NCBI GenBank assembly: GCA_965277715.1
Contig: OZ255836.1
Span: forward strand, 2,624,001-2,688,000
Source of the DNA: Gammaproteobacteria bacterium
Lineage (GTDB): Bacteria; Pseudomonadota; Gammaproteobacteria; JBCCGL01
Reading direction: 5' to 3'
DNA length: 64,000 nt
Positions 1 to 64,000 of the stretch are shown here, piece after piece. The position numbers and the translations under genes were made by a program. Position 1 is the stretch's first letter. Every line of letters starts with the position of its first letter. The notes beneath the pieces are model-generated. The model was not told the origin of the DNA. It was given only the letters and a program-made list of their open reading frames with translations, and searched no databases.

Positions 1-421
1 TTAAGCCAAACCAGAAACCAAAAACAAACGGTAACGATACAAAGAGCAGAACTTTAATGCGCTTTTCACCGAGAATGCGAAACCCCGCGATCAAAAACAG
101 GACAGTGGCAATCAGAAAACCCAACCAATCGAGCGCTAAACCGTATAGCAGGCTGATTGACATCAACCCGATAAGCGGGCGCCAGTTCAGGTGTTTCCAT
201 TTCGGCGCGCTTAGGTGTCTGAGTTCGTTTGTCGTGCCGCCGATCAGTAGACACAGGGATAGCACAATACCCAGCCCGGACAATACAAATGGCAGCGTTT
301 GGGCTGTCATGGCCTCATATTCATCGCCGGGGTAGAGTTTGATCCTGTTCGCGTAGTAACCGTATAGAATCGATACCACCAGGAAAAACAATGCCCCGAT
401 TTGCTCTTTGGAAAGTGTCAT
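1..421 (-). CDS. tctB: Tripartite tricarboxylate transporter small membrane subunit TctB (3' end runs off window)
   Basis: Manual translation from ATG at 421: MTLSKEQIGALFFLVVSILYGYYANRIKLYPGDEYEAMTAQTLPFVLSGLGIVLSL...; hydrophobic; directly downstream of tctC-like gene. Confidence 0.8.
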   Translation of the reverse strand, partial: MTLSKEQIGALFFLVVSILYGYYANRIKLYPGDEYEAMTAQTLPFVLSGLGIVLSLCLLIGGTTNELRHLSAPKWKHLNWRPLIGLMSISLLYGLALDWLGFLIATVLFLIAGFRILGEKRIKVLLFVSLPFVFGFWFGL

Positions 422-542
422 GGTGTGGTGTTCAGGCCTAATCGTTCGAGGGAATAAACACGTGTGAACAACGCTTTGTTGTGAGGTAAAACTTCGTGCG
501 TGTTCACGGGAGTGTGGTCAGTGTTATGCCGTTTATTAAGCC

Positions 543-1541
543 TTACAGAAACCCTAATTCGCGCATTAAGTCACCGACCAGCTTTTCCTGCTCTTCCAGA
601 AAATCATAAAATGCAGCCCCTGGCTTGTAGACATTGACCCAACCGTTGCGCGAACGCACCGTTTCCCACTCAGGGGTTTGGTACATTTTACCGAGCACAT
701 CTGCATAGGCGTCAACTTCCGCTTTAGACAGTCCTGGCGCACCGAAAAAACCACGCCAGTTGGCAAATACAGTGGGGTTGCCCATCTCTACCAACGTCGG
801 CACGTCTGGCGCGTCTTTGAGTCGCTCGGGCGCGGTGATGGCGAGAATACGCACCTGGCCCGCTTTGCTTAATTCCAATGCTTCGCCGAGGCCGGTCGAC
901 AATAGCTGGGCTTCACCGGAGAGCAGCCCGGCCATTGCTTTGCCGCCTGCATCATAGGGAATATAGCGCAGTACTTTGGGGTCGAGCCCTTCGGCTTTTA
1001 TAGCCGCTGCAGGGACGAGGTGATCGAGGCTGCCCTTTGAGGACCCACCCGCGAATTTCATTTTGCGGGGGTTATCGGCAAACCCCATAACGACATCTTT
1101 CCAGGTTTTGATTGGGCTGTCATTGCGCACCACAAAGGCACCATAATCGGCGATAGTGCCAGCGACAGGGGTGAGATCACGAAATGATTGAGGGAAAACA
1201 CCCGTTAACGAACGCACAACGATAGGCGTGGAGTTGACCATCAAAGTGCCCTTTTGTTGGGCGGCCGTTTCGATGATATGCGCAATAGCTTTACCGCCGC
1301 CACCACCGGAGAGGTTTTGATAAGAGGCTTTCCCGATCAGGCCCGATTTGGTGAGCGCTTCGCCGGTGCCACGTGCGGTGCCGTCCCAGCCGCCACCAGC
1401 GCCGCCGGGGATCAAAAAGTGAATGGATTCGATATCAGCGGCGTTAGTGCTGGTTATTGGGGCGGATAAGGATAACCCCAGTGTGGTGCAGAAGGCCGCT
1501 TTTAGCAGTGCTCTACGGGTAGTGGTGTTGGGAAATTTCAT
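543..1541 (-). CDS. tctC: Tripartite tricarboxylate transporter substrate-binding protein (TctC/Bug family)
   Basis: Signal peptide, IPGGAGGGWDGTAR, N..GGGG, YIPYDAGG and NWRGFF motifs. Confidence 0.92.
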   Translation of the reverse strand: MKFPNTTTRRALLKAAFCTTLGLSLSAPITSTNAADIESIHFLIPGGAGGGWDGTARGTGEALTKSGLIGKASYQNLSGGGGGKAIAHIIETAAQQKGTLMVNSTPIVVRSLTGVFPQSFRDLTPVAGTIADYGAFVVRNDSPIKTWKDVVMGFADNPRKMKFAGGSSKGSLDHLVPAAAIKAEGLDPKVLRYIPYDAGGKAMAGLLSGEAQLLSTGLGEALELSKAGQVRILAITAPERLKDAPDVPTLVEMGNPTVFANWRGFFGAPGLSKAEVDAYADVLGKMYQTPEWETVRSRNGWVNVYKPGAAFYDFLEEQEKLVGDLMRELGFL

Positions 1542-1716
1542 TGTTTAATCCTCTGGATTATTGTGTGGGTAGAACATTATCGGTATGTGATCGAACAGGA
1601 AAACCTGTGTGAATACGCTTTGTTTTGTTTTTATTGTGGATTAAATTCATAAAGTGCACACTAATGAAAACCTACCGCTGCCATAACAATTAAAATACTC
1701 AATAAAGGAGATAAAG

Positions 1717-2313
1717 CTATATTTTTCGGTAAGCGGTATTTTTCAGTTGTGTTTTGTATGCGTGTTGTTCGCGCTCTTCGGGTGACATAAACAAATCAGC
1801 GTCTGCGCCGTGTATTTGGCAAATACGTTGTTCCAGGGCTTGTTGGTTTTCGATATTACCATTGTAGTCAATATGTAAAATTTCGCTGTTATTATGCCGT
1901 GTTAAAAAATACCCGACCAACAAACTTCGGTGGCAGGTCGCCGGGTCTTTTTCTGCGCACATCAGCGCGACAGTAAAGCCTTTCTCGATACCTTGGGATA
2001 AACGTACCATACCTTGTTCAAATAGAGGGGATTGCATGAGCCGGTCGAACTGCACCTGCCCTGTTTCATCGTAGTGTGTTGCCTCTTTTGAGCGGGGGCC
2101 AAGCTCCTCCCCTAAATACACATAGCGGATACCACTTTGCTGTAAATGGGCGGTAATGGATTCCTTATGGTATTCGTGGAAGACCTTGCTATAAGGCACC
2201 GAGCGGATGTCGGCAACCACATCGATTTTGTATTGTTGAAGGTGGCTAATAAAGGTTTCGATGGGTTTAGTGGCGTAGCCGATGGTGTAGAGCGTGTGGC
2301 GTTTTTCTGGCAT
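1717..2313 (-). CDS. DUF488 domain protein
   Basis: LYTIGY...VADIRSVPYS...YVYLGEELG...LMCAEKDPATCHR motifs; probable start MPEKRH at 2313. Confidence 0.85.
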   Translation of the reverse strand: MPEKRHTLYTIGYATKPIETFISHLQQYKIDVVADIRSVPYSKVFHEYHKESITAHLQQSGIRYVYLGEELGPRSKEATHYDETGQVQFDRLMQSPLFEQGMVRLSQGIEKGFTVALMCAEKDPATCHRSLLVGYFLTRHNNSEILHIDYNGNIENQQALEQRICQIHGADADLFMSPEEREQHAYKTQLKNTAYRKI

Positions 2314-2317
2314 GTGT
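2284..2317. repeat. 34-bp direct repeat, left boundary of ~30-kb island (5' end of DUF488 gene)
   Basis: ggtgtagagcgtgtggcgtttttctggcatgtgt matches 32481-32514 with 1 mismatch; more degenerate copy at ~3301-3332. Confidence 0.85.
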
Positions 2318-2510
2318 AGGGTCAATGGGGGTTATTCGTGTCTGCGTAACGTAATCTACAATGTAATAGTAAAGCAAAAAATAAAAATACCACGCCTGCT
2401 ACTGCTTTATCGCCAACCCGGTTTGCAGAATAGGGAGGATATAATCTGTATTATGAGATTGATACGTCGCAGGCGCCATTTTGGGCAGTGTCTCTGCCTG
2501 CGGAAAAAAA

Positions 2511-3065
2511 CTAACGGTCAAACAAATGCTTTTTAAGACGCGATGGTGAGAGGTTAACAAAACCATGGCTGGCGCTGGTAATATCACGCGCAAACTTTCT
2601 TTTGCTTTTAGGCAAGACAACCAAAAATCTTTTTGCAGGGTAAAGCTTTCTGACTCTTTCTATGGCGGGTGAAATATCGCTGTCACCACTCAGAATAAAA
2701 GCCGTATCATATTTGTCCCTCAAACCGTCTTCAAGTATCTGAAGTGCTAGCTTAACATCCGTTTCCTTCTCCTCGTGGCTATACCATTTTGTATTGCACT
2801 TGGAACATTGTTCTCTTTGCTTTTTAAAATAAGACATCACCACACTCACACCTGATTTTTTAAGCGCACTGACATAAGACTTATGTTTGGCTAAGTCTTC
2901 TTTTCTCCAAGTGGCGTAGGCTGAGAAGTAGTATAGGTTTTGAAGCGCCTGGTTGTCTTGAAGTAAAGACAAGGCTAGTGATCTGAGATCAATATTTGCG
3001 GAGGGGTTGTCCTTGGTAGCGTGGTAGAAATTGTACCCGTCTACATAAAGTATGACTTTTTTCAT
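2511..3065 (-). CDS. NYN domain (LabA/DUF88, PIN-like) putative ribonuclease
   Basis: YVDGYNFYH, EEKETDV, LSGDSD acidic motifs. Confidence 0.88.
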   Translation of the reverse strand: MKKVILYVDGYNFYHATKDNPSANIDLRSLALSLLQDNQALQNLYYFSAYATWRKEDLAKHKSYVSALKKSGVSVVMSYFKKQREQCSKCNTKWYSHEEKETDVKLALQILEDGLRDKYDTAFILSGDSDISPAIERVRKLYPAKRFLVVLPKSKRKFARDITSASHGFVNLSPSRLKKHLFDR

Positions 3066-3298
3066 ATTGTAGTTTTTAAAAAGAAAAGCCGCCCCACAAG
3101 GAGGCGACTCCGACTACAAGCGTCAACGAACGCAACCGTCCTCGTCTTGTAGGTAGTGTGCTAAGTGTAGCATATCAAGTAATGATTTCAAAAAATTTTA
3201 CCGGAGCCTATGGGCAAGCCAAAAGTGGCGACTTAGCCAAAATATCCTCCATCATCGCCTTGATGTCAGAGCGCCAGTAGTACCTGCCCACCCGACCA

Positions 3299-3650
3299 AT
3301 GGTGCAGAGCGTGTGGCGTTTTGCTGGCATGTATCGACAGGCGACTAAACAATAGCAACCGCCGCCCGCATTCCCTCCAAGATTACCTCTTCTGCGGTGC
3401 GCGGTGACAGGCAGTCACCCGGGCAGTCACCCGTCAGGTACACCGCGCAATCCAGGCTGTGCACCGCCCGTTCGAGCGCGGTGTCTGTCACGTGTCCCAG
3501 GAAAGTCACCAGGGTATCGACACCCTCGCAGATTACCGGTTCATCGCTGGTGATATTTTGCAAGTATACGGTCTCTTCATCCGCCGCACATAAACGCACG
3601 TAGGGGATAATCTCGACACCGAGCTTGTGCATGGTGCTCAGTCATTGAAA
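3299..3650 (-). pseudogene. Duplicated 3' fragment of the NADH:flavin oxidoreductase gene (32525-34498) plus start of DUF488 gene
   Basis: Near-identical to ~32481-32820 at DNA and protein level, with a 12-bp internal duplication (GDCPGDCL). Confidence 0.9.
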
Positions 3651-3679
3651 AAAAGAGGAAAAGAGGGTGTCCTTTTGGC

Positions 3680-4760
3680 TTTTGCTGGAGATTCATGCTT
3701 GATGGACACTCTTTGCTACGACCTCTGCTAGTGTAACAGGGGCGACATTTCCAATCTGTCTCATACGTTCGCTCCAAGCACCTGATATATAATAGTCATC
3801 AGGAAATGTTTGAATACGTGCAGCTTCGCGAACAGTAAAATAGCGAATTGAATCATCATTAAAGCGGATCATGTTTTCCCCTCCGGGCACACCATGATCA
3901 CCGGCTTTTAATGCTTTCGAAGGCTCATCAATAGGGCTTCCTGTATGTCCCGGATAAGATTTTGCGCCATCTTTAAATATATGATTATTAAATTCGTTTT
4001 TTCTTTTTGGGCTAGGAAGATCAGATATTGCTTCTCTTACTGTTACCCAGGGTTTTTCTTGAGGCTCAAAGAAGCCATATTTTTTTAGTAGCTGAGACGC
4101 TAATTTTTCCTTTGAAATATTCAAAGGCGGGCTATCATTCTTTGCTACTTTTAGCCGCTCCCAATAGTCTCCAGTAACCCACTGTTGCCACAACAATGCA
4201 TCCTGTGAGTGAGTTGCCTTTGGGAAACTCCATTCAATATTAAGGTTATTTCTGAAACCTACGATAAAAACTCTTTCTCTTTTTTGCGGGACACCATAGT
4301 CAGCAGCATTTAACAGTCTAAAGACGACATTGTACTTTAACCCTCTATATCTCCCACTTGTATGGATTGCCTATAGCCTTCTTAAATGTTGCTCCCATTT
4401 CTCATTGTTTTCACGAACTATATTTGGGTAGATGAGCTGAAGAATAGTATACTCAAAATACGAATTGAAATTTTTTCGTAACAGGCCTTTTACATTCTCA
4501 AAGATAAAAACATCTGGTTTTGCTTCTCGTACTGCACGAACAGCCTGTGGAAGCATGTCCCTTTCATCATTAAAGGCTCTGTGTTTACCTCCAAGTGAAA
4601 GGGTTGGCATGGTGGGCCGCCAGCAACGACTGAAATGCTGCTCTTATATTTTTTGAAAGAGAAATTTTTTACATCACTATGTTGAATATCCCATTCTTTT
4701 ATTTGGGCTTGTCCTTCATCGTGATTTTTAATAAGTGTATCTACTGCATCTTTAAAGAGT
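3680..4760 (-). pseudogene. DNA (cytosine-5)-methyltransferase, frameshifted and interrupted
   Basis: C5-MTase motifs spread over several frames: GGPPCQPF, FENVKGL, DYGVPQKRERV, RYFTVREAARIQTFPD, RQIGN; N-terminal FxGxG motif missing. Confidence 0.85.
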
Positions 4761-4879
4761 GCTGAATCGGTTTCTTTCTGAGCGCTTCTACCTTGCCTCC
4801 AACCCGGTAATACGGCTTTGCCCACATAGATCGGAATATCTTTATTGAAAATTAGTATACTAACAAAAAACAGTAAACA

Positions 4880-5293
4880 TTAATCCAGCCAGCTCTCTAA
4901 TGCCAGTTTGGGAATTCTTGCAAACTCTCGGGTATTGGCACTTACCAGCACCTGACCCAGGGATAGTGCCTGAGCACCAATCAGCAAATCATTGCTGCCT
5001 ATAGGTAAACCACGCTTTTCCAACAACACCCGCAAATCGCCATACACCATACTAGCTTCGGCAGTCAGCGGTATTATTGGTAAGCTAGTAAGAATACGTT
5101 CAATATTATTGCTTAAAGCGAGGGAATTCTTTCTTGCCGCACCATACCGTAACTCACAGGCGACTATGACACTAGTGCAACATTGTCGTTCACAGCCGCT
5201 TTCAGTAATGTAAGCAGCAACTTTACCCTGGGGGTTTTTGATTAAATCAGAAAGGATATTGGTGTCGAGTAAATACCGGTAGTCCATTGCCAT
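4880..5293 (-). CDS. vapC: VapC PIN-domain toxin
   Basis: YLLDTNILS, ELRYG, IGSNDLLIGAQA, VSANTREF motifs. Confidence 0.92.
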   Translation of the reverse strand: MAMDYRYLLDTNILSDLIKNPQGKVAAYITESGCERQCCTSVIVACELRYGAARKNSLALSNNIERILTSLPIIPLTAEASMVYGDLRVLLEKRGLPIGSNDLLIGAQALSLGQVLVSANTREFARIPKLALESWLD

Positions 5294-5304
5294 TATACAT
5301 CCAG

Positions 5305-5541
5305 TTAAAAAATATCTTCCGCTTCGACAAGTGAATCCGGTATGTCGGGAAAATTTTCACGCCATGGTTTCATATCAGCCAACACGCTGAGTAAACCCGG
5401 TTTTTCTACTGGGCAGATTATCAGTTGATCGCCTTCTTTACGAATAATAGCCTCTGTACCTTCTAGCTCAAACTCTCTGGGTATTCGTAAGGCTTGGTTA
5501 CGTCCGTTTCTAAATAAACTGACGTGTCTTTCAGTTTGCAT
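5305..5541 (-). CDS. vapB: VapB (AbrB/MazE-type) antitoxin
   Basis: LFRNGRNQALRIPREF; immediately upstream of vapC. Confidence 0.9.
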   Translation of the reverse strand: MQTERHVSLFRNGRNQALRIPREFELEGTEAIIRKEGDQLIICPVEKPGLLSVLADMKPWRENFPDIPDSLVEAEDIF

Positions 5542-5560
5542 TCGTTACCACATATTCAGT

Positions 5561-5582
5561 AAGCATATGACAAAGCATATGC
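5561..5582. promoter_or_regulatory. Probable VapBC autorepression operator
   Basis: Tandem aagcatatg repeats, each with palindromic catatg core, ~20 bp upstream of vapB. Confidence 0.45.
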
Positions 5583-5692
5583 CTGGTGTGTTTTCTTGTC
5601 AAATAGTAAAAAATAGGCTCTGAGAGACACCCGTTTTGTGGCACTCGATCATCGACACCTCGCGCTGCCAGCCATATTTTAACCAATCATTA

Positions 5693-5754
5693 TAGCTTCC
5701 CGCCCTTCCTTCACTGAATTTCAAGCGCCGTATCGTGCGGGAACGGTTAACCTT
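5693..5754 (+). repeat. Fragment of the 3' flank of a Y1 transposase element
   Basis: tagcttcccgcccttccttcactgaatttcaagcgccgtatcgtgcggg..cggtt repeats at ~18428-18490. Confidence 0.75.
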
Positions 5755-5934
5755 GAAGTAATACGTGAAGCGCTCAGAAACCAGATACGCCTATCGATAA
5801 AAGAGCAATTTGATGACCGTATCGTTTCCGGGCGTCAACAAGCGAAAACAGGGAAAGGTACAGTTGCTGACGATGCTTACTTTGATGCGGCACGTTTATA
5901 TGTCAAAGAAAAATATATAACGCCGCCCATTTAA
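5755..5934 (+). pseudogene. 5'-truncated ParD-like (RHH) antitoxin
   Basis: Manual translation EVIREALRNQIRLSIKEQFDDRIVSGRQQAKTGKG...; no start codon. Confidence 0.55.
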
Positions 5935-6067
5935 GCATGAACATTGCTGTTTATATGGTATCTGAAAGGCATCGCCAGTGGCGTTCAATCTTTGACAAGC
6001 GCCTGGATACTATTAACAGGGCTTAATTACCTATTGATATAACGTATACCGATGTTGGTATTATGTG

Positions 6068-6853
6068 TCACGTTTCATTTCTTATCCAATGTACTTCACT
6101 TCGAATTGTTCCATCAGGGAAGAGATCCAAAATTCGGAAACCCTGAATCGATCCGTCCAAACTGTGAGAAGCCCAAAAATCTTCATGGTCAACTGGCTCC
6201 CCAAATTGTGCATGTGATACATGTGCAAATGTTGATGGTGTAGTAAATTGTACATGTCCCTCAGTATTGATCTCAGATGCATTGTGCGTATGCCCAGCTA
6301 TTACTCCTTTTATATTCCTGTGGCTATTAAGTAGTGCTGTAAATTCTACTGAATTGAGAAGTTTACACCCGGAAGATGGGCATACGTTGGACGGGGTGTG
6401 ATGAAGAGCTACCAGTATTGGGTGATCCCCAAATTCTGCAATATACTTCTTTATTTCAGAGATTTCGGTTGAACTCACACATCCATGTGAATGGCTTTCA
6501 ACCTGTGAATTAACGAATAAGAATCCCCAGTTAGAAAGCTCGGTCACATTAGTAAAGAATATTTCATCGACGTTAAAACAAGCGAGCATATTCGATACAT
6601 CGTCATGGTTACCTGGCAACACATATACAGGAATTTCGAGCCTTGCCAATATACCGCGAAGTCTTTCGTATGTTGTTTTAGAGCCATCCTCCGCCAAGTC
6701 ACCAGTTGCAATTATGAGATTTGGCTGCTTGGGTAGTTGCTTGATTGCGTCGATAACGTTTTCAAGTGAAAGAGCGGTATCAACCCCGTATAACTCCGAG
6801 CCAGGTTGTGCTGTGAGATGTATATCAGTAATTTGTGCTACGCGTATTGTCAT
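6068..6853 (-). CDS. Metallophosphoesterase, CpdA/Icc-like cyclic nucleotide phosphodiesterase (cassette-like gene)
   Basis: DIH, TGDL, PGNHD, LHH, AGHTH metallophosphoesterase motifs. Confidence 0.85.
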   Translation of the reverse strand: MTIRVAQITDIHLTAQPGSELYGVDTALSLENVIDAIKQLPKQPNLIIATGDLAEDGSKTTYERLRGILARLEIPVYVLPGNHDDVSNMLACFNVDEIFFTNVTELSNWGFLFVNSQVESHSHGCVSSTEISEIKKYIAEFGDHPILVALHHTPSNVCPSSGCKLLNSVEFTALLNSHRNIKGVIAGHTHNASEINTEGHVQFTTPSTFAHVSHAQFGEPVDHEDFWASHSLDGSIQGFRILDLFPDGTIRSEVHWIRNET

Positions 6854-6885
6854 GATTTCGGATTATTGTCGTATTCTAGTGTGAC

Positions 6886-6926
6886 ACATAACAGTTAGTA
6901 TCAGGCAGATTTGCCTTGATAAGTAA
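6886..6926 (-). other. Orphan attI-like site of second integron platform, with cassette junction GTTATGT
   Basis: Minus strand ttacttatcaaggcaaatctgcctgatactaactGTTATGT matches segments of 30106-30186 and 18935-18968. Confidence 0.65.
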
Positions 6927-6960
6927 TGGTAATTCTGGGGACATAGAACTTAATTATACC

Positions 6961-7407
6961 GGTTCTTCCCCGATTATTGTGAAGCCACTGGTTCCCTATC
7001 CAGCTTTTAAACGCCAACGAAATGGATACTTTTAACCCTGAAGGGTCTAAATCAACTGACACCACTGACCAGAATGGCACTTCCTTAAGCTGTAAGTATT
7101 TGAAAGTATTGGTATTACGTGCTTGGTTCAGATAACTTGGCATATGGTTCTTGAAAGCAATATTTGTAAAACTATCCCGGTTATCATTGGCGGCAACTTT
7201 CAAAATATCATTTTTTTTCTTAGAAAGAATAAATAAACTCTTTACTATCAGTTGCTTACGCCTTAAGGAAGTGCCATTCACCACTGACCAGTCATCTGTC
7301 AGGCATAGGAGCTGGCTGTAGTGTTCTTCAAGGCTCGATAGCACCGGAGTCTCTCAATGGCAAAGGGGGATGAAATACTATAACTTCACACAAACCGGGG
7401 AAGAACC
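6961..7407 (-). mobile_element. Internally deleted ISL3 element (same IS as 26575-27892)
   Basis: Both ends retained (ggttcttccccg...cggggaagaacc); ~1.1 kb of transposase deleted. Confidence 0.9.
7072..7279. mobile_element. 208-bp MITE nested in the ISL3 remnant
   Basis: 18-bp perfect TIR gaatggcacttccttaag; 11-bp target duplication accactgacca (7061-7071, 7280-7290), present once in the intact ISL3. Confidence 0.9.
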
Positions 7408-7570
7408 TTTAAAGATTCCGAGTTGAGTTATATTCATTTCGTGTCGCATAATTATTGAAGTTATTAGTAACATTGTGATTTTTTAATGATTGGCGCTTTA
7501 AATTTGGTGGTTTTGTACTATTGTTTAGATTGTTGCTTAACAATGTAATTATAAAAATAAAGGGGGAAGT

Positions 7571-9154
7571 ATGGAGTTTACGACAATTGTATTTATTGTG
7601 GTGATTGTTTTGCTGATCGCTACGATTGGCAAGATTGGTACAGATAAAGGCGTTTTAGAAAAATCTCTGGAAGCACTAAAGAAAACACTAGAAGCAGCGG
7701 AGGCTACTATTGCTAACCTGGAACCACTGAAAAAATACCAATCCATTCAAGATGCTGACCGGGAAGCACAGCGCATACTAAAAGACGCTAATGAACAGTC
7801 CAATCAGACTATTAATTCCGCGCTGGAAAAGTCAGAAAAAATTCAGACTGATGCGATAGAAATATCTGATAACCTTCGCGCTGAGAGCCGTGCCAATGCT
7901 CGCGCAACTCGCGAGAAAAATGAAGCGTTGCTCAACACAGCGCAAGAACAACACGATAAGATTATTGACACAGCTCGACAGCAAGCAATAGAAATTGCAG
8001 GTGATGCTCTCAAGGCCAAGGAAAATACCGACCTATACAGTAAGACAGCCGCAGCTATGAAAAATGCGATCAAAGGCTATGGCGATGAATATCTAATTCC
8101 CAATCACACTTTGATTGATGAGCTTGCCGAGGATTTTGGCCATAAAGAGGGTGGACAAAAACTTAAAGATGCGCGTGCCCATAGCCGTACACTGATTAAA
8201 AACGAAATGGCCGCTGAGTGTGATTACAAAGAACCAAATCGGCGGACCGATGCTATTCATTTTGTGTTAGATGCCTTTAATGGAAAGGTCGACACTGCAT
8301 TGGCAAAAGCAAAGCACGACAACTTTGGGAAATTGCAACAAGAAATAGAAGATGGCTCTAATCTGGTCAACCGTACTGGCCAAGCTTTTCGTAATGCCAG
8401 AGTAACGCCAATCTATCTTTCCGCTCGATTGGATGAGTTACGTTGGGCTGTTACAACTAACGAACTAAAACGACTCGAGCGTGAAGAGCAACGTGTTATT
8501 AGAGAGGCTATGCGTGAAGAGGAGCGTGCTCGACGTGAATATGAAAAAGCTCAAAAAGAGGCAGCTAAAGAAGAGAGCATGCTACAAAAAGCAATGGAAA
8601 CTGCTAGAAAGCAACTGGCTGGTGCTAACGAAGAGCAGCGACAGCAATATGAACAACAACTGGCTGATCTGGAACTGAAGCTACATGAAGCTGAAGAGAA
8701 GAATCAACGCGCTTTGTCTATGGCTCAGCAAACACGACAAGGGCATGTGTATGTTATTTCCAATATAGGTTCTTTCGGTGAGAATATCTTCAAGATCGGT
8801 ATGACTCGACGACTGGAACCAATGGACAGAGTAAAAGAACTAGGTGACGCCAGTGTACCTTTTGGGTTCGATGTACATGCGATGATTCATAGTGATAATG
8901 CACCACAGTTGGAAAAAGCGCTGCACGAACGATTTAATGGTGAAAGAGTTAATAGGATTAATTTGCGCAAAGAATTTTTTAACGTGAGTATTATTGATAT
9001 ACGCCATATTATTCAGTCTATGGACATAGACGTGCATTGGACAATGAGAGCTGAAGCATTGGAATACCGTGAAAGTTTAGTTGAGAAAAATAGACCTCCC
9101 AAGGTTAATTTAACCGTCCAACCAGTAGTAAACGAACAGCTTGCGACTGCGTAA
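7571..9154 (+). CDS. DUF4041 / T5orf172 (GIY-YIG-like) domain protein with N-terminal TM and coiled coil
   Basis: GHVYVISNIGSFGENIFKIGMTRRLEPMDRVKELGDASVPFGFDVHA...EFF signature. Confidence 0.88.
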   Translation: MEFTTIVFIVVIVLLIATIGKIGTDKGVLEKSLEALKKTLEAAEATIANLEPLKKYQSIQDADREAQRILKDANEQSNQTINSALEKSEKIQTDAIEISDNLRAESRANARATREKNEALLNTAQEQHDKIIDTARQQAIEIAGDALKAKENTDLYSKTAAAMKNAIKGYGDEYLIPNHTLIDELAEDFGHKEGGQKLKDARAHSRTLIKNEMAAECDYKEPNRRTDAIHFVLDAFNGKVDTALAKAKHDNFGKLQQEIEDGSNLVNRTGQAFRNARVTPIYLSARLDELRWAVTTNELKRLEREEQRVIREAMREEERARREYEKAQKEAAKEESMLQKAMETARKQLAGANEEQRQQYEQQLADLELKLHEAEEKNQRALSMAQQTRQGHVYVISNIGSFGENIFKIGMTRRLEPMDRVKELGDASVPFGFDVHAMIHSDNAPQLEKALHERFNGERVNRINLRKEFFNVSIIDIRHIIQSMDIDVHWTMRAEALEYRESLVEKNRPPKVNLTVQPVVNEQLATA

Positions 9155-9476
9155 TTAATAACGTGACTATAAAGCGGATCAATGTCTAGTATTATAGAGA
9201 AATGCAAGGATATCCCAAAAATGGAAAACAGCACCCGGGATAATCAAACCTGCGTTTTTTACCTATTTGGGGGGGGGGTATTCGGTGTAATGGTTCAACG
9301 GTTGAATTTTATTTTAGGGGGAAGTATTTTTTTCAGACAAGGCAAAAATAACCCATTGTGAATGGGTTGAGTAATACACCAGGAATCAAGTATTTACTTG
9401 TGTGCAGTGTGCAGGGTTAGTACATGGGGTCTAGAAAACCGTGTTGTTGAAGTGCGCCATCGCATCAATTAGTCAA

Positions 9477-9980
9477 TTATTCCCACTCATATTTCGATAT
9501 GTTTTGACCGTCAATTGTATACGCTGCCTCCGCATACTCTGAACGAACTGATTCGACTTGCATGATTCCTTCTACCCATACAGGTTCGTAGAGGTCGATG
9601 CTTACCCATGGTTTTTTTAGTTTGACGTAAATCACTTGATTGGCCGGGGGAGGTGGAACGTGTAGGCAGGCACCGACGTAGGGCACCAGTAAAAACTCGG
9701 AGACTTCATCGCCGTTAAATTCAAGCGGCAACATGAAACCGGGAATTTTAATTCGTTGATTGTTCAGCTTGCCAACAGTGGGTGCAGAAGGACTTTGCAG
9801 GCTTTCATCTCCGCTATCTTCCAGAAACATTGACGTACTGTTATTGGGTTCTGGTGACCAGTTTTTGGGCATCAGCTCTTCCCAGCCGATGACCTGAAAC
9901 TCTTGATCAGTTGCATGACTGTTTGTAAGCACTATAAGCAATAATGCTGTGTTAATAGTTCGAAATAAGATAGACATCAC
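9477..9980 (-). CDS. DUF3299 domain protein
   Basis: WEELMP, IPGFMLPL, EFLLVPYVGACLHVPPPPANQVIYV. Confidence 0.88.
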   Translation of the reverse strand: MMSILFRTINTALLLIVLTNSHATDQEFQVIGWEELMPKNWSPEPNNSTSMFLEDSGDESLQSPSAPTVGKLNNQRIKIPGFMLPLEFNGDEVSEFLLVPYVGACLHVPPPPANQVIYVKLKKPWVSIDLYEPVWVEGIMQVESVRSEYAEAAYTIDGQNISKYEWE

Positions 9981-9987
9981 GTTCCCC

Positions 9988-11244
9988 TTAATATTTGACA
10001 GTCATGCCGTCTTGCAGTGAGTAACAGTAGGCACGCCAAGCGGGAATAACGCCAATGAGGCAACCCATAGATAGAAAACAAGCGGCCAATATTGACTCAC
10101 GCGAACCGGGCCAACTCAATGGAATGTTTAGGCCGAACTGTTGTTGCGCAAGTGGTTGTACAATGAGTAGCAGCGAATAAAAAAGTATTACCCCTAGGAT
10201 GAGACCGAAGAGCGTGGTTATAAACGATTCGCTGACCAATAGTAGGAATATTTGATGCCGCTTGACACCAACAGCGCGCAAAATCGCAATCTCACGGCGA
10301 CGTTCGTTCAAGCTTGTTAAGACGCCGGTCAGCAACCCTATAAAGCTGCTCGCTACTACAAATAGCGAAACAGCGAGTAGCGCATTTTCACCCACTGCAA
10401 CCAGGTTCCACAATTCCTGTAGCGCAACCCCGGGTAATACAGCGAGCAGTGGTTCTTTGCTGAATTCGTTTACAGCGCGCTGCATCGTAAATACTTTTAT
10501 CTTTGATTTAAGGCTGAGTAAAAAAGCAGTAATTTGTGTGGGTTGCAAATCCATCGGATGTGCTTCATCAGCATTTCCTGCTTGGGCATTGTGAGTGCCA
10601 GACTGCCAATCGGCATGCATTGCTTCGATACCTTCGAGGCTGACGTGGATAGTACGATCTACCGGAGTGCCGGTTTTACTCAAAATGCCGACGACCTGGA
10701 ATGGCTTATCTTTGTGTCGGGCAAACGCTACGTCAGATAGCCCGTGAGCCAGGGTGATTTTTTCACCCAACTGATAGCCCAATTGAGCTGCTACTTCAGC
10801 CCCAAGCACAGCGTCGAATATATGTTTAAATCTCGCTCCTTGGGAAAAATCCAGGGCTTGCTTATTACCATAAGTGTAATCGGTAAAATAGTTTTCACTG
10901 GTTCCCATTACGCGAAAGCCACGATGTGAATCACCTAGAGAAATTGGAATTGACCATTTTACTGACGAGTGCTTGCTGATTTTCTCGTAACTTTCCCAAG
11001 AAATATTATTGGTTGCGTTACCGATACGAAAAACAGAATACAGTAATAGTTGCACACTGCCGCTGCGTGCGCCAATTAACAGGTCAGCGCCGGAAATAGT
11101 ATTGGTGAAACTACTTCGTGCATCATTTCGCACTTTTTCCACTGCGAGTAACAGTGTTACCGAAAGAGCGATTGAAAAAACGGTTAACAGTAAGGTCCAG
11201 CGTCGGTTAAACATACTGTGCAACGTTAGCAGGATGATGTTCAT
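9988..11244 (-). CDS. zrgC: ABC transporter permease (FtsX/MacB-like, ZrgC type)
   Basis: GARSGSVQLLLYSVF, PISLGDSHRGFRV, ERRREIAILRAVG; operon context. Confidence 0.8.
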   Translation of the reverse strand: MNIILLTLHSMFNRRWTLLLTVFSIALSVTLLLAVEKVRNDARSSFTNTISGADLLIGARSGSVQLLLYSVFRIGNATNNISWESYEKISKHSSVKWSIPISLGDSHRGFRVMGTSENYFTDYTYGNKQALDFSQGARFKHIFDAVLGAEVAAQLGYQLGEKITLAHGLSDVAFARHKDKPFQVVGILSKTGTPVDRTIHVSLEGIEAMHADWQSGTHNAQAGNADEAHPMDLQPTQITAFLLSLKSKIKVFTMQRAVNEFSKEPLLAVLPGVALQELWNLVAVGENALLAVSLFVVASSFIGLLTGVLTSLNERRREIAILRAVGVKRHQIFLLLVSESFITTLFGLILGVILFYSLLLIVQPLAQQQFGLNIPLSWPGSRESILAACFLSMGCLIGVIPAWRAYCYSLQDGMTVKY

Positions 11245-11942
11245 ACAATACCCGCCTGAGCGCGATTGATTTCTGCCAAATCAACCTGCCGATCGAAATA
11301 GTGTGCAAGACTGTTGTCGTGGCTGACGAACAATAGTGCTGCGCCGCTTTCGCTGCATTCACGCATGAGCAACTCAATAAATTGACCGCGACTATCGGTG
11401 TCGAGTGCTGATGTAGGCTCATCCGCAATCACTATACTGGGATGGCCAATCAATGCGCGTGCAGCAGCGACACGCTGCTGCTGGCCAACACTGAGTGCGG
11501 TGATAGGCGAGTGCAATAATTCAGGGTTGTCCAGTCCTAAATGACTCAGTAAACGCGTTGCTTCAACGGGGGCAGCTTGAGCGTTTCCACGCAATTTTCG
11601 TTTGTTGGAAAAACGATAGGGCAAGGTTACGTTGTCCAACACATTCAGGTAGGGGATTAAATTAAACATCTGAAAAATAAACCCAATATTATCAGCGCGA
11701 AATTGATCGCGTTGGCTATGCGACAGTGATGCAAGGTGTGTATCCAATATTTTCACATCACCAGAAACGGGTGTATTAATGCCCGCAACTAAGCTTAGCA
11801 ACGTGGTTTTACCACTGCCGCTCGCTCCGCGTAGAAATAACTTTTCCCCACTATTGAGCGACAGTCGGTCGATATCGATCACCGGCCGACTTGCACCAGG
11901 CCAACGGAAGCGCAAATCGCTGAGTTCGATTGCGTTTTGCAT
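11241..11942 (-). CDS. zrgB: ABC transporter ATP-binding protein (ZrgB type)
   Basis: Walker A GASGSGKT, LSVGQQQRV, ADEPT, VSHD. Confidence 0.8.
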   Translation of the reverse strand: MQNAIELSDLRFRWPGASRPVIDIDRLSLNSGEKLFLRGASGSGKTTLLSLVAGINTPVSGDVKILDTHLASLSHSQRDQFRADNIGFIFQMFNLIPYLNVLDNVTLPYRFSNKRKLRGNAQAAPVEATRLLSHLGLDNPELLHSPITALSVGQQQRVAAARALIGHPSIVIADEPTSALDTDSRGQFIELLMRECSESGAALLFVSHDNSLAHYFDRQVDLAEINRAQAGIV

Positions 11943-11947
11943 TATGG

Positions 11948-12478
11948 CTAGGGGAGTTCTACGCGGGTATTTTCCGCACCAAGCTCGACAATCGATTGAC
12001 CCTTGTCACTCACCACTTGAACGTCGATTTCTTCAATGCCGGGGAAGTGTTTGAACAAATTGATGTCAATACTGACAAGTGCGTGAGGTGTGTTGCATGT
12101 GTAGCTGTACTTTGTGTGAAACTCACTGTGTTCCTCATGTCCTCCATGTTCTTCGAGAAGCGAAGACTCGACCACTGAAGATTGAAGTGCGCACTCTGCT
12201 GGCGATGGTAACTGAAATAGCCTGTCGGGGGTTCCCAGTAATTTTTCTGCCGACCTAAGAGTGGCCCGGTCGGCATCAGCTTCGGCGGTGTGCTCAAAGC
12301 CGAGGATATTTACAGCAGGTGATTGCATGGCAATTTCCAGGTTTTTGTCGTCAATTGCAATTTGAAGCAGTACATGACCATGCTCGTGAGCGCTATGCTC
12401 GCGCTCGGTCGCGGCCAAGGCTACGGGTAGTAGCAACGCACAACTCAACGCCGTTGCGCGCATAAAAACAGTTTTCAT
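11948..12478 (-). CDS. zrgA: DUF2796/ZrgA family His-rich periplasmic zinc-binding protein
   Basis: Signal peptide, HSAHEHGH, SPAVNILGFEH, HSEF..Y.Y.C. Confidence 0.82.
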   Translation of the reverse strand: MKTVFMRATALSCALLLPVALAATEREHSAHEHGHVLLQIAIDDKNLEIAMQSPAVNILGFEHTAEADADRATLRSAEKLLGTPDRLFQLPSPAECALQSSVVESSLLEEHGGHEEHSEFHTKYSYTCNTPHALVSIDINLFKHFPGIEEIDVQVVSDKGQSIVELGAENTRVELP

Positions 12479-12531
12479 TGGGTAGAACTCCTGAAAAGTA
12501 AGCGATTAGTTTGTTAGTGGTGCGTTACTGT

Positions 12532-12894
12532 TCAGGAAACGGGAGGCCCCCGACTACGGTGAGTTATTGCTTTTTCACGGATGAAATAGGTATCGGGTGA
12601 TCGGAGAAACGTCTGTTCAGGGGCGTGTTCCTGGAAGGCGGTGGCCGTTTGTACAGCGTCACCCATAAAACCAAATTGGCACTTACCGCAGAGTTCATTG
12701 TCGTGTTCGCTGAGATGGTCGGTTTTTGACGAAGACAGGTCATTAATATGCAGCACAGCATCAGCTAAGTGGTTGACGGAATTTTCGAAGCTATGCGTCG
12801 TCGTGTGCGCAGGTTGCAGAAACGCACACAGCAACAACAGCAGTAAAAAAATATGCTGGAGTGAAATGCGATTGGTGTGGCGTGAGAACATCAT
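12532..12894 (-). CDS. Small His/Cys-containing protein of metal-uptake operon (DUF2946/DUF2607-like)
   Basis: N-terminal TM, His-rich segment, CxxC, C-terminal RSRGPP. Confidence 0.6.
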   Translation of the reverse strand: MMFSRHTNRISLQHIFLLLLLLCAFLQPAHTTTHSFENSVNHLADAVLHINDLSSSKTDHLSEHDNELCGKCQFGFMGDAVQTATAFQEHAPEQTFLRSPDTYFIREKAITHRSRGPPVS

Positions 12895-13373
12895 TGGATT
12901 GTAGCGTGTATTTTGTGGTCAGCAAGTTACCAATTTCGGATGCGATCAACTATCCACTGGCGACGGCGCTCATAGTCGTGTAGAGGCATCCTTTGATTTT
13001 GCAGGGAACTGCGCAGCCAGCAGCGCACGGTAGTCGTCGAGTTTGGTGCGATGCCGCTACCCAATGCGCCGCAAGGTGTGCGCACGGATTTTGTCGCTTT
13101 CGACCAGGTTTGTCGCGGCCAGAATCAACGGGGCTAACGTGTGATTTACCAATCTTCTGTTGTACAAACCAGTCTTTTTTAAACATATTCTTATCGTAGT
13201 AGCATCACTGCGTTATAACGGTAATGTGGTAACACAAATTTCTACTGAAAATATTTTTTAAAAAAAATTAAATATATTTTAATCTTTTTATTTCGATTTT
13301 ATGTGGTTTAATTTATAGCGTTCAATATGATACTTGATCTCTTTATTCCCGCTAATGCCAACTTAATCGAGCG

Positions 13374-14528
13374 CTATTTCTGCCTATAAAAAACCACCTT
13401 AAATTCCTCGCCACTTTTATCATTAAAAAACTCAGTCGCCTTATGGTGTTTTTCGATACGTTTAATGCCGCTGCCCATACCTGAATACGGCAAAAGCTTG
13501 ATCGCGTGAGACACCAATATAGGATTGCGGATAACCGAGTTGCCATAGCGAATATTTTCCACGGTGAGATGGTTAGGCAAGCTGCCGGGGCTGACCAACT
13601 CAAGCCTGTCTTGAAACAAGAGCAGGCGGATCACCGCACGCTTGCCATAGTCGCGGTGCAGCAGCGCGTTGACAATCGCCTCTTGCAACGCAGTCTCAGA
13701 GATCTCTAGCTCAGGCTGCGCATTAAAGCCGGGGGTTGATGGTTTTTGGCGCAGATGGCTTTTCAAAAATGCCATCGCACCCTGATAAACCAACAGTATA
13801 TTGCCTACCATATCGGCCCGCGACATATAGCGGTCATCGGCAATATCGTTACCGTAAAAGCTGACCGCGCGAATCAAGCAGTCCGGCGAATACGTCTGGG
13901 GTTGGCGGGCAAACAATAACAACCCGGCCAGATTAAAGTACTCACCTTTGGCCAGGTTCATATTATTCAGTAGCTGCTGCTCGCTAAGGTCTAGCTCCGC
14001 CAGGCTATCGCCAGTGGTTTGATCCAAAAATGCACTAAACATCACCTTATCCAGGCTGTCTGCAATAGCCGCCTGGCTAAGCCCCTCATCGATGTTGATA
14101 CGTGCATATTGTTGCAGCATCCGCTCCAATTCGGGCGGTGTCATCAGTTGTTTGCTGGTGGCGACCCGCAGCCAATACTTGCCGTCCCGGGTCATATGCG
14201 GTTTGTTATTGCTCGCCTGGATGCGCAGCACAATAATCGTCTTGCCTTGATAGTGAATAGCCTGGATATCCGGCTGCAAGGGCGCGATGACTTTATCGCG
14301 GGCAATACTGGCGATTCGCTGCTTGGTCTCTTCCAGCTTTTCGGGGGCAATGCCGATAACACCTTTGCCTTTATCTTCAATATCCAACAAAACCCAGCCA
14401 CCGCACGCATTGGCAAAGGCTGTCATCTCGGCGGCGAATTCCAACTCTTTTTTGGGCAGCGCTTGCTTAAATTCGTAAAACGAATCTTCCCCTGTGTGTA
14501 AAATATCGTCCAGACTGCGCTCAAGCAT
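13374..14528 (-). CDS. Schlafen/AlbA_2 domain fused to HATPase_c_4 (RecG C-terminal-like) domain
   Basis: GEDSFYEFK...AFANACGG; EAIVNALLHRDY...SPG.L...RNPIL...GSGIKRI; overlaps upstream gene by 8 nt. Confidence 0.85.
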   Translation of the reverse strand: MLERSLDDILHTGEDSFYEFKQALPKKELEFAAEMTAFANACGGWVLLDIEDKGKGVIGIAPEKLEETKQRIASIARDKVIAPLQPDIQAIHYQGKTIIVLRIQASNNKPHMTRDGKYWLRVATSKQLMTPPELERMLQQYARINIDEGLSQAAIADSLDKVMFSAFLDQTTGDSLAELDLSEQQLLNNMNLAKGEYFNLAGLLLFARQPQTYSPDCLIRAVSFYGNDIADDRYMSRADMVGNILLVYQGAMAFLKSHLRQKPSTPGFNAQPELEISETALQEAIVNALLHRDYGKRAVIRLLLFQDRLELVSPGSLPNHLTVENIRYGNSVIRNPILVSHAIKLLPYSGMGSGIKRIEKHHKATEFFNDKSGEEFKVVFYRQK

Positions 14529-17082
14529 GGTTAAAAAACCTCAATAAAGCCTCGATAGGCGGCCTTGCTTTACCGGCCAAATCAAACACCTTTTCCATCT
14601 TCGGTGCCAACGCCAGCACATCATTCAACATACCAAGGTAGCCTTTACGGGTAAATTCGGTTTTATCTTTGCACTGGCGCATCGCATCCAGCGATTCTAC
14701 TACCTCTTGTAGGGTCGCCTGCTGCTCCTGATTGGCTTTTCGCAGCGCTCGATTCAGCACACCTTCTAGCTCATCCAGCGTATTTTGGATGTTCACCTCA
14801 ACGTTGATATTCGCCTCGACCTGGGCATTGCTAGTGGTGGTATTGATATTGTGAACATGCAGGTGCATACCACCACCTGAAAGAAAATGCCCACCCTTCA
14901 TATAAACAGGCAGCGGCGGGTTTCTCCGCATGCCGATTTCCTCCGGCGTTGCGATTTTCGCCAACTCTGCGCGCACATTAAAATCCTGATTCAATTGCGG
15001 TACAAAATAATCCTGCTTGCCCGCATTATCACAAGCCAGCAATGCGTTAAAGTCCAGGCTTTGCTGGCGATCATCGCCCAGCATCAAGCGCTCGCTCCAC
15101 TCCAGCTCGGCGAAAAAGCTGTTGATATCACGAATCTCATCGCGCACGGCCAGCCAGTCTTCCTTCGGTTGTCGCGCGATCACCCAAATATCGATACAGC
15201 GTTCGCGCTTATTCGCCTGCACCATTACACGCGCACTGCTGTGCCGGTTTTTCAGGCGAATACCGGCATTCCAGAAGTCATTATCCTCGGCCTCGTACAC
15301 CTTTGAGTTCAACATACGCACAATCAGGCGGTGAATAATGCCCACTGGCAGGCTGTCTTTATAGGCCAGGTAATAATGTGCGCTGGCCTGCTCGCGGTAC
15401 TCCTTGTAGGAGGGCAGCTTGGGGTCGGCCTGCAAAGCGGCGGGAATCAAAATCGCCTTATTGTCTTGCGTATAGCACAGCTCAAACTTCTTCATCAGCG
15501 CCAGCAAATAGCGGTAGTGCTCGGCCTCGTAACGAAAATCGTCTTTGTCTACCGGGGCGAGAATCTGCGGAAAGTTATCGATGGATAGCTGCCCTTTAAG
15601 CTGAGCGGTAATATGCGAGGTAAGCAGTTTATACACCCCGTCTGTCAGCCATAGCGGGTTGAGAATTTGCAGGTGTTTTAGGTCTTTATCGTCAAAATAG
15701 CAAATCGCGCCGAGGTCGTTGAGGTATTGAATCAAGGCTTTTTGGTTCTCTGCATCGCTTTCCTCTGCCTCTTCGCAAATGAGCGTAAAGGTGCGGTAGC
15801 TAATCCAGTTTTTCCCGGCGCTGGTTTGCGCCTCCAACTGCTGCTTAACGGTAAACCAGCTATTAGGGAAAGGCCTGGAAACCAGTTCCAGGTTCTTTAT
15901 CTGTGTTTTAAGCGCAACGGTAAAGTCCTCAATACCCCCACCGCTGTGGCAGGAGAGCGCATAAAAACCACAGATCGCCGGGTAGCGATCTCGCAGTTGC
16001 TTCTCGGCCAGATCACCTCCGGGGTTTTGGTCGATTTTGTTGCGCACCACCATAATCGGTGAATCACCGCCCAGGCTGCGGATATGCTCCAGCCAGTACT
16101 CTGGCTCTTCCTCCTTGCGGCCGTCCAGCACCAGCACGTACAGGCTGCGCTCGGTCATAAAAAACTTATGCGCGGAGAGCTGAATCTCCTGGCCGCCAAA
16201 GTCCCAGATATTGGTGCGAATAGCGCCAACATACCAGGCCTGCTGGTGCACACCCAGCGTACTGGCCTGCTGTTCGCTATAGGTATTAAACACCACCCGG
16301 TTGCACAGGCTGGTTTTACCCGCGCCGCCATCACCCACCAGAATAAGCTTGGCCTCGTTTAGCGGGCGGCTGCCGGTTTGGCGGTTGGCGTGCAGCCAGG
16401 CGATGGCGGCTTTTGCGCCTTGCCGCCGGGTATCATTTGGGATTGTGGCCCTTAGCTTTAACTCTTCCAGGTTTTCCAGTTCCCCACTAAAGCGTTTTCG
16501 GCAAGGCTCCACCCAGTCGTGCAGGCCAATATCGCTAAGCGCCTTTAAGAAATTGTGGATAGCGGGCTGCCAATTTTCAGGCTCAGCGTTATGCCATAGC
16601 GTGTGTTCGTAGGCGTTATTGTTGGGGAGAAAAAGCAGCTCTTGCTCTAGCAAGGTATTTAGTGTCTGTTCACTTAGTCCAATGGAGCGAGCGGCGGTGA
16701 CGGCGGCGTAGGCGGCGTAGGCGGTGGCGGCGGCGTAGGCGGCGGCGTAGGTGGCGGCGTAGGTGGCGGTGGCGGCGTAGGCGGCGGCGTAGGCGGCGGC
16801 GTCGGCGGCAGCGTCGGCGGCGGCGTCGGCGTAGACGTCGGTGGCGGTTGTATTATTATAATCCTTCAACAAAAAATGCACACGATCCACAGCAAAAATT
16901 ACTGCAAGGGCATGGCCTGCTCGTTCCTCTTCCTCCCAAAAATCAAAATGCCCTTCCCTGCCCAACATCGGCAAGCTACGCAGCGCCATCCGCCACGCGA
17001 ACGCCACGCGCTGCTCTCTATTCAGGGTTTTTCTCAGTCGTTTTGCCAAGGCTTCTCTATCAATCACGCGTTGCCACCTCAC
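14521..17082 (-). CDS. Roc-COR (ROCO-family) GTPase without LRRs; Ala-rich repeat in N-terminal region
   Basis: G1 GDGGAGKTS, G2 STLGV, G3 WDFGGQE, G4 NKID; COR motifs YLNDLGAICYF, ILNPLWLTDGVY, LMKKFELCY. Confidence 0.9.
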   Translation of the reverse strand: MRWQRVIDREALAKRLRKTLNREQRVAFAWRMALRSLPMLGREGHFDFWEEEERAGHALAVIFAVDRVHFLLKDYNNTTATDVYADAAADAAADAAAYAAAYAATATYAATYAAAYAAATAYAAYAAVTAARSIGLSEQTLNTLLEQELLFLPNNNAYEHTLWHNAEPENWQPAIHNFLKALSDIGLHDWVEPCRKRFSGELENLEELKLRATIPNDTRRQGAKAAIAWLHANRQTGSRPLNEAKLILVGDGGAGKTSLCNRVVFNTYSEQQASTLGVHQQAWYVGAIRTNIWDFGGQEIQLSAHKFFMTERSLYVLVLDGRKEEEPEYWLEHIRSLGGDSPIMVVRNKIDQNPGGDLAEKQLRDRYPAICGFYALSCHSGGGIEDFTVALKTQIKNLELVSRPFPNSWFTVKQQLEAQTSAGKNWISYRTFTLICEEAEESDAENQKALIQYLNDLGAICYFDDKDLKHLQILNPLWLTDGVYKLLTSHITAQLKGQLSIDNFPQILAPVDKDDFRYEAEHYRYLLALMKKFELCYTQDNKAILIPAALQADPKLPSYKEYREQASAHYYLAYKDSLPVGIIHRLIVRMLNSKVYEAEDNDFWNAGIRLKNRHSSARVMVQANKRERCIDIWVIARQPKEDWLAVRDEIRDINSFFAELEWSERLMLGDDRQQSLDFNALLACDNAGKQDYFVPQLNQDFNVRAELAKIATPEEIGMRRNPPLPVYMKGGHFLSGGGMHLHVHNINTTTSNAQVEANINVEVNIQNTLDELEGVLNRALRKANQEQQATLQEVVESLDAMRQCKDKTEFTRKGYLGMLNDVLALAPKMEKVFDLAGKARPPIEALLRFFNHA
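16690..16848 (-). repeat. Degenerate (GCC)n codon repeat encoding TATDVYADAAADAAADAAAYAAAYAATATYAA...
   Basis: ~50 consecutive codons, nearly all GCC/ACC/GAC/TAC/GTC. Confidence 0.9.
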
Positions 17083-17109
17083 TAGCGGTTCACCCGCCGG
17101 GTTTTATCG

Positions 17110-17991
17110 TTATTCACTAATACCCGAAATTTCATCCATACAACTTTGCTCGATTACCGTGTGCAGCTTTTTTACACACGGCATTAACTGTAGCACTTGC
17201 TCACCGCTTATCTTATAGCTTTTATCATAGCGGGCGCCGATATAGGCGTAGTCGAGCAGCTCGAACAGTTCCTGCTGCGCATCGGTCTCGCGCGGCAGTA
17301 TATTGCTTAGCGCCGGACAATAGTCGATGGCTAAATCCCCTAGCGTATCGAGGTGGTGTTCTTGCGGGGATTCACCGGCAAATACCAATAAAACGGCTTT
17401 GTAGGCATGTTCACAGGCTTGATGAAGTTCAAATGCAGATTTTTTATAACTATCTCTGTTGAAAGCATTATCCGCATCAATAAGAAACTCCTTTGCGCTG
17501 GAAAATGTTTCGGTAAAGTCAGCTTGGGCGATGCGCTTTGACTCCGTTGGATCCAGTTCCCGCTTATCACCCAGTTCCACGTTACCACTGTTGTATAGCT
17601 GTATGCCTTGACCCAAAATTTCTGTAAAGAAATACTGCCCCTCATAAAGTTTGTAATTAACAAAATCAATATCGCGGGGAATAATGCGCAAGTAAGTGCT
17701 TAACCCCCCCTGCTCACACACTTGCTTGATATGCTGCCAAAGCCTGGTGTCCTGGGCGGTGTATTCATGCCGGGTAATGGCGAGGATGTCGTAGTCGCTT
17801 TTTTTGTGGATGGTCAGCCGACCGCGCCCTTGCTGGTGTGGGCCGTCTTTCCAGTCACCGCGCGCGTAAGAGCCAAACAGCAATACCATCTCGACGCTAT
17901 CGCATTCCTGGCAAATAGTCGCGGCGATGCGCTTTAGCTCGTTTTGTTTTTTTTCCGGTAAATGGCTAATGCTGTGATTCATGGCGGGCAA
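17110..17991 (-). CDS. Nucleotidyltransferase (MNT)-HEPN fusion protein
   Basis: LFGSYARGD...SDYDIL (Pol-beta NTase); FELHQACEHAYKA...HHL...YIGARY (HEPN). Confidence 0.9.
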   Translation of the reverse strand: MPAMNHSISHLPEKKQNELKRIAATICQECDSVEMVLLFGSYARGDWKDGPHQQGRGRLTIHKKSDYDILAITRHEYTAQDTRLWQHIKQVCEQGGLSTYLRIIPRDIDFVNYKLYEGQYFFTEILGQGIQLYNSGNVELGDKRELDPTESKRIAQADFTETFSSAKEFLIDADNAFNRDSYKKSAFELHQACEHAYKAVLLVFAGESPQEHHLDTLGDLAIDYCPALSNILPRETDAQQELFELLDYAYIGARYDKSYKISGEQVLQLMPCVKKLHTVIEQSCMDEISGISE

Positions 17992-18133
17992 TATACCGAA
18001 AGGGGGTGAAGCGCTTCAAGCGCTACTTATCGGGATCGATAAAGAATGATGACAGCAGTCGCTATCTTTAAACAAATTTTTATTCAAAAAAGAAAGAGAA
18101 TTGAGTGTACTTCATTTTATTCAAAGCAATACG

Positions 18134-18164
18134 GTAGGGCGCAATAACCAACGGGCATTGCACC
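18134..18164 (+). repeat. REP-like element
   Basis: GTAG head followed by imperfect hairpin ggcgcaat-aaccaacgggc-attgcacc. Confidence 0.6.
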
Positions 18165-18250
18165 GAACGACGTCAACAATTTTCCAATTGATAAATAGTC
18201 AGTTTTGTTAGGAAGGCAGTAAAAAGTGCCTGTCCCTTCTCTCTCCTTTC

Positions 18251-18640
18251 CTCGATTGGACAGGGCGCTCCATGCGTGACGATAAACTTGGTCATATCCA
18301 TGCTGCGCTACCGCCGATACTCAAGCGTCTGGGTATTCTTGTGGATCAATGGGTCAGCGATAGCCAACAATTTGAGGTGGTTTACCGACGGCGATTCAAT
18401 CGCGCTGTGCCAACATCGAACACCGGATAGCTTCCCGCCCCCTCCTTCACTGAATTTCAAGCGCCGTATCGTGCGGGGACGGTTGACTTTGGCCTGAATT
18501 CAACAAAATGTTGGGGTAACATCTGGTTCCATCGAACTTTTCAGTTTTTAGCTGCGTTTTCGTGTTTCCAGCGTCATGCGAGTAACCGCCATCGCTCGTC
18601 AGTTGGACATATTTTGAAAAGGGGGTGTCCTTTTAGCTTT
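18251..18640 (+). mobile_element. Remnant (C-terminus and 3' flank) of a Y1/REP-associated transposase element
   Basis: Manual translation LDWTGRSMRDDKLGHIHAALPPILKRLGILVDQW...FE; flank ends in gggtgtccttttagcttt, similar to 3665-3682 and 29737-29753. Confidence 0.65.
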
Positions 18641-18819
18641 GACGCTGTTGGATTTGATCAATCAGAAAGGCCAACATCATCAGATGCATGAGCACCGTCG
18701 CTAGGAGCCTGTCGGATTCAGGACTGCTCTACTGCGAAAAACAACGCGTGCTGAACCACGCCAAAAAATCCTTTGTGATGGGTTGGGGGTTTCAGCGAAC
18801 CCAGGGGGAACGTTACAGA

Positions 18820-18934
18820 CGATAGAGAACAATCCAATCGTAGTAAGCACGCTCAATATGAATAGAATAACGGAGGCGTCTCATGAGATCACGCACTTCT
18901 GTAGCAGTTTTTTGTCCTTTGTTGGAGTTGACAT
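18820..18934 (-). pseudogene. 5' fragment of a second integron integrase with collapsed attI (18935-18968)
   Basis: MSTPTKDKKLL-(frameshift)-EVRDLMRRLRYSIHIERAYYDWI; DNA closely similar to 30257-30355. Confidence 0.75.
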
Positions 18935-18987
18935 ACTTGCCTGATTTCCTGGATACTAATTGTTATACTCCTATTTCGGTGCGCCAC

Positions 18988-19965
18988 TTATCCCCGTTCA
19001 AGTAAACTACTGAGTGGGCTTTTAACGCCCTGAGCACCTTGTTTGAGAACATGGGTATAAATTTCAGTTGTTTTTACGTCGCTGTGGCCAAGTTGTTGTT
19101 GTACAGTACGTATGTCAGCGCCGCTTTGTAGTAAATGCGTAGCAAAAGAATGTCGTAATGTGTGTGATGAAACTGGCTTAACAATGTCGGCCTTTTTCCT
19201 TGCGCTTGCAATTACCTTATTAATGGACGACTCATCAATGTGGTGACGTCTGACGTTGTTGGAAACTGGATCAACGCTCAATTTTTGCGATGGAAAAAGA
19301 TACTGCCAACCAAGCGTTTTATTCGCCATTTTATATTTTCGACTCAAGGCATCGGGCATCCAAACACCTGCATAAACAAAATTCGTCAGATCTTCCTCTA
19401 AAAGCAACCGTACTCTTTCAATTTGCCTGGTTAACGCCGACACCAGCTCCGGGGCTAAAGTGGTAAATCTGTGTTTGCGGCCCTTGCCATTCCAGATACG
19501 AAGCTGTAACAAATCCATATCAACATCGTGTACGCGTAAACGTACAGATTCCATGCGACGTAACCCAGACCCATATAGGATACCGATTATTAGTTTGTAT
19601 TTAGGGTCAACATGTTTAAGTAGACGGCTGACTTCACTTTGTATAAGCACCACGGGTAGTTTTGCCTGGCGACTTGCACGTTTAAATTCCACCATTTCTC
19701 CCAAGGGCTGTTCGAGAAAGCGGTTGTACAAAAATGCCAGCGCATTCAGCGCTACCTGCTGCGTGCCAATAGCAACCGTGCGGTTGATGGCCAAGTGCGA
19801 CAAAAAACGGACGACATCTTGCTCCCCCATTTCCTGAGGGTGTCGGTTGTGGTGGAAACGAATATAGGAACGAATCCAGGTGATATAAGCCGAGATTGTG
19901 CGCTTACTGTAATACCGCACCAACATGAACTCGTAAATAGACTGCAAAAAGGGCGACTTGTACAC
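18988..19965 (-). CDS. intI: Integron integrase
   Basis: [41 protein letters not shown] and IntI-specific insert WQYLFPS...RRHH; divergent attC array. Confidence 0.96.
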
Positions 19966-20147
19966 GTATAAATCCTTGTAAAGCAGAGAGTGTTATATGA
20001 TAATCCAAAACCAAAGGTTTAGGGAGTCGTTCCAGCATTTTTTTGTCTGTTATTTGCGATTTTCGTAGGGTTTTGTCATATTAATCAATATTTTAGTGTG
20101 TCTTTGTGAACTCAGTCTCGCGAAATTATCGCGATTCCACATAATAT

Positions 20148-20187
20148 TGTTATCGAGGATTCGTTCCTCGATAACAGGCTGTTAGGT
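20148..20187 (+). other. attI site of the intact integron
   Basis: GTTAGGT core at 20181-20187 is complementary to ACCTAAC of first attC; preceded by inverted repeat tgttatcgagga/tcctcgataaca. Confidence 0.75.
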
Positions 20188-20271
20188 TTTCATTCGGCAC
20201 AATGGATCCCTAGTACATAAAACCAGTGCCAAATACTCCAGGAGATAGAGATACAAAGTAATTTTAACGAT

Positions 20272-21051
20272 ATGAGTTCGAACGAAGCAATAGAATTTGA
20301 CTCGAAAAACAACCCGGTATTTTCTGATATTAACGAAGCGATACGAAAGCATATAGAAAAAACATTTGACGACAAAGAGGCTATCCGGTGGATGTCTGAA
20401 TCATTTTTGAAGGAGGGGTATATTAAGGTAAGCAATATTGTGCCTGATTCAGTTAAGAAGATTTTTGATGAAGAAGTGATGGCCTTATTATCTCAACATG
20501 CCAAGCGGAGGGATATTCACATAGAGGTTACCGACAATAGCCCAAGATTCATGAGCAATGTGCGGCAACAAGATATTGCAAAATATGGACAAGTAGTTCC
20601 TGCGGTATATCACTCTCCAGCCTTGCTAGATTTTATTAGCACATTCTCCAGAGAGAATATTATCCCTAACCCTTGGGAATATGAAAAATTTATTATTAAT
20701 CGGCAAGAACGTGTTGGGGATACGCATGGATGGCATTGGGGAGACTACCCTTACAGCATGATATGGATTGTTAAAGTCCCCGATATATCATATGGAGGCT
20801 TGCTTGAATGTGTTCCTCATACATATTGGGATAAAAAAAATCCAAAGATACAGGAGCATCTATTAAGGAATAACATTACTACTAAAGCTCATATAAGTGG
20901 TGATATATATATGTTGAAATCTGATACGACTTTGCATCGGGTTACCCCATTAATAAGGGATGCCACTCGAATAATAGTAAATATGGCTTGGGAGAGAGAA
21001 ATTGACAAGGATCGTGAAGTAACTCACGAAACTTTTGCCTTTAGAGATTAA
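20272..21051 (+). CDS. BesD/HalD-family Fe(II)/2-oxoglutarate amino-acid halogenase (cassette 1, gene 1)
   Basis: T.NSPRFM, GDTHGWHWGDY (H-X-G instead of H-X-D/E), GGLLECVPHT.W.K, LHRVTPL, RIIVNM. Confidence 0.82.
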   Translation: MSSNEAIEFDSKNNPVFSDINEAIRKHIEKTFDDKEAIRWMSESFLKEGYIKVSNIVPDSVKKIFDEEVMALLSQHAKRRDIHIEVTDNSPRFMSNVRQQDIAKYGQVVPAVYHSPALLDFISTFSRENIIPNPWEYEKFIINRQERVGDTHGWHWGDYPYSMIWIVKVPDISYGGLLECVPHTYWDKKNPKIQEHLLRNNITTKAHISGDIYMLKSDTTLHRVTPLIRDATRIIVNMAWEREIDKDREVTHETFAFRD

Positions 21052-21068
21052 TTGGTTATAGGTGTAGT

Positions 21069-22031
21069 ATGGATAAGTTACGCCCCCCCGATCTTTTTGA
21101 CTATGCGCTTTTGATTCTTCTTGGAGCTATGTTTGGAAGTAGTTTTTTACTAATGAAGGTTGCCGTTAGTACAGTCCCAACATTTCATGTGGTCTTCTTT
21201 AGACTACTGTTCGCATTTTTTGTGTTGTATGTTTTTGTGAGAATCAAAAAGCACAAATTCCCTTCAATACAGAATCGAGAGTTTTGGAAGGTATGTGTCG
21301 TTTTAGGCTTTACCGCTAATATTATTCCTTTTTCTTTAATTACTTGGGCAGAAAAAGAAATTGATAGTGGTTTGGCATCGATATATATGGCAACAATACC
21401 GGTTTTTTCTTTGCTACTGGCTCATACATTGACTAGTGATGAAAAATTAACCATACAGAAAGTGGTAGGGGTGTGCGTGGCTTTTGCTGGAGTAGTAATT
21501 CTTTTATGGGGAGAAGCAAGGGAGATTTCACAAAATCTTCTTGCACAAATGGCGTGTCTGTTGTCAGCGATATTTTATGCATATTCAAGAATTCTGGCTA
21601 AGACTATAGGAAATGAAAATCCAATAATTATTAGTTCAGGGGTTCTTTTATGCGCCATTATTTTTATGGTGCCTCTGATATTTTTGTCGGGAAATCCCAC
21701 TACTATAAATCCATCTAGTGAATCTATTTTTGCAATAATATTGCTCGGCATATTCCCAACTGCATTAGCGTTCGTAATTTTGTACAGATTAATACATGAT
21801 GTTGGGGCTGTGTTTATGACAAGCGTTAATTACTTGGTGCCAGTTTTCGCCATCATTTGGGGGTATTTCATACTGTCAGAAAGTATAAATGAAAGGGCTA
21901 TTCTAGCGCTTGTCTTTATTTTTTCGGGAGTATTGTTCATGTCCAAAACCATTTTTACTATTGGAAAGTTTTCACAATGGAACCTAACAAGGCGCTCAAC
22001 AGGGACGCGCAAAAAGCCGCGCGCCCGTTAG
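21069..22031 (+). CDS. DMT/EamA family transporter (cassette 1, gene 2)
   Basis: ~10 TM segments in two EamA repeats; GSSF, PFSLITWAE, VNYLVPVFAIIWG; ORF ends inside attC. Confidence 0.9.
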   Translation: MDKLRPPDLFDYALLILLGAMFGSSFLLMKVAVSTVPTFHVVFFRLLFAFFVLYVFVRIKKHKFPSIQNREFWKVCVVLGFTANIIPFSLITWAEKEIDSGLASIYMATIPVFSLLLAHTLTSDEKLTIQKVVGVCVAFAGVVILLWGEAREISQNLLAQMACLLSAIFYAYSRILAKTIGNENPIIISSGVLLCAIIFMVPLIFLSGNPTTINPSSESIFAIILLGIFPTALAFVILYRLIHDVGAVFMTSVNYLVPVFAIIWGYFILSESINERAILALVFIFSGVLFMSKTIFTIGKFSQWNLTRRSTGTRKKPRAR

Positions 22032-22044
22032 CTTTGCGTTATGT
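21982..22044 (+). repeat. attC site 1
   Basis: ACCTAAC...imperfect palindrome...GTTATGT, 63 bp. Confidence 0.9.
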
Positions 22045-22070
22045 GAATCCGTAAAACTAAGGAATATAAA

Positions 22071-22505
22071 ATGTCATACATTCAAGACTCTCTATCAAAA
22101 GGCGAAGAAATCTATCAGGTATTTGAACATCATTGGATTGTGAAGTTCTTTCTCCTTATTCATATTGCCATGTGTCTAACTATCATATGGATACCAGTTG
22201 CTCTTTTTTACTGGTTAGGCTGGAAATTCACAGAGCAAGGTGTAACGAATAAAAGGATAATCTATAAACACGGTATTATTTCGAGAAAAACTGATGAGAT
22301 GCGCCTCGCGGCCATTGAGTCAGTAATGATCAAGCAGGGTATTATTGGCCGCATTCTCGGCTTTGGTAAAGTCGTCATCACTGGTCGTGGTGCTGGAGAC
22401 GTGGTTATAAAATGGATGGCTGATCCAATGAGAGTAAAGCGTGAAATTGAAAGTGCAGAACATGAAACTCCTGCTCATGTATCTCAACAAGCCGAGCTGG
22501 CATAA
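22071..22505 (+). CDS. Bacterial PH domain (bPH_2) membrane protein (cassette 2)
   Basis: VTNKRIIYKHGIISR...IESV...QGIIGRILGFGKVVI.G.G. Confidence 0.85.
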   Translation: MSYIQDSLSKGEEIYQVFEHHWIVKFFLLIHIAMCLTIIWIPVALFYWLGWKFTEQGVTNKRIIYKHGIISRKTDEMRLAAIESVMIKQGIIGRILGFGKVVITGRGAGDVVIKWMADPMRVKREIESAEHETPAHVSQQAELA

Positions 22506-22508
22506 ATC

Positions 22509-22584
22509 ACATAACAAATTTAGGCAATCGGACAAATTACTGCGCCTTCGGCTCCGTAATTTTCCGTTGCTAAAGGCGTTATGT
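22509..22584 (+). repeat. attC site 2
   Basis: ACATAAC...GTTATGT with internal hairpin. Confidence 0.9.
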
Positions 22585-22622
22585 GCTTTCAGGGCACCCG
22601 AACTATCAATGGAATACATAGA

Positions 22623-23789
22623 ATGCCAATATTTACCGGACTAAATTTGAAACCGCAACTTATTGCTATTTTACTTTGGTCTATATCTTTGCAAGTTCTG
22701 GCGTCTGAAAAAACGATTACCTGTAATGATGCTATAAATAGCGCAGCAGAACTAAACGCCTATGATTTGTGGAGTGGTGCTGGCGACTGTTCTAAGTCAA
22801 ACTTAAAACGTGAAACAAATTTTCTTTTAATTGCTGGTCAAATTCGCGCAATGTCTGATATGAGTGTGTTAGAGCCAGCTTCAGATGAAGAGGGTGTGAA
22901 GGTCGGTGATTTGTATGGGGTCCTTTACTACAAATCTGGGGGTTCAGGTTTCGATGAAATTTATAGAGATGCTATCGAATTTGGTCAACTTTTTCGGGAT
23001 CTAGAAAGCTGGACCGCAAAACTTCACAAAAAATACAATCCTGGATGGGAATATAAGGCCAATATTGACCCCACCTATTATGACCAAATGACTATATGTC
23101 AAAAAAAGCTTCGTATTTCTAAATTAAAGTGGTATTCGAACCTAGTCCGAAACGACAAGTATTATGAACTGAGTACACAGCTTTCTAAGTTACAGGCAGA
23201 TAATTCAGGAGCGTTTCAGGTTGGGACTGAAACATACAAGCAGTATCAGAGCATAAGCTCCAAAATAAATTCTGTTAGTTCAAAAATATCAAAACCGAAA
23301 GTTAACCCTAAAGAGTGCGACTTCATTCAACCGTTCAGACCAGATCCAAATGCTAGCTTTAAGCAAATATACAAGGGTTATAATGGCCCCGATAATAGTA
23401 GAGCTAGTGTATTCAAATCGGACGCGGAAATTAGAGGTTCTTGGCTTGGTAGAGCGATTAAAAAATCGAATTTGGATAATTTGTTGGCTAAAATAGATTT
23501 CGATAAGAAAATTGTCGTTTCTCTAAGTTTTGGAAATCGAAAAACAGCAACAGGAACTATCCATATATCGGATGTAAAATTCAATACTGTATACAAAAGC
23601 CTCTCCGTTGCTGGTCTTGTCGGAGTTGTTGGACAATCCTGCACCAAGAGCCAACTAGATTCTTATCCTTTTGCATTGGCAATCGCTGATATACCTCCTG
23701 TCGAAATCTATTATCCGAGTATCTCTATACAAAATTTCGCGGACGGATGCAAAGAAGTGGTTTCGAGTAAGGGGGTCTTAGATGATTAG
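22623..23789 (+). CDS. Hypothetical exported protein (cassette 3)
   Basis: 389-codon ORF with signal-peptide-like N-terminus between attC2 and attC3. Confidence 0.8.
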   Translation: MPIFTGLNLKPQLIAILLWSISLQVLASEKTITCNDAINSAAELNAYDLWSGAGDCSKSNLKRETNFLLIAGQIRAMSDMSVLEPASDEEGVKVGDLYGVLYYKSGGSGFDEIYRDAIEFGQLFRDLESWTAKLHKKYNPGWEYKANIDPTYYDQMTICQKKLRISKLKWYSNLVRNDKYYELSTQLSKLQADNSGAFQVGTETYKQYQSISSKINSVSSKISKPKVNPKECDFIQPFRPDPNASFKQIYKGYNGPDNSRASVFKSDAEIRGSWLGRAIKKSNLDNLLAKIDFDKKIVVSLSFGNRKTATGTIHISDVKFNTVYKSLSVAGLVGVVGQSCTKSQLDSYPFALAIADIPPVEIYYPSISIQNFADGCKEVVSSKGVLDD

Positions 23790-23816
23790 CTTAAAGGTTG
23801 TGTCTGGAAGTCTGGC

Positions 23817-23876
23817 ACATAACAAAAACAGTCAAGGCGACGCCAAAAAGCGGCGCGCTTGCTGTAAGCGTTAGCA
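23817..23876 (+). repeat. attC site 3
   Basis: ACATAAC...GTTAGCA, 60 bp. Confidence 0.88.
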
Positions 23877-24103
23877 CGATGAAAGAAATGAAGAAAATTC
23901 TCACCTTAGTATTAATGCTTGTTCCTCTTGTTTTATCTGCCGCTGAGTATCCGTCACTACTCAAAGTTCCGGTAGGCGAAAGATTTTCCCACCCTCAAGG
24001 GATGCAAAACAAAGATAAAGGTGGGCCTACAACTCAATTCCGAGTGCCAAATCATGGTAACATTTCATCTATTTTTCCTGAGTATTCAATTGCCTATTTA
24101 AAT

Positions 24104-25644
24104 CATGGGTGTACCACTAGAATCCTACCAGGAAGCTAATAACGCAATGAATAACACCTGAAAAGAGCCGCCATAAGCTACAAATAGTATTTTTTATAAT
24201 ATTTGTACTGTTTTTTTATAAACCGATAACACGCTTTATAATTCATAAAATAAATAAAATTATCCAAAAAAACACTTGCATTCACCAGCAGAATTTTTTT
24301 TTAAAATACCCATTTAATATCTGATTAAATGGGCAAATTGAATATGAACGAAATGATGACCGTTGAAGAATATATCACCGAACACTGTAAAATAAGTATG
24401 GAAAAAGCAATTGCTGCTGAACGCTTCCCTTTATGGAAAAGATCATGCGATGCCATTGATGACGTAGCTTTTTCTCGCCATGGGTTACTTCGCTGTATAA
24501 GTCTTGTACATAGTGGTCGTCACTATCTACAGGTTACGGATGAAATATACGACGAGACAATTTGTCATTCAAGCTATTTTAACGCATTAAAGTCGACAAG
24601 ACGGATGAAGATGATGGAAGCCATGGAAAAGCAAAGCTATCAACTGCAAAGTGAGAAATTATCTTCTTTGGACATTGATTATTTAAAACAATTTCCTGAA
24701 CTTGAAGAATATCGAGTAGAAGCAGCTGATGGTCATTTTATACAGCATGCTTGTCACACAGAGAAAAATCGTCAGGGCAACGTCTTCGCAGCAGGCTTTA
24801 TTCATGCCTTGAACCTCAGAAATGGACTTCTAAGACCACTTTGTGTCGTGACTAACGGTACTGAACGACACCAGGAAATACCCGCGTTACGTTCTTATAT
24901 TGAACAACGTTGTGGCGAAAAAGAGACTTGGCAAAAGCACCTCTATATATACGATAAGGCGGTGACTGATTATGCATGGTGGGAAAAGCAAAAACAGCAT
25001 CAGAATTTTATGATTTCAGTACTCAAAGAAAATGCGGTTGCAACTTTTGTCAACTCTATACCCTATGACCAGGGTAGTGAAATTAATACAGGGGTTGAAG
25101 GCTATAGTGTATATAAAAATAAAAAGGTCCAATTTCATATTGTTAAATACCGCGACCCAGAAACAGGTCAATTACATCAATTTATTTCAACGCTACCAGA
25201 GTCAATTAACCCAGGCACTATTGCTATGCTCTATTACAAGCGTTGGACGATAGAAAAATCATTCAACAATAGTAAAAGTGATTTCACCGAAAGAAAAGCC
25301 TGGTCTTCAAACCTGAATGCGCTGAACAGTCAAATGCGTTTTACTGCCATGGCCTATAATATCATGCGTATTTTTGAAGAAACATCAAAAACAAAGAACC
25401 TGGAATGTATTCATCCATCTGATAAAAAATACACTAAAATGCTTGATAAGAGACAACAAATTGCCCAGAAAAAAGGCGGCTTTGTTAATCCATTGTTTTT
25501 TTACGCTAGAATTACCCGTATATGCTCATTCACCATCCGCTCTCTGCAAAATGCAATAATGACAAGAAAGTCCCTTAGAACTATTATGCATAGCTTAGTG
25601 AGGCATTTAAAACCTCGACAGCCAGGAATTTTGAAACACTGATG
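24104..25644 (+). mobile_element. IS4-family insertion sequence
   Basis: CAT...ATG ends with imperfect IRs; 8-bp target duplication atttaaat (24096-24103, 25645-25652). Confidence 0.88.
24329..25642 (+). CDS. IS4-family DDE transposase
   Basis: AADGH, YDKA, YYKRWTIEKSFNNSK (YREK motif). Confidence 0.9.
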   Translation: MGKLNMNEMMTVEEYITEHCKISMEKAIAAERFPLWKRSCDAIDDVAFSRHGLLRCISLVHSGRHYLQVTDEIYDETICHSSYFNALKSTRRMKMMEAMEKQSYQLQSEKLSSLDIDYLKQFPELEEYRVEAADGHFIQHACHTEKNRQGNVFAAGFIHALNLRNGLLRPLCVVTNGTERHQEIPALRSYIEQRCGEKETWQKHLYIYDKAVTDYAWWEKQKQHQNFMISVLKENAVATFVNSIPYDQGSEINTGVEGYSVYKNKKVQFHIVKYRDPETGQLHQFISTLPESINPGTIAMLYYKRWTIEKSFNNSKSDFTERKAWSSNLNALNSQMRFTAMAYNIMRIFEETSKTKNLECIHPSDKKYTKMLDKRQQIAQKKGGFVNPLFFYARITRICSFTIRSLQNAIMTRKSLRTIMHSLVRHLKPRQPGILKH

Positions 25645-25958
25645 ATTTAAATGCAACAGGTCACGTGGTAATAGTAACAGCAGAAAAGGCAGTTAAAAAT
25701 TGGGAAGAATGTGAGAGCCTGGAAGAGAAGGCATCGCTGCTAATCAGTCAAGCATTTCCTAACTATAAGAGTTCACCCGTTTCCAATAGTCAGCTTGGCG
25801 CTCCCGGCGAGTTTTCGTTAGAATCAGCAGATACTTACTACGTGCTTCGGTGTAAAGGTTCGTATGGCCCGTTTGCATACCTTCATTTTCAAATTCGCAG
25901 CAAGAGCCAAAATATAGAGTTAAAAAATGCATGGGATGAATACTTCAAAAAGCAATAG

Positions 25959-26039
25959 TGCTAACAAGGCACTCAAAATCGCCCACAAAAAGCGTGGGCT
26001 GGGACGCGCTAACGCGCGCCCTTTAGTGCGACGTTATGC
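25959..26039 (+). repeat. attC site 4
   Basis: TGCTAAC (complement of the GTTAGCA starting cassette 4)...GTTATGC. Confidence 0.9.
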
Positions 26040-26054
26040 ATCAGGAAGAGTGAA

Positions 26055-26393
26055 GTGAAATATCTAGGAATAGCCGTTTTATCAGCATTTCTGTCAGCAT
26101 GTGCAATTTGGGCTCCAGGAAAAGACCCTCGTGGTGAAAAGGTCGTTTCTAATGCAAACGAAGTGCTTTCAGCCTTGAATAAATATGCAATTGAAAATTC
26201 GGTGTATCCAAACTCATTAAATGATCTTGTTCCGAATTACATCAAGGCAATACCTAGGGAACCGTCCATGCTCTACAAAGCAGATGAAGGTAGTCTTTTC
26301 TTCACTTATTCACCTTCTTGGCCACAGCAAGGTAACGTTTCATGTGGTGCAAAAATCGGTGATAAAACTGTAGGTTGTATTGGGTACATATAA
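26055..26393 (+). CDS. Putative lipoprotein (cassette 5)
   Basis: Lipobox LSAC; YP..L..LVP.Y segment resembling pseudopilin-like proteins. Confidence 0.75.
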   Translation: MKYLGIAVLSAFLSACAIWAPGKDPRGEKVVSNANEVLSALNKYAIENSVYPNSLNDLVPNYIKAIPREPSMLYKADEGSLFFTYSPSWPQQGNVSCGAKIGDKTVGCIGYI

Positions 26394-26396
26394 AAT

Positions 26397-26495
26397 GCAT
26401 AACAAGTTGCTCAAGTGCTCTCCGGTCGCAAAAGACGCGGCCTCCGCGGGACAACCTACACTACGTTTCGGTTGCCCCTTAGCAAAGCGTTAAAT
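26397..26495 (+). repeat. attC site 5
   Basis: GCATAAC...GTTAAAT, 99 bp. Confidence 0.85.
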
Positions 26496-26574
26496 GCTAT
26501 GAAGAATCTCGTACTACTACTTCTTTCTATCAGCCTTTTACCGGGATGTACTATCTCGGCAGACAATCATCACT

Positions 26575-27892
26575 GGTTCTTCCCCGATTATTGTGAAGCC
26601 ACTGGTTCCCTATCCAGCTTTCCGCAGTAAAACAAAATACTCCGCCGGTAGCTTTCAAACGAACGAAACCCTCTTGCATTCGATTTGACCATCTGAATGT
26701 TTGAATTCAAACCCTCTGACACGGCATTACTTATTGTGTGCTTAAACCATGTCAATATGTTCGGCATGTGCGTTTTTATCATCTTGGCCACTTTCTTTAT
26801 GCTGTCCAATCGGCACCGAATTGCCCACGCATACCATGCGCTAAAGAAACGCTTTGCCCAACCCGCTGTCTTATACGTCCAAAAATCACGAAACAGTTCT
26901 TTTATCGCCCAGGCTCGGGCTGTCAATAACTGATCATGCTTGAGTGACTCAAAGTGCTCGGCTGCTTTGTTAGACAAATTTTCTTCATTTTTTAACCAGT
27001 GATAACGACTCTTTTTCAATCGAGTATCACCCTGTGACAAAAGGTCTCTATGTTCGTCACGACGGACCTGATCCACCGCCTTATTCAGGTGTTGGCTAAT
27101 ATGAAAACGGTCGTGAACAATCGCACTGTCTGACAGTTTTACCTCAATGGCATTAATGAACGCAGGCCACCTATCAATAGCGACAGCTTTCACCTGTTCT
27201 CGCTGGTTATCCGTCAGCGCAACCTCCAACGCCTCCTCACAAGCTGCCTGGGTGCGATCTTTCACTCCATCCAATACTCGCCCTCCATCGATATCATTGA
27301 TGAGCGTCACATAGTCATGCCCTTTACGGTGGGACTTCTCATCAATACCCAGGTACTCAATTGTCACCAATTCCCGACGCGAAAGTCCCCGTTCGACAGC
27401 GCGGGCTTTGATGGCTTCCACCGCGTTCCAGCTAAGCCCCAGTAACTTACGCGCCTCTTCGACGCTACGTGAGGCTTGCAACACCCTGATAGAAAATAAT
27501 TCAAACAACAACGTAAAACGACTGCGCTTGCTTGCCCAGGGTAACACCATACTTTTAACACCATGCTCCAGACAATTTACTCGGGGAATGCGACTGTGTA
27601 GGCGCGTTTCAAACTGCATAGTATCCAGGTGTCTCCAGGATCGCTCTTGTGAACGGTGATCATAGAGCGGACTCACTTCGCCACAGTGCGAGCAAGGGCC
27701 GTGGTTGCCGCTAAACGCCAACGAAATGGATACTTTTAACCCTGAAGGGTCTAAATCAACTGACACCACTGACCAGTCATCTGTCAGGCCCAGGAGCTAG
27801 CTGTAGTGTTCTTCAAGGCTCGATAGCACCGGAGTCTCTCAATAGCAAAGGGGGATGAAATACTATAACCTCACACAAACCGGGGAAGAACC
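26575..27892 (-). mobile_element. ISL3-family insertion sequence
   Basis: TIRs ggttcttccccg/cggggaagaacc; 8-bp target duplication tcatcact. Confidence 0.93.
26588..27829 (-). pseudogene. ISL3 transposase with nonsense codon at codon 11
   Basis: CxxC...WRHLD...PRV.C..HG, GIDE, DRFH, SEGLNS.I motifs; TAG at 27797-27799 where the 7.3-kb copy has CAG. Confidence 0.8.
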
Positions 27893-28220
27893 TCATCACT
27901 TTAAGGTGAATGACTATATTTCAAAGTCGTACAACGATTTTGATAACACCTGGTGCTTCATAGTCAAACATGCTTCGGAAGTTGTTATGTGTTCATTTCC
28001 TTACGAAAGTCACTCGAAATCTATCGGTTTCATTTTTCCAGTTGTCCCGCAAACTGATCGAGATTCGCGATTAGCCTATGATATTGTCAGGAGTCGTAAT
28101 GTTCAATTCAAAAACATAAGCCCACTACCCACCGGGTTTCAAGTTTGCCCTGGCAAAAGGAAGGAAAGGGGTCAGGAAAGGGGTCAGAGGAAAGGGGTCA
28201 GGCAAGTTATTTACTTTATG

Positions 28221-29253
28221 AAAGGGGTCAGGCAAGTTATTTACTATTTAACTGATTTTCAATTTGATGCATCACCTCTTTAAGTTCCCCCTTGTCTAGC
28301 GCCTTCTTGACGTGAGCTATTGCACTCGACACACCACCAGGGTGACTTAACCCAAAATGTTGAGTAATCGCCTTTAACGACATATCACCAAACCGCTGGC
28401 AGTAGTACATGGCCAATTTGCGGGGAATGTTCGCGCTACCTCCCTTACCTTGACTATCCGAAATACTGCCTTCACTCACTCGGCAACAATTTGCCACCGT
28501 TTTTACTATCACACTGCTGGCTACCTTTTCCCGCAATTGGGGCCGCACATCAACGCCACTCTGGCTTTCTTTGTACTCGACCAACTGTGAGCGGAACACC
28601 TTGTCACCTAACACCGTCGATAGGTTATTTTTGCCGTAAAAGCGCTGTATATCCTCATCAATCCCTTGGTCTACATAGTCTGTGTAACATTGACAGTCGT
28701 TTTTCACCGGTAAACAGGCATAAACACGATCACGACACAACCAAGCAGGGCTCAATGCTTTTCCTATGTAAGCCGGGTAACTAGACCAGGGATAGTTCTT
28801 TAGCGATTGAATCAGAGGTCGTTTAGTCTCAATGGGGTTTCTATGTATATAGCGAGACAGGGGTAATAGATACGCATCTTCATCGACATTGATGGCTTTA
28901 AATCGCCCTCTAAACTGAGGGCCATCCGTTTTTTTAAGGCAGTTATAACGCTGTGTATAGACACCATCGATATGTTGCATAATGCGACTGAGGTTAGCAT
29001 CAGGCGTTTCCAGCAGTAGGTGGTAGTGGTTGCCCATTAGGCAATAAGCGTGAATCACGGCGTGAAAACGCTCTGCGGCTTCGGTCAATGTGGCGAGAAA
29101 CGCTTGGTAGTAAGCTTCGCTATGAAAAACTGTCTTACGCTCCCGACCACGGTTCATTATATGGTAGAAGGCGTTTTCATATTCTATGCGGTGAGGTCTT
29201 GGCATGGGGTGATATTGACATAATCTATGATAAATAACTAGCCTGACCCCTTT
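28221..29253 (-). mobile_element. Y1/RAYT-like transposase element, copy 1, with 23-bp terminal inverted repeats
   Basis: aaaggggtcaggcaagttattta ... taaataactagcctgaccccttt; extra tandem end copies at 28165-28213. Confidence 0.8.
28237..29205 (-). CDS. Y1 (IS200/RAYT-like) HUH transposase with C-terminal DnaA-like HTH
   Basis: MPRPHR..YHIMNRG, YCLMGNHYHLL (HUH), YIHRNP, YPWSSY; C-terminal R.LAMY...SL..I...FG. Confidence 0.9.
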   Translation of the reverse strand: MPRPHRIEYENAFYHIMNRGRERKTVFHSEAYYQAFLATLTEAAERFHAVIHAYCLMGNHYHLLLETPDANLSRIMQHIDGVYTQRYNCLKKTDGPQFRGRFKAINVDEDAYLLPLSRYIHRNPIETKRPLIQSLKNYPWSSYPAYIGKALSPAWLCRDRVYACLPVKNDCQCYTDYVDQGIDEDIQRFYGKNNLSTVLGDKVFRSQLVEYKESQSGVDVRPQLREKVASSVIVKTVANCCRVSEGSISDSQGKGGSANIPRKLAMYYCQRFGDMSLKAITQHFGLSHPGGVSSAIAHVKKALDKGELKEVMHQIENQLNSK

Positions 29254-29271
29254 AGACCTTTTAGAAGCTTT

Positions 29272-29730
29272 TTAGTAAACACCTGCTCTAATATCTATTA
29301 GTTTTCCACGCAGGCTTTTACCAATACCTTTTTGCTCGATTAAGTCATCAAGCCTACTCACTATTTCGTGAAATAAATTTTCATCACAAATAACCGAATC
29401 TCCGTCTATCACGACAGCGTATCCACAAGGAAGATCAGCCTCTACTGCAGCTATACTCCCACTTTCGAACTCTATCAAACTTATATAATGGAAGCGCAGT
29501 TCATCAGAAGGCTTCTTATTAGGCCAGCTTTCAACCAAAGGTCGGATATCTTTATAATCGAGTCCAAACTTATAATTATAATCACTCTTTATATCATCTT
29601 TTCCACGGACAAATAAAGATGTCCTCTCCAATCCATGATGGAATACAGTACCATCATAAAAAAAATCAAACCTAAAAAACCATATGCTGAGCACTAATAG
29701 AAATAGCGCCATAAGCAATAATGTTTTCAT
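29272..29730 (-). CDS. Hypothetical protein with N-terminal TM segment
   Basis: 152-aa AT-rich ORF. Confidence 0.6.
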   Translation of the reverse strand: MKTLLLMALFLLVLSIWFFRFDFFYDGTVFHHGLERTSLFVRGKDDIKSDYNYKFGLDYKDIRPLVESWPNKKPSDELRFHYISLIEFESGSIAAVEADLPCGYAVVIDGDSVICDENLFHEIVSRLDDLIEQKGIGKSLRGKLIDIRAGVY

Positions 29731-29754
29731 TTGAAAAGGGGGGCTTTTAGCTCT

Positions 29755-30099
29755 TCACCGGGTTCCACCCGACCTGATAGTTATATGCCCTTCATCTGTC
29801 CACGGAAACTCGGATAGATTTAGAAATATAGTATTTTTTGCCTTAAGAAGCGCCACTGATTCTAATGAAAAGTAACCGACGACCGCCACCAAAGATTCAG
29901 GCTCATTACCCTTGAGTCTTTTCAGTGCTTTCTCGACAAGCCAACTTTTCACAACATCTTTCCTATTGTGGGGAAATACTATCAAAGTGCACGCCTCAGA
30001 AAGTTGAGCCTCACAAGTAATAGCCAGACTTCTGTATTCTGTCGGCACACAATCTTTCAGCGATAAAGCGTCAATATTTTGTTCGATTCGAAATTTCAT
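29755..30099 (-). CDS. Hypothetical protein, first cassette of degenerate second integron
   Basis: ATG 7 bp after GTTAGCA crossover core; attC lost. Confidence 0.65.
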   Translation of the reverse strand: MKFRIEQNIDALSLKDCVPTEYRSLAITCEAQLSEACTLIVFPHNRKDVVKSWLVEKALKRLKGNEPESLVAVVGYFSLESVALLKAKNTIFLNLSEFPWTDEGHITIRSGGTR

Positions 30100-30105
30100 A
30101 TTGTC

Positions 30106-30256
30106 TGCTAACAATTGGTATCAGGCAAATTTGCCCTGATATTGGATATTATCCGGTAAATCAGGCAGATTTGCCTTGATAAGTAACAATTTACCAGAAT
30201 ACCAGGCAAGCTAAAGTTATAAAAGTTATCCACACTTGTAAGGAAATCAGGCAAAT
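30106..30256 (-). other. attI region of second integron platform
   Basis: Repeated tcaggcaRattt motifs ending in gataccaattGTTAGCA (minus strand), between intI fragment and cassette gene. Confidence 0.7.
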
Positions 30257-30445
30257 ATGTCAACTCCAACAAAGGACAAAAACTGCTTACAGAAGTGCGT
30301 AGCCTCATAAGACGCCTTCATTATTCTATTTATACCGAGCGCGCTTACTGTGGCTGCGACCACGCAAAACCAGGCATTTAATGCCTTAGTTTTTTATATA
30401 CCCGTGTATTGAAATGCCCACTGGAAAATGTGGATACCATTCGTT
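30257..30445 (+). pseudogene. Truncated, frameshifted integron integrase (second type)
   Basis: MSTPTKDK/KLLTEVRSLIRRLHYSIYTERAYC ... ATTQNQAFNALVF/YTRVLKCPLENVDTIR. Confidence 0.8.
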
Positions 30446-30465
30446 TTACGGCCTTGTTGTGGGCC

Positions 30466-30562
30466 AATTCGTCATGTTCCAGAAAACCTCGGCGTTCCAG
30501 AAACCTCGCTACGCGCTGGCTGATCCGATGCACCAGTTCAACCCATTCTTCTTTTGTTGGCG
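30466..30562 (-). pseudogene. Short internal fragment of IS91/ISCR-like transposase
   Basis: Manual translation PTKEEWVELVHRISQRVARFLERRGFLEHDE. Confidence 0.55.
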
Positions 30563-30718
30563 TGTATCGACAGGCGACTAAACAATAGCAACCGCCGCCC
30601 GCATTCCTTCCAAGATCGCCTCTTCTGCGGTGCGCGGTGACAGGCAGTCACCCGCCAGGTACACCGCGCAATCTAAGCCGTGCACTGCCCGTTCAAGCGC
30701 GGTGTCTGCCACGTGCCC
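30560..30718 (-). pseudogene. Second duplicated 3' fragment of NADH:flavin oxidoreductase gene
   Basis: Near-identical to 32525-32665; its downstream flank matches the 3.3-kb copy. Confidence 0.9.
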
Positions 30719-30740
30719 GGTAAGTGAAAGGGGTCAAGTT

Positions 30741-31773
30741 AAAGGGGTCAGGCGAGTTATTTACTATTTAACTGATTTTCAATTTGATGCATCACCTCTT
30801 TAAGTTCCCCCTTGTCTAGCGCCTTCTTGACGTAAGCTATTGCACTCGACACACCACCAGGGTGACTTAACCCAAAATGTTGAGTAATCGCCTTTAACGA
30901 CATATCACCAAACCGCTGGCAGTAGTACATGGCCAATTTGCGGGGAATGTTCGCGCTACCTCCCTTACCTTGACTATCCAAAACACTGCCTTCACTCACT
31001 CGGCAACAATTTGCCACCGTTTTTACTATCACACTGCTGGCTACCTTTTCCCGCAATTGTGACCGCACATCAACGCCATTCTGGCTTTCTTTGTACTCGG
31101 CCAACTGTGAGCGGAACACCTTATCACCTAACACCGTCGATAGGTTATTTTTGCCGTAAAAGCGCTGTATATCCTCATCAACCCCTTGGTCTACATAGTC
31201 TGTGTAACGTTGACAGTCGTTTTTCACCGGTAAACAGGCATAAACACGATCACGACACAACCAAGCAGGGCTCAATGCTTTTCCTATGTAAGCCGGGTAA
31301 CTAGACCAGGGATAGTTCTTTAGCGATTGAACCAGAGGTCGTTTAGTCTCAATGGGGTTTCTATGTATATAGCGAGACAGGGGTAATAGATACGCATCTT
31401 CATCGACATTGATGGCTTTAAATCGCCCTCTAAACTGAGGGCCATCCGTTTTTTTAAGGCGGTTATAACGCTGTGTATAGACCCCATCGATATGCTGCAT
31501 AATGCGACTGAGGTTGGCATCAGGTGTTTCCAGCAGTAGGTGGTAGTGATTGCCCATTAGGCAATAAGCGTGAATCACGGCGTGAAAACGCTCTGCGGCT
31601 TCGGTCAATGTGGCGAGAAACGCTTGGTAGTAAGCTTCGCTATGAAAAACTGTCTTACGCTCCCGACCACGGTTCATTATATGGTAGAAGGCGTTTTCAT
31701 ATTCTATGCGGTGAGGTCTTGGCATGGGGTGATATTGACATAATCTATGATAAATAACTAGCCTGACCCCTTT
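30741..31773 (-). mobile_element. Y1/RAYT-like transposase element, copy 2
   Basis: Same length and ends as copy 1; duplicated right end at 31779-31801. Confidence 0.8.
30757..31725 (-). CDS. Y1 (IS200/RAYT-like) HUH transposase with C-terminal DnaA-like HTH
   Basis: Differs from 28237-29205 at about 10 of 322 residues. Confidence 0.9.
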   Translation of the reverse strand: MPRPHRIEYENAFYHIMNRGRERKTVFHSEAYYQAFLATLTEAAERFHAVIHAYCLMGNHYHLLLETPDANLSRIMQHIDGVYTQRYNRLKKTDGPQFRGRFKAINVDEDAYLLPLSRYIHRNPIETKRPLVQSLKNYPWSSYPAYIGKALSPAWLCRDRVYACLPVKNDCQRYTDYVDQGVDEDIQRFYGKNNLSTVLGDKVFRSQLAEYKESQNGVDVRSQLREKVASSVIVKTVANCCRVSEGSVLDSQGKGGSANIPRKLAMYYCQRFGDMSLKAITQHFGLSHPGGVSSAIAYVKKALDKGELKEVMHQIENQLNSK

Positions 31774-31827
31774 TCCTTTAAATAACTAGCCTGACCCCTT
31801 TTCCTTTCTTTTCCTTATGGCGAGCAT

Positions 31828-32193
31828 TCAGCTTTTTGTTGTAGCAACGGACGCCACCTGGCAGTTAAAGTAACGACAAAACTCATGCGACAGATGGGTA
31901 AACACTTCATCTGTTAAACGACCATATTTCTTTATTATTACAGTTTTTGAAACAACGAAAGTTTTTCTTAGCATAAGTTTGGATATTTTGGGTATTTCGC
32001 CGGTTAAAAATGCCGTGTTATCAAGAATAAATTCGTCTTCATATATTTGATGCGTTCGGCTGCTGATAGCAATGCCGATAAAATCATCATAGGGAAGGTT
32101 ATCTTTGAAAACTAGAACAGGCCGCTTTTTACTGGCTCTGGTGTCGCTGAAATAAAACTCACATAATACGACATCAGCTATGTTTACTTCCAT
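31828..32193 (-). CDS. PemK/MazF-family toxin
   Basis: DVVLCEFYFSD...KKRPVLV...AISS; overlaps upstream small gene. Confidence 0.8.
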   Translation of the reverse strand: MEVNIADVVLCEFYFSDTRASKKRPVLVFKDNLPYDDFIGIAISSRTHQIYEDEFILDNTAFLTGEIPKISKLMLRKTFVVSKTVIIKKYGRLTDEVFTHLSHEFCRYFNCQVASVATTKS

Positions 32194-32408
32194 ATATCAT
32201 CTTCTTCGTTGTCCAGCCAGTGCTCAATTGTGCCCGCACTATGGTTTGAGTAAGCGATGATATCGGATACATCCGCTTCAGATACTTGGTTATCCTGTGC
32301 ACAGCGTTGCCTTATAAAAAGAAAAAAATCATACACTTCTCGCTGTGCCTGTTCAGGCAGTGCTTGCCATTCCAGCTCTTTAATAGCCCGCATTAGTATG
32401 CCCGCCAA
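32184..32408 (-). CDS. Putative antitoxin (DUF2281-like)
   Basis: LPEQAQREVYDFFLF; acidic C-terminus EEDDIWK; coupled to toxin. Confidence 0.7.
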   Translation of the reverse strand: MAGILMRAIKELEWQALPEQAQREVYDFFLFIRQRCAQDNQVSEADVSDIIAYSNHSAGTIEHWLDNEEDDIWK

Positions 32409-32480
32409 ATAGGTTAAACGCTATGATAGCGTAAATTTTTACAGCGGCAATAGCTCTCGGCAAGCCATTCCCCCAACCAC

Positions 32481-32514
32481 GGTGTAGAGCGTGTGACGTT
32501 TTTCTGGCATGTGT
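32481..32514. repeat. 34-bp direct repeat, right boundary of island
   Basis: Matches 2284-2317; encodes MPEKRHTLYT, then diverges. Confidence 0.85.
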
Positions 32515-32524
32515 CTACAAACGT

Positions 32525-34498
32525 CTAAACAATAGCAACAGCCGCCCGCATTCCTTCCAAGATCGCCTCTTCTGCGGTGCGCGGTGACAGGCAGTCACCC
32601 GCCAGGTACACCGCGCAATCTAAGCCGTGCACTGCCCGTTCAAGCGCGGTGTCTGCCACGTGCCCCAGGGAGGTTACCAGGGTATCGACACCCTCACAGA
32701 TTACCGGCTCATCGCTGGTGGTGTTTTGCAGGTATACGGTCTCTTCATCCGCCGCGCATAAACGCACGTAGGGGATAATCTCGACACCGAGCCTGTGCAA
32801 GGTGCCCAGCCATTGAAAACGTATATACATCGGGACGTTTTCACCGGCGGTGCTGCCATTCACGGCGAGGCGTACATGGCAGCCATCACGGGCCAGCTTT
32901 TCTGCCACGCCGAGGCCAATCCAGTCACAGCGCCAGTCGGCGATTACCACGCGCTGGCCGGTTTTTGCTTTCCCCTGTAATAAATCCCACACATCGACGC
33001 AATGGCTGTCAGCAAACGCATCGCCGCTAACGGTGCGCGGTTGTGCGCCTGTGGCGATAATCAAGGCATCGGCAGACAGGGTGCCAAGCCACTCACGTGT
33101 AACGGGTGTATTGAGCGTGACGCCCACCCCGTAACGCGCAATTTCATTTTCCAGGTTAGTGATTAGGCCACCAAATTCGGCGCGGCCCGGTAGCTGTTGT
33201 GCCAGTAGTGCTTGCCCACCCAGCCGGGCGCCGGATTCGTACAGGTTAACGCGGTGGCCGCGCTGCGCGGCGATGACCGCTGCCTTCATGCCCGCCGGGC
33301 CGCCCCCGGCAACCACGATGTTTTTAGGGTGGCTCGCGGGTGTCAACGACTGCCATTGGCGCTCGCGACCCGCTACCGGGTTTTGGATACACGACACCGG
33401 CAGGCCACTGTGCATATGGCCGATACACGCCTGGTTGCAGCCGATGCAGGCGCGCACGCTGTCGAGCTTGCCCGCCTGGGTTTTATTCGGCATATCCGGG
33501 TCGCTGATTAAGGCACGCGTCATGCCACATAAATCGGCCTGCCCGCTGCGCAATACGCGCTCGGCGTCCTGTGGTTGGTTGATGCGGCCAACCACCAGCA
33601 CCGGGCAGCGCACTTTGCTTTTTACCAGGGCGGCCAGGGGTGCGGTGTACGCCACGTCAATAGTCATGGGGGGAACTACATGCACCGAACCCGTTAAACC
33701 GGCCATGGAGCCAGCGGTGATATTGAAATAGTCAAAGTCGCCACCTTGATCCAGTGCCACCAGGGCATCGACAACGGCATCTGCCCGCAAGCCGTCGTGC
33801 TGCATTTCATCGGCGGAGATACGCAAGCCCAGTACCCAGCCGGGGGCGGTCTTGGCGCGAATGTTGGCGGCGATTTCGCGGATAAACCGCAGCCTGTTTG
33901 CATCGCTGCCACCGTATTCATCCTCGCGCCGGTTTACTGCCGGGTTGAGAAACTGTGCCGCCAGCAAGCCGTGGCTGGCGAGCACTTCGACGCCATCCAG
34001 CCCGGCCTGGTACATTCTCGACGCGGCATCACCGTAGCTGTCGATCAGCTCGCGCACCATCGCCCGTGGCAACTGGCGCGGTTGATTGTGGAAGCGCTCA
34101 TCCGGTGTATCGCTGGCGGATAAGGTCACCGGCAGGCTGCCGTCGCGTGAACCACCCAGTACCCGGCCAGGGTGGCTGACCTGGCCGAACAAGCTGGCAC
34201 CGTGTGCGTGCACGGCGTCGGCGATACTCCGGTAACCGGCAATGCAGTCGTCACGCGAGGCATCGACGATGCTACCAGCGGTAACCGCAGAGGCGTGCAC
34301 ACGCGCCGACTCCATAATAATCAGCCCGGCACCCCCCGCTGCCCGCGCCTGGTGATAAGCCAGCATTTGCCCGCCGGGCACGCCCGCGCTCGCCATCATG
34401 GTCATGTGCCCGGTGGAGACGATACGGTTGCGCAGCGCCAGTGTGCGCAAGGTGAGCGGGGCAAATAAATGCGGAAACTGTGTCGTCATAAACTCCAC
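32525..34498 (-). CDS. NADH:flavin oxidoreductase (OYE TIM barrel + Fe-S + FAD domain)
   Basis: LRNRIV, N.REDEYGGS..NR.R, CIGCNQAC..., VAGGGPAG. Confidence 0.9.
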   Translation of the reverse strand: MEFMTTQFPHLFAPLTLRTLALRNRIVSTGHMTMMASAGVPGGQMLAYHQARAAGGAGLIIMESARVHASAVTAGSIVDASRDDCIAGYRSIADAVHAHGASLFGQVSHPGRVLGGSRDGSLPVTLSASDTPDERFHNQPRQLPRAMVRELIDSYGDAASRMYQAGLDGVEVLASHGLLAAQFLNPAVNRREDEYGGSDANRLRFIREIAANIRAKTAPGWVLGLRISADEMQHDGLRADAVVDALVALDQGGDFDYFNITAGSMAGLTGSVHVVPPMTIDVAYTAPLAALVKSKVRCPVLVVGRINQPQDAERVLRSGQADLCGMTRALISDPDMPNKTQAGKLDSVRACIGCNQACIGHMHSGLPVSCIQNPVAGRERQWQSLTPASHPKNIVVAGGGPAGMKAAVIAAQRGHRVNLYESGARLGGQALLAQQLPGRAEFGGLITNLENEIARYGVGVTLNTPVTREWLGTLSADALIIATGAQPRTVSGDAFADSHCVDVWDLLQGKAKTGQRVVIADWRCDWIGLGVAEKLARDGCHVRLAVNGSTAGENVPMYIRFQWLGTLHRLGVEIIPYVRLCAADEETVYLQNTTSDEPVICEGVDTLVTSLGHVADTALERAVHGLDCAVYLAGDCLSPRTAEEAILEGMRAAVAIV

Positions 34499-34558
34499 TC
34501 TCTAAGTGTGACGGCTGTTTTCCTGACGATAAACGTGTCGTCAGTGGCGTATAGCACT

Positions 34559-34576
34559 TTGTTACAAATTGTTACA
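34559..34576. promoter_or_regulatory. OmpR/CpxR-type tandem binding site
   Basis: ttgttaca-aa-ttgttaca direct repeat with 10-bp period upstream of spy-like gene and two-component system. Confidence 0.55.
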
Positions 34577-34659
34577 CACCGTTAACCGGGCGAAAAGATT
34601 AAACGTATTTGCACCGGCACAATACACACACATTCAATCAACCCAACGGAGACAAATCC

Positions 34660-35133
34660 ATGAATGATGTCAACAATAAAATGCCGCGCAACAAGAAAAT
34701 CACCCTGATTGTCGGCGGGGTAATCCTGCTTGGCTCTCTCGCCGCTTTTGCCGGTGGTAAAGCGTACCGGCACCACGGGGGCCACGGCAGCTATATGCTC
34801 GAACATGTCAGCGATGATCTCAAGCTCGATAACGCACAGCGCGCCCAGCTCGAATCACTGGGCAGTGCGTTAATACAGGCAAAACAGACGCTGCGCAATG
34901 GCGATGCCCTGACCTCAGTGCTGGCGTCGATTCAGGGCGAGGCACTCGATCAATCCGCACTGACGGCGTTGGTTGACAATAAGCTCAATGCAGCGCGGCA
35001 ACAGTCACCGCAGATTATCAGCGCCCTGGCGGGGTTTTACGATTCACTAAACTATGAACAACAGCAGCAGGCGCGGGCAAAGCTTGAGCGTATAGCCACG
35101 CGCATTAAATCACATGGCCACGACGATGATTAA
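34660..35133 (+). CDS. Spy/CpxP-family periplasmic protein
   Basis: Signal/TM segment, L.LD.AQRAQL and L..EQQ (LTxxQ-like) motifs; GGAG RBS. Confidence 0.75.
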   Translation: MNDVNNKMPRNKKITLIVGGVILLGSLAAFAGGKAYRHHGGHGSYMLEHVSDDLKLDNAQRAQLESLGSALIQAKQTLRNGDALTSVLASIQGEALDQSALTALVDNKLNAARQQSPQIISALAGFYDSLNYEQQQQARAKLERIATRIKSHGHDDD

Positions 35134-35260
35134 TTTAAGTTAACTGTGTATAGACAGTCTGCGGTGAGGGTGGGTCAGTGTGCCCACGCTTGCCGCAGCC
35201 CTTACCACGCTATTGGCAAAGGGGTTATTATGCAAATGCACACCGCTACCCACTTTCTGT

Positions 35261-35950
35261 ATGCACACTATCTTACTTATCGACGATGATGAAAAACTGG
35301 CCGATTTGCTGAGCCGGTATTTCAAGCAGCACAACCTGACGTTACACCACGCGGCAACCCCTTCGCAGGGGTTTTTGCTACTGGAGCAGAAGGCGGCGTT
35401 CGCGCTGGTTATTCTCGATATTATGTTGCCGGAAATGGATGGCTTTGAGGTGTGCCGCCGTTTGCGGCAGCACTGTCAGCTACCCATTTTGATGCTGACG
35501 GCGCGTGGTGAGGTGATGGACCGTATCGTCGGCCTGGAACTGGGGGCCGACGATTATATGGCCAAGCCATTCGAGCCTCGCGAGCTGGTGGCGCGGATTC
35601 ACCGTATTCTCAAACGCGCACAAACCACTGCGAAAACCGATGATAAAGCGGATAAACACCTGTCATTCGGTGCACTGACTATCGATACACAAAAACTGGA
35701 GGCGACATTGAACCAACAAGTGCTGCCCCTCAGTCACCTGGAATACCAGTTGCTGGCGCTGTTTGCGCGCAGGGTGGACACGGTGTTGAGCCGCGATGAT
35801 ATTTTAAATGCGCTCAAAGGCACAGAAGCCGATTTGTTTACCCGCTCGGTCGATATACTGGTCAGCCGTTTGCGGCAAAAGTTAAAGCCCGCCGACCCGA
35901 TAAAAACAGTGCGCAGCGCCGGTTACCGGTTTACCGGTGTGGTCACGTGA
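35261..35950 (+). CDS. OmpR-family response regulator
   Basis: ILLIDDD, LDIMLP, GADDY, KPF, RSVDILVSRLR. Confidence 0.93.
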   Translation: MHTILLIDDDEKLADLLSRYFKQHNLTLHHAATPSQGFLLLEQKAAFALVILDIMLPEMDGFEVCRRLRQHCQLPILMLTARGEVMDRIVGLELGADDYMAKPFEPRELVARIHRILKRAQTTAKTDDKADKHLSFGALTIDTQKLEATLNQQVLPLSHLEYQLLALFARRVDTVLSRDDILNALKGTEADLFTRSVDILVSRLRQKLKPADPIKTVRSAGYRFTGVVT

Positions 35951-37290
35951 TAAAGCGTTTGCTGTGGTGGTGGCCGCTGTTGTGGCGTGGCTTGACCATT
36001 AAGCTTATTTTGATTTACCTGGGTGTTATTCTGCTTGGCGTATTATTGGTTGGCGGCGCGATGCGCCACGCGTTCAGAGAGGGTTATCAGCACAATATCA
36101 AACCCCATCTCATCCACTATATCCACTATCTGCGTGAAGACCTTGGCGATCCGCCGGATAAGCTAAAAGCGCAACAATTGTCCGCCAAAATCCCGGTGGA
36201 AATCTATTTCCAAAGCAGTCAGGCACAATGGTCGACGACCGGGCGGGCCTACCCCGAGCTGGACGATATCGATTACTGGCGGCACCGCAAACACCGCTAC
36301 GGCAGCATAAAATTTGCCCACAACGAGGGCGATAATATCGCCATAATCACAGCGGATACGTACACACTCTTGTTTATCAGCCCAGATGGTGATGAGCACT
36401 GGCGGCCAATTATGTTGCTGCCGCTACTTATCGTCATCGCCGCATTTATCCTGCTCTACTACCTGACACAGCGGTTGTTCGCGCCGCTGCACATTATTCG
36501 CAAGGCGGTCAACGCCTTCGGTGGGGGCGACCTTGCACAGCGCCTGGCGATTACCCGCCGCGATGAGCTTGGCGATGTCGCGACCAGCTTCAACCACATG
36601 GCCGACCGCATACAAAATATGCTCGAATCCAAGCGTGCAATGCTATTGGCCATCAGCCATGAACTGCGCTCACCGCTGACCCGTGCAAAGCTCGCCGTGG
36701 CCATGCTCGACGATAAAAAGCAACGCGATGAAATTGAAGACGAACTGACCGAAATGGCGTCGCTGATTGGTGAGTTATTGGAAACCGAACGCCTCAACGC
36801 CGGCCACAGTGCGCTCAACCTTGAGCCGGTCGATATGATTGATTTACTCACAGCCAGTGTTGAGTCACTGGGCGCAGCGGTTCAATGCACACTGCCCACC
36901 GGCCCTCTCTGGTTGCAGGCCGATGCAGTCCGCCTGCGCCTGGTGATGAAAAACCTGCTGGAAAATGCCCTGAAATACACCCCGGCGGCGCAGCCGATAC
37001 CCGAAGTAGGTGTACGCCACGCAAACACACAGATTGAAATCGCCGTGCGCGACCACGGCCCCGGTATTGCCGCAGCGCACCTGGCCCATATTTGCGAACC
37101 CTTCTACCGTGTCGACCCGGCACGCCAGCGCGCCACTGGCGGCTACGGCTTGGGCTTGTATTTGTGCCGGGTTATTGTCGAGGCGCACCACGGCACATTG
37201 CGTGTGGCGAGCACGGTCGATCAGGGAACCTGTATTACGCTTTTACTGCCAGTGGCATCACCATCACGATTACTACAGGCATCGGCGTAG
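35947..37290 (+). CDS. HAMP sensor histidine kinase
   Basis: Two TMs, HAMP, SHELRSPL, NLLENA, DHGPG, GYGLGL. Confidence 0.93.
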   Translation: MIKRLLWWWPLLWRGLTIKLILIYLGVILLGVLLVGGAMRHAFREGYQHNIKPHLIHYIHYLREDLGDPPDKLKAQQLSAKIPVEIYFQSSQAQWSTTGRAYPELDDIDYWRHRKHRYGSIKFAHNEGDNIAIITADTYTLLFISPDGDEHWRPIMLLPLLIVIAAFILLYYLTQRLFAPLHIIRKAVNAFGGGDLAQRLAITRRDELGDVATSFNHMADRIQNMLESKRAMLLAISHELRSPLTRAKLAVAMLDDKKQRDEIEDELTEMASLIGELLETERLNAGHSALNLEPVDMIDLLTASVESLGAAVQCTLPTGPLWLQADAVRLRLVMKNLLENALKYTPAAQPIPEVGVRHANTQIEIAVRDHGPGIAAAHLAHICEPFYRVDPARQRATGGYGLGLYLCRVIVEAHHGTLRVASTVDQGTCITLLLPVASPSRLLQASA

Positions 37291-37432
37291 ATACTGGTCT
37301 CATCTAACGCAAATAGCTGGATCTATATCCCCTTACAGTGATCGGCCTACACTCGGTTGCATAGCCATTAATGGCATATAAGAACGCCCGTTCTGTACGG
37401 GTGATCATTTGATTTTTGTGAGGACAAACACC

Positions 37433-38815
37433 ATGGGTTACGATGTAAACGAATTTGACCGGGATGCGGTGGTCAGTGGCGATAAGGCGCACGTGTGGCA
37501 CCACCTGTCACAGCACAAAGCCTATGAAACCAATGACCCGATGGTGATTGTCGAGGGCAAGGGTATGCGCGTGTGGGACGCCAACGGCAGGGAGTATCTG
37601 GATGCGGTGTCCGGTGGTGTATGGACAGTGAATGTCGGCTATGGCCGCGCCAGCATCGCCAAGGTCGTGCACGATCAACTGCTGAAAATGAATTACTTCG
37701 CGGGTGTGCAGGGCAGTGTGCCCGGCGCCCTGTTCGCCAGTGCCCTGATCGACAAAATGCCCGGCATGAGCCGTGTTTACTATTCTAACTCCGGCTCTGA
37801 GGCCAACGAAAAAGGCTTTAAAATTGTCCGCCAGATCGCCGATCGCAAGCACGATGGCAAAAAGCACAAGGTGCTGTTTCGCGAGCGCGATTACCACGGC
37901 ACCACCATCACCGCGCTGAGTGCCACCGGCCAGCTCGAACGCAAAAAACAATACGGGCCTTTCACCCCCGGTTTTGTCGAAGTGCCCCACTGCTGTGAAT
38001 ACCGTTCACAATGGGGGGATGTCGACGATTACGGCGTGCGTGCCGCCAATGAAATCGAGCGGGTTATCCTCGAAGAAGACCCGGATACCATCGGCGCCCT
38101 GTGCCTTGAGCCGATCACGGCAGGTGGGGGCGTTATTACCCCGCCAGAAGGCTACTGGGAACGCGTGCAGGAAATTTGTAAAAAATACCAGATCCTGCTG
38201 CACATCGACGAAGTGGTTTGCGGTGTTGGCCGCACGGGCAAATGGTTTGGTTATCAACACTACGGCGTTAAGCCGGATATCGTCACCATGGCCAAGGGTG
38301 TCGCCTCGGGTTATGCCGCCATTTCCTGTACGGTGACCACCGAAGCGGTGTTTGATGAGTTTAAAGAAGATCCATCCGATCAAATGAGCTACTTCCGCGA
38401 CATCTCCACCTTTGGCGGTTGTACCGCTGGCCCGGCAGCGGCCTTGGAAAATATGCGCATTATCGAAGCGGAAAACCTGCTACAAAACGTCGTCGATCAA
38501 GGCGATTACCTGGCTGGTCGTTTGCTGGAATTGAAAGACAAGCACAGTATTATTGGCGATGTGCGCGGTAAAGGCTTATTCCAGGGTATCGAGCTGGTGA
38601 AAGACCGCACTACCAAGGTGCCGGTGGATGAGTCGGTTGCGATTAAGGTGGCCGCTGCGTGTTTGAGTCAGGGCGTGATGATTGGCCGTACCAACCGCAG
38701 CTTCCGCGATTTGAATAACACCCTGTGCCTTAGCCCGGCATTGATTTGTACCAATGACGATATCGATAACATTGTCGATGCGATCGATGTGGCGTTGGGT
38801 AGTGTGCAGGTCTGA
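37433..38815 (+). CDS. tpa: Class III aminotransferase, probable taurine--pyruvate aminotransferase
   Basis: HVWHHLSQH, DAVSGGVWTVNVGYGR, DEVVCG, TMAKGVASGY, RDISTFGGC. Confidence 0.72.
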   Translation: MGYDVNEFDRDAVVSGDKAHVWHHLSQHKAYETNDPMVIVEGKGMRVWDANGREYLDAVSGGVWTVNVGYGRASIAKVVHDQLLKMNYFAGVQGSVPGALFASALIDKMPGMSRVYYSNSGSEANEKGFKIVRQIADRKHDGKKHKVLFRERDYHGTTITALSATGQLERKKQYGPFTPGFVEVPHCCEYRSQWGDVDDYGVRAANEIERVILEEDPDTIGALCLEPITAGGGVITPPEGYWERVQEICKKYQILLHIDEVVCGVGRTGKWFGYQHYGVKPDIVTMAKGVASGYAAISCTVTTEAVFDEFKEDPSDQMSYFRDISTFGGCTAGPAAALENMRIIEAENLLQNVVDQGDYLAGRLLELKDKHSIIGDVRGKGLFQGIELVKDRTTKVPVDESVAIKVAAACLSQGVMIGRTNRSFRDLNNTLCLSPALICTNDDIDNIVDAIDVALGSVQV

Positions 38816-38856
38816 TGCCATTGAAGGAGAGTCGCTGCAATAGCGCGGGATAATGG

Positions 38857-38899
38857 CACCCCCACCCCCTCTTTGCTAAAGAGGGAGTGGGGGTGTTTA
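38857..38899. terminator. Intrinsic terminator between convergent tpa and rpoH
   Basis: cacccccaccccctcttt-gct-aaagagggagtgggggtg hairpin followed by T/A tract. Confidence 0.7.
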
Positions 38900-38902
38900 A
38901 GT

Positions 38903-39769
38903 TTAAGCGGCGAGAATATGCCCTTTAAGCTTTTTCATTGCATTTTTTTCAAGCTGGCGAATGCGCTCGGCGGAAACCTGATACTCATCGGCAAGCTCGT
39001 GTAATGTCGCTTTGCTGTCACTCAGCCAGCGGCGCTGGATGATTGTACGGCTGCGATCGTCGAGCTCTTCCAGTGCGCTGCCGAGATTAGTGTAGTCATT
39101 TTCACTCTGATCAGATGATTCCAGCAGGGCGGCGGGGTCTGGTTCGTGCGCACGCAAGTAGTTGGCCGGTGCGGAAACCAGCTCGCCCTCGTCACTGCCA
39201 ACCGGAAGATCGAATGAAGGGTCGCTGCACCACAGGCGGTTTTCCATCTCCATCACCGTTTCCCGTGCTACCCCAAGATCATCGGCCACGGCGTCTACCT
39301 CATCAGCGGTGAACCAGCCAAATGACTTTTTGGCGCTGCGCAGTTTGAAAAACAATTTGCGCTGCGCCTTGGTGGTGGCGACTTTGACAATGCGCCAGTT
39401 GCGAATCACAAATTCGTGAATCTCTGCACGAATCCAGTGCACCGCGAAGGAAATCAAGCGCACACCCACTTCCGGGTCGAAGCGCTTGACCGCTTTCATC
39501 AGGCCAATATTGCCCTCCTGCACCAGGTCAGACAGCGGCAGGCCATAACCGCCATAACTGCGGGCGATGTGTACCACAAAGCGTAGCTGCGACATAACCA
39601 GCTTTTTCGCCGCCTCCAGGTCACCCTTGTCACGCAGCCGAACAGCCAGGTCTTTTTCCTCTTCACTGCTGAGGAAGGGAATATCGGCAATTTGTTGTAA
39701 ATACCCGTTGAGGTCGCCCGTGGCTACCGGTAGGGAATAATGTTGATTGCTGGCAACTAATGCATTCAT
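38903..39769 (-). CDS. rpoH: RNA polymerase sigma-32 factor
   Basis: DLVQEGNIGLMKAV, RpoH box QRKLFFKLR, VSAERIRQLE; AGGAG RBS; downstream of ftsX. Confidence 0.96.
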   Translation of the reverse strand: MNALVASNQHYSLPVATGDLNGYLQQIADIPFLSSEEEKDLAVRLRDKGDLEAAKKLVMSQLRFVVHIARSYGGYGLPLSDLVQEGNIGLMKAVKRFDPEVGVRLISFAVHWIRAEIHEFVIRNWRIVKVATTKAQRKLFFKLRSAKKSFGWFTADEVDAVADDLGVARETVMEMENRLWCSDPSFDLPVGSDEGELVSAPANYLRAHEPDPAALLESSDQSENDYTNLGSALEELDDRSRTIIQRRWLSDSKATLHELADEYQVSAERIRQLEKNAMKKLKGHILAA

Positions 39770-39810
39770 AACATGCTCCTGCAGTGTGGTATAAGGTATT
39801 GTGAGTAATT

Positions 39811-39837
39811 TTAGCACTCATCACCTGAGAGTGCTAA
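39811..39837. promoter_or_regulatory. CIRCE element (HrcA operator)
   Basis: Perfect TTAGCACTC-N9-GAGTGCTAA. Confidence 0.95.
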
Positions 39838-39864
39838 TCAACCTGAAAGTTCTGTAATGAAACG

Positions 39865-40854
39865 CTATTTCGGCTCTATCTCGCGCAGGTGCCGCCCGAC
39901 TGACAACCAGGAGCCCACCAGGCCCAGTAGCGTGCTAATGGTGATCAGTAATAAAACTATCCCGCCATCGATCTCCACCAGTTCAAAGGCGCTGCCATAG
40001 AGCGCGGCCAGGTAGTTGGCGGGTGTATCGAGAAAACGCAAACCGGTGATGACCAGGAGGGCGCTGAGTACGCCGCCAAAAAAACCGTACAGCAGCCCGC
40101 CGTAAAGAAATGGTCTGCGCACAAACGCATTGGTTGCCCCAATCAGTTTGATCACGACAATTTCCTCGCGCCGGTTGTGAATATCGAGGCGGATGGTGTT
40201 GCCGATGGTCAGCAATACCGCCACACCGAGCAGGCCGCCGATAACCAGTACAGCGCGCTGTAAAAGGTCAATAATGGCATTAAACCGCTGTATCCACTCA
40301 AGGTCTACCTGTGCGGTTTCCACTTCGCTGTGTTGTTGCAGTTGCATGGCCAGTTGTTGCAATTGATCCGGCGAGGTCGATTCAGCGTGCAGGCTCAAGA
40401 CAATGGCGGCGGGCAGTGGGTTTTCATCGAGGCTGTCGAGTACCTCACCAAAACCCGAGAGTACGCGAAACGTGGCCAGTGCCTCGTCGCGGCCAATAAA
40501 CCGGGTGCTCTCGATGGCGGGGTGGTCTTTCAATTCGCGTGCCAGGTTGACGCCACTGGTATCGTCGACGCCCGCCTCCAGGTACAGAGTGATATTACCC
40601 GCGATATCCCAGTTATTGCTGATGGACTGCACATTGCTCAACAGCATCGTCAAGGCGGCGGGCAACGCCAGGGCGATAGAGATCACCAGGCAGGTCATCA
40701 GGCTGGAAATTGGTGTTTGCCGGAATTTGCCAGCGCTAAAATGCAATGCCTCCAGGTGGTTATCACCCCAGCCAAGCAGATATGTAAACCACCCTGGGCG
40801 GTTCTTTTTGGCGCCACGGCGTGGCGCCACCGGGTTACGCGCCACTAAAGCCAT
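39865..40854 (-). CDS. ftsX: Cell division permease FtsX
   Basis: NPLP, IGNTIRL.I..RREEI.V.KLIGAT..FVRRPFLY. Confidence 0.95.
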   Translation of the reverse strand: MALVARNPVAPRRGAKKNRPGWFTYLLGWGDNHLEALHFSAGKFRQTPISSLMTCLVISIALALPAALTMLLSNVQSISNNWDIAGNITLYLEAGVDDTSGVNLARELKDHPAIESTRFIGRDEALATFRVLSGFGEVLDSLDENPLPAAIVLSLHAESTSPDQLQQLAMQLQQHSEVETAQVDLEWIQRFNAIIDLLQRAVLVIGGLLGVAVLLTIGNTIRLDIHNRREEIVVIKLIGATNAFVRRPFLYGGLLYGFFGGVLSALLVITGLRFLDTPANYLAALYGSAFELVEIDGGIVLLLITISTLLGLVGSWLSVGRHLREIEPK

Positions 40855-41506
40855 CCTCTACCAACCGCCCTTGTGCCAGCGTCAGCAACGGTGCATTCAT
40901 CGACCTGATCAGGGCAATATCGTGGCTGGCGACCAGGACGGTAACCCCCACCTGATTAAATTGTTGAAACAGTGCCATAATTTCTGTCGAGAGCACCGGG
41001 TCGAGGTTGCCGGTCGGTTCGTCAGCCATCAGCAGCACTGGCCGGTTGACCACGGCGCGGGCAATCCCCACGCGCTGTTGCTCACCACCTGAGAGGCTGG
41101 CCGGGTTAACCTTTTCCTTATTCAACAGGCCAACCTTATCCAGCGCGGCGCGTACCCGGCGCGGAATATCGTGCTTGCCAAAACCAGAGATAACCAGTGG
41201 CAGGGCCACATTGTCGTACACCGAGCGGTCAAACAACAATTGGTGGTTCTGGAATACGATGCCCATTTCACGGCGCAAGTAGGGGATTTTGCGTTTGCTC
41301 AGCTTGCCCAGGTTCTGGCCTTTTATCAGCACCTGCCCGCGTGTGCTGAATTCAATCGCCGCAATCAATTTAAGCAATGTGCTCTTGCCCGCCCCGGAGT
41401 GGCCGGTTAAAAAACCAAACGCTCCGGTGGGAAGGGTGAAATTTATATTGCTCAGTGCATCGCCACCACCGGGGTAGCGTTTACTGACATTTTCAAAGTG
41501 GATCAT
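40835..41506 (-). CDS. ftsE: Cell division ATP-binding protein FtsE
   Basis: GHSGAGKST, LSGGEQQRVGIARA, ADEPTGNLD. Confidence 0.96.
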   Translation of the reverse strand: MIHFENVSKRYPGGGDALSNINFTLPTGAFGFLTGHSGAGKSTLLKLIAAIEFSTRGQVLIKGQNLGKLSKRKIPYLRREMGIVFQNHQLLFDRSVYDNVALPLVISGFGKHDIPRRVRAALDKVGLLNKEKVNPASLSGGEQQRVGIARAVVNRPVLLMADEPTGNLDPVLSTEIMALFQQFNQVGVTVLVASHDIALIRSMNAPLLTLAQGRLVEDGFSGA

Positions 41507-42498
41507 TGCGAACGGGCACCCGTCGTCGGCTCGCCGATCAGCGCATCGACATAATCAACCGGGTCGAACACGCGCAAATCGTCGATTTTTTCACCCACGC
41601 CGATAAAGCGCACCGGCAGCGACAGCGTTTTTGCCAGGGAAAACAGCGCCCCTCCCCTGGCCGTGCCGTCGAGCTTGGTGATCACCAGACCAGTGACGTT
41701 CATCGCCGCAGAAAAAGCCTCCGCCTGGCGCAAGGCGTTTTGCCCCGTGCCGCCGTCTAATACCAGCAGGGTCTCGTGGGGCGCCCCGGCGTCGAGCTTG
41801 CCGAGTACGCGCTTTACCTTGACCAATTCATCCATCAGACCGGCCTGAGTGTGCAGGCGCCCTGCTGTATCGGCAATCAGCACATCGATATTGCGCGCCT
41901 GCGCCGACTGTAGGGCATCAAAAATAACCGAGGCCGAGTCCGCGCCCTGCTGCTGTGCCACTACCGGCACATTGTTGCGTTCCCCCCAGGTTTGCAACTG
42001 TTCGATTGCCGCCGCACGAAACGTATCCCCGGCGGCCAACATCACCGATAGACCCCCCGCCTGCAGTTGGCTGGCAAGCTTGCCAATCGTGGTCGTTTTG
42101 CCCGCCCCATTCACCCCGATAACCAGAATCACAAAGGGCGGCGCCTGCGTATCGATTTCCAGGGGGTGCGCGCAGGGCTGCAACAGTGCAACCAAAATGG
42201 ATTTAAGCGCGTCAATCACGGCGTCGGTGGAGGCACCCGGTGATTTTGATAGTTGTGCACTCAGCGCTCCGACAATATGCTGTGTCGCCTCGACACCGAC
42301 ATCGGCAGTAAGCAATTGGTCTTCCAGACCATCGAGTAGTTGTTGGTCGAGGGGGCCTGATCCGCGTAGAAAATTGAGGATGCGGCGCGTAAATGTCGAG
42401 CGAGTTTTTTCCAGTTTTTTATCCAGCGCGGGTGTATCGGGTGTCTCTTGCGGGGTCGTAGTGCGGCTTTTCCTGCGGATAAAACTGAATAGGCTCAT
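41503..42498 (-). CDS. ftsY: SRP receptor FtsY
   Basis: GVNGAGKTTTIGKLA, DTFRAAA, DTAGRLH, TKLDGTARGG. Confidence 0.96.
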   Translation of the reverse strand: MSLFSFIRRKSRTTTPQETPDTPALDKKLEKTRSTFTRRILNFLRGSGPLDQQLLDGLEDQLLTADVGVEATQHIVGALSAQLSKSPGASTDAVIDALKSILVALLQPCAHPLEIDTQAPPFVILVIGVNGAGKTTTIGKLASQLQAGGLSVMLAAGDTFRAAAIEQLQTWGERNNVPVVAQQQGADSASVIFDALQSAQARNIDVLIADTAGRLHTQAGLMDELVKVKRVLGKLDAGAPHETLLVLDGGTGQNALRQAEAFSAAMNVTGLVITKLDGTARGGALFSLAKTLSLPVRFIGVGEKIDDLRVFDPVDYVDALIGEPTTGARSQ

Positions 42499-42559
42499 CG
42501 TAACTGTGGCGGTGTGTTGGTCGGTTGCGTATCCTATCATTCCAACGGGGGAGTTGGGG

Positions 42560-43171
42560 GTGAAAAAGAAAGTTAAAAAGATGCCTGTTCTGCGGATTGT
42601 TGGCGGTCAGTGGCGTGGCCGTAAGCTACCGTTTCACGCTGCAGAGGGTTTGCGGCCAAGCGGTGATCGTGTGCGTGAAACGCTGTTTAATTGGTTGCAG
42701 TGGGATGTTCGCGGCAGTCGTTGCCTGGATTTATTTGCAGGCAGTGGCGCCCTGGGGTTTGAAGCCGCTTCGCGTGGGGCGGCCCATGTGGTGATGGTGG
42801 ACAATAATGTAAACACGGTGCGGCAGCTCAATGCAAACCGGCAGCAGTTGTGCACTACGGCATCGCAGGCCGGGTTAATCGAAATTGTCCACGCCGATGC
42901 GATGGATTATCTGTGCAGCGCCCCCCAACCTTTCGATATTATTTTTATCGACCCGCCTTTTGCGCAAAAAAGAGTGACCGAAACCTGCGCGATGCTCAAT
43001 GCCCAGGGTTTATTGATGGACGATACTCTGGTATACGTCGAAACCCCGTACAAACAAGCTTACCAGATACCCGTTAGCTGGTCAGAGCACAAGTCTAGCC
43101 GGGCTGGGCAGGTAGCGATGAATTTGTACTTAAATAACCAGACCCCATGTATTGACTTGTGTGCAAGTTAA
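42560..43171 (+). CDS. rsmD: 16S rRNA m2G966 methyltransferase
   Basis: RIVGGQWRGRKL, RVRETLFNWL, LDLFAGSGALG, DPPF; divergent from ftsY. Confidence 0.95.
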   Translation: MKKKVKKMPVLRIVGGQWRGRKLPFHAAEGLRPSGDRVRETLFNWLQWDVRGSRCLDLFAGSGALGFEAASRGAAHVVMVDNNVNTVRQLNANRQQLCTTASQAGLIEIVHADAMDYLCSAPQPFDIIFIDPPFAQKRVTETCAMLNAQGLLMDDTLVYVETPYKQAYQIPVSWSEHKSSRAGQVAMNLYLNNQTPCIDLCAS

Positions 43172-43174
43172 TAC

Positions 43175-44431
43175 ATGGAGTCTAGAGAGTCGAAAAAAGC
43201 GGGTAGAGTCAATAAATCTATGCAACCTTCAGCCGACATTAACGCTGTGACATCCACATCTGGGTTTTATGCCGGGATAAAACCCTTTGAGGATTTCTCT
43301 CAGGTAATCGATCCCCGCAATTGCTGGCCAGCGCCCAGTGACTGGTATGTCGTTATTGCCGATATTGAAGGCTCTACCCGTGCGATTAATGAGGGCCGTT
43401 ATAAGCAGGTCAATATGATTGGTGCCGCCTGCATTAAGGCGGTATTGAATAGTTGCGATGAGGGCGAGGTGCCCTATGTATTCGGTGGGGACGGCGCGAC
43501 ACTGTTGGTTTCAGCGCAACGGCTGGAGGTCTGCAAAAAAGCCCTGCTCGGTGTGCAGCACCTAGCTGAAACGAAATTCAACTTATCGTTGCGCATTGGT
43601 GTTGTGCCGGTTTCGCGGTTTGCTACGGATAGTGGGTACAAGGTACTGGTCGGCAAGTACCAGGTGAGTCCTGGCAACGTATTGGCGATATTCTCCGGGG
43701 GCGGTGTTGATCTGTCCGAACGCTGGGTGAAGTCTGATCCACGTTACCTCGTGACTGAGACGTACAGTGAGCCACCTGATCTGAGTGGGCTTTCCTGCCG
43801 TTGGGAGCCATTGGCGTCGCAGAATGGTGTGATGCTAAGCATATTGGTGCAGGTCAATGCCGGGGATGATGCGGTGCAAGCGAAAACATACCGTGAATTG
43901 ATCAACGCAATTTACACCATTACGGCCAATCAAAAAAATGCCGCCAAACCAATTAGCGCGACTAATATGCGCTTTCGTTGGCCGCCACGCGGATTAAAGA
44001 CAGAAATTGATGCGACTGTTGGCCGACGAAACGTTTTTTTCTGGGCATTGCATTTATATTTAAACAGTTTATTGCAATGGTGCCTCGATTATTTTGATAT
44101 GAGTGCGGGGGGGTATCGGGGAAGGCGTTACCGTATTGAGTTGCGCGCTAATACAGATTACCAGCGCTTCGATGATATGTTGCATATGCTGCTCGATTGT
44201 AGCCCGGCACAGGCGGATGAGGTCGATGCGTTGCTCTCGGCGTATGCTGCCGATGGGGTGTTGCGGTATGGGTTGCACCGTGCAGATTCGGCGTTGATGA
44301 CGTGTTTGGTTTTCAATCTTGATAAGGGTGAGCATATTCATTTTGTCGACGGTAATTATGGGGGGTTTTGTTATGCTGCCAGACAGTTGAAGTCTCAGTT
44401 GAAATCTCAGTTAAAGTCATATGCACGATAG
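43175..44431 (+). CDS. DUF3095 domain protein (nucleotide cyclase-like fold)
   Basis: DIEGSTRAI..GRYK.VN, FGGDGAT, GLSCRW, HIHFVDG..GG. Confidence 0.85.
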   Translation: MESRESKKAGRVNKSMQPSADINAVTSTSGFYAGIKPFEDFSQVIDPRNCWPAPSDWYVVIADIEGSTRAINEGRYKQVNMIGAACIKAVLNSCDEGEVPYVFGGDGATLLVSAQRLEVCKKALLGVQHLAETKFNLSLRIGVVPVSRFATDSGYKVLVGKYQVSPGNVLAIFSGGGVDLSERWVKSDPRYLVTETYSEPPDLSGLSCRWEPLASQNGVMLSILVQVNAGDDAVQAKTYRELINAIYTITANQKNAAKPISATNMRFRWPPRGLKTEIDATVGRRNVFFWALHLYLNSLLQWCLDYFDMSAGGYRGRRYRIELRANTDYQRFDDMLHMLLDCSPAQADEVDALLSAYAADGVLRYGLHRADSALMTCLVFNLDKGEHIHFVDGNYGGFCYAARQLKSQLKSQLKSYAR

Positions 44432-44682
44432 TTGGGTTGGCTTTTATCTAATGGAGTAAAGTAAATCCTTGTTTCAGTGTATTTCTCTATCCTTTCACAG
44501 ACGAAGTTAGCGCTGCCCGGTAACTGCTCCTGCGTTACTCTACCTCCTGTGTCCCTACAGTCGTCGGCAACTGTTTTTGTAGACAGTAGACTGGTGCTGA
44601 TTGCGTGTGGTTGTGCCTCTGATGTATCGGCTGTTTATCTGGGCGGCTTTATATATTTACCAATACAACCCCTGGATTAAAT

Positions 44683-44719
44683 AGTAACTGTTGGTTGTTA
44701 AAAACAACCAACAGTTACT
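44683..44719. terminator. Long inverted repeat between convergent genes
   Basis: agtaactgttggttgtt-aaa-aacaaccaacagttact. Confidence 0.6.
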
Positions 44720-44769
44720 TTAAGTATTTAAAACACACTCCTCACCCACAACACCAACATAGCCATCAA

Positions 44770-46575
44770 CTACAAAAACCACCTCGCAACCAACAAAGCC
44801 CACCCCTCGACAAAATCCAGCAGCCACTGCTTGCCATCATCACCGTGTACGCCCAGTAAATACCAAACCCCGTACAGCAAACTCCCCGGCAACAGTACAA
44901 AACCCACTACCGGGGTAAACGAAATATACGCCCAGGCGAACAGGGTGGCGTCATGGTTATCCTCAAAGCGCGTCACAATCCAGCGCCGCAGTTTTTTTGG
45001 CGCCCATAACGTCGCCGCGCCACCCGCCAGTGCCATATGCACCAGCGTGGGTACCAAGGTTGAAAACAGCGCGAAGTAAATCCAGTAATAATTGATATTT
45101 CCAGCATCGCTGCGAATCCCCGCCAGCACACCGCTATCCCCCCTTAAATTAAGCACTATTCTTCCGGTAATGCCATTGGCCATTTCAATCGCCATCACGC
45201 TCAGCACAGTAATCAATAGCAATAAAACCACCGCCAGGAGAATATCCGCCAGCGCCCATAACAAGGCCTGCCAACTGGCGTGGTGACCACTGCGGATGGC
45301 CTGCAATAGACCACGGGTTATCCCCAATGAGAGCCAGTCGAGTGGAGCGCTAATCAGAGGTAATAGTAAACAGAACAGCGATATAAATAATGTGCCTGAA
45401 CTAGGAGCATATTTTAATCCTAAATAAGCAATGGAAAGAAAAAACAGTGTATAGCTCAGCCAGTATATACCGCGTTTTTGTGTTGAAATGCTTGCATACA
45501 GGGTGTTTGTTGCCACTATAGTAATGCCAGCAACAAAGGCTGCGATAGCGATAGCGATAACTATAGCTACATCGAAAGCGACACCAAGAGCTTCAATGGT
45601 ATCAAAAACCATAGTGAAAACAGCAGTGAAAACGACAATACCAGCCACAACACCAGCGACAACACCAGCGACAATACCAACGACAGCAATAACGATAACC
45701 ATAGCGACAGCGATAGCACCAACACCAGCATTAGGATCAGTAAAAACGCCTGTACCGGCAAGAATGACGACAGCAAGAATGACGCCAGTAAAAATGCCAA
45801 TAAAAGTGAAAATAAAAGCGAGATTGTTTATTTCTCGGTGGGCGGGTTTTATCGAACGGTGAACAATAAACCCCACCATAATCCCTCCACAATAAAGGGG
45901 TATAAACTGTAAGCAGAATCCAATAGAATACTGGAGCAGTAGCATTAACGGGTTTTCTTCAATGAAATACCCAATTATTAATGAACTCATTCCAAGTAGA
46001 GCTACACTGGTCAGATAGCGCCATTTGCCTGGTAGCTTAACAACCCTGATCAAGCCCCAGAGCAGACTGAGCAATCCAATAAGTACAAGCCATCGCCACT
46101 CAATGCTTATGTTGGGCATAAAAATCTCTCCACTACCGTCACCAAAGCTACCGTCGGCGCCCGCTGCCCAGAAAATAAAAAATGCCAGAATCGGGTAAAA
46201 AACCGCCAATACCAGGCTAAACCGATAAGACGTCTCGCTCCAGGGATTAAAGCCAAAGCAGCGGGTAACCCAGCCCTGTTTGTTATCAGTGGTAGATGGT
46301 GCCTGAATTTGCCCGGCCGGGAACCGTTCCGGGTCACCAATGACCCCGGCGGTTTTGCCCAGCAACCAGCCGAGCGCCTGGGTGTATAGCACGCCGTAGC
46401 GGTCTTGCTCCAGCCATTTCAGGCGTGTCTTGATTGAGTCCCGTTTTTTATTGTTGTGGAGTACTTTCCAATTGTACCTCGCCCAGCAGATCACCAGACG
46501 GATGCCGATGCCGATGTCGATGCCGAGTATGGGATGGTCTACCAACCAATCCAGAATAGGTGTGAAGTATGACAT
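44770..46575 (-). CDS. Polytopic membrane protein with V/A/G/I low-complexity repeat region
   Basis: 601-aa ORF with many TM segments; PLDWLSLGITR.LL and STLVPTLVH conserved-looking blocks. Confidence 0.75.
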   Translation of the reverse strand: MSYFTPILDWLVDHPILGIDIGIGIRLVICWARYNWKVLHNNKKRDSIKTRLKWLEQDRYGVLYTQALGWLLGKTAGVIGDPERFPAGQIQAPSTTDNKQGWVTRCFGFNPWSETSYRFSLVLAVFYPILAFFIFWAAGADGSFGDGSGEIFMPNISIEWRWLVLIGLLSLLWGLIRVVKLPGKWRYLTSVALLGMSSLIIGYFIEENPLMLLLQYSIGFCLQFIPLYCGGIMVGFIVHRSIKPAHREINNLAFIFTFIGIFTGVILAVVILAGTGVFTDPNAGVGAIAVAMVIVIAVVGIVAGVVAGVVAGIVVFTAVFTMVFDTIEALGVAFDVAIVIAIAIAAFVAGITIVATNTLYASISTQKRGIYWLSYTLFFLSIAYLGLKYAPSSGTLFISLFCLLLPLISAPLDWLSLGITRGLLQAIRSGHHASWQALLWALADILLAVVLLLLITVLSVMAIEMANGITGRIVLNLRGDSGVLAGIRSDAGNINYYWIYFALFSTLVPTLVHMALAGGAATLWAPKKLRRWIVTRFEDNHDATLFAWAYISFTPVVGFVLLPGSLLYGVWYLLGVHGDDGKQWLLDFVEGWALLVARWFL

Positions 46576-46637
46576 AGCGCTGCTACTAGTGATGGTGTCT
46601 TCAGCAAACCAAATATCAGGGCAATTTACCCCACGCT

Positions 46638-47078
46638 TCAGGCGGTGGTGACATACCGCAGTAGTTCCACAACCTGCTCAGGGGTTTTCGCCCAGGCCAT
46701 CGCCGCGCCATCGACTTCTTTTAGGGGGTGGATGATGCCTTCATCGTGCAGGGTGATATAAGGCGTACCCAGTGCCGCGCAGTAGCCCGCATCGAAGGCG
46801 GCGTTCCACTGTTTGTACTTATCACCGAACCGCACGATGGCGATATCGCAGTTTTCAATCAGGCTTTTGGTGCGGATGCTGTTGACCTTGGATGATTTGT
46901 GGTCGCGCCAAAAGCTGTTGGTTTCACTGCCCAGTAGATCCCCCGCTGCATCACTGGCGGCGTGGTCGGTGACGGCGGAGGTGAATTCGACAGGCAGTTT
47001 GTGCTTTGCTGCGCCCGCTTCGATTTGATCGCGCCAGTCGGTGTGAATTTCACCGGATAGGTAAATGGTCCACTGCAT
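46638..47078 (-). CDS. YtoQ family protein
   Basis: YLSGEIHTDWR, FGDKYKQWNAAFDAG, HPLKE. Confidence 0.88.
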   Translation of the reverse strand: MQWTIYLSGEIHTDWRDQIEAGAAKHKLPVEFTSAVTDHAASDAAGDLLGSETNSFWRDHKSSKVNSIRTKSLIENCDIAIVRFGDKYKQWNAAFDAGYCAALGTPYITLHDEGIIHPLKEVDGAAMAWAKTPEQVVELLRYVTTA

Positions 47079-47129
47079 TATTTTTTCCTCATAATTTTTA
47101 GTCGTGTGAAAAGTGCGGGCTGGGTTCAG

Positions 47130-47579
47130 TTAATCATTACTCATCGACCGCACGGAAGGGTATTTCACCGAGCCAAAACGAATAACCAGGCTCGCCAGTG
47201 CCAGGATCAATATACCCCCGGCAATGATTAATAAACCTTGATCCGGGCTGTTGTGGTGGGCCTGGATATCCCCCAATAACATGCGCGTTAAGGCGGTAAT
47301 GCCAACGTAGACGAGAAAACGCACCGGCATCCGTTTGGTTTTAAAGTAAATGCCGACCATTGCGCCCAGTTCGAGGTAGATAAACAGCAATAAAATATCA
47401 TCGATGGCGATATGGCCATTGCCAATCATATCGAACAGGGCGAGGCACGATGACCACACAATGGCGCCGCCGATGACAAATAAGGCCAGGTAGTGAAAGA
47501 CGCTGACCAACACGTTCCCCGCAAGGTTGAAGATACTTTCCAGTTTTTGGTTTAACACGTCGATATCGTCGATGTTCAT
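47130..47579 (-). CDS. Phosphate-starvation-inducible PsiE family membrane protein
   Basis: DILLLFIYLELGAMVGIYF...PVRFL.Y..ITAL.R. Confidence 0.85.
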   Translation of the reverse strand: MNIDDIDVLNQKLESIFNLAGNVLVSVFHYLALFVIGGAIVWSSCLALFDMIGNGHIAIDDILLLFIYLELGAMVGIYFKTKRMPVRFLVYVGITALTRMLLGDIQAHHNSPDQGLLIIAGGILILALASLVIRFGSVKYPSVRSMSND

Positions 47580-47758
47580 TAGTATAGCTGCTGATTTACA
47601 AAGCGCATTATGTTAGGGGGTTTCCAGCCAGCCGTAAATGTATAACGCCGTTAAGGGGGTGTTCACTGCCAATGACGCCATACCTGATCAAACGCGGATT
47701 TAACGACCTTTTAAGACGCCCTCTCAATGCATAGGCAGACGTGGTAGGGTGTTCGCTT

Positions 47759-48778
47759 ATGAACATTAACACACCGAATAATACCGGGCCGGATGAGCAG
47801 ACGCTGGCGTTTCAAAACCTGACCCCGGATGCGATTCTGGACGCAGTGGAAGCCTGCGGTTATTGGTGTGATGGGCGTTTACTGGCATTGAACAGCTACG
47901 AAAACCGTGTGTATCAAATCGGTATCGAAGGTGATTCCCCGATTATCGCCAAATTTTACCGGCCATTTCGCTGGAGCGATGAGGCGATTATTGAGGAGCA
48001 TATGTTCACCCGGGAACTGGCCGATGCCGGGTTGCCGGTGGTTGCGCCGCTGATCAATGCGCACGGTGAAACGTTGCACCGCCATTCACTGTATCGCTTT
48101 GGTGTTTACCCACGGCGCGGTGGTCGCGCTCCCGAGTTGGATGATCCGCAGCATTTGGAGATGATTGGTCGCTTTCTTGGGCGTTTGCATTTAGTCGGTG
48201 AAACCGGTGATTTTGCACAGCGTAAAACGCTGGATATTGTCGCGATGATGGCACAATCCGCGCAGTATGTCGTCGGCACTCAGTTATTACCGGATGCTTT
48301 GTTAGTTCCCTATAAAACGCTGCTCGATGATGTGCTCGAACAGGTTGCGCGGATTTGTGAGCGCGCTGGCCATATTGATCATCTGCGTATTCATGGCGAC
48401 TGTCACCCCGGCAATATTTTGTGGCGTGACGGTACGCTCAATATCGTCGATTTGGATGACTGCTGCAACGGCCCGGCTATTCAGGATATATGGATGTATT
48501 TGTCGGGTGACCGCTATTATCAAAATGCCCGCTTGGGTGATGTGTTGGCGGGGTATTGTGAGTTTCGTGAGTTTGATCCACGCGAGTTACGGTTGATTGA
48601 GCCGTTGCGTACTTTGCGGATTGTTTATTATGCCAGTTGGTTGGCAAAGCGTTATCAGGACCCGGCATTTCAGCAGGCTTTTCCCTGGTTTGGTGGCGCC
48701 CGCTATTGGGATGAGCATATTCTCGCTTTGCGTGAGCAGGCGGCTGTGTTGAATGAGCCGCCGTTGGTTTGGGATTAG
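47759..48778 (+). CDS. srkA: Stress response kinase SrkA/RdoA
   Basis: LNSYENRVY, KFYRP.RW, HGDCHPGN, DLDD, DPAF...FPWF. Confidence 0.92.
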   Translation: MNINTPNNTGPDEQTLAFQNLTPDAILDAVEACGYWCDGRLLALNSYENRVYQIGIEGDSPIIAKFYRPFRWSDEAIIEEHMFTRELADAGLPVVAPLINAHGETLHRHSLYRFGVYPRRGGRAPELDDPQHLEMIGRFLGRLHLVGETGDFAQRKTLDIVAMMAQSAQYVVGTQLLPDALLVPYKTLLDDVLEQVARICERAGHIDHLRIHGDCHPGNILWRDGTLNIVDLDDCCNGPAIQDIWMYLSGDRYYQNARLGDVLAGYCEFREFDPRELRLIEPLRTLRIVYYASWLAKRYQDPAFQQAFPWFGGARYWDEHILALREQAAVLNEPPLVWD

Positions 48779-49077
48779 GGGTGGAGGTGTAAGTCAGGGG
48801 GTGTGGGGTTTCGCTTGTGATGGTTTAAACCAATCTTAAAGTGACACCTACCAGGCTCAACTGTCACCTTGACTGGCCTGGGCTTCTGTCGGGCTGCAAA
48901 TGAGTGCGGTACAGGCGGTGAGAATACCTTGCTAACCGATATGGTTATGTGCCTTGGTGTATTGCCTGCTTATCAAAGTTGGGGAGCGGATAAATAAATC
49001 GTGATTGCCGCGCTTGCTGTATTTCAAAAGTATCGATCAAACGATATGCTTCATGCACTTACTATGAAGGGTTTGTT

Positions 49078-50325
49078 ATGCAACTGGATCTCAATTTTGT
49101 GCGCAGTCAGTTCGGCCAGTTAGCCGATGCTCCAGGGTTTGTTTTCGCCTCTAATGCAGGTGGCAGTTATGTGGCCAATCAGGTTAATCAGGTGCTGTCA
49201 CACTATAATCACCACACCCGTGTGCAACCCTATGAACGCTACCAGCCATCCTCGCTTGCCGGTCAGGCAATGGATCGCGCCCGTGCGCTCTGGGTGCAGG
49301 CGCTGGGTATCGATGATGATGAGCTGACTATCGGCCCCTCGACGTCGATGAATACTTATGTGCTGTCGCAGGCGATTGGCAGTACGCTTGGCCCCGGTGA
49401 TGAAATTGTCGTCACCAATCAGGATCACGAGGCCAATAGCGGTGTATGGCGGCGCAAGGCAGAGGAAAAGGGTGTAACGATCAGAGAGTGGCGGGTCGAC
49501 CCGGATACCGGTCTGCTGGATGGCGATGCCCTGGTTACCCTGCTCAACGATAACACCCGCTGGGTATTTTTTACGCATTGCTCGAATATCGTCGGTACGG
49601 CTAACCCGGTCGAGCGGTGGGTGTCGCTGGTTAAACAACACACATCCGCCCGCGTGTGCGTGGATGCCGTTGCCTATGCGCCACACAAAATCTGCGCGCT
49701 GCGCCAGCTCGGGGTCGATGCTTATGTGTTCAGTCTCTACAAGGTATACGGCCCGCACCAGAGCCTGCTCTATGTAAAGCGTGAGTTGCACGAACAGCTC
49801 GACGCGCAGTGCCATTACTTTAATACCGGGCACGGCGATAAGCTGTTTAACCCGGCTGGCCCACAGCACGCCCAGGTGGCCGGTTGTGCGGGGGTGATCG
49901 ATTATTTTGTCGATCTGCACGCCCACCACTACGGCGATCAGGACGCCGCGCTACCGGAGAAACTCAACGACCTGCACGGTTTGATACTCCAGCATGAAAA
50001 CGCCCTGGCGGCGCCGATTCTCGATTACCTTTCAGATAGCGCCAACACACGCCTGATTGGTAAAACCACGGTCACCGATAACGACCGCGCCCCAACCATC
50101 GCGTTTGCCCCGACCCGCCAATCGGCGCTGGCGGTCGCGACAAAAATGCAGGACAAAGGCATCGGCACCGAAAGCGGGCATTTTTATGCACACCGCCTGC
50201 TCACCGATCTGGGGATCAATACCGATGATGGTGTGGTGAGGATTTCACTGCTGCACTACAACCAGGTGGAGGATGTTGAGACAATCCTGTCGGCACTTGA
50301 TGAGGCGCTTAGCTCACCAGGTTAA
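49078..50325 (+). CDS. Class V PLP aminotransferase / cysteine desulfurase-like protein
   Basis: NAGGS, DHEAN, HCSNIVG, DAVAYAPH, FSLYKVYGPH, RISLLHYN. Confidence 0.88.
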   Translation: MQLDLNFVRSQFGQLADAPGFVFASNAGGSYVANQVNQVLSHYNHHTRVQPYERYQPSSLAGQAMDRARALWVQALGIDDDELTIGPSTSMNTYVLSQAIGSTLGPGDEIVVTNQDHEANSGVWRRKAEEKGVTIREWRVDPDTGLLDGDALVTLLNDNTRWVFFTHCSNIVGTANPVERWVSLVKQHTSARVCVDAVAYAPHKICALRQLGVDAYVFSLYKVYGPHQSLLYVKRELHEQLDAQCHYFNTGHGDKLFNPAGPQHAQVAGCAGVIDYFVDLHAHHYGDQDAALPEKLNDLHGLILQHENALAAPILDYLSDSANTRLIGKTTVTDNDRAPTIAFAPTRQSALAVATKMQDKGIGTESGHFYAHRLLTDLGINTDDGVVRISLLHYNQVEDVETILSALDEALSSPG

Positions 50326-51052
50326 ACAGCGATAGCACTAATAGCGTGCCAATAGCGGCACGCCGAAACAGTTTCTCGCTGGATTGGCGAAACCCCAATG
50401 CCCCCAGCCAGGTACCCAGCAGGTAGGCGACGGCGCCTGGCAGTGCGGTGGTTATATCACTCATCGCTGTCGTGCCACTCGCGCTGGATATCAACGCAAA
50501 CCCCAGCGCGGTAAAAAAGGCCCAGGATATAATCAGCGTGCGCCCGGCATTTTTATCATAAGGCCCCAAAAGAATCGGTATTACGGCAACCAGCGCGATG
50601 TATGTGCCACCAAATATCACCCCGGCACTGGCGCCGACGGCGAGCAGGCCGGTGGTGGTCATCGGCTTCTTATAGCGGTAACCCAGCAACATCAATACAC
50701 ACGCCAGCACAATAATTACCGCGATGGCGCGTTTCATCCAGTCCGCATCCAGTGTCAGTAGCAGCCAGTGCCCCAGTGGGATAAAGAGCAGCGAGGGAAT
50801 TGCCATGGTCAACGTGGCACGCCAGTTGATCTGCTTGAAGTGGGTGATAAAAAGGTAGGTGCTCGCCGCAAAATCAACCACCAAAACCTTTGAGATAATG
50901 CTGATGGGGGTGAAAAAAATCGTCAAAATAGCCAGCATAAAAGCCGGGCCACCAAAACCGGTAAAGCCGCGAATCAAGCCCGCAGCGAAAGCCACCAGTG
51001 CGATAATCAGCGCGCCGGGCGCACCTGATATGAGCGGGGATAAGTCGTTCAA
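50309..51052 (-). CDS. TSUP (TauE/SafE) family transporter
   Basis: AGLIRGFTGFG and ~8 TM segments. Confidence 0.82.
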   Translation of the reverse strand: MNDLSPLISGAPGALIIALVAFAAGLIRGFTGFGGPAFMLAILTIFFTPISIISKVLVVDFAASTYLFITHFKQINWRATLTMAIPSLLFIPLGHWLLLTLDADWMKRAIAVIIVLACVLMLLGYRYKKPMTTTGLLAVGASAGVIFGGTYIALVAVIPILLGPYDKNAGRTLIISWAFFTALGFALISSASGTTAMSDITTALPGAVAYLLGTWLGALGFRQSSEKLFRRAAIGTLLVLSLFNLVS

Positions 51053-51084
51053 ATTGTTCTTCTTATTAGTAGTGAGCGGTTACG

Positions 51085-51966
51085 CTATCGCCCCAGTTGC
51101 AACCGGCCCACTGCATCCTGGGCAAACTGCGCCGCCACACGGCCACTGCGGTTACCCCGCCTTAGCGCCCATTCGAGTGCGTGTTTGCGGGTTGTTTCAT
51201 CCAGAGAGACACCGCCGAGTTTATTCAGCCAGTGGCTGACAACCTGTAAATACAAATCCTGCGAAAACGGCTGGAATGACAACCATATGCCAAAGCGCTC
51301 GGACAGGGAGATTTTCTCTTCGACCGCCTCACCGTGGTGAATTTCACCGTGCACAACAACCGTATCGAGGTTTTCCTTTTTCATTTCGGGGAGTAGGTGG
51401 CGGCGGTTGGACGTGGCGTAAATCAGTACATTGTCCGGTGCCACGGCAAATGAACCGTCGAGTGCCGCTTTGAGGGCGCGGTAGCTGGAATCATCCGCCG
51501 AGAAGGACAGGTCATCGACAAATAAAATAAACCGCTCCGGGCGTTGCATCAGCGGCTCGACGATATGTGGCAGGTCAATCAGGTCGTGTGCATCGACCTC
51601 AACCACGCGCAAACCCTGGTCAAAATAACGGTTTAACAAGGCTTTGATCAGCGTCGACTTGCCCGTGCCGCGTGAGCCCCATAACAGGGCGTTATTGCAT
51701 GGCAGGCCACGCAGAAACTGCTGTGTATTGGCATCCAGTACGCTCTTTTGCCGGTCGATGCCGAGTAAATCGTCGGGCGAGATGGCGTGTACATTACGGA
51801 TCGCCTCCAGCGTGGCGCGCTCGCCCTGGCGGCGCCAGCGGTAGGCGTTGGCACCCCAGTCGATGGGTGTTTGGCTCGCGGGTGAAAACAACCCATCGAG
51901 CCGATCGACCAGTGCGTTAAGCCGTTGAAAAAGCTGATCGATTCGATTACTGCCCATATTTAACAT
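51085..51966 (-). CDS. DUF815 AAA+ ATPase
   Basis: NNALLWGSRGTGKS, FVDDLSF, YATSNRRHL, EEKISLSERFG. Confidence 0.9.
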   Translation of the reverse strand: MLNMGSNRIDQLFQRLNALVDRLDGLFSPASQTPIDWGANAYRWRRQGERATLEAIRNVHAISPDDLLGIDRQKSVLDANTQQFLRGLPCNNALLWGSRGTGKSTLIKALLNRYFDQGLRVVEVDAHDLIDLPHIVEPLMQRPERFILFVDDLSFSADDSSYRALKAALDGSFAVAPDNVLIYATSNRRHLLPEMKKENLDTVVVHGEIHHGEAVEEKISLSERFGIWLSFQPFSQDLYLQVVSHWLNKLGGVSLDETTRKHALEWALRRGNRSGRVAAQFAQDAVGRLQLGR

Positions 51967-52123
51967 GAATGATTTTCCACTGAATTACCAAAGGGTGGAT
52001 CATAACAACTGTTGGGCTGGGTTGCCTTGTGGGTATCTGTTACATGGGCACAGTTATTTAGTGGTAGTCCGTGTAGTTAACGATATAGACTGAGCGCATA
52101 TTGTTTTTTTAACGGGTGTATCG

Positions 52124-52624
52124 ATGCCAGCTATTTACTATTTTGCTTATGGCTCGAACCTTTTCGAGCCGCGTATGCTTGGCCGTGTTGCCTCTGCCTC
52201 GGTGGTGACGACAGCCAGCGTGCCAGGTTATTGCCTGCGTTTTAATAAAAACGGGCAGGACGGTTCCGCGAAAGCAAATATGTGTTATACGGGGAAAAGC
52301 AGTGATGCTATTTGGGGTGCTGTCTACGCTATGGATACCGCTGAAAAGCCGGTTTTGGATGATATTGAAGGGAGTGAATACAAAACCCATTTCCTGGATA
52401 TAAACACCCGGCGGGGCGATAGCTTACAGGTCTATGCTTATATTGCCGAACAGGATGTCAGTGGAAAAAACCTACAGCCTCATACATGGTATCGGGATTT
52501 GGTTTTTGAGGGGGCGAAATCACATAATTTCCCCGGTGTTTATTGTGTGAAGATAGCGGCAGTGGAGGCGATAGAGGATATGGATAAACAGCGGGATGCC
52601 ATTAATCGATATGGGGTATTGTAG
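52124..52624 (+). CDS. Gamma-glutamylcyclotransferase family protein
   Basis: YFAYGSNL, L.F.K, LD..EG..Y. Confidence 0.85.
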   Translation: MPAIYYFAYGSNLFEPRMLGRVASASVVTTASVPGYCLRFNKNGQDGSAKANMCYTGKSSDAIWGAVYAMDTAEKPVLDDIEGSEYKTHFLDINTRRGDSLQVYAYIAEQDVSGKNLQPHTWYRDLVFEGAKSHNFPGVYCVKIAAVEAIEDMDKQRDAINRYGVL

Positions 52625-52691
52625 GTGAGTCTATGTTGAGAAAAATTTCCAAAACGTTGTTTAAGTATGTTCCGCTATGTTTCACCTTGCT

Positions 52692-52752
52692 GGCAGGAAT
52701 TTTGGAACACTGATGGTCTGTGCTCGCAGTAGATTCAACTGAGGAATTTAGG
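52692..52752. mobile_element. Adjacent IS-end remnants (IS4-type end and IS1380-like end)
   Basis: caggaattttggaacactgatg matches IS4 end at 25623-25644; gtgctcgcagtagattcaactg.ggaatttagg matches 57908-57940. Confidence 0.7.
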
Positions 52753-52861
52753 TTAATGAAAGAAATACAAGAAGAGGCCACCAAAAACGGATTAACCCAG
52801 GAAATTCTGGGCGGCATTTTGAACGAGTACCATCAAGAAAATTTAATCTAAAAAACCCGCA

Positions 52862-53335
52862 TCACAATAACAAATCCGATTCAATACGATGATAAATATC
52901 CGCCGCGTCAATCAAGGCATTAGCGGTCAATTCAGGCACACCATAGGCCTCAGTACACACACCGTGATTGCGCCGCACACTTTCCAGTAACAAATCGAAA
53001 TCACCGTCACCCGATAACAATATCACCGTGTCAATTTCTTGTGCGATTTGCATAACGTCGATGGTAATGCCCACGTCCCAATCACCTTTGGCGGAGCCGT
53101 CACTGCGCTGGATATACGGTTTGAGTTTTACCGTAAACCCTATTTTGTTCAGCGTGCTCTGGAATTGTTGCTGCCTGCTGTCACCACGGTCAATAGCGTA
53201 GGCAATGGCGGTGACTATTTCCCCTTCTGCACTGACACGCTGCCAAAATTTCCGGTAATTAAACTGGCGACGGTATGCCTGGCGGGTGGTGTAGTAAATG
53301 TTTTGTACATCGGCAAAAATGGCAATTTTTTTCAC
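52862..53335 (-). CDS. NYN/LabA-DUF88 family protein
   Basis: IAIFADVQNIYY, KGDWDVGI.ID, LSGDGDF; probable GTG start at 53335. Confidence 0.88.
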   Translation of the reverse strand: MKKIAIFADVQNIYYTTRQAYRRQFNYRKFWQRVSAEGEIVTAIAYAIDRGDSRQQQFQSTLNKIGFTVKLKPYIQRSDGSAKGDWDVGITIDVMQIAQEIDTVILLSGDGDFDLLLESVRRNHGVCTEAYGVPELTANALIDAADIYHRIESDLLL

Positions 53336-53372
53336 AGTACTGGCTACAAGAATAAGTGCGTTGTCAGGGTTA

Positions 53373-54770
53373 TTAGGGTCTGTTTGCACCACGACTCTGA
53401 TGCCTGCGCCGCGATTGATTACCCGTGCCATCTGAGTTGCCCGTAGCCTGACTACGGGCACGCGTTGTTTGTTTGTGGTTGTTATTGGTTTTTTGGTTTC
53501 CACTCTGGCCTTGGCCTTGCCGATGGGTTTGCTGAGTTTGTGTACTAGCCTGGCCTTGTCTATTTCCTGCTTTTGGTTTTTTTGGCGGTCTATCACGCGG
53601 GGGGCGGCGCTGGTCCGGGCGTGATGCAGGCACGTCGTGAACGGGCTCAAACCCATCGATAATCTCACGTGGCAGTTGTTGGTTGGTGAGGCGTTCTATA
53701 TCGGTCAGTTGTCTGGATTCATCGGCGCTGACCAGCGAGATCGCCTGGCCTGTGGCCCCGGCGCGCCCGGTGCGGCCAATGCGGTGAACGTAGTCTTCGG
53801 TGACACTGGGCAGGTCAAAATTGACCACCTGCGGCAATTGATCAATGTCCAGCCCCCGTGCGGCTATATCGGTGGCGACTAAAATACGCGTGGCGCCGGA
53901 TTTAAAATCGGCCAGGGCTTTGGTGCGCGCACTTTGGCTTTTATTGCCATGAATCGCTGAGGCATTAATGCCTTCTGCTTCCAGGTAGCGCACCAGACGA
54001 TTGGCACCGTGCTTGGTTCTGGAAAAAACCAAGACCTGTCGCCATTTTTTATCGTTGATCAGTTGCGCGAGCAGTGCCGGTTTTTGCTTTTTATCCACCG
54101 GGTGAACCCACTGTTCCACGGTATTGGCGGCTGCGTTGCGCGGTGTCACGGAAATTTCGACGGGGTTGTTCACCAGACCTTTGGCCAGTTTGCGCACCTC
54201 ACCGGAAAATGTGGCTGAAAACATCAGCGTCTGGCGTTGTTTGGGTAAAATGGCCAGGATTTTCCGAATATCGTGGATAAAGCCCATGTCTAACATGCGG
54301 TCGGCTTCATCCAATACCAGCACTTCCAGTTGTTTGAATTTCACGGCATTTTGATTATATAGATCTAACAAACGCCCCGGTGTCGCCACCAATATATCGA
54401 CACCTTTGCGTAGCTGCATCATCTGTGGGTTTATCTTCACCCCACCAAACACAATTGTGGAGCGCAATGGCAAATGTTTGCCATAAGTCGCGACACTCTC
54501 ACCCACCTGGGCGGCCAGTTCACGCGTGGGGGTGAGTATCAATGCACGCGCCTGATTGGCCTGTGGGCGATCACCGGCGGATAAACGCTGCAGAATCGGC
54601 AGGGTAAACCCGGCGGTTTTGCCTGTGCCCGTTTGAGCGGCGGCCATAATGTCCTGGCCACCGATCACCAGGGGAATCGATTGGGCCTGAATGGGGGATG
54701 GAGTTGCATAACCCTGCTCGGCAATCGCCTGCAGGATGGGGGCGGATAAACCCAGAGAAGTAAAACGCAT
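53373..54770 (-). CDS. rhlE: DEAD-box RNA helicase RhlE
   Basis: [32 protein letters not shown]. Confidence 0.9.
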
Positions 54771-54993
54771 AGAGTGGTGTCGAGGTTGTGTAACGTAAAG
54801 TGTTTGAGGTTAACCGGAGTTAATCAGACACGGGGGAGGCGATTAATCGTTTATCATGGGTAGAGCATGTTATATGCCGATCAGCGGCGGGCGCAGCTTA
54901 CAGTAACTTATAGTCTGGTGATATTATTTTATTGGTTAATTCTGATGGTTCGATTACGCCCTGAGCACACGAGGCCCGGTACATTACATTTAA

Positions 54994-55030
54994 CCTGAAT
55001 TCCGCAGTTGAGCCTACTGCGGAATTCAGG
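54994..55030. mobile_element. 37-bp palindromic mini-MITE
   Basis: cctgaattccgcagt...actgcggaattcagg flanked by 5-bp direct repeat tttaa. Confidence 0.8.
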
Positions 55031-55047
55031 TTTAAGATGAGAATACA

Positions 55048-55500
55048 ATGAAGATATGGGTAGACGCCGATGCATGCCCGGTGGTGATTAAAGGTATTTT
55101 GTTCAAAGCCGCACAGCGCACCGGCATACAGCTAACCCTGGTCGCCAATCAGGCGCTGCGTATCCCGCCTGCCCACAATATCAAAATGCTGCAAGTCACC
55201 GCTGGCTTTGATGTCGCTGATAACGAAATCGTGAAACGGGTGGATGCGGGTGATCTGGTGATTACCGGTGATATTCCTCTGGCCGCAGAAGTCATCGAAA
55301 AAGGCGGTTATGCGCTCAATCCCCGTGGCGAACTTTACGCTGAAGAAACGATTAAAGCCCGCCTGAATATGCGGGATTTTATGGAGACTTTGCGGGCCAG
55401 TGGTATCGATACTGGTGGGCAGCCGACATTTAGTCAGGGTGACCGGCAGGCGTTTGCGAATAACCTGGATAGATTGCTTACCCGATTTGCGGGTAAATAA
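55048..55500 (+). CDS. yaiI: YaiI/YqxD family protein
   Basis: [31 protein letters not shown]. Confidence 0.9.
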
Positions 55501-55584
55501 TTAAAGGGTAAATGGTGAAGGGTGATGCTACCGCCGAGGCCCCATGTATTTACCTGAATTCAAGTTAATCCATGGGGGGTAGGC

Positions 55585-57216
55585 TTATCCTTTGGCGACA
55601 AACTGGAGGGATTGGTGAACAGTACGCCTCACTTGTTTGAGCTTTAACGGTGAATTGATGAAGCGGTTTAAGGCGGCGACCAGGAGCGTGGCCTGGTGTG
55701 CAGGCAGTTCACGTATTTCCTCACGTGCGGCGATGACTATTTTTAGCCAATGCACCGAGACGATATATTCATCCTGGCCGTGATCAAGTACACGTGCCAG
55801 CAATGCCTGAATCGCCGCTTCATTATCACCGCAACCCCAGCGGTCGAGGTCGTATTCGGCGGTTGTGAAAGCGGCATTGCGCCCACTGAAACAGGCCATC
55901 TGTAATAAGCCCTGGGGCCATAGGGCCGGGAAGCGGCTGCATTGTTTGCGCACGGCATTGGCAAAGGTTATTCCATGAGTAAAGCTGAGCCACCCCACGT
56001 TGTTCGATACGGTGACATGCACTTTATCCTGGTGGGCTATATCAAAGCTCAATAGATTGACCGCATTGGCTTCCAGTAAAGCGCGGTAAATAGCCTCTGG
56101 TGGGGCGCCGCTGTTGTCGACAGTGGCATCGAGTGCTTTGTTGATGCCGCGTTGATGCCACAAGCGGGCATCCAGGGTTGTATTACCGCCTTCGCCCACC
56201 CTGTTTTCCGGTGCCCCTTTGCCCCAGTCGGCCAGAGCTGATGCGTAAGCGCGAAACTCCGGGATCTTGTCTTCACGGGCGGCAAAGATAAATTCCCGCA
56301 CCAATGACAACAGCAACGGTTCAGCAGTGTCTGAGCCGAGACGGCGAATCAAGTCCCCCGCTTTAGTAACATAAATTAATGCGTGGCCAAAATCGTTGTA
56401 ATGGGCCAATGCAGCCTGGGTCAGCGCGTGCTCAAAATCATCAAACTGCAACCCATCCCGTAACCCACCCCGAATCAAGGCGACAGCGGTCGGTTCATCC
56501 TCCTGTTCTATCGCCTGTAAAAATGCGGCCTGATTAAAGGCGAGGGCTTTATCGGTAAACGGATATTCAGGCTCACGCAATACATCAAACGCCGTGTGTG
56601 CCACACTCTCCAGCAGGCACACGAGCTGTGCCTCGTCATCACCGCTGTATTCATCATACAGCGCCAGCCAGTCTGCCATACCGGCATAGGCATGTGTCCA
56701 GCCAAACTCTATCCGCTGCCAGGACCACTGTATGCTTAAACGCACGGCATCCAGCGGATCACCGCCCAGTTGCACCAGCCGGGCAATTTCGCGGGCGATA
56801 CGGTCATAGGCGTGGTCATCAAACGCATCGCGCAGACTATCCGTAATCGCCGCATAGCGCACTTGATACGGTGGATCGGTAATATCGACCCACACCTCAT
56901 CGCCGCGCAGCTCAACGGGATAAACCCGCAGCCGGTCTCCGCCGTACAGGTTTTCACCGGTTTTCAAATTGAATTTCCAGTTGTGCCAATTGCACGTCAA
57001 TGTGCAATCGGGTGACACACTGCCTTCAGATAACGGATACCCCTCGTGTGGGCAGCGGTTATCACACGCCTGAACACCGTTGGGGGTATTAAACAACGCA
57101 ATCTGTTTACCCGCGACACGCGCCAGCAATGCGTTGGATTTTTGTAGCTCAGACAACGGCTTGGCAAAGTGCCAGGCGTTGTTATCGTCATTTTTCTCAT
57201 TGGTAGACGTATTCAT
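55585..57216 (-). CDS. Rieske [2Fe-2S] domain protein with large helical C-terminal region
   Basis: NRCPHEGYPL...CNWHNWKF Rieske ligands; four His-centred repeats in C-terminal region. Confidence 0.82.
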   Translation of the reverse strand: MNTSTNEKNDDNNAWHFAKPLSELQKSNALLARVAGKQIALFNTPNGVQACDNRCPHEGYPLSEGSVSPDCTLTCNWHNWKFNLKTGENLYGGDRLRVYPVELRGDEVWVDITDPPYQVRYAAITDSLRDAFDDHAYDRIAREIARLVQLGGDPLDAVRLSIQWSWQRIEFGWTHAYAGMADWLALYDEYSGDDEAQLVCLLESVAHTAFDVLREPEYPFTDKALAFNQAAFLQAIEQEDEPTAVALIRGGLRDGLQFDDFEHALTQAALAHYNDFGHALIYVTKAGDLIRRLGSDTAEPLLLSLVREFIFAAREDKIPEFRAYASALADWGKGAPENRVGEGGNTTLDARLWHQRGINKALDATVDNSGAPPEAIYRALLEANAVNLLSFDIAHQDKVHVTVSNNVGWLSFTHGITFANAVRKQCSRFPALWPQGLLQMACFSGRNAAFTTAEYDLDRWGCGDNEAAIQALLARVLDHGQDEYIVSVHWLKIVIAAREEIRELPAHQATLLVAALNRFINSPLKLKQVRRTVHQSLQFVAKG

Positions 57217-57254
57217 AAGCGGCCCTTTTGGTTGTATTGTGTTGATTCGCGGCC

Positions 57255-57285
57255 AGTATAAAAGTTAAAGTTAACTTTAAGTCAA
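57255..57285 (-). promoter_or_regulatory. SoxR-type promoter with sox box
   Basis: Minus strand TTGACT-19 bp-TATACT with palindrome TTAAAGTTAACTTTAA in the spacer. Confidence 0.88.
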
Positions 57286-57305
57286 TACAAATAAGCGAAA
57301 TAAAT

Positions 57306-57773
57306 ATGAAAAAACCGGATGATTTTTTAACCATAGGCGAAACCGCTCAGCGAAGCGGTGTGGCTACCTCAACCCTGCGCTTCTACGAAACGCGGGGGCT
57401 GATTAAATCGGAGCGTGGTGCAGGAAACCAGCGGCGTTTTCATCGTTCGATGTTGCGCAGAATTTCTGTTATCCGCGTCGCGCAGACACTGGGGCTAAGC
57501 TTGCAGGATATTAGCGATGCGCTGACAACACTCCCGGATAAACGCACACCTACCCAAAAAGACTGGCAAAAACTCTCATCGACATGGCGCAAGCAGCTCG
57601 ATGAACGCATTGCCAATTTACAAAGACTGCGTGAAAAACTCACAGGGTGCATCGGCTGTGGCTGTTTATCACTAAAGCGGTGCGCGTTATATAACGCGGG
57701 TGACCACGCCGCCGCATCAGGGGCGGGGCCAAGGTATTTACTGGATGATGTATCGGATGAACACTATCCCTGA
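57306..57773 (+). CDS. soxR: Redox-sensitive transcriptional activator SoxR
   Basis: MerR HTH, GNQRRF, CIGCGCLSLKRC cluster motif. Confidence 0.96.
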   Translation: MKKPDDFLTIGETAQRSGVATSTLRFYETRGLIKSERGAGNQRRFHRSMLRRISVIRVAQTLGLSLQDISDALTTLPDKRTPTQKDWQKLSSTWRKQLDERIANLQRLREKLTGCIGCGCLSLKRCALYNAGDHAAASGAGPRYLLDDVSDEHYP

Positions 57774-57779
57774 CTGTTC

Positions 57780-57940
57780 TGATTGATCGTCCCCACAAGC
57801 GGAATACCATTAGCGCCTGACAGAATATAGACGGTTGTATGGTTTTCGGCATAAATGCCTTTCTTAACTGAGATGCTGGTAAAAGCGCTTTAGATTCAGT
57901 GCATTAGGTGCTCGCAGTAGATTCAACTGCGGAATTTAGG
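57780..57940 (-). mobile_element. Truncated end of IS1380-like element, possible parent of the mini-MITEs
   Basis: Minus strand begins cctaaattccgcagttgaatctactgcgagcac, followed by RBS and ATG (MPKTIQPSIF...). Confidence 0.5.
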
Positions 57941-58154
57941 TTCAAAGGGACATATATGGTCTACTCGTGCCTATCCCATTCTTGATCGAAATCGCATGGT
58001 CTGCAACAAAACCCGGTAGGCCGTTTCAGAAAACTCTGCTGCAAGGGACAAAAACCATTCGGCTCAAACTGCTCTTCATTTCCCATTGCAGGTTTAGGGC
58101 CTACATAACACCCGAGCTATTTTGTATCTTTTTTCAAGAAAAAACCCTTATTTA

Positions 58155-58170
58155 AGATACAATAGTATCT
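58155..58170. promoter_or_regulatory. Probable HipB operator
   Basis: Palindrome agatac-aata-gtatct upstream of hipB-like gene. Confidence 0.45.
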
Positions 58171-58175
58171 ATTAT

Positions 58176-58247
58176 CCTAAATTCCGCAGTTGAATTGTAG
58201 CGAGGGCGTCTAAGGTGCTCGCAGTAGATTCGACTGCGGAATTTAGG
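58176..58247. mobile_element. 72-bp MITE in hipBA upstream region
   Basis: TIR cctaaattccgcagt/actgcggaatttagg; 5-bp target duplication attat. Confidence 0.85.
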
Positions 58248-58274
58248 ATTATAACAACCCCTCTGGATGCCACT

Positions 58275-58553
58275 GTGTCATTGCTATCACTGCTTAGCCC
58301 CACCGATGTGCAACAACAACTCGCACTCTTTATACGACAAAAGCGCAAGCAATTAAAACTGTCCCGGCAACGCCTGGCCGAGCGCAGCACAGTACCAGCG
58401 CCCACAATCAAAAAATTCGAGACAACCGGACAGATATCCCTGCGCCAGTTTATTCTGCTGTGGCAATGTGTGGATAAGCTGGAACGGCTCAGCGATCTCA
58501 GCAAATCACCGCCGCATAGACCACGCAGTATCGATGAGGTACTCAGGCAATGA
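58275..58553 (+). CDS. HipB-like XRE HTH antitoxin
   Basis: LSRQRLAERSTVPAPTIKKFETTGQISL; overlaps hipA start. Confidence 0.82.
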   Translation: MSLLSLLSPTDVQQQLALFIRQKRKQLKLSRQRLAERSTVPAPTIKKFETTGQISLRQFILLWQCVDKLERLSDLSKSPPHRPRSIDEVLRQ

Positions 58554-59836
58554 GCCACTTCACCCCAGTAGAAAAACTCACCGTATTGCGCCACCTTGCC
58601 AGCGGAGAAAGTGTGTTGGTTGGCGCGCTGGCGCAAAACGCAAAAACGGTGTTCTTTCAATACGATGCCAATTATTTACAACAGTACTATAGCTTATCGC
58701 CCTTTCAGCTCCCTTTTGATCAGCAGCTACACGCAGCGCCCAGCACACCCCACGGGGGGTTACACGGAGCCTTTGCCGATTCGCTACCCGATGGTTGGGG
58801 CCTGTTGCTTATGAACAGGGTGTTTCGCCAACACGGCATTCCGCCACAACAACTGACCGCGATGGACCGGTTGGCCTATACCGGCAATCGGGCGATAGGC
58901 GCGCTGGAATACTCCCCCGCATCCGAGTACGCACCTAACGCGAAGGCCAATCAGATTAATGTTGCCAAAATAGGGGAGGCAGCCCAGGCTTTGTTTGAAG
59001 AGCGGGCCGACGAGTTACTGGCTCAGTTAGCTACTGCGGGTAGCTCAGGCGGTGCAAGACCCAAAGCGCAAATTTACCTGCACCCACAACAACCGCATCG
59101 CGCCAGTATAAATGCCCAGCCAGGCTTTGAACCCTGGCTGGTGAAATTCACCTCAGGCACCCTACCCCTGGCACACGAAGAGGGTTTGTGCGAAGCGGCT
59201 TATCTGACAATGGCGGCCAAGGCGGGTATTGAAGTACCTCAGTGGCAACTGTTATCAACCCCACAATCATCACAGGCTACTGCCTGGTTGGCATTGCGCC
59301 GCTTTGATTGCTCCCCTCAAGGGGGGCGCTACCACCTGCACAGCCTGTGTGGATTACTGGATGCCGATTTTCGTACCCCATCAATGGATTATCAGGATGT
59401 GATTAAAGCCAGCCAGGTGCTTTGCAACAGTCCACAAGTTGGCCAAAGTCAATTTGCCCGTGCTGTATTTAACCTATTTGCACTCAATCAGGATGACCAC
59501 AGCAAAAACTGGGCGTTTCTCCAGGAGGATAATGGCCAGTGGCGACCCAGCCCATTTTATGATGTTACGTTTAGCCCCAACCCATACAACGAACACGCAA
59601 CAGCTTTTCAGGGCTATGGAAAGAATCCACCCCTGAAAGCGATGCAGCAACTCGCCCGGCAGGCAAATTTTAGCCACTGGAAAAAAGCCCAAACATCCAT
59701 TGAAAAGGTACTTGAAGGGGTGAATCAATGGCATGAGGTAGCCCGCACGCTGGGGGTTAGCCAGAGCACGCGCAAATTGATTGCCACACAGTTAAATACT
59801 GTCTGGCAGGCCAACAAAGGGTTGTTGGGAAGATGA
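58550..59836 (+). CDS. hipA: HipA family serine/threonine kinase toxin
   Basis: DSLPDGWG, GSSGGARPK, RFD, NQDDHSKN, SPFYDV. Confidence 0.92.
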   Translation: MSHFTPVEKLTVLRHLASGESVLVGALAQNAKTVFFQYDANYLQQYYSLSPFQLPFDQQLHAAPSTPHGGLHGAFADSLPDGWGLLLMNRVFRQHGIPPQQLTAMDRLAYTGNRAIGALEYSPASEYAPNAKANQINVAKIGEAAQALFEERADELLAQLATAGSSGGARPKAQIYLHPQQPHRASINAQPGFEPWLVKFTSGTLPLAHEEGLCEAAYLTMAAKAGIEVPQWQLLSTPQSSQATAWLALRRFDCSPQGGRYHLHSLCGLLDADFRTPSMDYQDVIKASQVLCNSPQVGQSQFARAVFNLFALNQDDHSKNWAFLQEDNGQWRPSPFYDVTFSPNPYNEHATAFQGYGKNPPLKAMQQLARQANFSHWKKAQTSIEKVLEGVNQWHEVARTLGVSQSTRKLIATQLNTVWQANKGLLGR

Positions 59837-59854
59837 GTCGCGCACCACTACCCA

Positions 59855-60805
59855 TCACCCCCGCCGTGCACGCCTGCGCAATACCTGCAAATAATCCTGT
59901 TTTGGCGCACGCACCAAATAACCGGGCACCACACTATCGATCGCCGTCGGTTGCGGTGTGCAATTGTCCCCACAAACACTATCCGTCTGGAGTGACAGAT
60001 AATTATCATAACTAAACGGCTTGCCTGGCATATGCCCCATAACAACCGCCTGTAGACGGGCAGCGGCATCAGGCAGACCAATAATCGACCGTTTCAAACC
60101 CAATGTCGCGGCGGTGTATTCCACCAACTGACGCAGGGTATAGATTTCAGGGCCACACAGGTCATAGCGGCGATTACCGGCCTGTGTATCAGCCAAATCT
60201 GCACAGAAGGCATTGACGACATCACCCACATAAACCGGCGCAAAGCGCGACTGCGGGCACGCCAGTGGAAACACCGGCATGATTTTCAGTAACCCGGCAA
60301 ATCGATTAAAAAAACTGTCACCCGGCCCAAAAACCACTGACGGGCGAAAACTGCTCACTTGTACACTATTGGCCGTATAGGTGAAGAGGTAATCCTCTGC
60401 CTCACCTTTGCTGCGCAGGTACTCGCTGCCACCGTTAACCGTATTGGCATGGAGGGCCGACATATGCAGGAGCCGACCAACCCGGCTCGCCTTGCACGCA
60501 TCGACGACCTTACGGGTTAACGCCACATGCGCCGTGCGAAAGGTCTGCTGGTGCTCACCTACCTCATTGAGGATACCAACCAGATTGATAACGGCATCAA
60601 CCCCCTGAAACTGTTCAAGTAAAGCTGCCGGATCGTGAATATCCGCCTCAAGCAGTTCAACTGTCGGCAGTACCAACAAGTGCCGATGCCGCTCGCGCCG
60701 ACGTGTGAGGACTTTAATGTGCGTGTATTGGCTGGCCAGTTGCGCCACCAGATGAGAGCCGATAAACCCACCGCCGCCCAGTACGCAGATAGAATTAATA
60801 CCCAT
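59855..60805 (-). CDS. NAD-dependent epimerase, complex I NDUFA9-like
   Basis: [36 protein letters not shown]. Confidence 0.88.
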
Positions 60806-61078
60806 AGCTTAATAGTTCCCCGGTTAATAAGTGTACGCTCAATACCCACGCTCAATAGCAGGCACACAGCACCGTGCCACAACGGTAGCCTGACAGCGTA
60901 TCGGCCACGCATCTCAATTCATTATAGCGATACAAACACCCCGGTATACGGTGTTCAAACCGCGACTATTAACCATGCTTATAGGTGCAGTAATCATCTC
61001 TATTTGGCAGTGACTAAGCGAGGGGATATAGTCGCGCAACGATCTATTCCCCGCAACCGTGACGCTTTGGAGAAACCT

Positions 61079-62296
61079 TTGGCAGCACTTGTTAACCCGC
61101 ACGGTGGTGGCTCACTAAAGCCGCTGCTACTCGAAGGCGAGGCCTTACTGGCCGAACAAAGCCGTGCGCAAAGCCTGCCTAAAGTCAGTGTTTCATCACG
61201 CGAAGCGGGCGATTTGATTATGCTCGGTATCGGCGGATTCACACCGCTGGATGGCTTTATGTCACACGCTGACTGGCGCGGTGTGTGCGACACCATGCAA
61301 ACCGAAAATGGCCTGTTCTGGCCAATCCCGATTACGCTCTCCACCGATGCCACGACAGCAGACGGTATTGAAACAGGTGGTGATATCGCCTTGCACGACG
61401 GTGAATCGGGTGCGCTTATTGCCACAATGCGCGTCGATGAAAAATACCGTATCGACAAGGCACACGAGTGCACCACCGTTTACAAGACCACCGACACCCA
61501 GCACCCCGGTGTGGCGATGGTCATGGCGCAGGGTGATATCAACCTTGCCGGGCCAGTCAGGGTGCTGTCACAGGGCGGGTTCCCGGAAACCTACGGCGCG
61601 CTATTCAAAACCCCAGCCGAGACCCGCGCCGAGTTTAGCCGCCAGGGCTGGAGCCGCATCGCTGCGTTTCAAACGCGCAACCCGATGCACCGGTCACACG
61701 AATACCTGGCCAAGGTGGCCATCGAAATCTGCGACGGTGTGTTAATTCACTCCCTGCTGGGCAAACTGAAAGCGGGGGATATTCCCGCCGATGTCCGCTC
61801 TGCATCAATCGCCACACTGTGTGAAAACTACTTTGTCGATAACACCGTGATGCAGGCGGGGTATCCGCTGGATATGCGCTACGCTGGCCCACGCGAAGCA
61901 CTGTTGCACGCACTGTTCCGGCAAAACTACGGTTGTTCGCACTTGATCGTCGGCCGCGATCACGCAGGGGTTGGCGATTACTACGGCCCATTTGATGCGC
62001 ACCATATCTTCGATGAAATTCCCGAAGGGGCACTGGAAACCCAGGCACTGCGTATCGACTGGACATTCTGGTGCTACCAGTGTGGTGGCATGGCATCCAT
62101 GAAAACCTGCCCACACGAAGCACAGGATCGCCTGCTGTTATCCGGCACAAAATTGCGCAAAATGCTGTCGGAGGGCGAAGACCCACCCGCCGAATTCAGC
62201 CGCCCCGAAGTCGTCGCTATTTTGCAAAAATACTACGCCAGCCTCAGCGCTGAAGAAAACGTCGAAGTGAAGCTGGCCGGTCACTCCGGTCAGTGA
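61079..62296 (+). CDS. sat: Sulfate adenylyltransferase (dissimilatory type)
   Basis: [38 protein letters not shown]; TTG start after GGAG. Confidence 0.96.
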
Positions 62297-62351
62297 GTCA
62301 CCCCCATAAACCAATCAATCAATAAACCAACACAACACTGGGAGAACGCTA

Positions 62352-62819
62352 ATGCCAACATTTGTTCGCACCGAGAAGTGCGATGGCTGTAAAGGCCAGG
62401 ATAAAACAGCGTGCATGTATATATGCCCGCACGATTTAATGAAACTGGATAAAGACGGTAGCGAAACCGGCCATGCCATGAAAGCCTGGAACCAGGAACC
62501 TGAGCAGTGCTGGGAGTGTTACTCCTGCGTCAAGATCTGCCCACAAAATGCCATCGAAGTGCGCCACTACGCCGACATTGTACCGCTGGGCGGTTCAGTG
62601 CAGCCACTGCGCGGCACCGATTCGATTATGTGGACAATCAAATTCCGTAACGGCGGTATGAAACGCTTCAAATTCCCCATTCGCACCACCCCTGAAGGTT
62701 CGATTGATCCCTACGCCGGTAAAGCTGAGGCAGACCATGCCAACATCGAGCAACCGGGTTTCTTCACACAAGAAAACGGCTTTCGTGCGGGTGATCGCAG
62801 CGAATTGCTGCACTTATAA
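62352..62819 (+). CDS. aprB: Adenylylsulfate reductase beta subunit
   Basis: MPTFV...CDGC...CMYICP, CWECYSCVKICP, FKFPIRTTPEG. Confidence 0.97.
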   Translation: MPTFVRTEKCDGCKGQDKTACMYICPHDLMKLDKDGSETGHAMKAWNQEPEQCWECYSCVKICPQNAIEVRHYADIVPLGGSVQPLRGTDSIMWTIKFRNGGMKRFKFPIRTTPEGSIDPYAGKAEADHANIEQPGFFTQENGFRAGDRSELLHL

Positions 62820-62830
62820 GGAGCGCAATC

Positions 62831-64000
62831 ATGGCTGGAGAATTTGGTAATCCTGAAGTTATCGAAGAAGAAGTCGATATTCTTCTTATCGGCGGTGGTA
62901 TGGCCTGCTGTGGCGCTGCATTTGAAGTTATGCGCTGGGCCGAAGGCACCGGGCTGAAAATCAAGCTGGTTGATAAAGCGGCGATGGACCGCTCGGGTGC
63001 AGTTGCCCAGGGTCTTTCCGCAATCAACACCTACATCGGCCCGGATCGCGATCCTGCCGATTATGCGCGCATGGTCTCCAATGACCTGATGGGCATCACC
63101 CGTGACGATCTGGCCTACGACCTGGGCCGCCACGTCGACGAATCGGTACACCTGTTTGAGGAATGGGGCCTGCCAATCTGGAAACTGGACGAAAACGGTG
63201 AACGCCACGACGGCTCGAAAGGCTTAACCCCGCTTAAAGACGGCGGCAAACCTGTACGTTCCGGTAAATGGCAAATCATGATTAACGGTGAATCCTACAA
63301 ATGGATCGTCGCCGAGGCGGCCAAGAAAGCGCTGGGTGTAGAGAACATCCAGGAGCGTATCTTTATCGTCAAACTGGTCAACGATAAAAACGACAAAAAC
63401 CGCATTGCCGGTGCCGTTGGTTTCTCAACCCGTGAAAACCAGGTCGTTGTCTATAAGTTCAAAGCCTGCCTGCTGGCTGCCGGTGGTTGTGTCAACATCT
63501 TCCGCCCACGCTCGGTTGGTGAGGGCACTGGCCGTGCCTGGTACCCCGTATGGAACGCTGGCTCCACCTACGCGATGGCCGCTGAAGCCGGTGCTGAGCT
63601 AACCATGATGGAAAACCGCTTCGTACCCACCCGTTTTAAAGACGGCTACGGCCCGGTAGGTGCCTGGTTTCTGTTGTTCAAAGCCAAGGCGACCAACGCC
63701 TATGGTGAAAACTACATGGTACGCAACAAAGAAATGCTGGACGACTACCCGCCCTATGGGCAGGCAGCCGTACCGGCTTCATGCCTGCGCAACCACTTGA
63801 TGCTCAAAGAGATGAAAGAAGGCCGTGGCCCTATCTATATGGATACCGTCACCGCACTGGCCGACCTGCGCGCTACGCTTAGCCCGCGTGAAGTCAAGCA
63901 CCTTGAGGCGGAGGCCTGGGAAGATTTTCTCGATATGTGTATCGGTCAGTGTGGTATCTGGGTAGGTGAAAACATCGAGCCGGAGAAGAAAAACTCTGAG
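62831..64000 (+). CDS. aprA: Adenylylsulfate reductase alpha subunit (runs off window)
   Basis: Manual translation MAGEFGNPEVIEEEVDILLIGGGMACCG...RSGAVAQGLSAINTY...WQIMINGESYK...FKDGYGPVGAWF. Confidence 0.97.
   Translation, partial: MAGEFGNPEVIEEEVDILLIGGGMACCGAAFEVMRWAEGTGLKIKLVDKAAMDRSGAVAQGLSAINTYIGPDRDPADYARMVSNDLMGITRDDLAYDLGRHVDESVHLFEEWGLPIWKLDENGERHDGSKGLTPLKDGGKPVRSGKWQIMINGESYKWIVAEAAKKALGVENIQERIFIVKLVNDKNDKNRIAGAVGFSTRENQVVVYKFKACLLAAGGCVNIFRPRSVGEGTGRAWYPVWNAGSTYAMAAEAGAELTMMENRFVPTRFKDGYGPVGAWFLLFKAKATNAYGENYMVRNKEMLDDYPPYGQAAVPASCLRNHLMLKEMKEGRGPIYMDTVTALADLRATLSPREVKHLEAEAWEDFLDMCIGQCGIWVGENIEPEKKNSE

Follow-up and report, generated by a model that had tools for sequence, protein, structure and literature searches.

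A Roc-COR GTPase gene linked to the gene of a putative Schlafen-type effector

Bacterial Roco proteins serve as structural stand-ins for LRRK2, and in the literature that we searched their cellular role is only predicted, with no test found. In the window, a stretch of 64,000 nucleotides of gammaproteobacterial DNA, a Roc-COR gene lies between a fused MNT-HEPN gene and a gene for an AlbA_2 plus GHKL ATPase protein, here called Schlatpase (Table 1). Do these genes form one system, and what would such a GTPase control? The first-pass annotation had described three co-oriented open reading frames, with 27 bp between the first two and an overlap of 8 bp between the last two. These coordinates were reproduced, all three genes being on the minus strand and the 8 bp being shared by the Schlatpase start and the Roc stop. 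The Roc-COR gene probably begins at the GTG at 17067, five codons past the listed start, because a Shine-Dalgarno-like GAGG lies upstream and the 95%-identical relative P0001 begins there. This start gives a protein of about 848 aa (853 aa from 17082) and therefore a HEPN-Roc gap of 42 bp, not 27 bp; the HEPN gene itself probably starts at the ATG at 17982. Runs X4 and X6, which belong to two other studies, yielded contigs that bridge both gene junctions, so the three-gene arrangement is not an assembly artefact. Run X5 covered the integrase region but not these genes; as none of its contigs joins across, it was not counted as absence. Four of the eight listed runs holding window sequence are labelled sponge metagenome, and no RNA dataset was among the listed holders.

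Table 1 Features of the locus and related loci (positions in the window unless a locus is named)
Feature	Position	Strand	Basis or remark
Fused MNT-HEPN gene	ORF 17110-17991, part as 17110..17982	minus	Pfam Polbeta and HEPN; neighbour
Roc-COR (AP-GTPase/Roco) gene	ORF 14521-17082, part as 14521..17067	minus	Pfam, PDB and fold search; predicted sensor and switch
Unnamed all-helical N-terminal domain replacing LRRs (likely)	16375..17067	minus	Ala/Tyr repeat at DNA ~16669-16860
Roc GTPase domain, aa 245-351	16030..16350	minus	Pfam; G1-G4 motifs
COR-A (aa 406-549) and COR-B (aa 570-697)	14992..15867	minus	Pfam
C-terminal helical domain, aa 765-853	14524..14790	minus	Most Schlatpase-linked Rocs have an alignable C-terminus
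Schlatpase gene (AlbA_2 and GHKL ATPase, 384 aa, TrlG-like, no HTH)	13374..14528	minus	Predicted effector
Integron integrase (context)	18988..19965	minus	TIGR02249, 432.7 bits; cassettes on the other side, from 20272
TrlF-linked HTH-less Schlatpases	L016-L018, L024-L026, L032, L054, L063, L073, L139, L144, L145, L147, L152

Linkage of the genes in related loci

The three-gene operon of the first-pass annotation was not borne out, and its alternative, that the HEPN gene is an independent neighbour, held: a HEPN homologue was missing from all 13 linked loci that reach 1.4 kb or more upstream of Roc, and the conserved system comprises two genes. A three-gene system, with MNT-HEPN as a second effector or regulator, would fit the common orientation, the gap of 27-42 bp, the same gene order in close relatives and the lack of a convincing promoter or terminator in the intergenic stretch (the promoter scan was at chance level, with 6 found and 6.6 expected). 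It was largely refuted by the neighbourhood survey, and further points against it are the commonness of the MNT-HEPN family, a stand-alone family present in 374 plasmid records, and the lower GC3 of the HEPN gene (0.53, compared with 0.61-0.64 for the Roc/Schlatpase pair and 0.60-0.66 for ftsY, ftsE and rpoH). HEPN/MNT toxin-antitoxin pairs carry an Rx4-6H motif in HEPN. Here, the residues after the HEPN Arg, YDKSYK, include no His, and MNT and HEPN are fused in one gene rather than encoded separately as in such pairs; the MntA model reached 23 bits against a cut-off of 60, and PADLOC matches to MNT were weak. We regard a three-gene system as highly improbable, and the MNT-HEPN gene is likely a neighbour and not part of the pair.

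Neighbourhood conservation of Roc-COR with AlbA_2-HATPase homologues, the test that the first-pass annotation had itself proposed, revealed linkage in both directions that was specific to one clade. Scanning genome contigs with Roc alone yielded 15 loci, all Bacteroidota by title, 14 of which have a C-terminal helical domain alignable with that of the window. Schlatpase was next downstream in nine of the 14 same-clade Roc loci (41-44% identity), while the five same-clade Rocs without it have no copy elsewhere in their genomes either. L013, which shares the N-terminal domain of the window and belongs to a different Roc lineage, also lacks Schlatpase. The gap was at most 37 bp in 12 of 15 linked loci; Schlatpase is split in L006, and in L012 it is intact and the adjoining Roc is split. 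In the reverse direction, metagenomes scanned with a Schlatpase alignment gave at least 590 matching stretches, at least 576 of them confirmed, and the best 80 were kept. Among these 80, Roc-COR lay upstream in all six near-full-length relatives with at least 41% identity and at least 700 bp of upstream sequence, and in none of 44 more distant Schlatpases, 30 being too short to score. Equal-sized contigs (49380 and 58673) indirectly indicate two further pairs of Roc and Schlatpase matches; for the closest Schlatpase, P0036 (58%), no equal-sized contig was among the 120 Roc matches listed.

As a control, COR-A was found in 23 of 401 Bacteroidota-group genomes (30 loci from 32 places). Within the 1.5-kb flank, the seed alone carries a Schlatpase, against none of the 29 other loci; a flank of this length may overlook genes that follow a long C-terminus. 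COR-A and Schlatpase occur together in five other genomes, on different contigs. Across three genome samples (401, 391 and 391 genomes), members of the Schlatpase clade were confined to the seeds and to L135, an identical copy of L002. The pair is thus rare, with one match beyond the seed genomes, which limits its ecological weight. More distant Schlatpase matches in these samples lay behind TrlF or among restriction-modification genes. Dependence is one-sided, in that the linked Schlatpase clade was not seen without Roc and five Rocs lack Schlatpase. The Bacteroidota pairs lie mostly amid housekeeping-type genes, with no obvious defence islands. Judged by gene neighbourhoods in sequence data, Roc-COR and Schlatpase are a conserved two-gene pair.

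Phylogenetic analyses were in line with this grouping. In a careful tree of 49 rows, from which distant and fragmentary rows and the duplicate L135 were left out, one branch separated the 15 Roc-linked from 20 non-Roc Schlatpases (support 99/98). The Roc-linked proteins also formed one set in a quick tree of 92 rows (97). For 12 pairs, Roc and Schlatpase distances correlated through the deep splits (0.75, p 0.0006), and the nine core pairs showed no correlation (Spearman 0.12, p 0.27). The two trees of the 12 pairs had five of nine splits in common and one well-supported conflict. The deep agreement and shallow disagreement thus mark the pair as old and stable but not strictly co-evolving. A single loss of Schlatpase (86) was not upheld with more rows, which pointed to one or two losses.

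The Roc-COR protein and its N-terminal domain

The window protein shows the sequence features of Roco membership, a Roc domain with G1-G5 motifs followed directly by COR-A and COR-B. The intact G motifs reported at first pass were confirmed (G1 at 250-257, G2 Thr275, G3 at 294-298, G4 at 348-351), and a G5-like SC is also present. A PDB search matched Roc-COR to MbRoco2 (4wnr, E 1e-87) and CtRoco, and the fold search agreed. These bacterial proteins, used as structural models for LRRK2 (PDB 6hlu, 3dpu, 8r4b, 4wnr), are homologous to the window protein in Roc-COR; CtRoco differs in bearing LRRs, and for neither CtRoco nor MbRoco2 was a linked effector gene found in the searches made. No close relative of the window Roc or Schlatpase was found in viral contigs and no Roc match in the phage collection, and the viral fold library returned only Ras-like GTPases for Roc. 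The C-terminal helical domain looks non-enzymatic. It has no Pfam match, and a DUF4404-like identity is a lead only (0.91, from a cluster of which 21% carry DUF4404).

Pfam assigned no LRR family to the Roc protein and its N-terminus was predicted to be all-helical with an Ala/Tyr repeat at aa 77-119, of low confidence, which agrees with the earlier description of an LRR-less protein with a helical Ala-repeat region. Among 50%-identity representatives this domain has 278 relatives (E up to 0.001). The best 150 comprised 63 proteins with Roc, 27 long non-Roc proteins and 60 short or fragmentary ones. In the 27, Pfam identified TIR-type domains in nine and no family in ten, the other fusions being to KAP, NACHT, metallophosphoesterase, EAD11/TRADD-N, FRG and ATPase-methyltransferase. 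The Atlas offered no named family (best 0.83). By its sequence relatives, the domain appears to be an unnamed module of conflict-type proteins, and it merits a family model of its own. Individual examples are P0163, P0180, P0203, P0231, P0249 and P0253, in which it occurs with EAD11/TRADD-N, NACHT, TIR/SEFIR, KAP NTPase and Pycsar-type TIR.

The Roc-COR core of the window nests among the LRR-bearing linked Rocs, apart from other Rocs that share its N-terminal domain (support 98, and 99 after a third of the nearest other Rocs was added; both quick trees), so the helical Ala-repeat domain likely replaced the LRRs. From its position, a sensor role of this domain can be proposed. Loss of LRRs as the defining feature of the system was rejected, as LRR-type repeats are present in every other linked Roc whose N-terminus could be read; elsewhere, Rocs that carry this helical domain and no LRRs are common.

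The predicted effector and known relatives

In the Schlatpase, Pfam placed SLFN_AlbA_2 at residues 14-129 and HATPase_c_4 at 300-366, with no C-terminal HTH, and the structural model (pLDDT 92) matched DIP2311 and mammalian Schlafens. Proteins with both domains are very abundant (60,692). The window protein carries Ex4ExK (E14-x4-E19-x-K21) and thus the Ex4(D/E)xK pattern, which is missing from 97 of 102 aligned rows, the second acid being replaced by Gln in 96 and by His in one; the four Glu forms belong to one subclade, which includes P0036, P0106 and P0134 (98/94). Ex4ExK was required in tested Schlafens, and of seven tested only the DUF262 and Ig-like fusions protected, not the HisKinase type, according to the available part of that report (PMC13056530). 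Since Gln replaces the second acid so widely, the linked effectors may for the most part be weak nucleases or non-nucleases. The GHKL E-x3-N motif is conserved (E283 in 102/102 and N287 in 101/102 aligned rows), and E283/N287 were matched to RzAgo E314/N318 by motif spacing. In the proposed PADLOC check (PADLOC-DB 2.0.0), the pAgo model matched part of Schlatpase (aa 35-338), matches to MNT were weak, and no model matched the window Roc.

The TRL locus of Photorhabdus laumondii (trlR-trlF-trlG), named for its temperature-restricted phenotype, encodes in TrlG a protein like the window Schlatpase, with AlbA_2 at 14-128, HATPase_c_4 at 298-365 and no HTH, behind a large NTPase gene (Hapeshi et al., PMC7554251; 10.1101/2020.06.02.129163). 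In the available text of that study, TrlG is needed for heat-induced growth arrest, which loss of trlG relieves, and 19 of 29 sequenced suppressors had a point change in trlG and none in trlF, an absence that fits a restraining partner. Six suppressor sites, S16, A193, P318, S331, N335 and G354, have the same residue in the window protein, compared by number only. In addition, HTH-less Schlatpases with a conserved E-x4-Q-x-K, hence also Gln at the second acid, lie directly behind the PHP-ABC ATPase TrlF in 15 rows on several tree branches (Table 1); these are sister groups of the Roc-linked proteins, at about 37% identity. The window differs from TRL in its upstream partner, a Ras-like Roc-COR GTPase instead of TrlF, and in that no trlR was seen. 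HTH-less lineages thus join different NTPase partners, TrlF or Roc-COR, and the pair suggests how stand-alone Schlatpases may be controlled.

The Schlatpase of SLFN-pAgo likewise combines AlbA_2 with PF13749, Ex4(D/E)xK and the GHKL E-x3-N, and ATP-driven tetramer formation and tRNA cleavage are described, for RzAgo only, in the available part of the preprint (10.64898/2026.05.29.728809). In contrast to SLFN-pAgo, the window has no Argonaute, its sensor would be a separate GTPase, and among the Roc-linked relatives Gln mostly takes the place of the second acid. In PARIS, the AriA ATPase restrains the tRNase AriB. This serves as a works-like analogy, of an NTPase sensor that frees a tRNA-cutting effector; the proteins are unrelated and no homology is claimed. 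A ParA preprint, as far as its available part goes, couples ParA to a HisKinase-Schlafen gene (10.64898/2026.10.19.760177), and NTPase-plus-Schlatpase pairs therefore have precedent.

Roc-COR conflict proteins were predicted by Kaur 2021 (PMC8195603) with effectors fused at the C-terminus behind LRRs. Like the window Roc, the AP-GTPases in the available part of that study combine a Roc-COR core with a variable N-terminal module, and its table lists a member of the present clade (LRR-Roc-COR of Hymenobacter BT190, 914 aa, as L007) as well as an LRR-less AP-GTPase+COR+DUF4404 entry. The window differs in that its candidate effector is a separate overlapping gene, and in that its Roc has no N-terminal leucine-rich repeats, whereas repeats of LRR type occur in the linked relatives with a readable N-terminus. 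The Figure 6 source data of Kaur 2021 hold no Schlafen, SLFN, HATPase, GHKL or RecG label, although unlabelled neighbours could hide one. No paper on Roc-COR with a Schlafen partner was found in a search that covered subscription papers thinly and whose supplements may hold one. Both parts of the pair were thus already known, and the pairing was not found in the literature searched.

Models for the pair and its genomic surroundings

The pair is likely an anti-phage or growth-arrest module. Tentatively, and at rather less than an even chance, we favour a guard model, in which the GTPase restrains Schlatpase and a cue-released effector cuts tRNA and arrests growth. The Roc-COR GTPase would hold Schlatpase inactive until a cue from phage or stress reaches the swappable sensor at its N-terminus; this cue would alter the GTPase state, and the freed Schlatpase would oligomerise on ATP and cut tRNA, leading to growth arrest. 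The ATP-driven tetramers and tRNA cleavage are borrowed by analogy from the SLFN-pAgo Schlatpase and the growth arrest from TrlG; we infer restraint rather than activation, the Roc-Schlatpase contact and the phage trigger. An abortive-infection role against phage, as the first-pass annotation had suggested, may follow. Possible, and more doubtful, is the narrower claim that a Roco GTPase with an exchangeable sensor directly controls a separate Schlafen tRNase during phage infection, joining an LRRK2-type switch to an SLFN11-type effector. If the module is real, bacterial Roco proteins would gain a measurable and likely toxic output, and thereby a genetic readout in which plate assays could address the trigger, the sensing and the role of the GTP cycle.

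The one-sided dependence fits restraint and activation alike. In the same module the GTPase could be a positive activator, whose GTP cycle would be driven by sensing and whose active form would nucleate the Schlatpase tetramer, a trans version of fused Roc-COR effectors; this we consider somewhat unlikely. It accounts for the linkage, is in keeping with the prediction of AP-GTPases as switches for C-terminal effectors (Kaur 2021, PMC8195603, in its available part) and agrees with L012, whose intact Schlatpase beside a split Roc is awkward for restraint unless the split is a sequencing error. A required activator would, however, be expected to yield suppressors in the larger trlF of the sister TrlF-TrlG pair, and because there were none restraint is favoured, by analogy only. 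Two defence or stress genes acting independently, co-transcribed on one mobile cassette without functional coupling, are unlikely: the missing partner of five of 14 same-clade Rocs, the shallow disagreement of the trees and the abundance of Schlatpases in mobile DNA, often stand-alone or associated with restriction-modification genes, would suit this reading, but order and short gap persist over about 60% sequence divergence between Bacteroidota and the window genome and through changes of both Roc end domains, and the reverse search separated six of six from none of 44 among the best 80 metagenome loci. Quite unlikely, to our judgement, is a non-phage stress or dormancy switch like Photorhabdus TRL, or a nucleic-acid-binding regulator in the Gln form, possibly tied to sponge-host conditions. 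The heat-induced arrest of TrlG type (PMC7554251; 10.1101/2020.06.02.129163, available parts), the Gln conserved across the Schlatpase clade, the sponge metagenomes among the holders and the host-like GC3 of the pair, which suggests long residence, point that way; against it stand the patchy, rare distribution, LRR-type relatives in non-sponge lineages, the swapped sensor domains and the joining of the N-terminal domain with TIR, KAP and NACHT. Such fusions to conflict domains also speak for the guard model.

Rocs also occur elsewhere in mobile elements, which lends indirect support to a defence role. LRR-Roc-COR genes of about 1100 aa lie directly after the repressor of prophage-like contigs (L120:4651-8010, L121:4627-7947, L122:4726-8028), with an integrase beyond the gene in L120 and L122, and are candidate single-gene prophage defence cargo. 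A Photobacterium plasmid carries a type I-F CRISPR-associated transposon in which Roc-COR and a small HTH gene lie between TniB-family and TniQ genes (L019:4278-7016).

The three genes were first described as lying in an island rich in TA, methylase and nuclease genes. Defence-type genes do lie 4-12 kb away, but the block is flanked directly by a zinc-uptake ABC operon on its downstream side and, upstream, by IS fragments and the integron integrase. An integron gene cassette was rejected as an explanation, since the pair and HEPN lie 3' of intI and not on the attI side. A first attC scan gave no match; a relaxed, noisy scan found an attC-like hairpin at 22509-22584, and this crude scan, which missed another likely site, had no intergenic match beside the three genes. 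The integron (18988-24139) holds low-GC cassette-like genes beyond the integrase (HalD-like, EamA, a bacterial PH domain, unknowns). Between intI and the HEPN gene, 18100-18960 is debris with a short integrase N-terminal fragment, transposase fragments, a REP-like hairpin and, near 18701-18741, a multicopy IS-end-like stretch with many loose contig ends; part of this debris repeats near 5677-5752. The wider region holds a PD-Lambda-1 homologue (7571-9154; PADLOC 387 bits; DUF4041 and T5orf172), and 1717-7344 carries DUF488 (PDC-M45B model), NYN (HEC-09 model), a C5 methylase broken in pieces, a PIN toxin and a metallophosphoesterase. At 28237-31725, a PemK toxin comes after two paralogous transposases of Y1 (RAYT-like) type that carry a DnaA_C-like HTH, and a HipA gene lies at 58550.

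What the first reader, a model, noticed from the sequence alone, without database searches (positions are those of the whole stretch)
20182..22044. Integron cassette carrying a BesD-type amino-acid halogenase plus EamA exporter
Seen: the attI-proximal cassette (GTTAGGT...ACCTAAC) is ~1.86 kb and holds two genes with no attC between them. One is an Fe/2OG enzyme with HGWHWGDY, the other an EamA transporter. Established: H-X-G in place of H-X-D/E leaves a chloride site on iron and marks BesD/Hal free-amino-acid halogenases; the bes cluster also encodes an EamA exporter; the first cassette is usually the latest acquired and best expressed. Inference: this is a minimal mobile 'make and export a chlorinated amino acid' module (antimetabolite or chemical defence) in a sulfur oxidizer, with no BesC/BesB or ligase tailoring genes in the window. 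I do not recall this being described as an integron cassette.
Basis: partly seen in the sequence, partly recalled or inferred. Interest (0 to 1): 0.85.

Follow-up and report, generated by a model that had tools for sequence, protein, structure and literature searches.

The report
Halogenase plus exporter integron cassette
The first slot of a chromosomal integron in a sponge-associated bacterium holds a two-gene unit, an iron-dependent enzyme of the amino-acid-chlorinating family and a membrane exporter; the same unit occurs with different neighbours elsewhere, so it looks like a portable kit for making and releasing a halogenated amino acid.

Summary

- **Integron:** an intact integron integrase (18988-19965, minus strand) is followed by an attI core (GTTAGGT, 20181-20187) and at least five cassettes. 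Each cassette's first core is the exact reverse complement of its own attC inner core (5 of 5).
- **Cassette 1 (20182-22038, 1857 bp):** it holds two genes 17 nt apart.
  - A 259-aa HalD/BesD-family Fe(II)/2-oxoglutarate halogenase (Pfam PF23169, 294 bits; H155-W-G157...H222). Its best solved relative is HalB.
  - A 320-aa EamA transporter.
- **Mobility:** a 3582-nt contig from a hydrothermal-vent metagenome matches the window only over 20181-22044 (24 differences). Its flanks are unlike the window, so the unit moves as a cassette.
- **Conserved pair:** all four close relatives with enough downstream DNA keep halogenase and EamA adjacent, with no integron integrase within the 1.8-6 kb of flank held.
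- **Clade:** the enzyme is not a BesD orthologue. It belongs to a separate clade with a short C-terminal lid (...HETFAFRD) and no solved member, so substrate and chlorination site cannot be predicted.
- **Caveat:** this copy has lost the start codon that relatives use (ATG to ATA).
- **Verdict:** a new variant of a known kind, of moderate-to-high interest. The chemistry and the ecological role are inferred, not shown.

The parts
18988..19965 (-). intI, integron integrase, 325 aa, apparently intact
   Evidence: TIGR02249 432.7 bits (cut-off 265), profile positions 1-315 of 315. Pfam Phage_integrase plus Phage_int_SAM_4.
19976..20004 (+). Candidate outward promoter (TTGTAA, 17 nt, GATAAT) between intI and attI. 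A possible Pc; weak evidence.
   Evidence: Consensus scan, 9 of 12 matches. The region has 12 such sites against 9.5 expected, so this is not significant on its own.
20148..20176 (.). Perfect 12-bp inverted repeat with a 5-nt loop, directly upstream of the attI core. Its outer arm together with the core forms the TAACAG/CTGTTA simple-site-like palindrome.
   Evidence: I14; listed as terminator-like on the minus strand. Its function was not tested.
20181..20187 (+). attI core site GTTAGGT. The recombination point is inferred between G20181 and T20182.
   Evidence: The vent contig's match starts at 20181.
20182..22038 (+). Cassette 1, 1857 bp, GC 0.38. It carries the halogenase, the EamA gene and attC1.
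   Evidence: The same unit lies in another context at 98.7% identity (24 differences in 1864 nt).
20240..20253 (+). Shine-Dalgarno AGGAGA (20240-20245) and the start codon used by relatives (20251-20253). That codon is ATA here and ATG in relatives.
   Evidence: The vent contig has A>G at 20253. The 266-aa cluster members P0122 and P0123 begin MQSNFND..., and the window reads IQSNFND in the same frame.
20272..21051 (+). hal, a 259-aa Fe(II)/2OG amino-acid halogenase of the HalD/BesD family. Fe ligands are H155 and H222, with G157 in the carboxylate position. The C-terminal lid is ...HETFAFRD.
   Evidence: PF23169 294 bits. HalB 7u6i E 5.8e-73. AlphaFold model pLDDT 91.3, TM 0.90 to HalB. Conserved sites.
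21069..22031 (+). eamA, a 320-aa DMT/EamA transporter. It has its own AGGTG 5 nt upstream of the start, and its last ~16 codons run into attC1.
   Evidence: PF00892 in two copies, E 1.5e-39. YedA model 114 bits and TIGR00950 110 bits, both below their cut-offs. Sequence.
21982..22044 (+). attC1, 63 nt, ACCTAAC...GTTATGT
   Evidence: Fold is weak (z -1.4). The vent contig's match ends at 22044.
22039..26489 (+). Cassettes 2-5 with their attC sites.
- Cassette 2: 22039-22578, a bPH_2 protein.
- Cassette 3: 22579-23870, a 402-aa protein of unknown family.
- Cassette 4: 23871-26033, interrupted by a DDE transposase gene at 24329-25642.
- Cassette 5: 26034-26489.

The array is then cut by an ISL3 transposase gene (26588-27769, minus strand).

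Best explanation
Cassette 1 of a chromosomal integron is a self-contained, mobile two-gene operon.

**How it most likely works**
- The first gene encodes a radical Fe(II)/2-oxoglutarate halogenase of the HalD/BesD family. Gly157 replaces the usual carboxylate ligand. By analogy with BesD, HalA, HalB and HalD, this lets chloride (or bromide in sea water) bind iron and be transferred to a side-chain carbon of a free L-amino acid.
- The second gene encodes an EamA/DMT carrier that most likely exports the halogenated amino acid. Export would also protect the producer.
- Transcription would come from an integron promoter upstream of attI. IntI can excise and reinsert the unit through attI and its 63-nt attC.

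**Shown**
- Gene content, motifs and fold.
- Integron anatomy.
- Occurrence of the same cassette in another context.
- Conservation of the gene pair.

**Inferred**
- Halogenation itself (strong, by homology).
- The substrate, which is open: a basic amino acid such as Lys or Orn, or an aliphatic one.
- The direction of transport.
- The ecological role as antimetabolite or chemical defence.
For: **Enzyme**
- PF23169 scores 294 bits.
- The best solved relatives are all amino-acid halogenases: HalB E 5.8e-73, HalD 5.9e-63, BesD 3.5e-58, HalA 6.6e-58. The family's lysine hydroxylase scores lower, 1.4e-50 (names).
- H155, G157, H222, R79, H152, D158, I164, R233 and N237 are identical in 28 of 28 rows of its clade and match the halogenase classes. 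E138 is E in 16 rows and D in 12.
- E138 aligns with the BesD Glu that salt-bridges lysine (called E119 in PMC10245910, passages read).
- I164 and N237 align with HalA I151 and N224, the positions altered in deposited HalA variants.
- The model has pLDDT 91.3. It superposes on HalB with TM 0.90 and rmsd 1.0 Å.

**Cassette**
- The integrase is intact.
- 5 of 5 cassettes obey the core-complement rule.
- A vent-metagenome contig of 3582 nt matches only 20181-22044, with 24 differences and no gaps. Its 1526 nt before and 192 nt after are unlike the window.
- Cassette GC is 0.38, against 0.47 and 0.53 in the flanks.

**Unit**
- Five loci have a halogenase 56% or more identical. Four have enough downstream DNA, and all four carry a homologous EamA gene directly downstream. 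They are L001 (Hyphomicrobiales MAG), L002 (Ca. Spongiihabitans), L003 (Phormidesmis) and L082 (soil metagenome).
- Their other neighbours are unrelated to each other.
- Their EamA proteins are 35-68% identical to the window's.
- At 90% identity, the halogenase and EamA clusters share contig lengths 3582, 2434 and 2338.
Against: - No activity, product or RNA data exist.
- The enzyme's clade has no solved member, and none that I could find characterised. Its lid differs from every solved one: F255/R258/D259 where HalB has M246/M249/F250 and HalD has I250/I253/W254. The substrate is therefore unknown.
- In this genome the start codon used by relatives is ATA. The next ATG (20272) has no Shine-Dalgarno sequence, so translation may be poor.
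- The whole genome is not held, so tailoring enzymes encoded elsewhere cannot be excluded.
- The fold of attC1 is not significant on its own.
- The promoter candidate is no better than chance.
Confidence: 0.7

Rival explanations
1. Cryptic halogenation. The chlorinated amino acid is only an intermediate. Enzymes encoded elsewhere in the genome (BesB/BesC-, PazB- or ligase-type) convert it, and EamA exports a different end product.
For: - Both characterised pathways I read about use the chlorine as a leaving group: bes (review PMC8407142, passages) and paz (PMC10760155, passages).
- The sister Pseudomonas clade sits in a cluster of Hal, glyoxalase, DUF3291, heme-oxygenase-like oxidase, ATP-grasp ligase, Na/H exchanger and EamA.
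Against: - No such genes were found among the 64 window ORFs scanned.
- The four related loci share only the EamA gene.
- The cassette moves as a two-gene unit into other contexts. A pathway that depends on host genes would work in few recipients.
Confidence: 0.15
2. A silent or decaying passenger. The cassette is intact in sequence but little or not expressed in this host, so it has no current function here.
For: - The start codon used by relatives is ATA in this copy, and the next ATG lacks a ribosome-binding site.
- The closest genomic relative (L002) has a frameshifted halogenase gene.
- The array is riddled with insertion sequences.
Against: - The 259-aa frame is fully open. It aligns end to end with HalB residues 4-246, with all catalytic residues present.
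- It sits in the promoter-proximal slot.
- A second cluster member (P0125) also has the 259-aa form.
Confidence: 0.2
3. The EamA protein is not a product exporter. It imports the substrate, or it is a resistance pump against halogenated amino acids made by neighbouring organisms.
For: EamA/DMT carriers include both importers and exporters. The matches to the YedA and TIGR00950 models fall below their cut-offs, so no specific function is assigned.
Against: - It is conserved in tight operon linkage with the halogenase (7-187 nt apart) in all four informative relatives.
- EamA genes also close the bes and Pseudomonas clusters. That fits export of the pathway product.
Confidence: 0.1
4. The enzyme is a hydroxylase or another oxygenase despite H-x-G, or it acts on something other than a free amino acid.
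For: The lid is of an unstudied type. From recall of the family's literature, which I could not read here, a Gly at this position is necessary but not sufficient for halogenation.
Against: - All four named halogenases in the PDB share its core residues.
- The family's hydroxylases carry H-x-D. Five of the 160 loci do, and they form a different lid type.
- The residues aligned with the amino-acid carboxylate and amine binders are conserved.
Confidence: 0.05

Closest known systems
HalB, lysine 5-chlorinase of Streptomyces wuyuanensis (PDB 7U6I/7U6J; Kissman et al. 2023, PMC10041140, sections 6 and 9 read)
   Same: - Same fold: TM 0.90, 43% identity over 238 columns.
- Same Fe ligands with Gly in the carboxylate position.
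- Same residues aligned with the substrate carboxylate and amine binders.
   Different: - The lid pocket M246/M249/F250 is F255/R258/D259 here, and the protein ends there.
- It belongs to a different clade.
- HalB-type loci have no adjacent EamA of this kind: 0 of the HalB-lid loci.
BesD and the bes (beta-ethynylserine) cluster of Streptomyces cattleya
   Same: Same halogenase family. The bes locus also encodes an EamA transporter (L168 11658-12671).
   Different: - The window protein scores 225 bits against a cut-off of 450 on the BesD equivalog model.
- BesD has a long unstructured lid with Trp239.
- bes has oxidase, ATP-grasp and hydroxylase-like genes between besD and the EamA gene (my ORF filter scored no besB-type PLP gene there). 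None of these is in the cassette.
- The bes EamA is only 23% identical to the window's.
pazRABCD of Pseudomonas azotoformans (PMC10760155, passages read)
   Same: A BesD-family lysine halogenase is clustered with amino-acid transporters.
   Different: - paz needs the PLP enzyme PazB to turn chlorolysine into a cyclopropane amino acid.
- It has a regulator and two transporters.
- The passages I read do not describe it as a cassette.
Uncharacterised Pseudomonas cluster: Hal, glyoxalase, DUF3291, heme-oxygenase-like oxidase, ATP-grasp ligase, Na/H exchanger, EamA (L006-L010, L014, L092)
   Same: Sister clade with the same short lid ending F-x-F-R-D. An EamA gene lies at the end of the cluster.
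   Different: - It has four or five tailoring genes between the halogenase and the transporter.
- Position 138 is Asp, not Glu.
- I found no paper on it.
Ordinary integron gene cassettes
   Same: - attI, attC and core-site anatomy.
- Genes in the array's orientation. Whether the cassette lacks a promoter of its own was not tested.
- Low GC relative to the host.
   Different: - From recall, most cassettes hold one small gene.
- This one is 1857 bp and holds a complete enzyme-plus-exporter operon. The operon also exists outside integrons.

Membership tests
HalD/BesD family of Fe(II)/2OG free-amino-acid halogenases (Pfam PF23169) | Full-length match to the family profile above its gathering score | tested here: met
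   294.4 bits against a cut-off of 26, profile positions 3-222 of 228.
HalD/BesD family of Fe(II)/2OG free-amino-acid halogenases (Pfam PF23169) | Two-His iron site with Gly in place of the Asp/Glu ligand (H-x-G...H) | tested here: met
   - H155-W-G157 and H222 align with HalD His149 and His217, the Fe ligands named in PMC10041140 section 9.
- They are invariant in 22 of 22 sequences.
- G157 is present in 93 of 94 tree rows; the one exception is an H-x-D row.
HalD/BesD family of Fe(II)/2OG free-amino-acid halogenases (Pfam PF23169) | Conserved substrate and 2OG binding core, and second-sphere positions | tested here: met
   - R79, E138, H152, D158, R233, I164 (HalA I151) and N237 (HalA N224) are present.
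- The assignment of roles to R79, H152, D158 and R233 is from recall. The role of the Glu is from PMC10245910.
HalD/BesD family of Fe(II)/2OG free-amino-acid halogenases (Pfam PF23169) | Double-stranded beta-helix fold superposable on solved members | tested here: met
   Model pLDDT 91.3. TM 0.90 to HalB, 0.89 to HalD, 0.82 to BesD.
HalD/BesD family of Fe(II)/2OG free-amino-acid halogenases (Pfam PF23169) | Chlorinates a free amino acid in vitro | not testable with these tools
   Needs an enzyme assay.
BesD orthologue (L-lysine 4-chlorinase, NCBIfam NF042920 equivalog) | Score above the equivalog cut-off, and a BesD-type long lid with the RWW motif | tested here: not met
   225 bits against a cut-off of 450. 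The lid is ...HETFAFRD, not ...DDRWWED.... It lies in a separate starred clade.
Integron gene cassette | Lies next to an integron integrase gene and starts at an attI core site | tested here: met
   TIGR02249 432.7 bits. GTTAGGT at 20181-20187, 216 nt from the intI start.
Integron gene cassette | Ends in an attC site whose inner core complements the cassette's first core | tested here: met
   ACCTAAC (21982) is the exact reverse complement of GTTAGGT (20181). 5 of 5 cassettes obey the rule. The hairpin energy of attC1 alone is not significant.
Integron gene cassette | Moves as a unit: the same sequence bounded by the core sites in another context | tested here: met
   Vent-metagenome contig record 23 matches 20181-22044 only, and its flanks are unlike the window. 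Excision by IntI itself was not tested.
EamA / drug-metabolite transporter (PF00892) | Two EamA repeats in a protein of about 300 aa | tested here: met
   Two stretches, E 1.5e-39.
EamA / drug-metabolite transporter (PF00892) | Exports the halogenase product | not testable with these tools
   Only conserved adjacency supports it.
bes-type alkyne amino-acid pathway | BesC-type oxidase, BesB-type PLP enzyme and ATP-grasp ligase beside the halogenase | tested here: not met
   - None was found among the 64 window ORFs scanned.
- The only PLP enzymes are Aminotran_3 (37409-38815) and Aminotran_5 (49078-50325), both more than 15 kb away and outside the array.
- The rest of the genome could not be searched.

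The most novel reading that the evidence does not exclude
Integrons in marine bacteria trade a complete 'make and secrete' module for a halogenated free amino acid that is itself the end product. The product would be a secreted antimetabolite or reactive amino acid used in competition or host defence in sponge and vent communities.

The enzyme would define a fourth, unstudied selectivity class of the BesD family. In that class a lid arginine (R258) may stand in for the substrate's ammonium group opposite the conserved Glu138. That would allow a substrate or regiochemistry not yet seen in the family.
Probability: 0.3. Interest if true: 0.75.

Novelty: new variant of a known kind. Interest (0 to 1): 0.6.

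Why it matters
- **Native role of the family.** From what I read, native roles of BesD-family halogenases are known only where the chlorine is cryptic (bes, paz). A conserved halogenase-exporter pair with no tailoring genes suggests that a chlorinated or brominated amino acid can be the final, secreted product.
- **What integrons carry.** The functions of environmental integron cassettes are mostly unknown. This one shows a biosynthetic operon captured whole and moved between sponge-associated and vent communities. That widens what integrons are known to spread beyond resistance genes and toxin-antitoxin pairs.
- **Biocatalysis.** The clade offers a compact, naturally mobile enzyme with a new lid, and lids control site and chain-length selectivity in this family (PMC10041140).

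Tried and rejected
- **Strict attC scan.** A consensus scan (RYYYAAC...GTTRRRY plus fold energy) found none of the real sites, because their cores are GTTATGT, GTTAGCA and the like. I located them by eye and by exact search instead.
- **Covariance model.** I built none for attC. A 17-nt spacer cannot hold one.
- **Whole genome.** It is not held, so I could not search for tailoring genes or other integrons.
- **RNA.** No RNA holder is listed among the 21 runs. All four laid runs are contigs, so nothing can be said about expression or circular intermediates.
- **Integrase near relatives.**
  - No integrase lies within the 1.8-6 kb of flank held at L001, L002, L003 or L082.
  - The genomes of L001-L003 hold only distant or broken integrase-like matches elsewhere.
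  - A relaxed hairpin scan found no attC-like site at the ends of their pairs.
- **Plasmids.** All 43 records with a relative are under 60% identical. None belongs to the near clade.
- **Primary family paper.** Neugebauer et al. 2019 is not held, and its PDF supplements could not be seen. I could not check whether its HalC or HalE classes correspond to this lid clade.
- **Other literature.** Searches for PrHalE gave only a review. The mangotoxin paper turned out not to involve a halogenase.
- **Glu138 as a discriminator.** I rejected it as a marker of basic versus aliphatic substrates. All 94 tree rows have Glu or Asp there.
- **Earlier findings of this scan.** None concern this sequence or these words.
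- **Model coordinates.** They are not available to scripts, so the R258-E138 idea could not be measured.
Full report
**Anatomy**

The ORF at 18988-19965 (minus strand) is an intact integron integrase. It scores 432.7 bits on TIGR02249 against a cut-off of 265, over the whole profile. The core site GTTAGGT lies at 20181-20187, 216 nt beyond the integrase start.

Five cassettes follow. I read their attC sites from the sequence and fixed them by exact search:
- attC1: 21982-22044
- attC2: 22509-22584
- attC3: 23817-23876
- attC4: 25959-26039
- attC5: 26397-26495

In 5 of 5 cassettes the first 7-mer is the exact reverse complement of the inner core of the cassette's own attC. This is what a circularisable cassette requires. 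As background, 12 of 114 GTTNNNN words in 19901-27000 have such a partner 300-2300 nt downstream, and the 12 include the five real ones.

attC2 folds far better than shuffles (z -4.0 and -6.84). attC1 does not (z -1.15 and -1.44), so attC1 rests on its sequence logic and on the outside evidence below.

The array is damaged by insertion sequences. A DDE transposase gene sits inside cassette 4, and an ISL3 transposase gene follows cassette 5.

**Cassette 1**

Cassette 1 is 20182-22038 (1857 bp). It holds ORF 20272-21051 (259 aa) and ORF 21069-22031 (320 aa), separated by 17 nt with no structure.

**The enzyme**

*Family.* The first ORF matches Pfam HalD (PF23169) at 294 bits. Its solved relatives, best first, are:
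- HalB, E 5.8e-73
- HalD, E 5.9e-63
- BesD, E 3.5e-58
- HalA, E 6.6e-58
- the family's lysine hydroxylase, E 1.4e-50

(entry titles).

*Active site.* The motif HGWHWGDY is residues 152-159. HalD's Fe ligands His149 and His217 (PMC10041140, section 9) align with H155 and H222. Gly157 therefore occupies the position of the missing carboxylate ligand.
- In a 94-row alignment of the family, R79, H152, H155, W156, D158, H222, R233 and N237 are the same in all rows.
- G157 is present in 93 of 94 rows. The exception is an H-x-D row.
- I164 is present in 92 of 94 rows, with Val in the H-x-D row and in one HalB-like row.
- Position 138 is Glu or Asp throughout.
- Glu138 aligns with the BesD glutamate that salt-bridges the lysine side chain (PMC10245910, passages).

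*Fold.* An AlphaFold model built on 22 sequences has mean pLDDT 91.3. It superposes on HalB with TM 0.90 and rmsd 1.0 Å. Its last ten residues are of low confidence (pLDDT 63) and have no predicted helix.

*H-x-G across the family.* Among the 160 fetched loci:
- 153 have H-x-G.
- 5 have H-x-D.
- 2 were unreadable, one frameshifted and one partial.

**A separate clade**

The protein fails the BesD equivalog model, 225 bits against a cut-off of 450.

C-termini sort the family into lid types:
- BesD/HalA-like (...DDRWWE...)
- HalB-like (...HETMEAMF.)
- HalD-like (...HESIDVIWG...)
- a type that simply ends ...HETF(A/V/S)FRD

A quick maximum-likelihood tree puts all 28 rows of this last type on one starred branch (SH-aLRT 97). 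Details of the tree:
- IQ-TREE with SH-aLRT support only.
- 94 rows kept out of 271, after removing duplicates and rows more than 80% identical.
- L002, L122, L160 and short fragments were left out.

Inside that branch, a 12-row Pseudomonas-rich group has support of 100. The window protein lies among the remaining 16 rows, which fall into three supported groups whose mutual order is unresolved.

HalA, HalB, HalD and BesD all lie outside the branch. None of the eight solved sequences that match at E 1e-40 or better belongs to it by lid type or score.

The lid residues that set selectivity are M246/M249/F250 in HalB and I250/I253/W254 in HalD. They align with F255/R258/D259 here. Substrate and site therefore cannot be read off.

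Glu138 does not discriminate, because every row has Glu or Asp there. The review PMC8407142 says the family also contains PrHalE, which takes Leu, Ile and norleucine. The primary paper is not held, so I could not tell whether this clade is that class.

My own idea is that R258 could pair with Glu138 in place of a substrate ammonium group. It is inference only.

**The partner gene and the unit**

The second ORF has two EamA repeats. It scores below the cut-offs of the YedA and TIGR00950 transporter models.

In the scan of 185,579 species genomes, 403 stretches encode relatives. The three nearest are L001, a Hyphomicrobiales MAG (61%); L002, Ca. Spongiihabitans thiooxidans (71%); and L003, Phormidesmis (56%).

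In the metagenome scan, 252 stretches encode relatives. The nearest are L081 (61%) and L082 (63%).

- In L001, L002, L003 and L082 an EamA gene follows the halogenase gene directly, 7-187 nt downstream. L081 ends 323 nt after the gene.
- These EamA proteins are 35-68% identical to the window's.
- The other neighbours differ in each locus:
  - L001: an SDR gene and a 2OG oxygenase plus MFS gene.
  - L002: a LysR gene and a GCS2 gene.
  - L003: ParA, integrase and Tn3-like genes.
  - L082: TetR and TonB genes.
- None has an integron integrase within the 1.8-6 kb of flank held, and none has attC-like ends.
- In three of the four loci the pair has lower GC than both flanks.

The pair is thus an old operon that moves horizontally. 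Here it has been captured as a cassette.

EamA genes of other lineages also close two related clusters:
- the Pseudomonas cluster (Hal, glyoxalase, DUF3291, heme-oxygenase-like oxidase, ATP-grasp, Na/H exchanger, EamA);
- the S. cattleya bes locus, where the EamA is only 23% identical to the window's.

**Mobility as a cassette**

The window stretch 19950-22650 is held by 21 listed runs from 10 studies. Sponge metagenomes and 'organism A' hold nearly all of it.

I laid contigs of four runs on 18500-24500.
- **X4 and X5:** their contigs fit without differences across the hal-eamA cassette and cassettes 2 and 3, and differ at some places in and around intI. These may be the source organism.
- **X7 (hydrothermal vent):** one 3582-nt contig matches the window from 20181 to 22044 with 24 differences and no gaps. 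Its 1526 nt before and 192 nt after do not fit the window. That run shows no cover of 19505-20107 or of 22118-24127.
- The match ends coincide with the G of the attI core and the last base of the attC outer core.

The same cassette therefore sits in a different context in another community. This is the strongest evidence that the 1.86-kb unit is a single mobile cassette.

The 90%-identity clusters of both proteins contain members on contigs of equal lengths (3582, 2434, 2338), which fits the pair travelling together.

**Expression caveat**

Relatives (P0001, P0122-P0124) are 266 aa. They start at an ATG that lies 5 nt after AGGAGA (20240-20245). The window has ATA at that codon (20251-20253), and the vent contig has A>G at 20253.

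The first ATG in the window copy (20272) has no Shine-Dalgarno sequence. eamA keeps an AGGTG 5 nt upstream of its start.

A promoter-like site (19976-20004, plus strand) lies between intI and attI, but such sites are no more frequent here than in shuffles. No RNA data were available.

**Host and surroundings**

- sat-aprB-aprA at 60635-64000 fits a sulfur oxidizer.
- None of the 64 window ORFs scanned is a heme-oxygenase-like oxidase, an ATP-grasp ligase or a BesB-type enzyme.

**Verdict**

What remains open is chemistry and biology:
- which amino acid is halogenated, and at which carbon;
- whether the halogenated amino acid is the exported end product;
- whether this copy is expressed.

I found no paper that describes such a cassette. 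The searches were integron + halogenase + cassette, integron + gene cassette + EamA, and BesD + BesC + BesB + EamA.

I rate it a new variant of a known kind: a known enzyme family, in a new clade and a new minimal mobile arrangement.

Noticed in passing
window 20251-20253: The start codon used by the 266-aa relatives is ATA in this genome. The ribosome-binding site AGGAGA 5 nt upstream is kept. The next ATG (20272) has no such site.
   Followed up: partly
window 20148-20176: A perfect 12-bp inverted repeat with a 5-nt loop abuts the attI core. The scan lists it as terminator-like on the minus strand. It could be an IntI-binding or insulating element.
   Followed up: no
run X9, record 25, laid on window 20358-21678: A 1414-nt contig carries the halogenase gene (33 differences) only from 20358 on. 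It is preceded by unlike sequence ending ...TTAGGTTGGAGCATTAAACCTAAC. That stretch contains both core words of cassette 1 only 12 nt apart. It may be a 5'-truncated or rearranged copy.
   Followed up: no
L002 5977-6775 (Ca. Spongiihabitans thiooxidans): The closest genomic relative of the halogenase gene is split by a frameshift into 94-aa and 166-aa frames, while its EamA partner is intact. About 200 nt of upstream sequence is duplicated at 5394-5590 and 5660-5850.
   Followed up: partly
L006-L010, L014, L092, L084: The Pseudomonas sister clade sits in a conserved, apparently undescribed cluster that resembles bes in parts: halogenase, glyoxalase-fold protein, DUF3291, heme-oxygenase-like oxidase, ATP-grasp amino-acid ligase, Na/H exchanger and EamA.
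   Followed up: partly
window 28221-28520 and 30741-31040; ORFs 28237-29205 and 30757-31725 (minus strand): Two 99%-identical copies, 2520 nt apart, of a gene that fuses an IS200-like Y1 transposase domain to a DnaA C-terminal helix-turn-helix. They are flanked by GGGGTCA-type short repeats.
   Followed up: no
window 7571-17991: A run of defence-like genes lies upstream of intI:
- T5orf172/DUF4041, 7571-9154
- Schlafen AlbA_2, 13374-14528
- an 853-aa Roc-COR GTPase, 14521-17082
- HEPN plus nucleotidyltransferase, 17110-17991
   Followed up: no
window 22039-26489: The other cassettes encode a bacterial PH-domain membrane protein (22071-22505), a 402-aa protein with no Pfam match (22581-23789), and small ORFs with no match. 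Cassette 4 is interrupted by a DDE transposase gene.
   Followed up: partly
L053, L120, L123, L126, L131: Family members with H-x-D (HGWHWDD) and a ...HETIIDMYDI lid, for example in Trichormus azollae, are presumably hydroxylases. In the tree the single representative is a long branch next to the window's clade, with weak support (67).
   Followed up: no
window 60635-64000: sat (ATP sulfurylase), aprB and aprA lie in a row. This is the basis for calling the host a sulfur oxidizer.
   Followed up: partly
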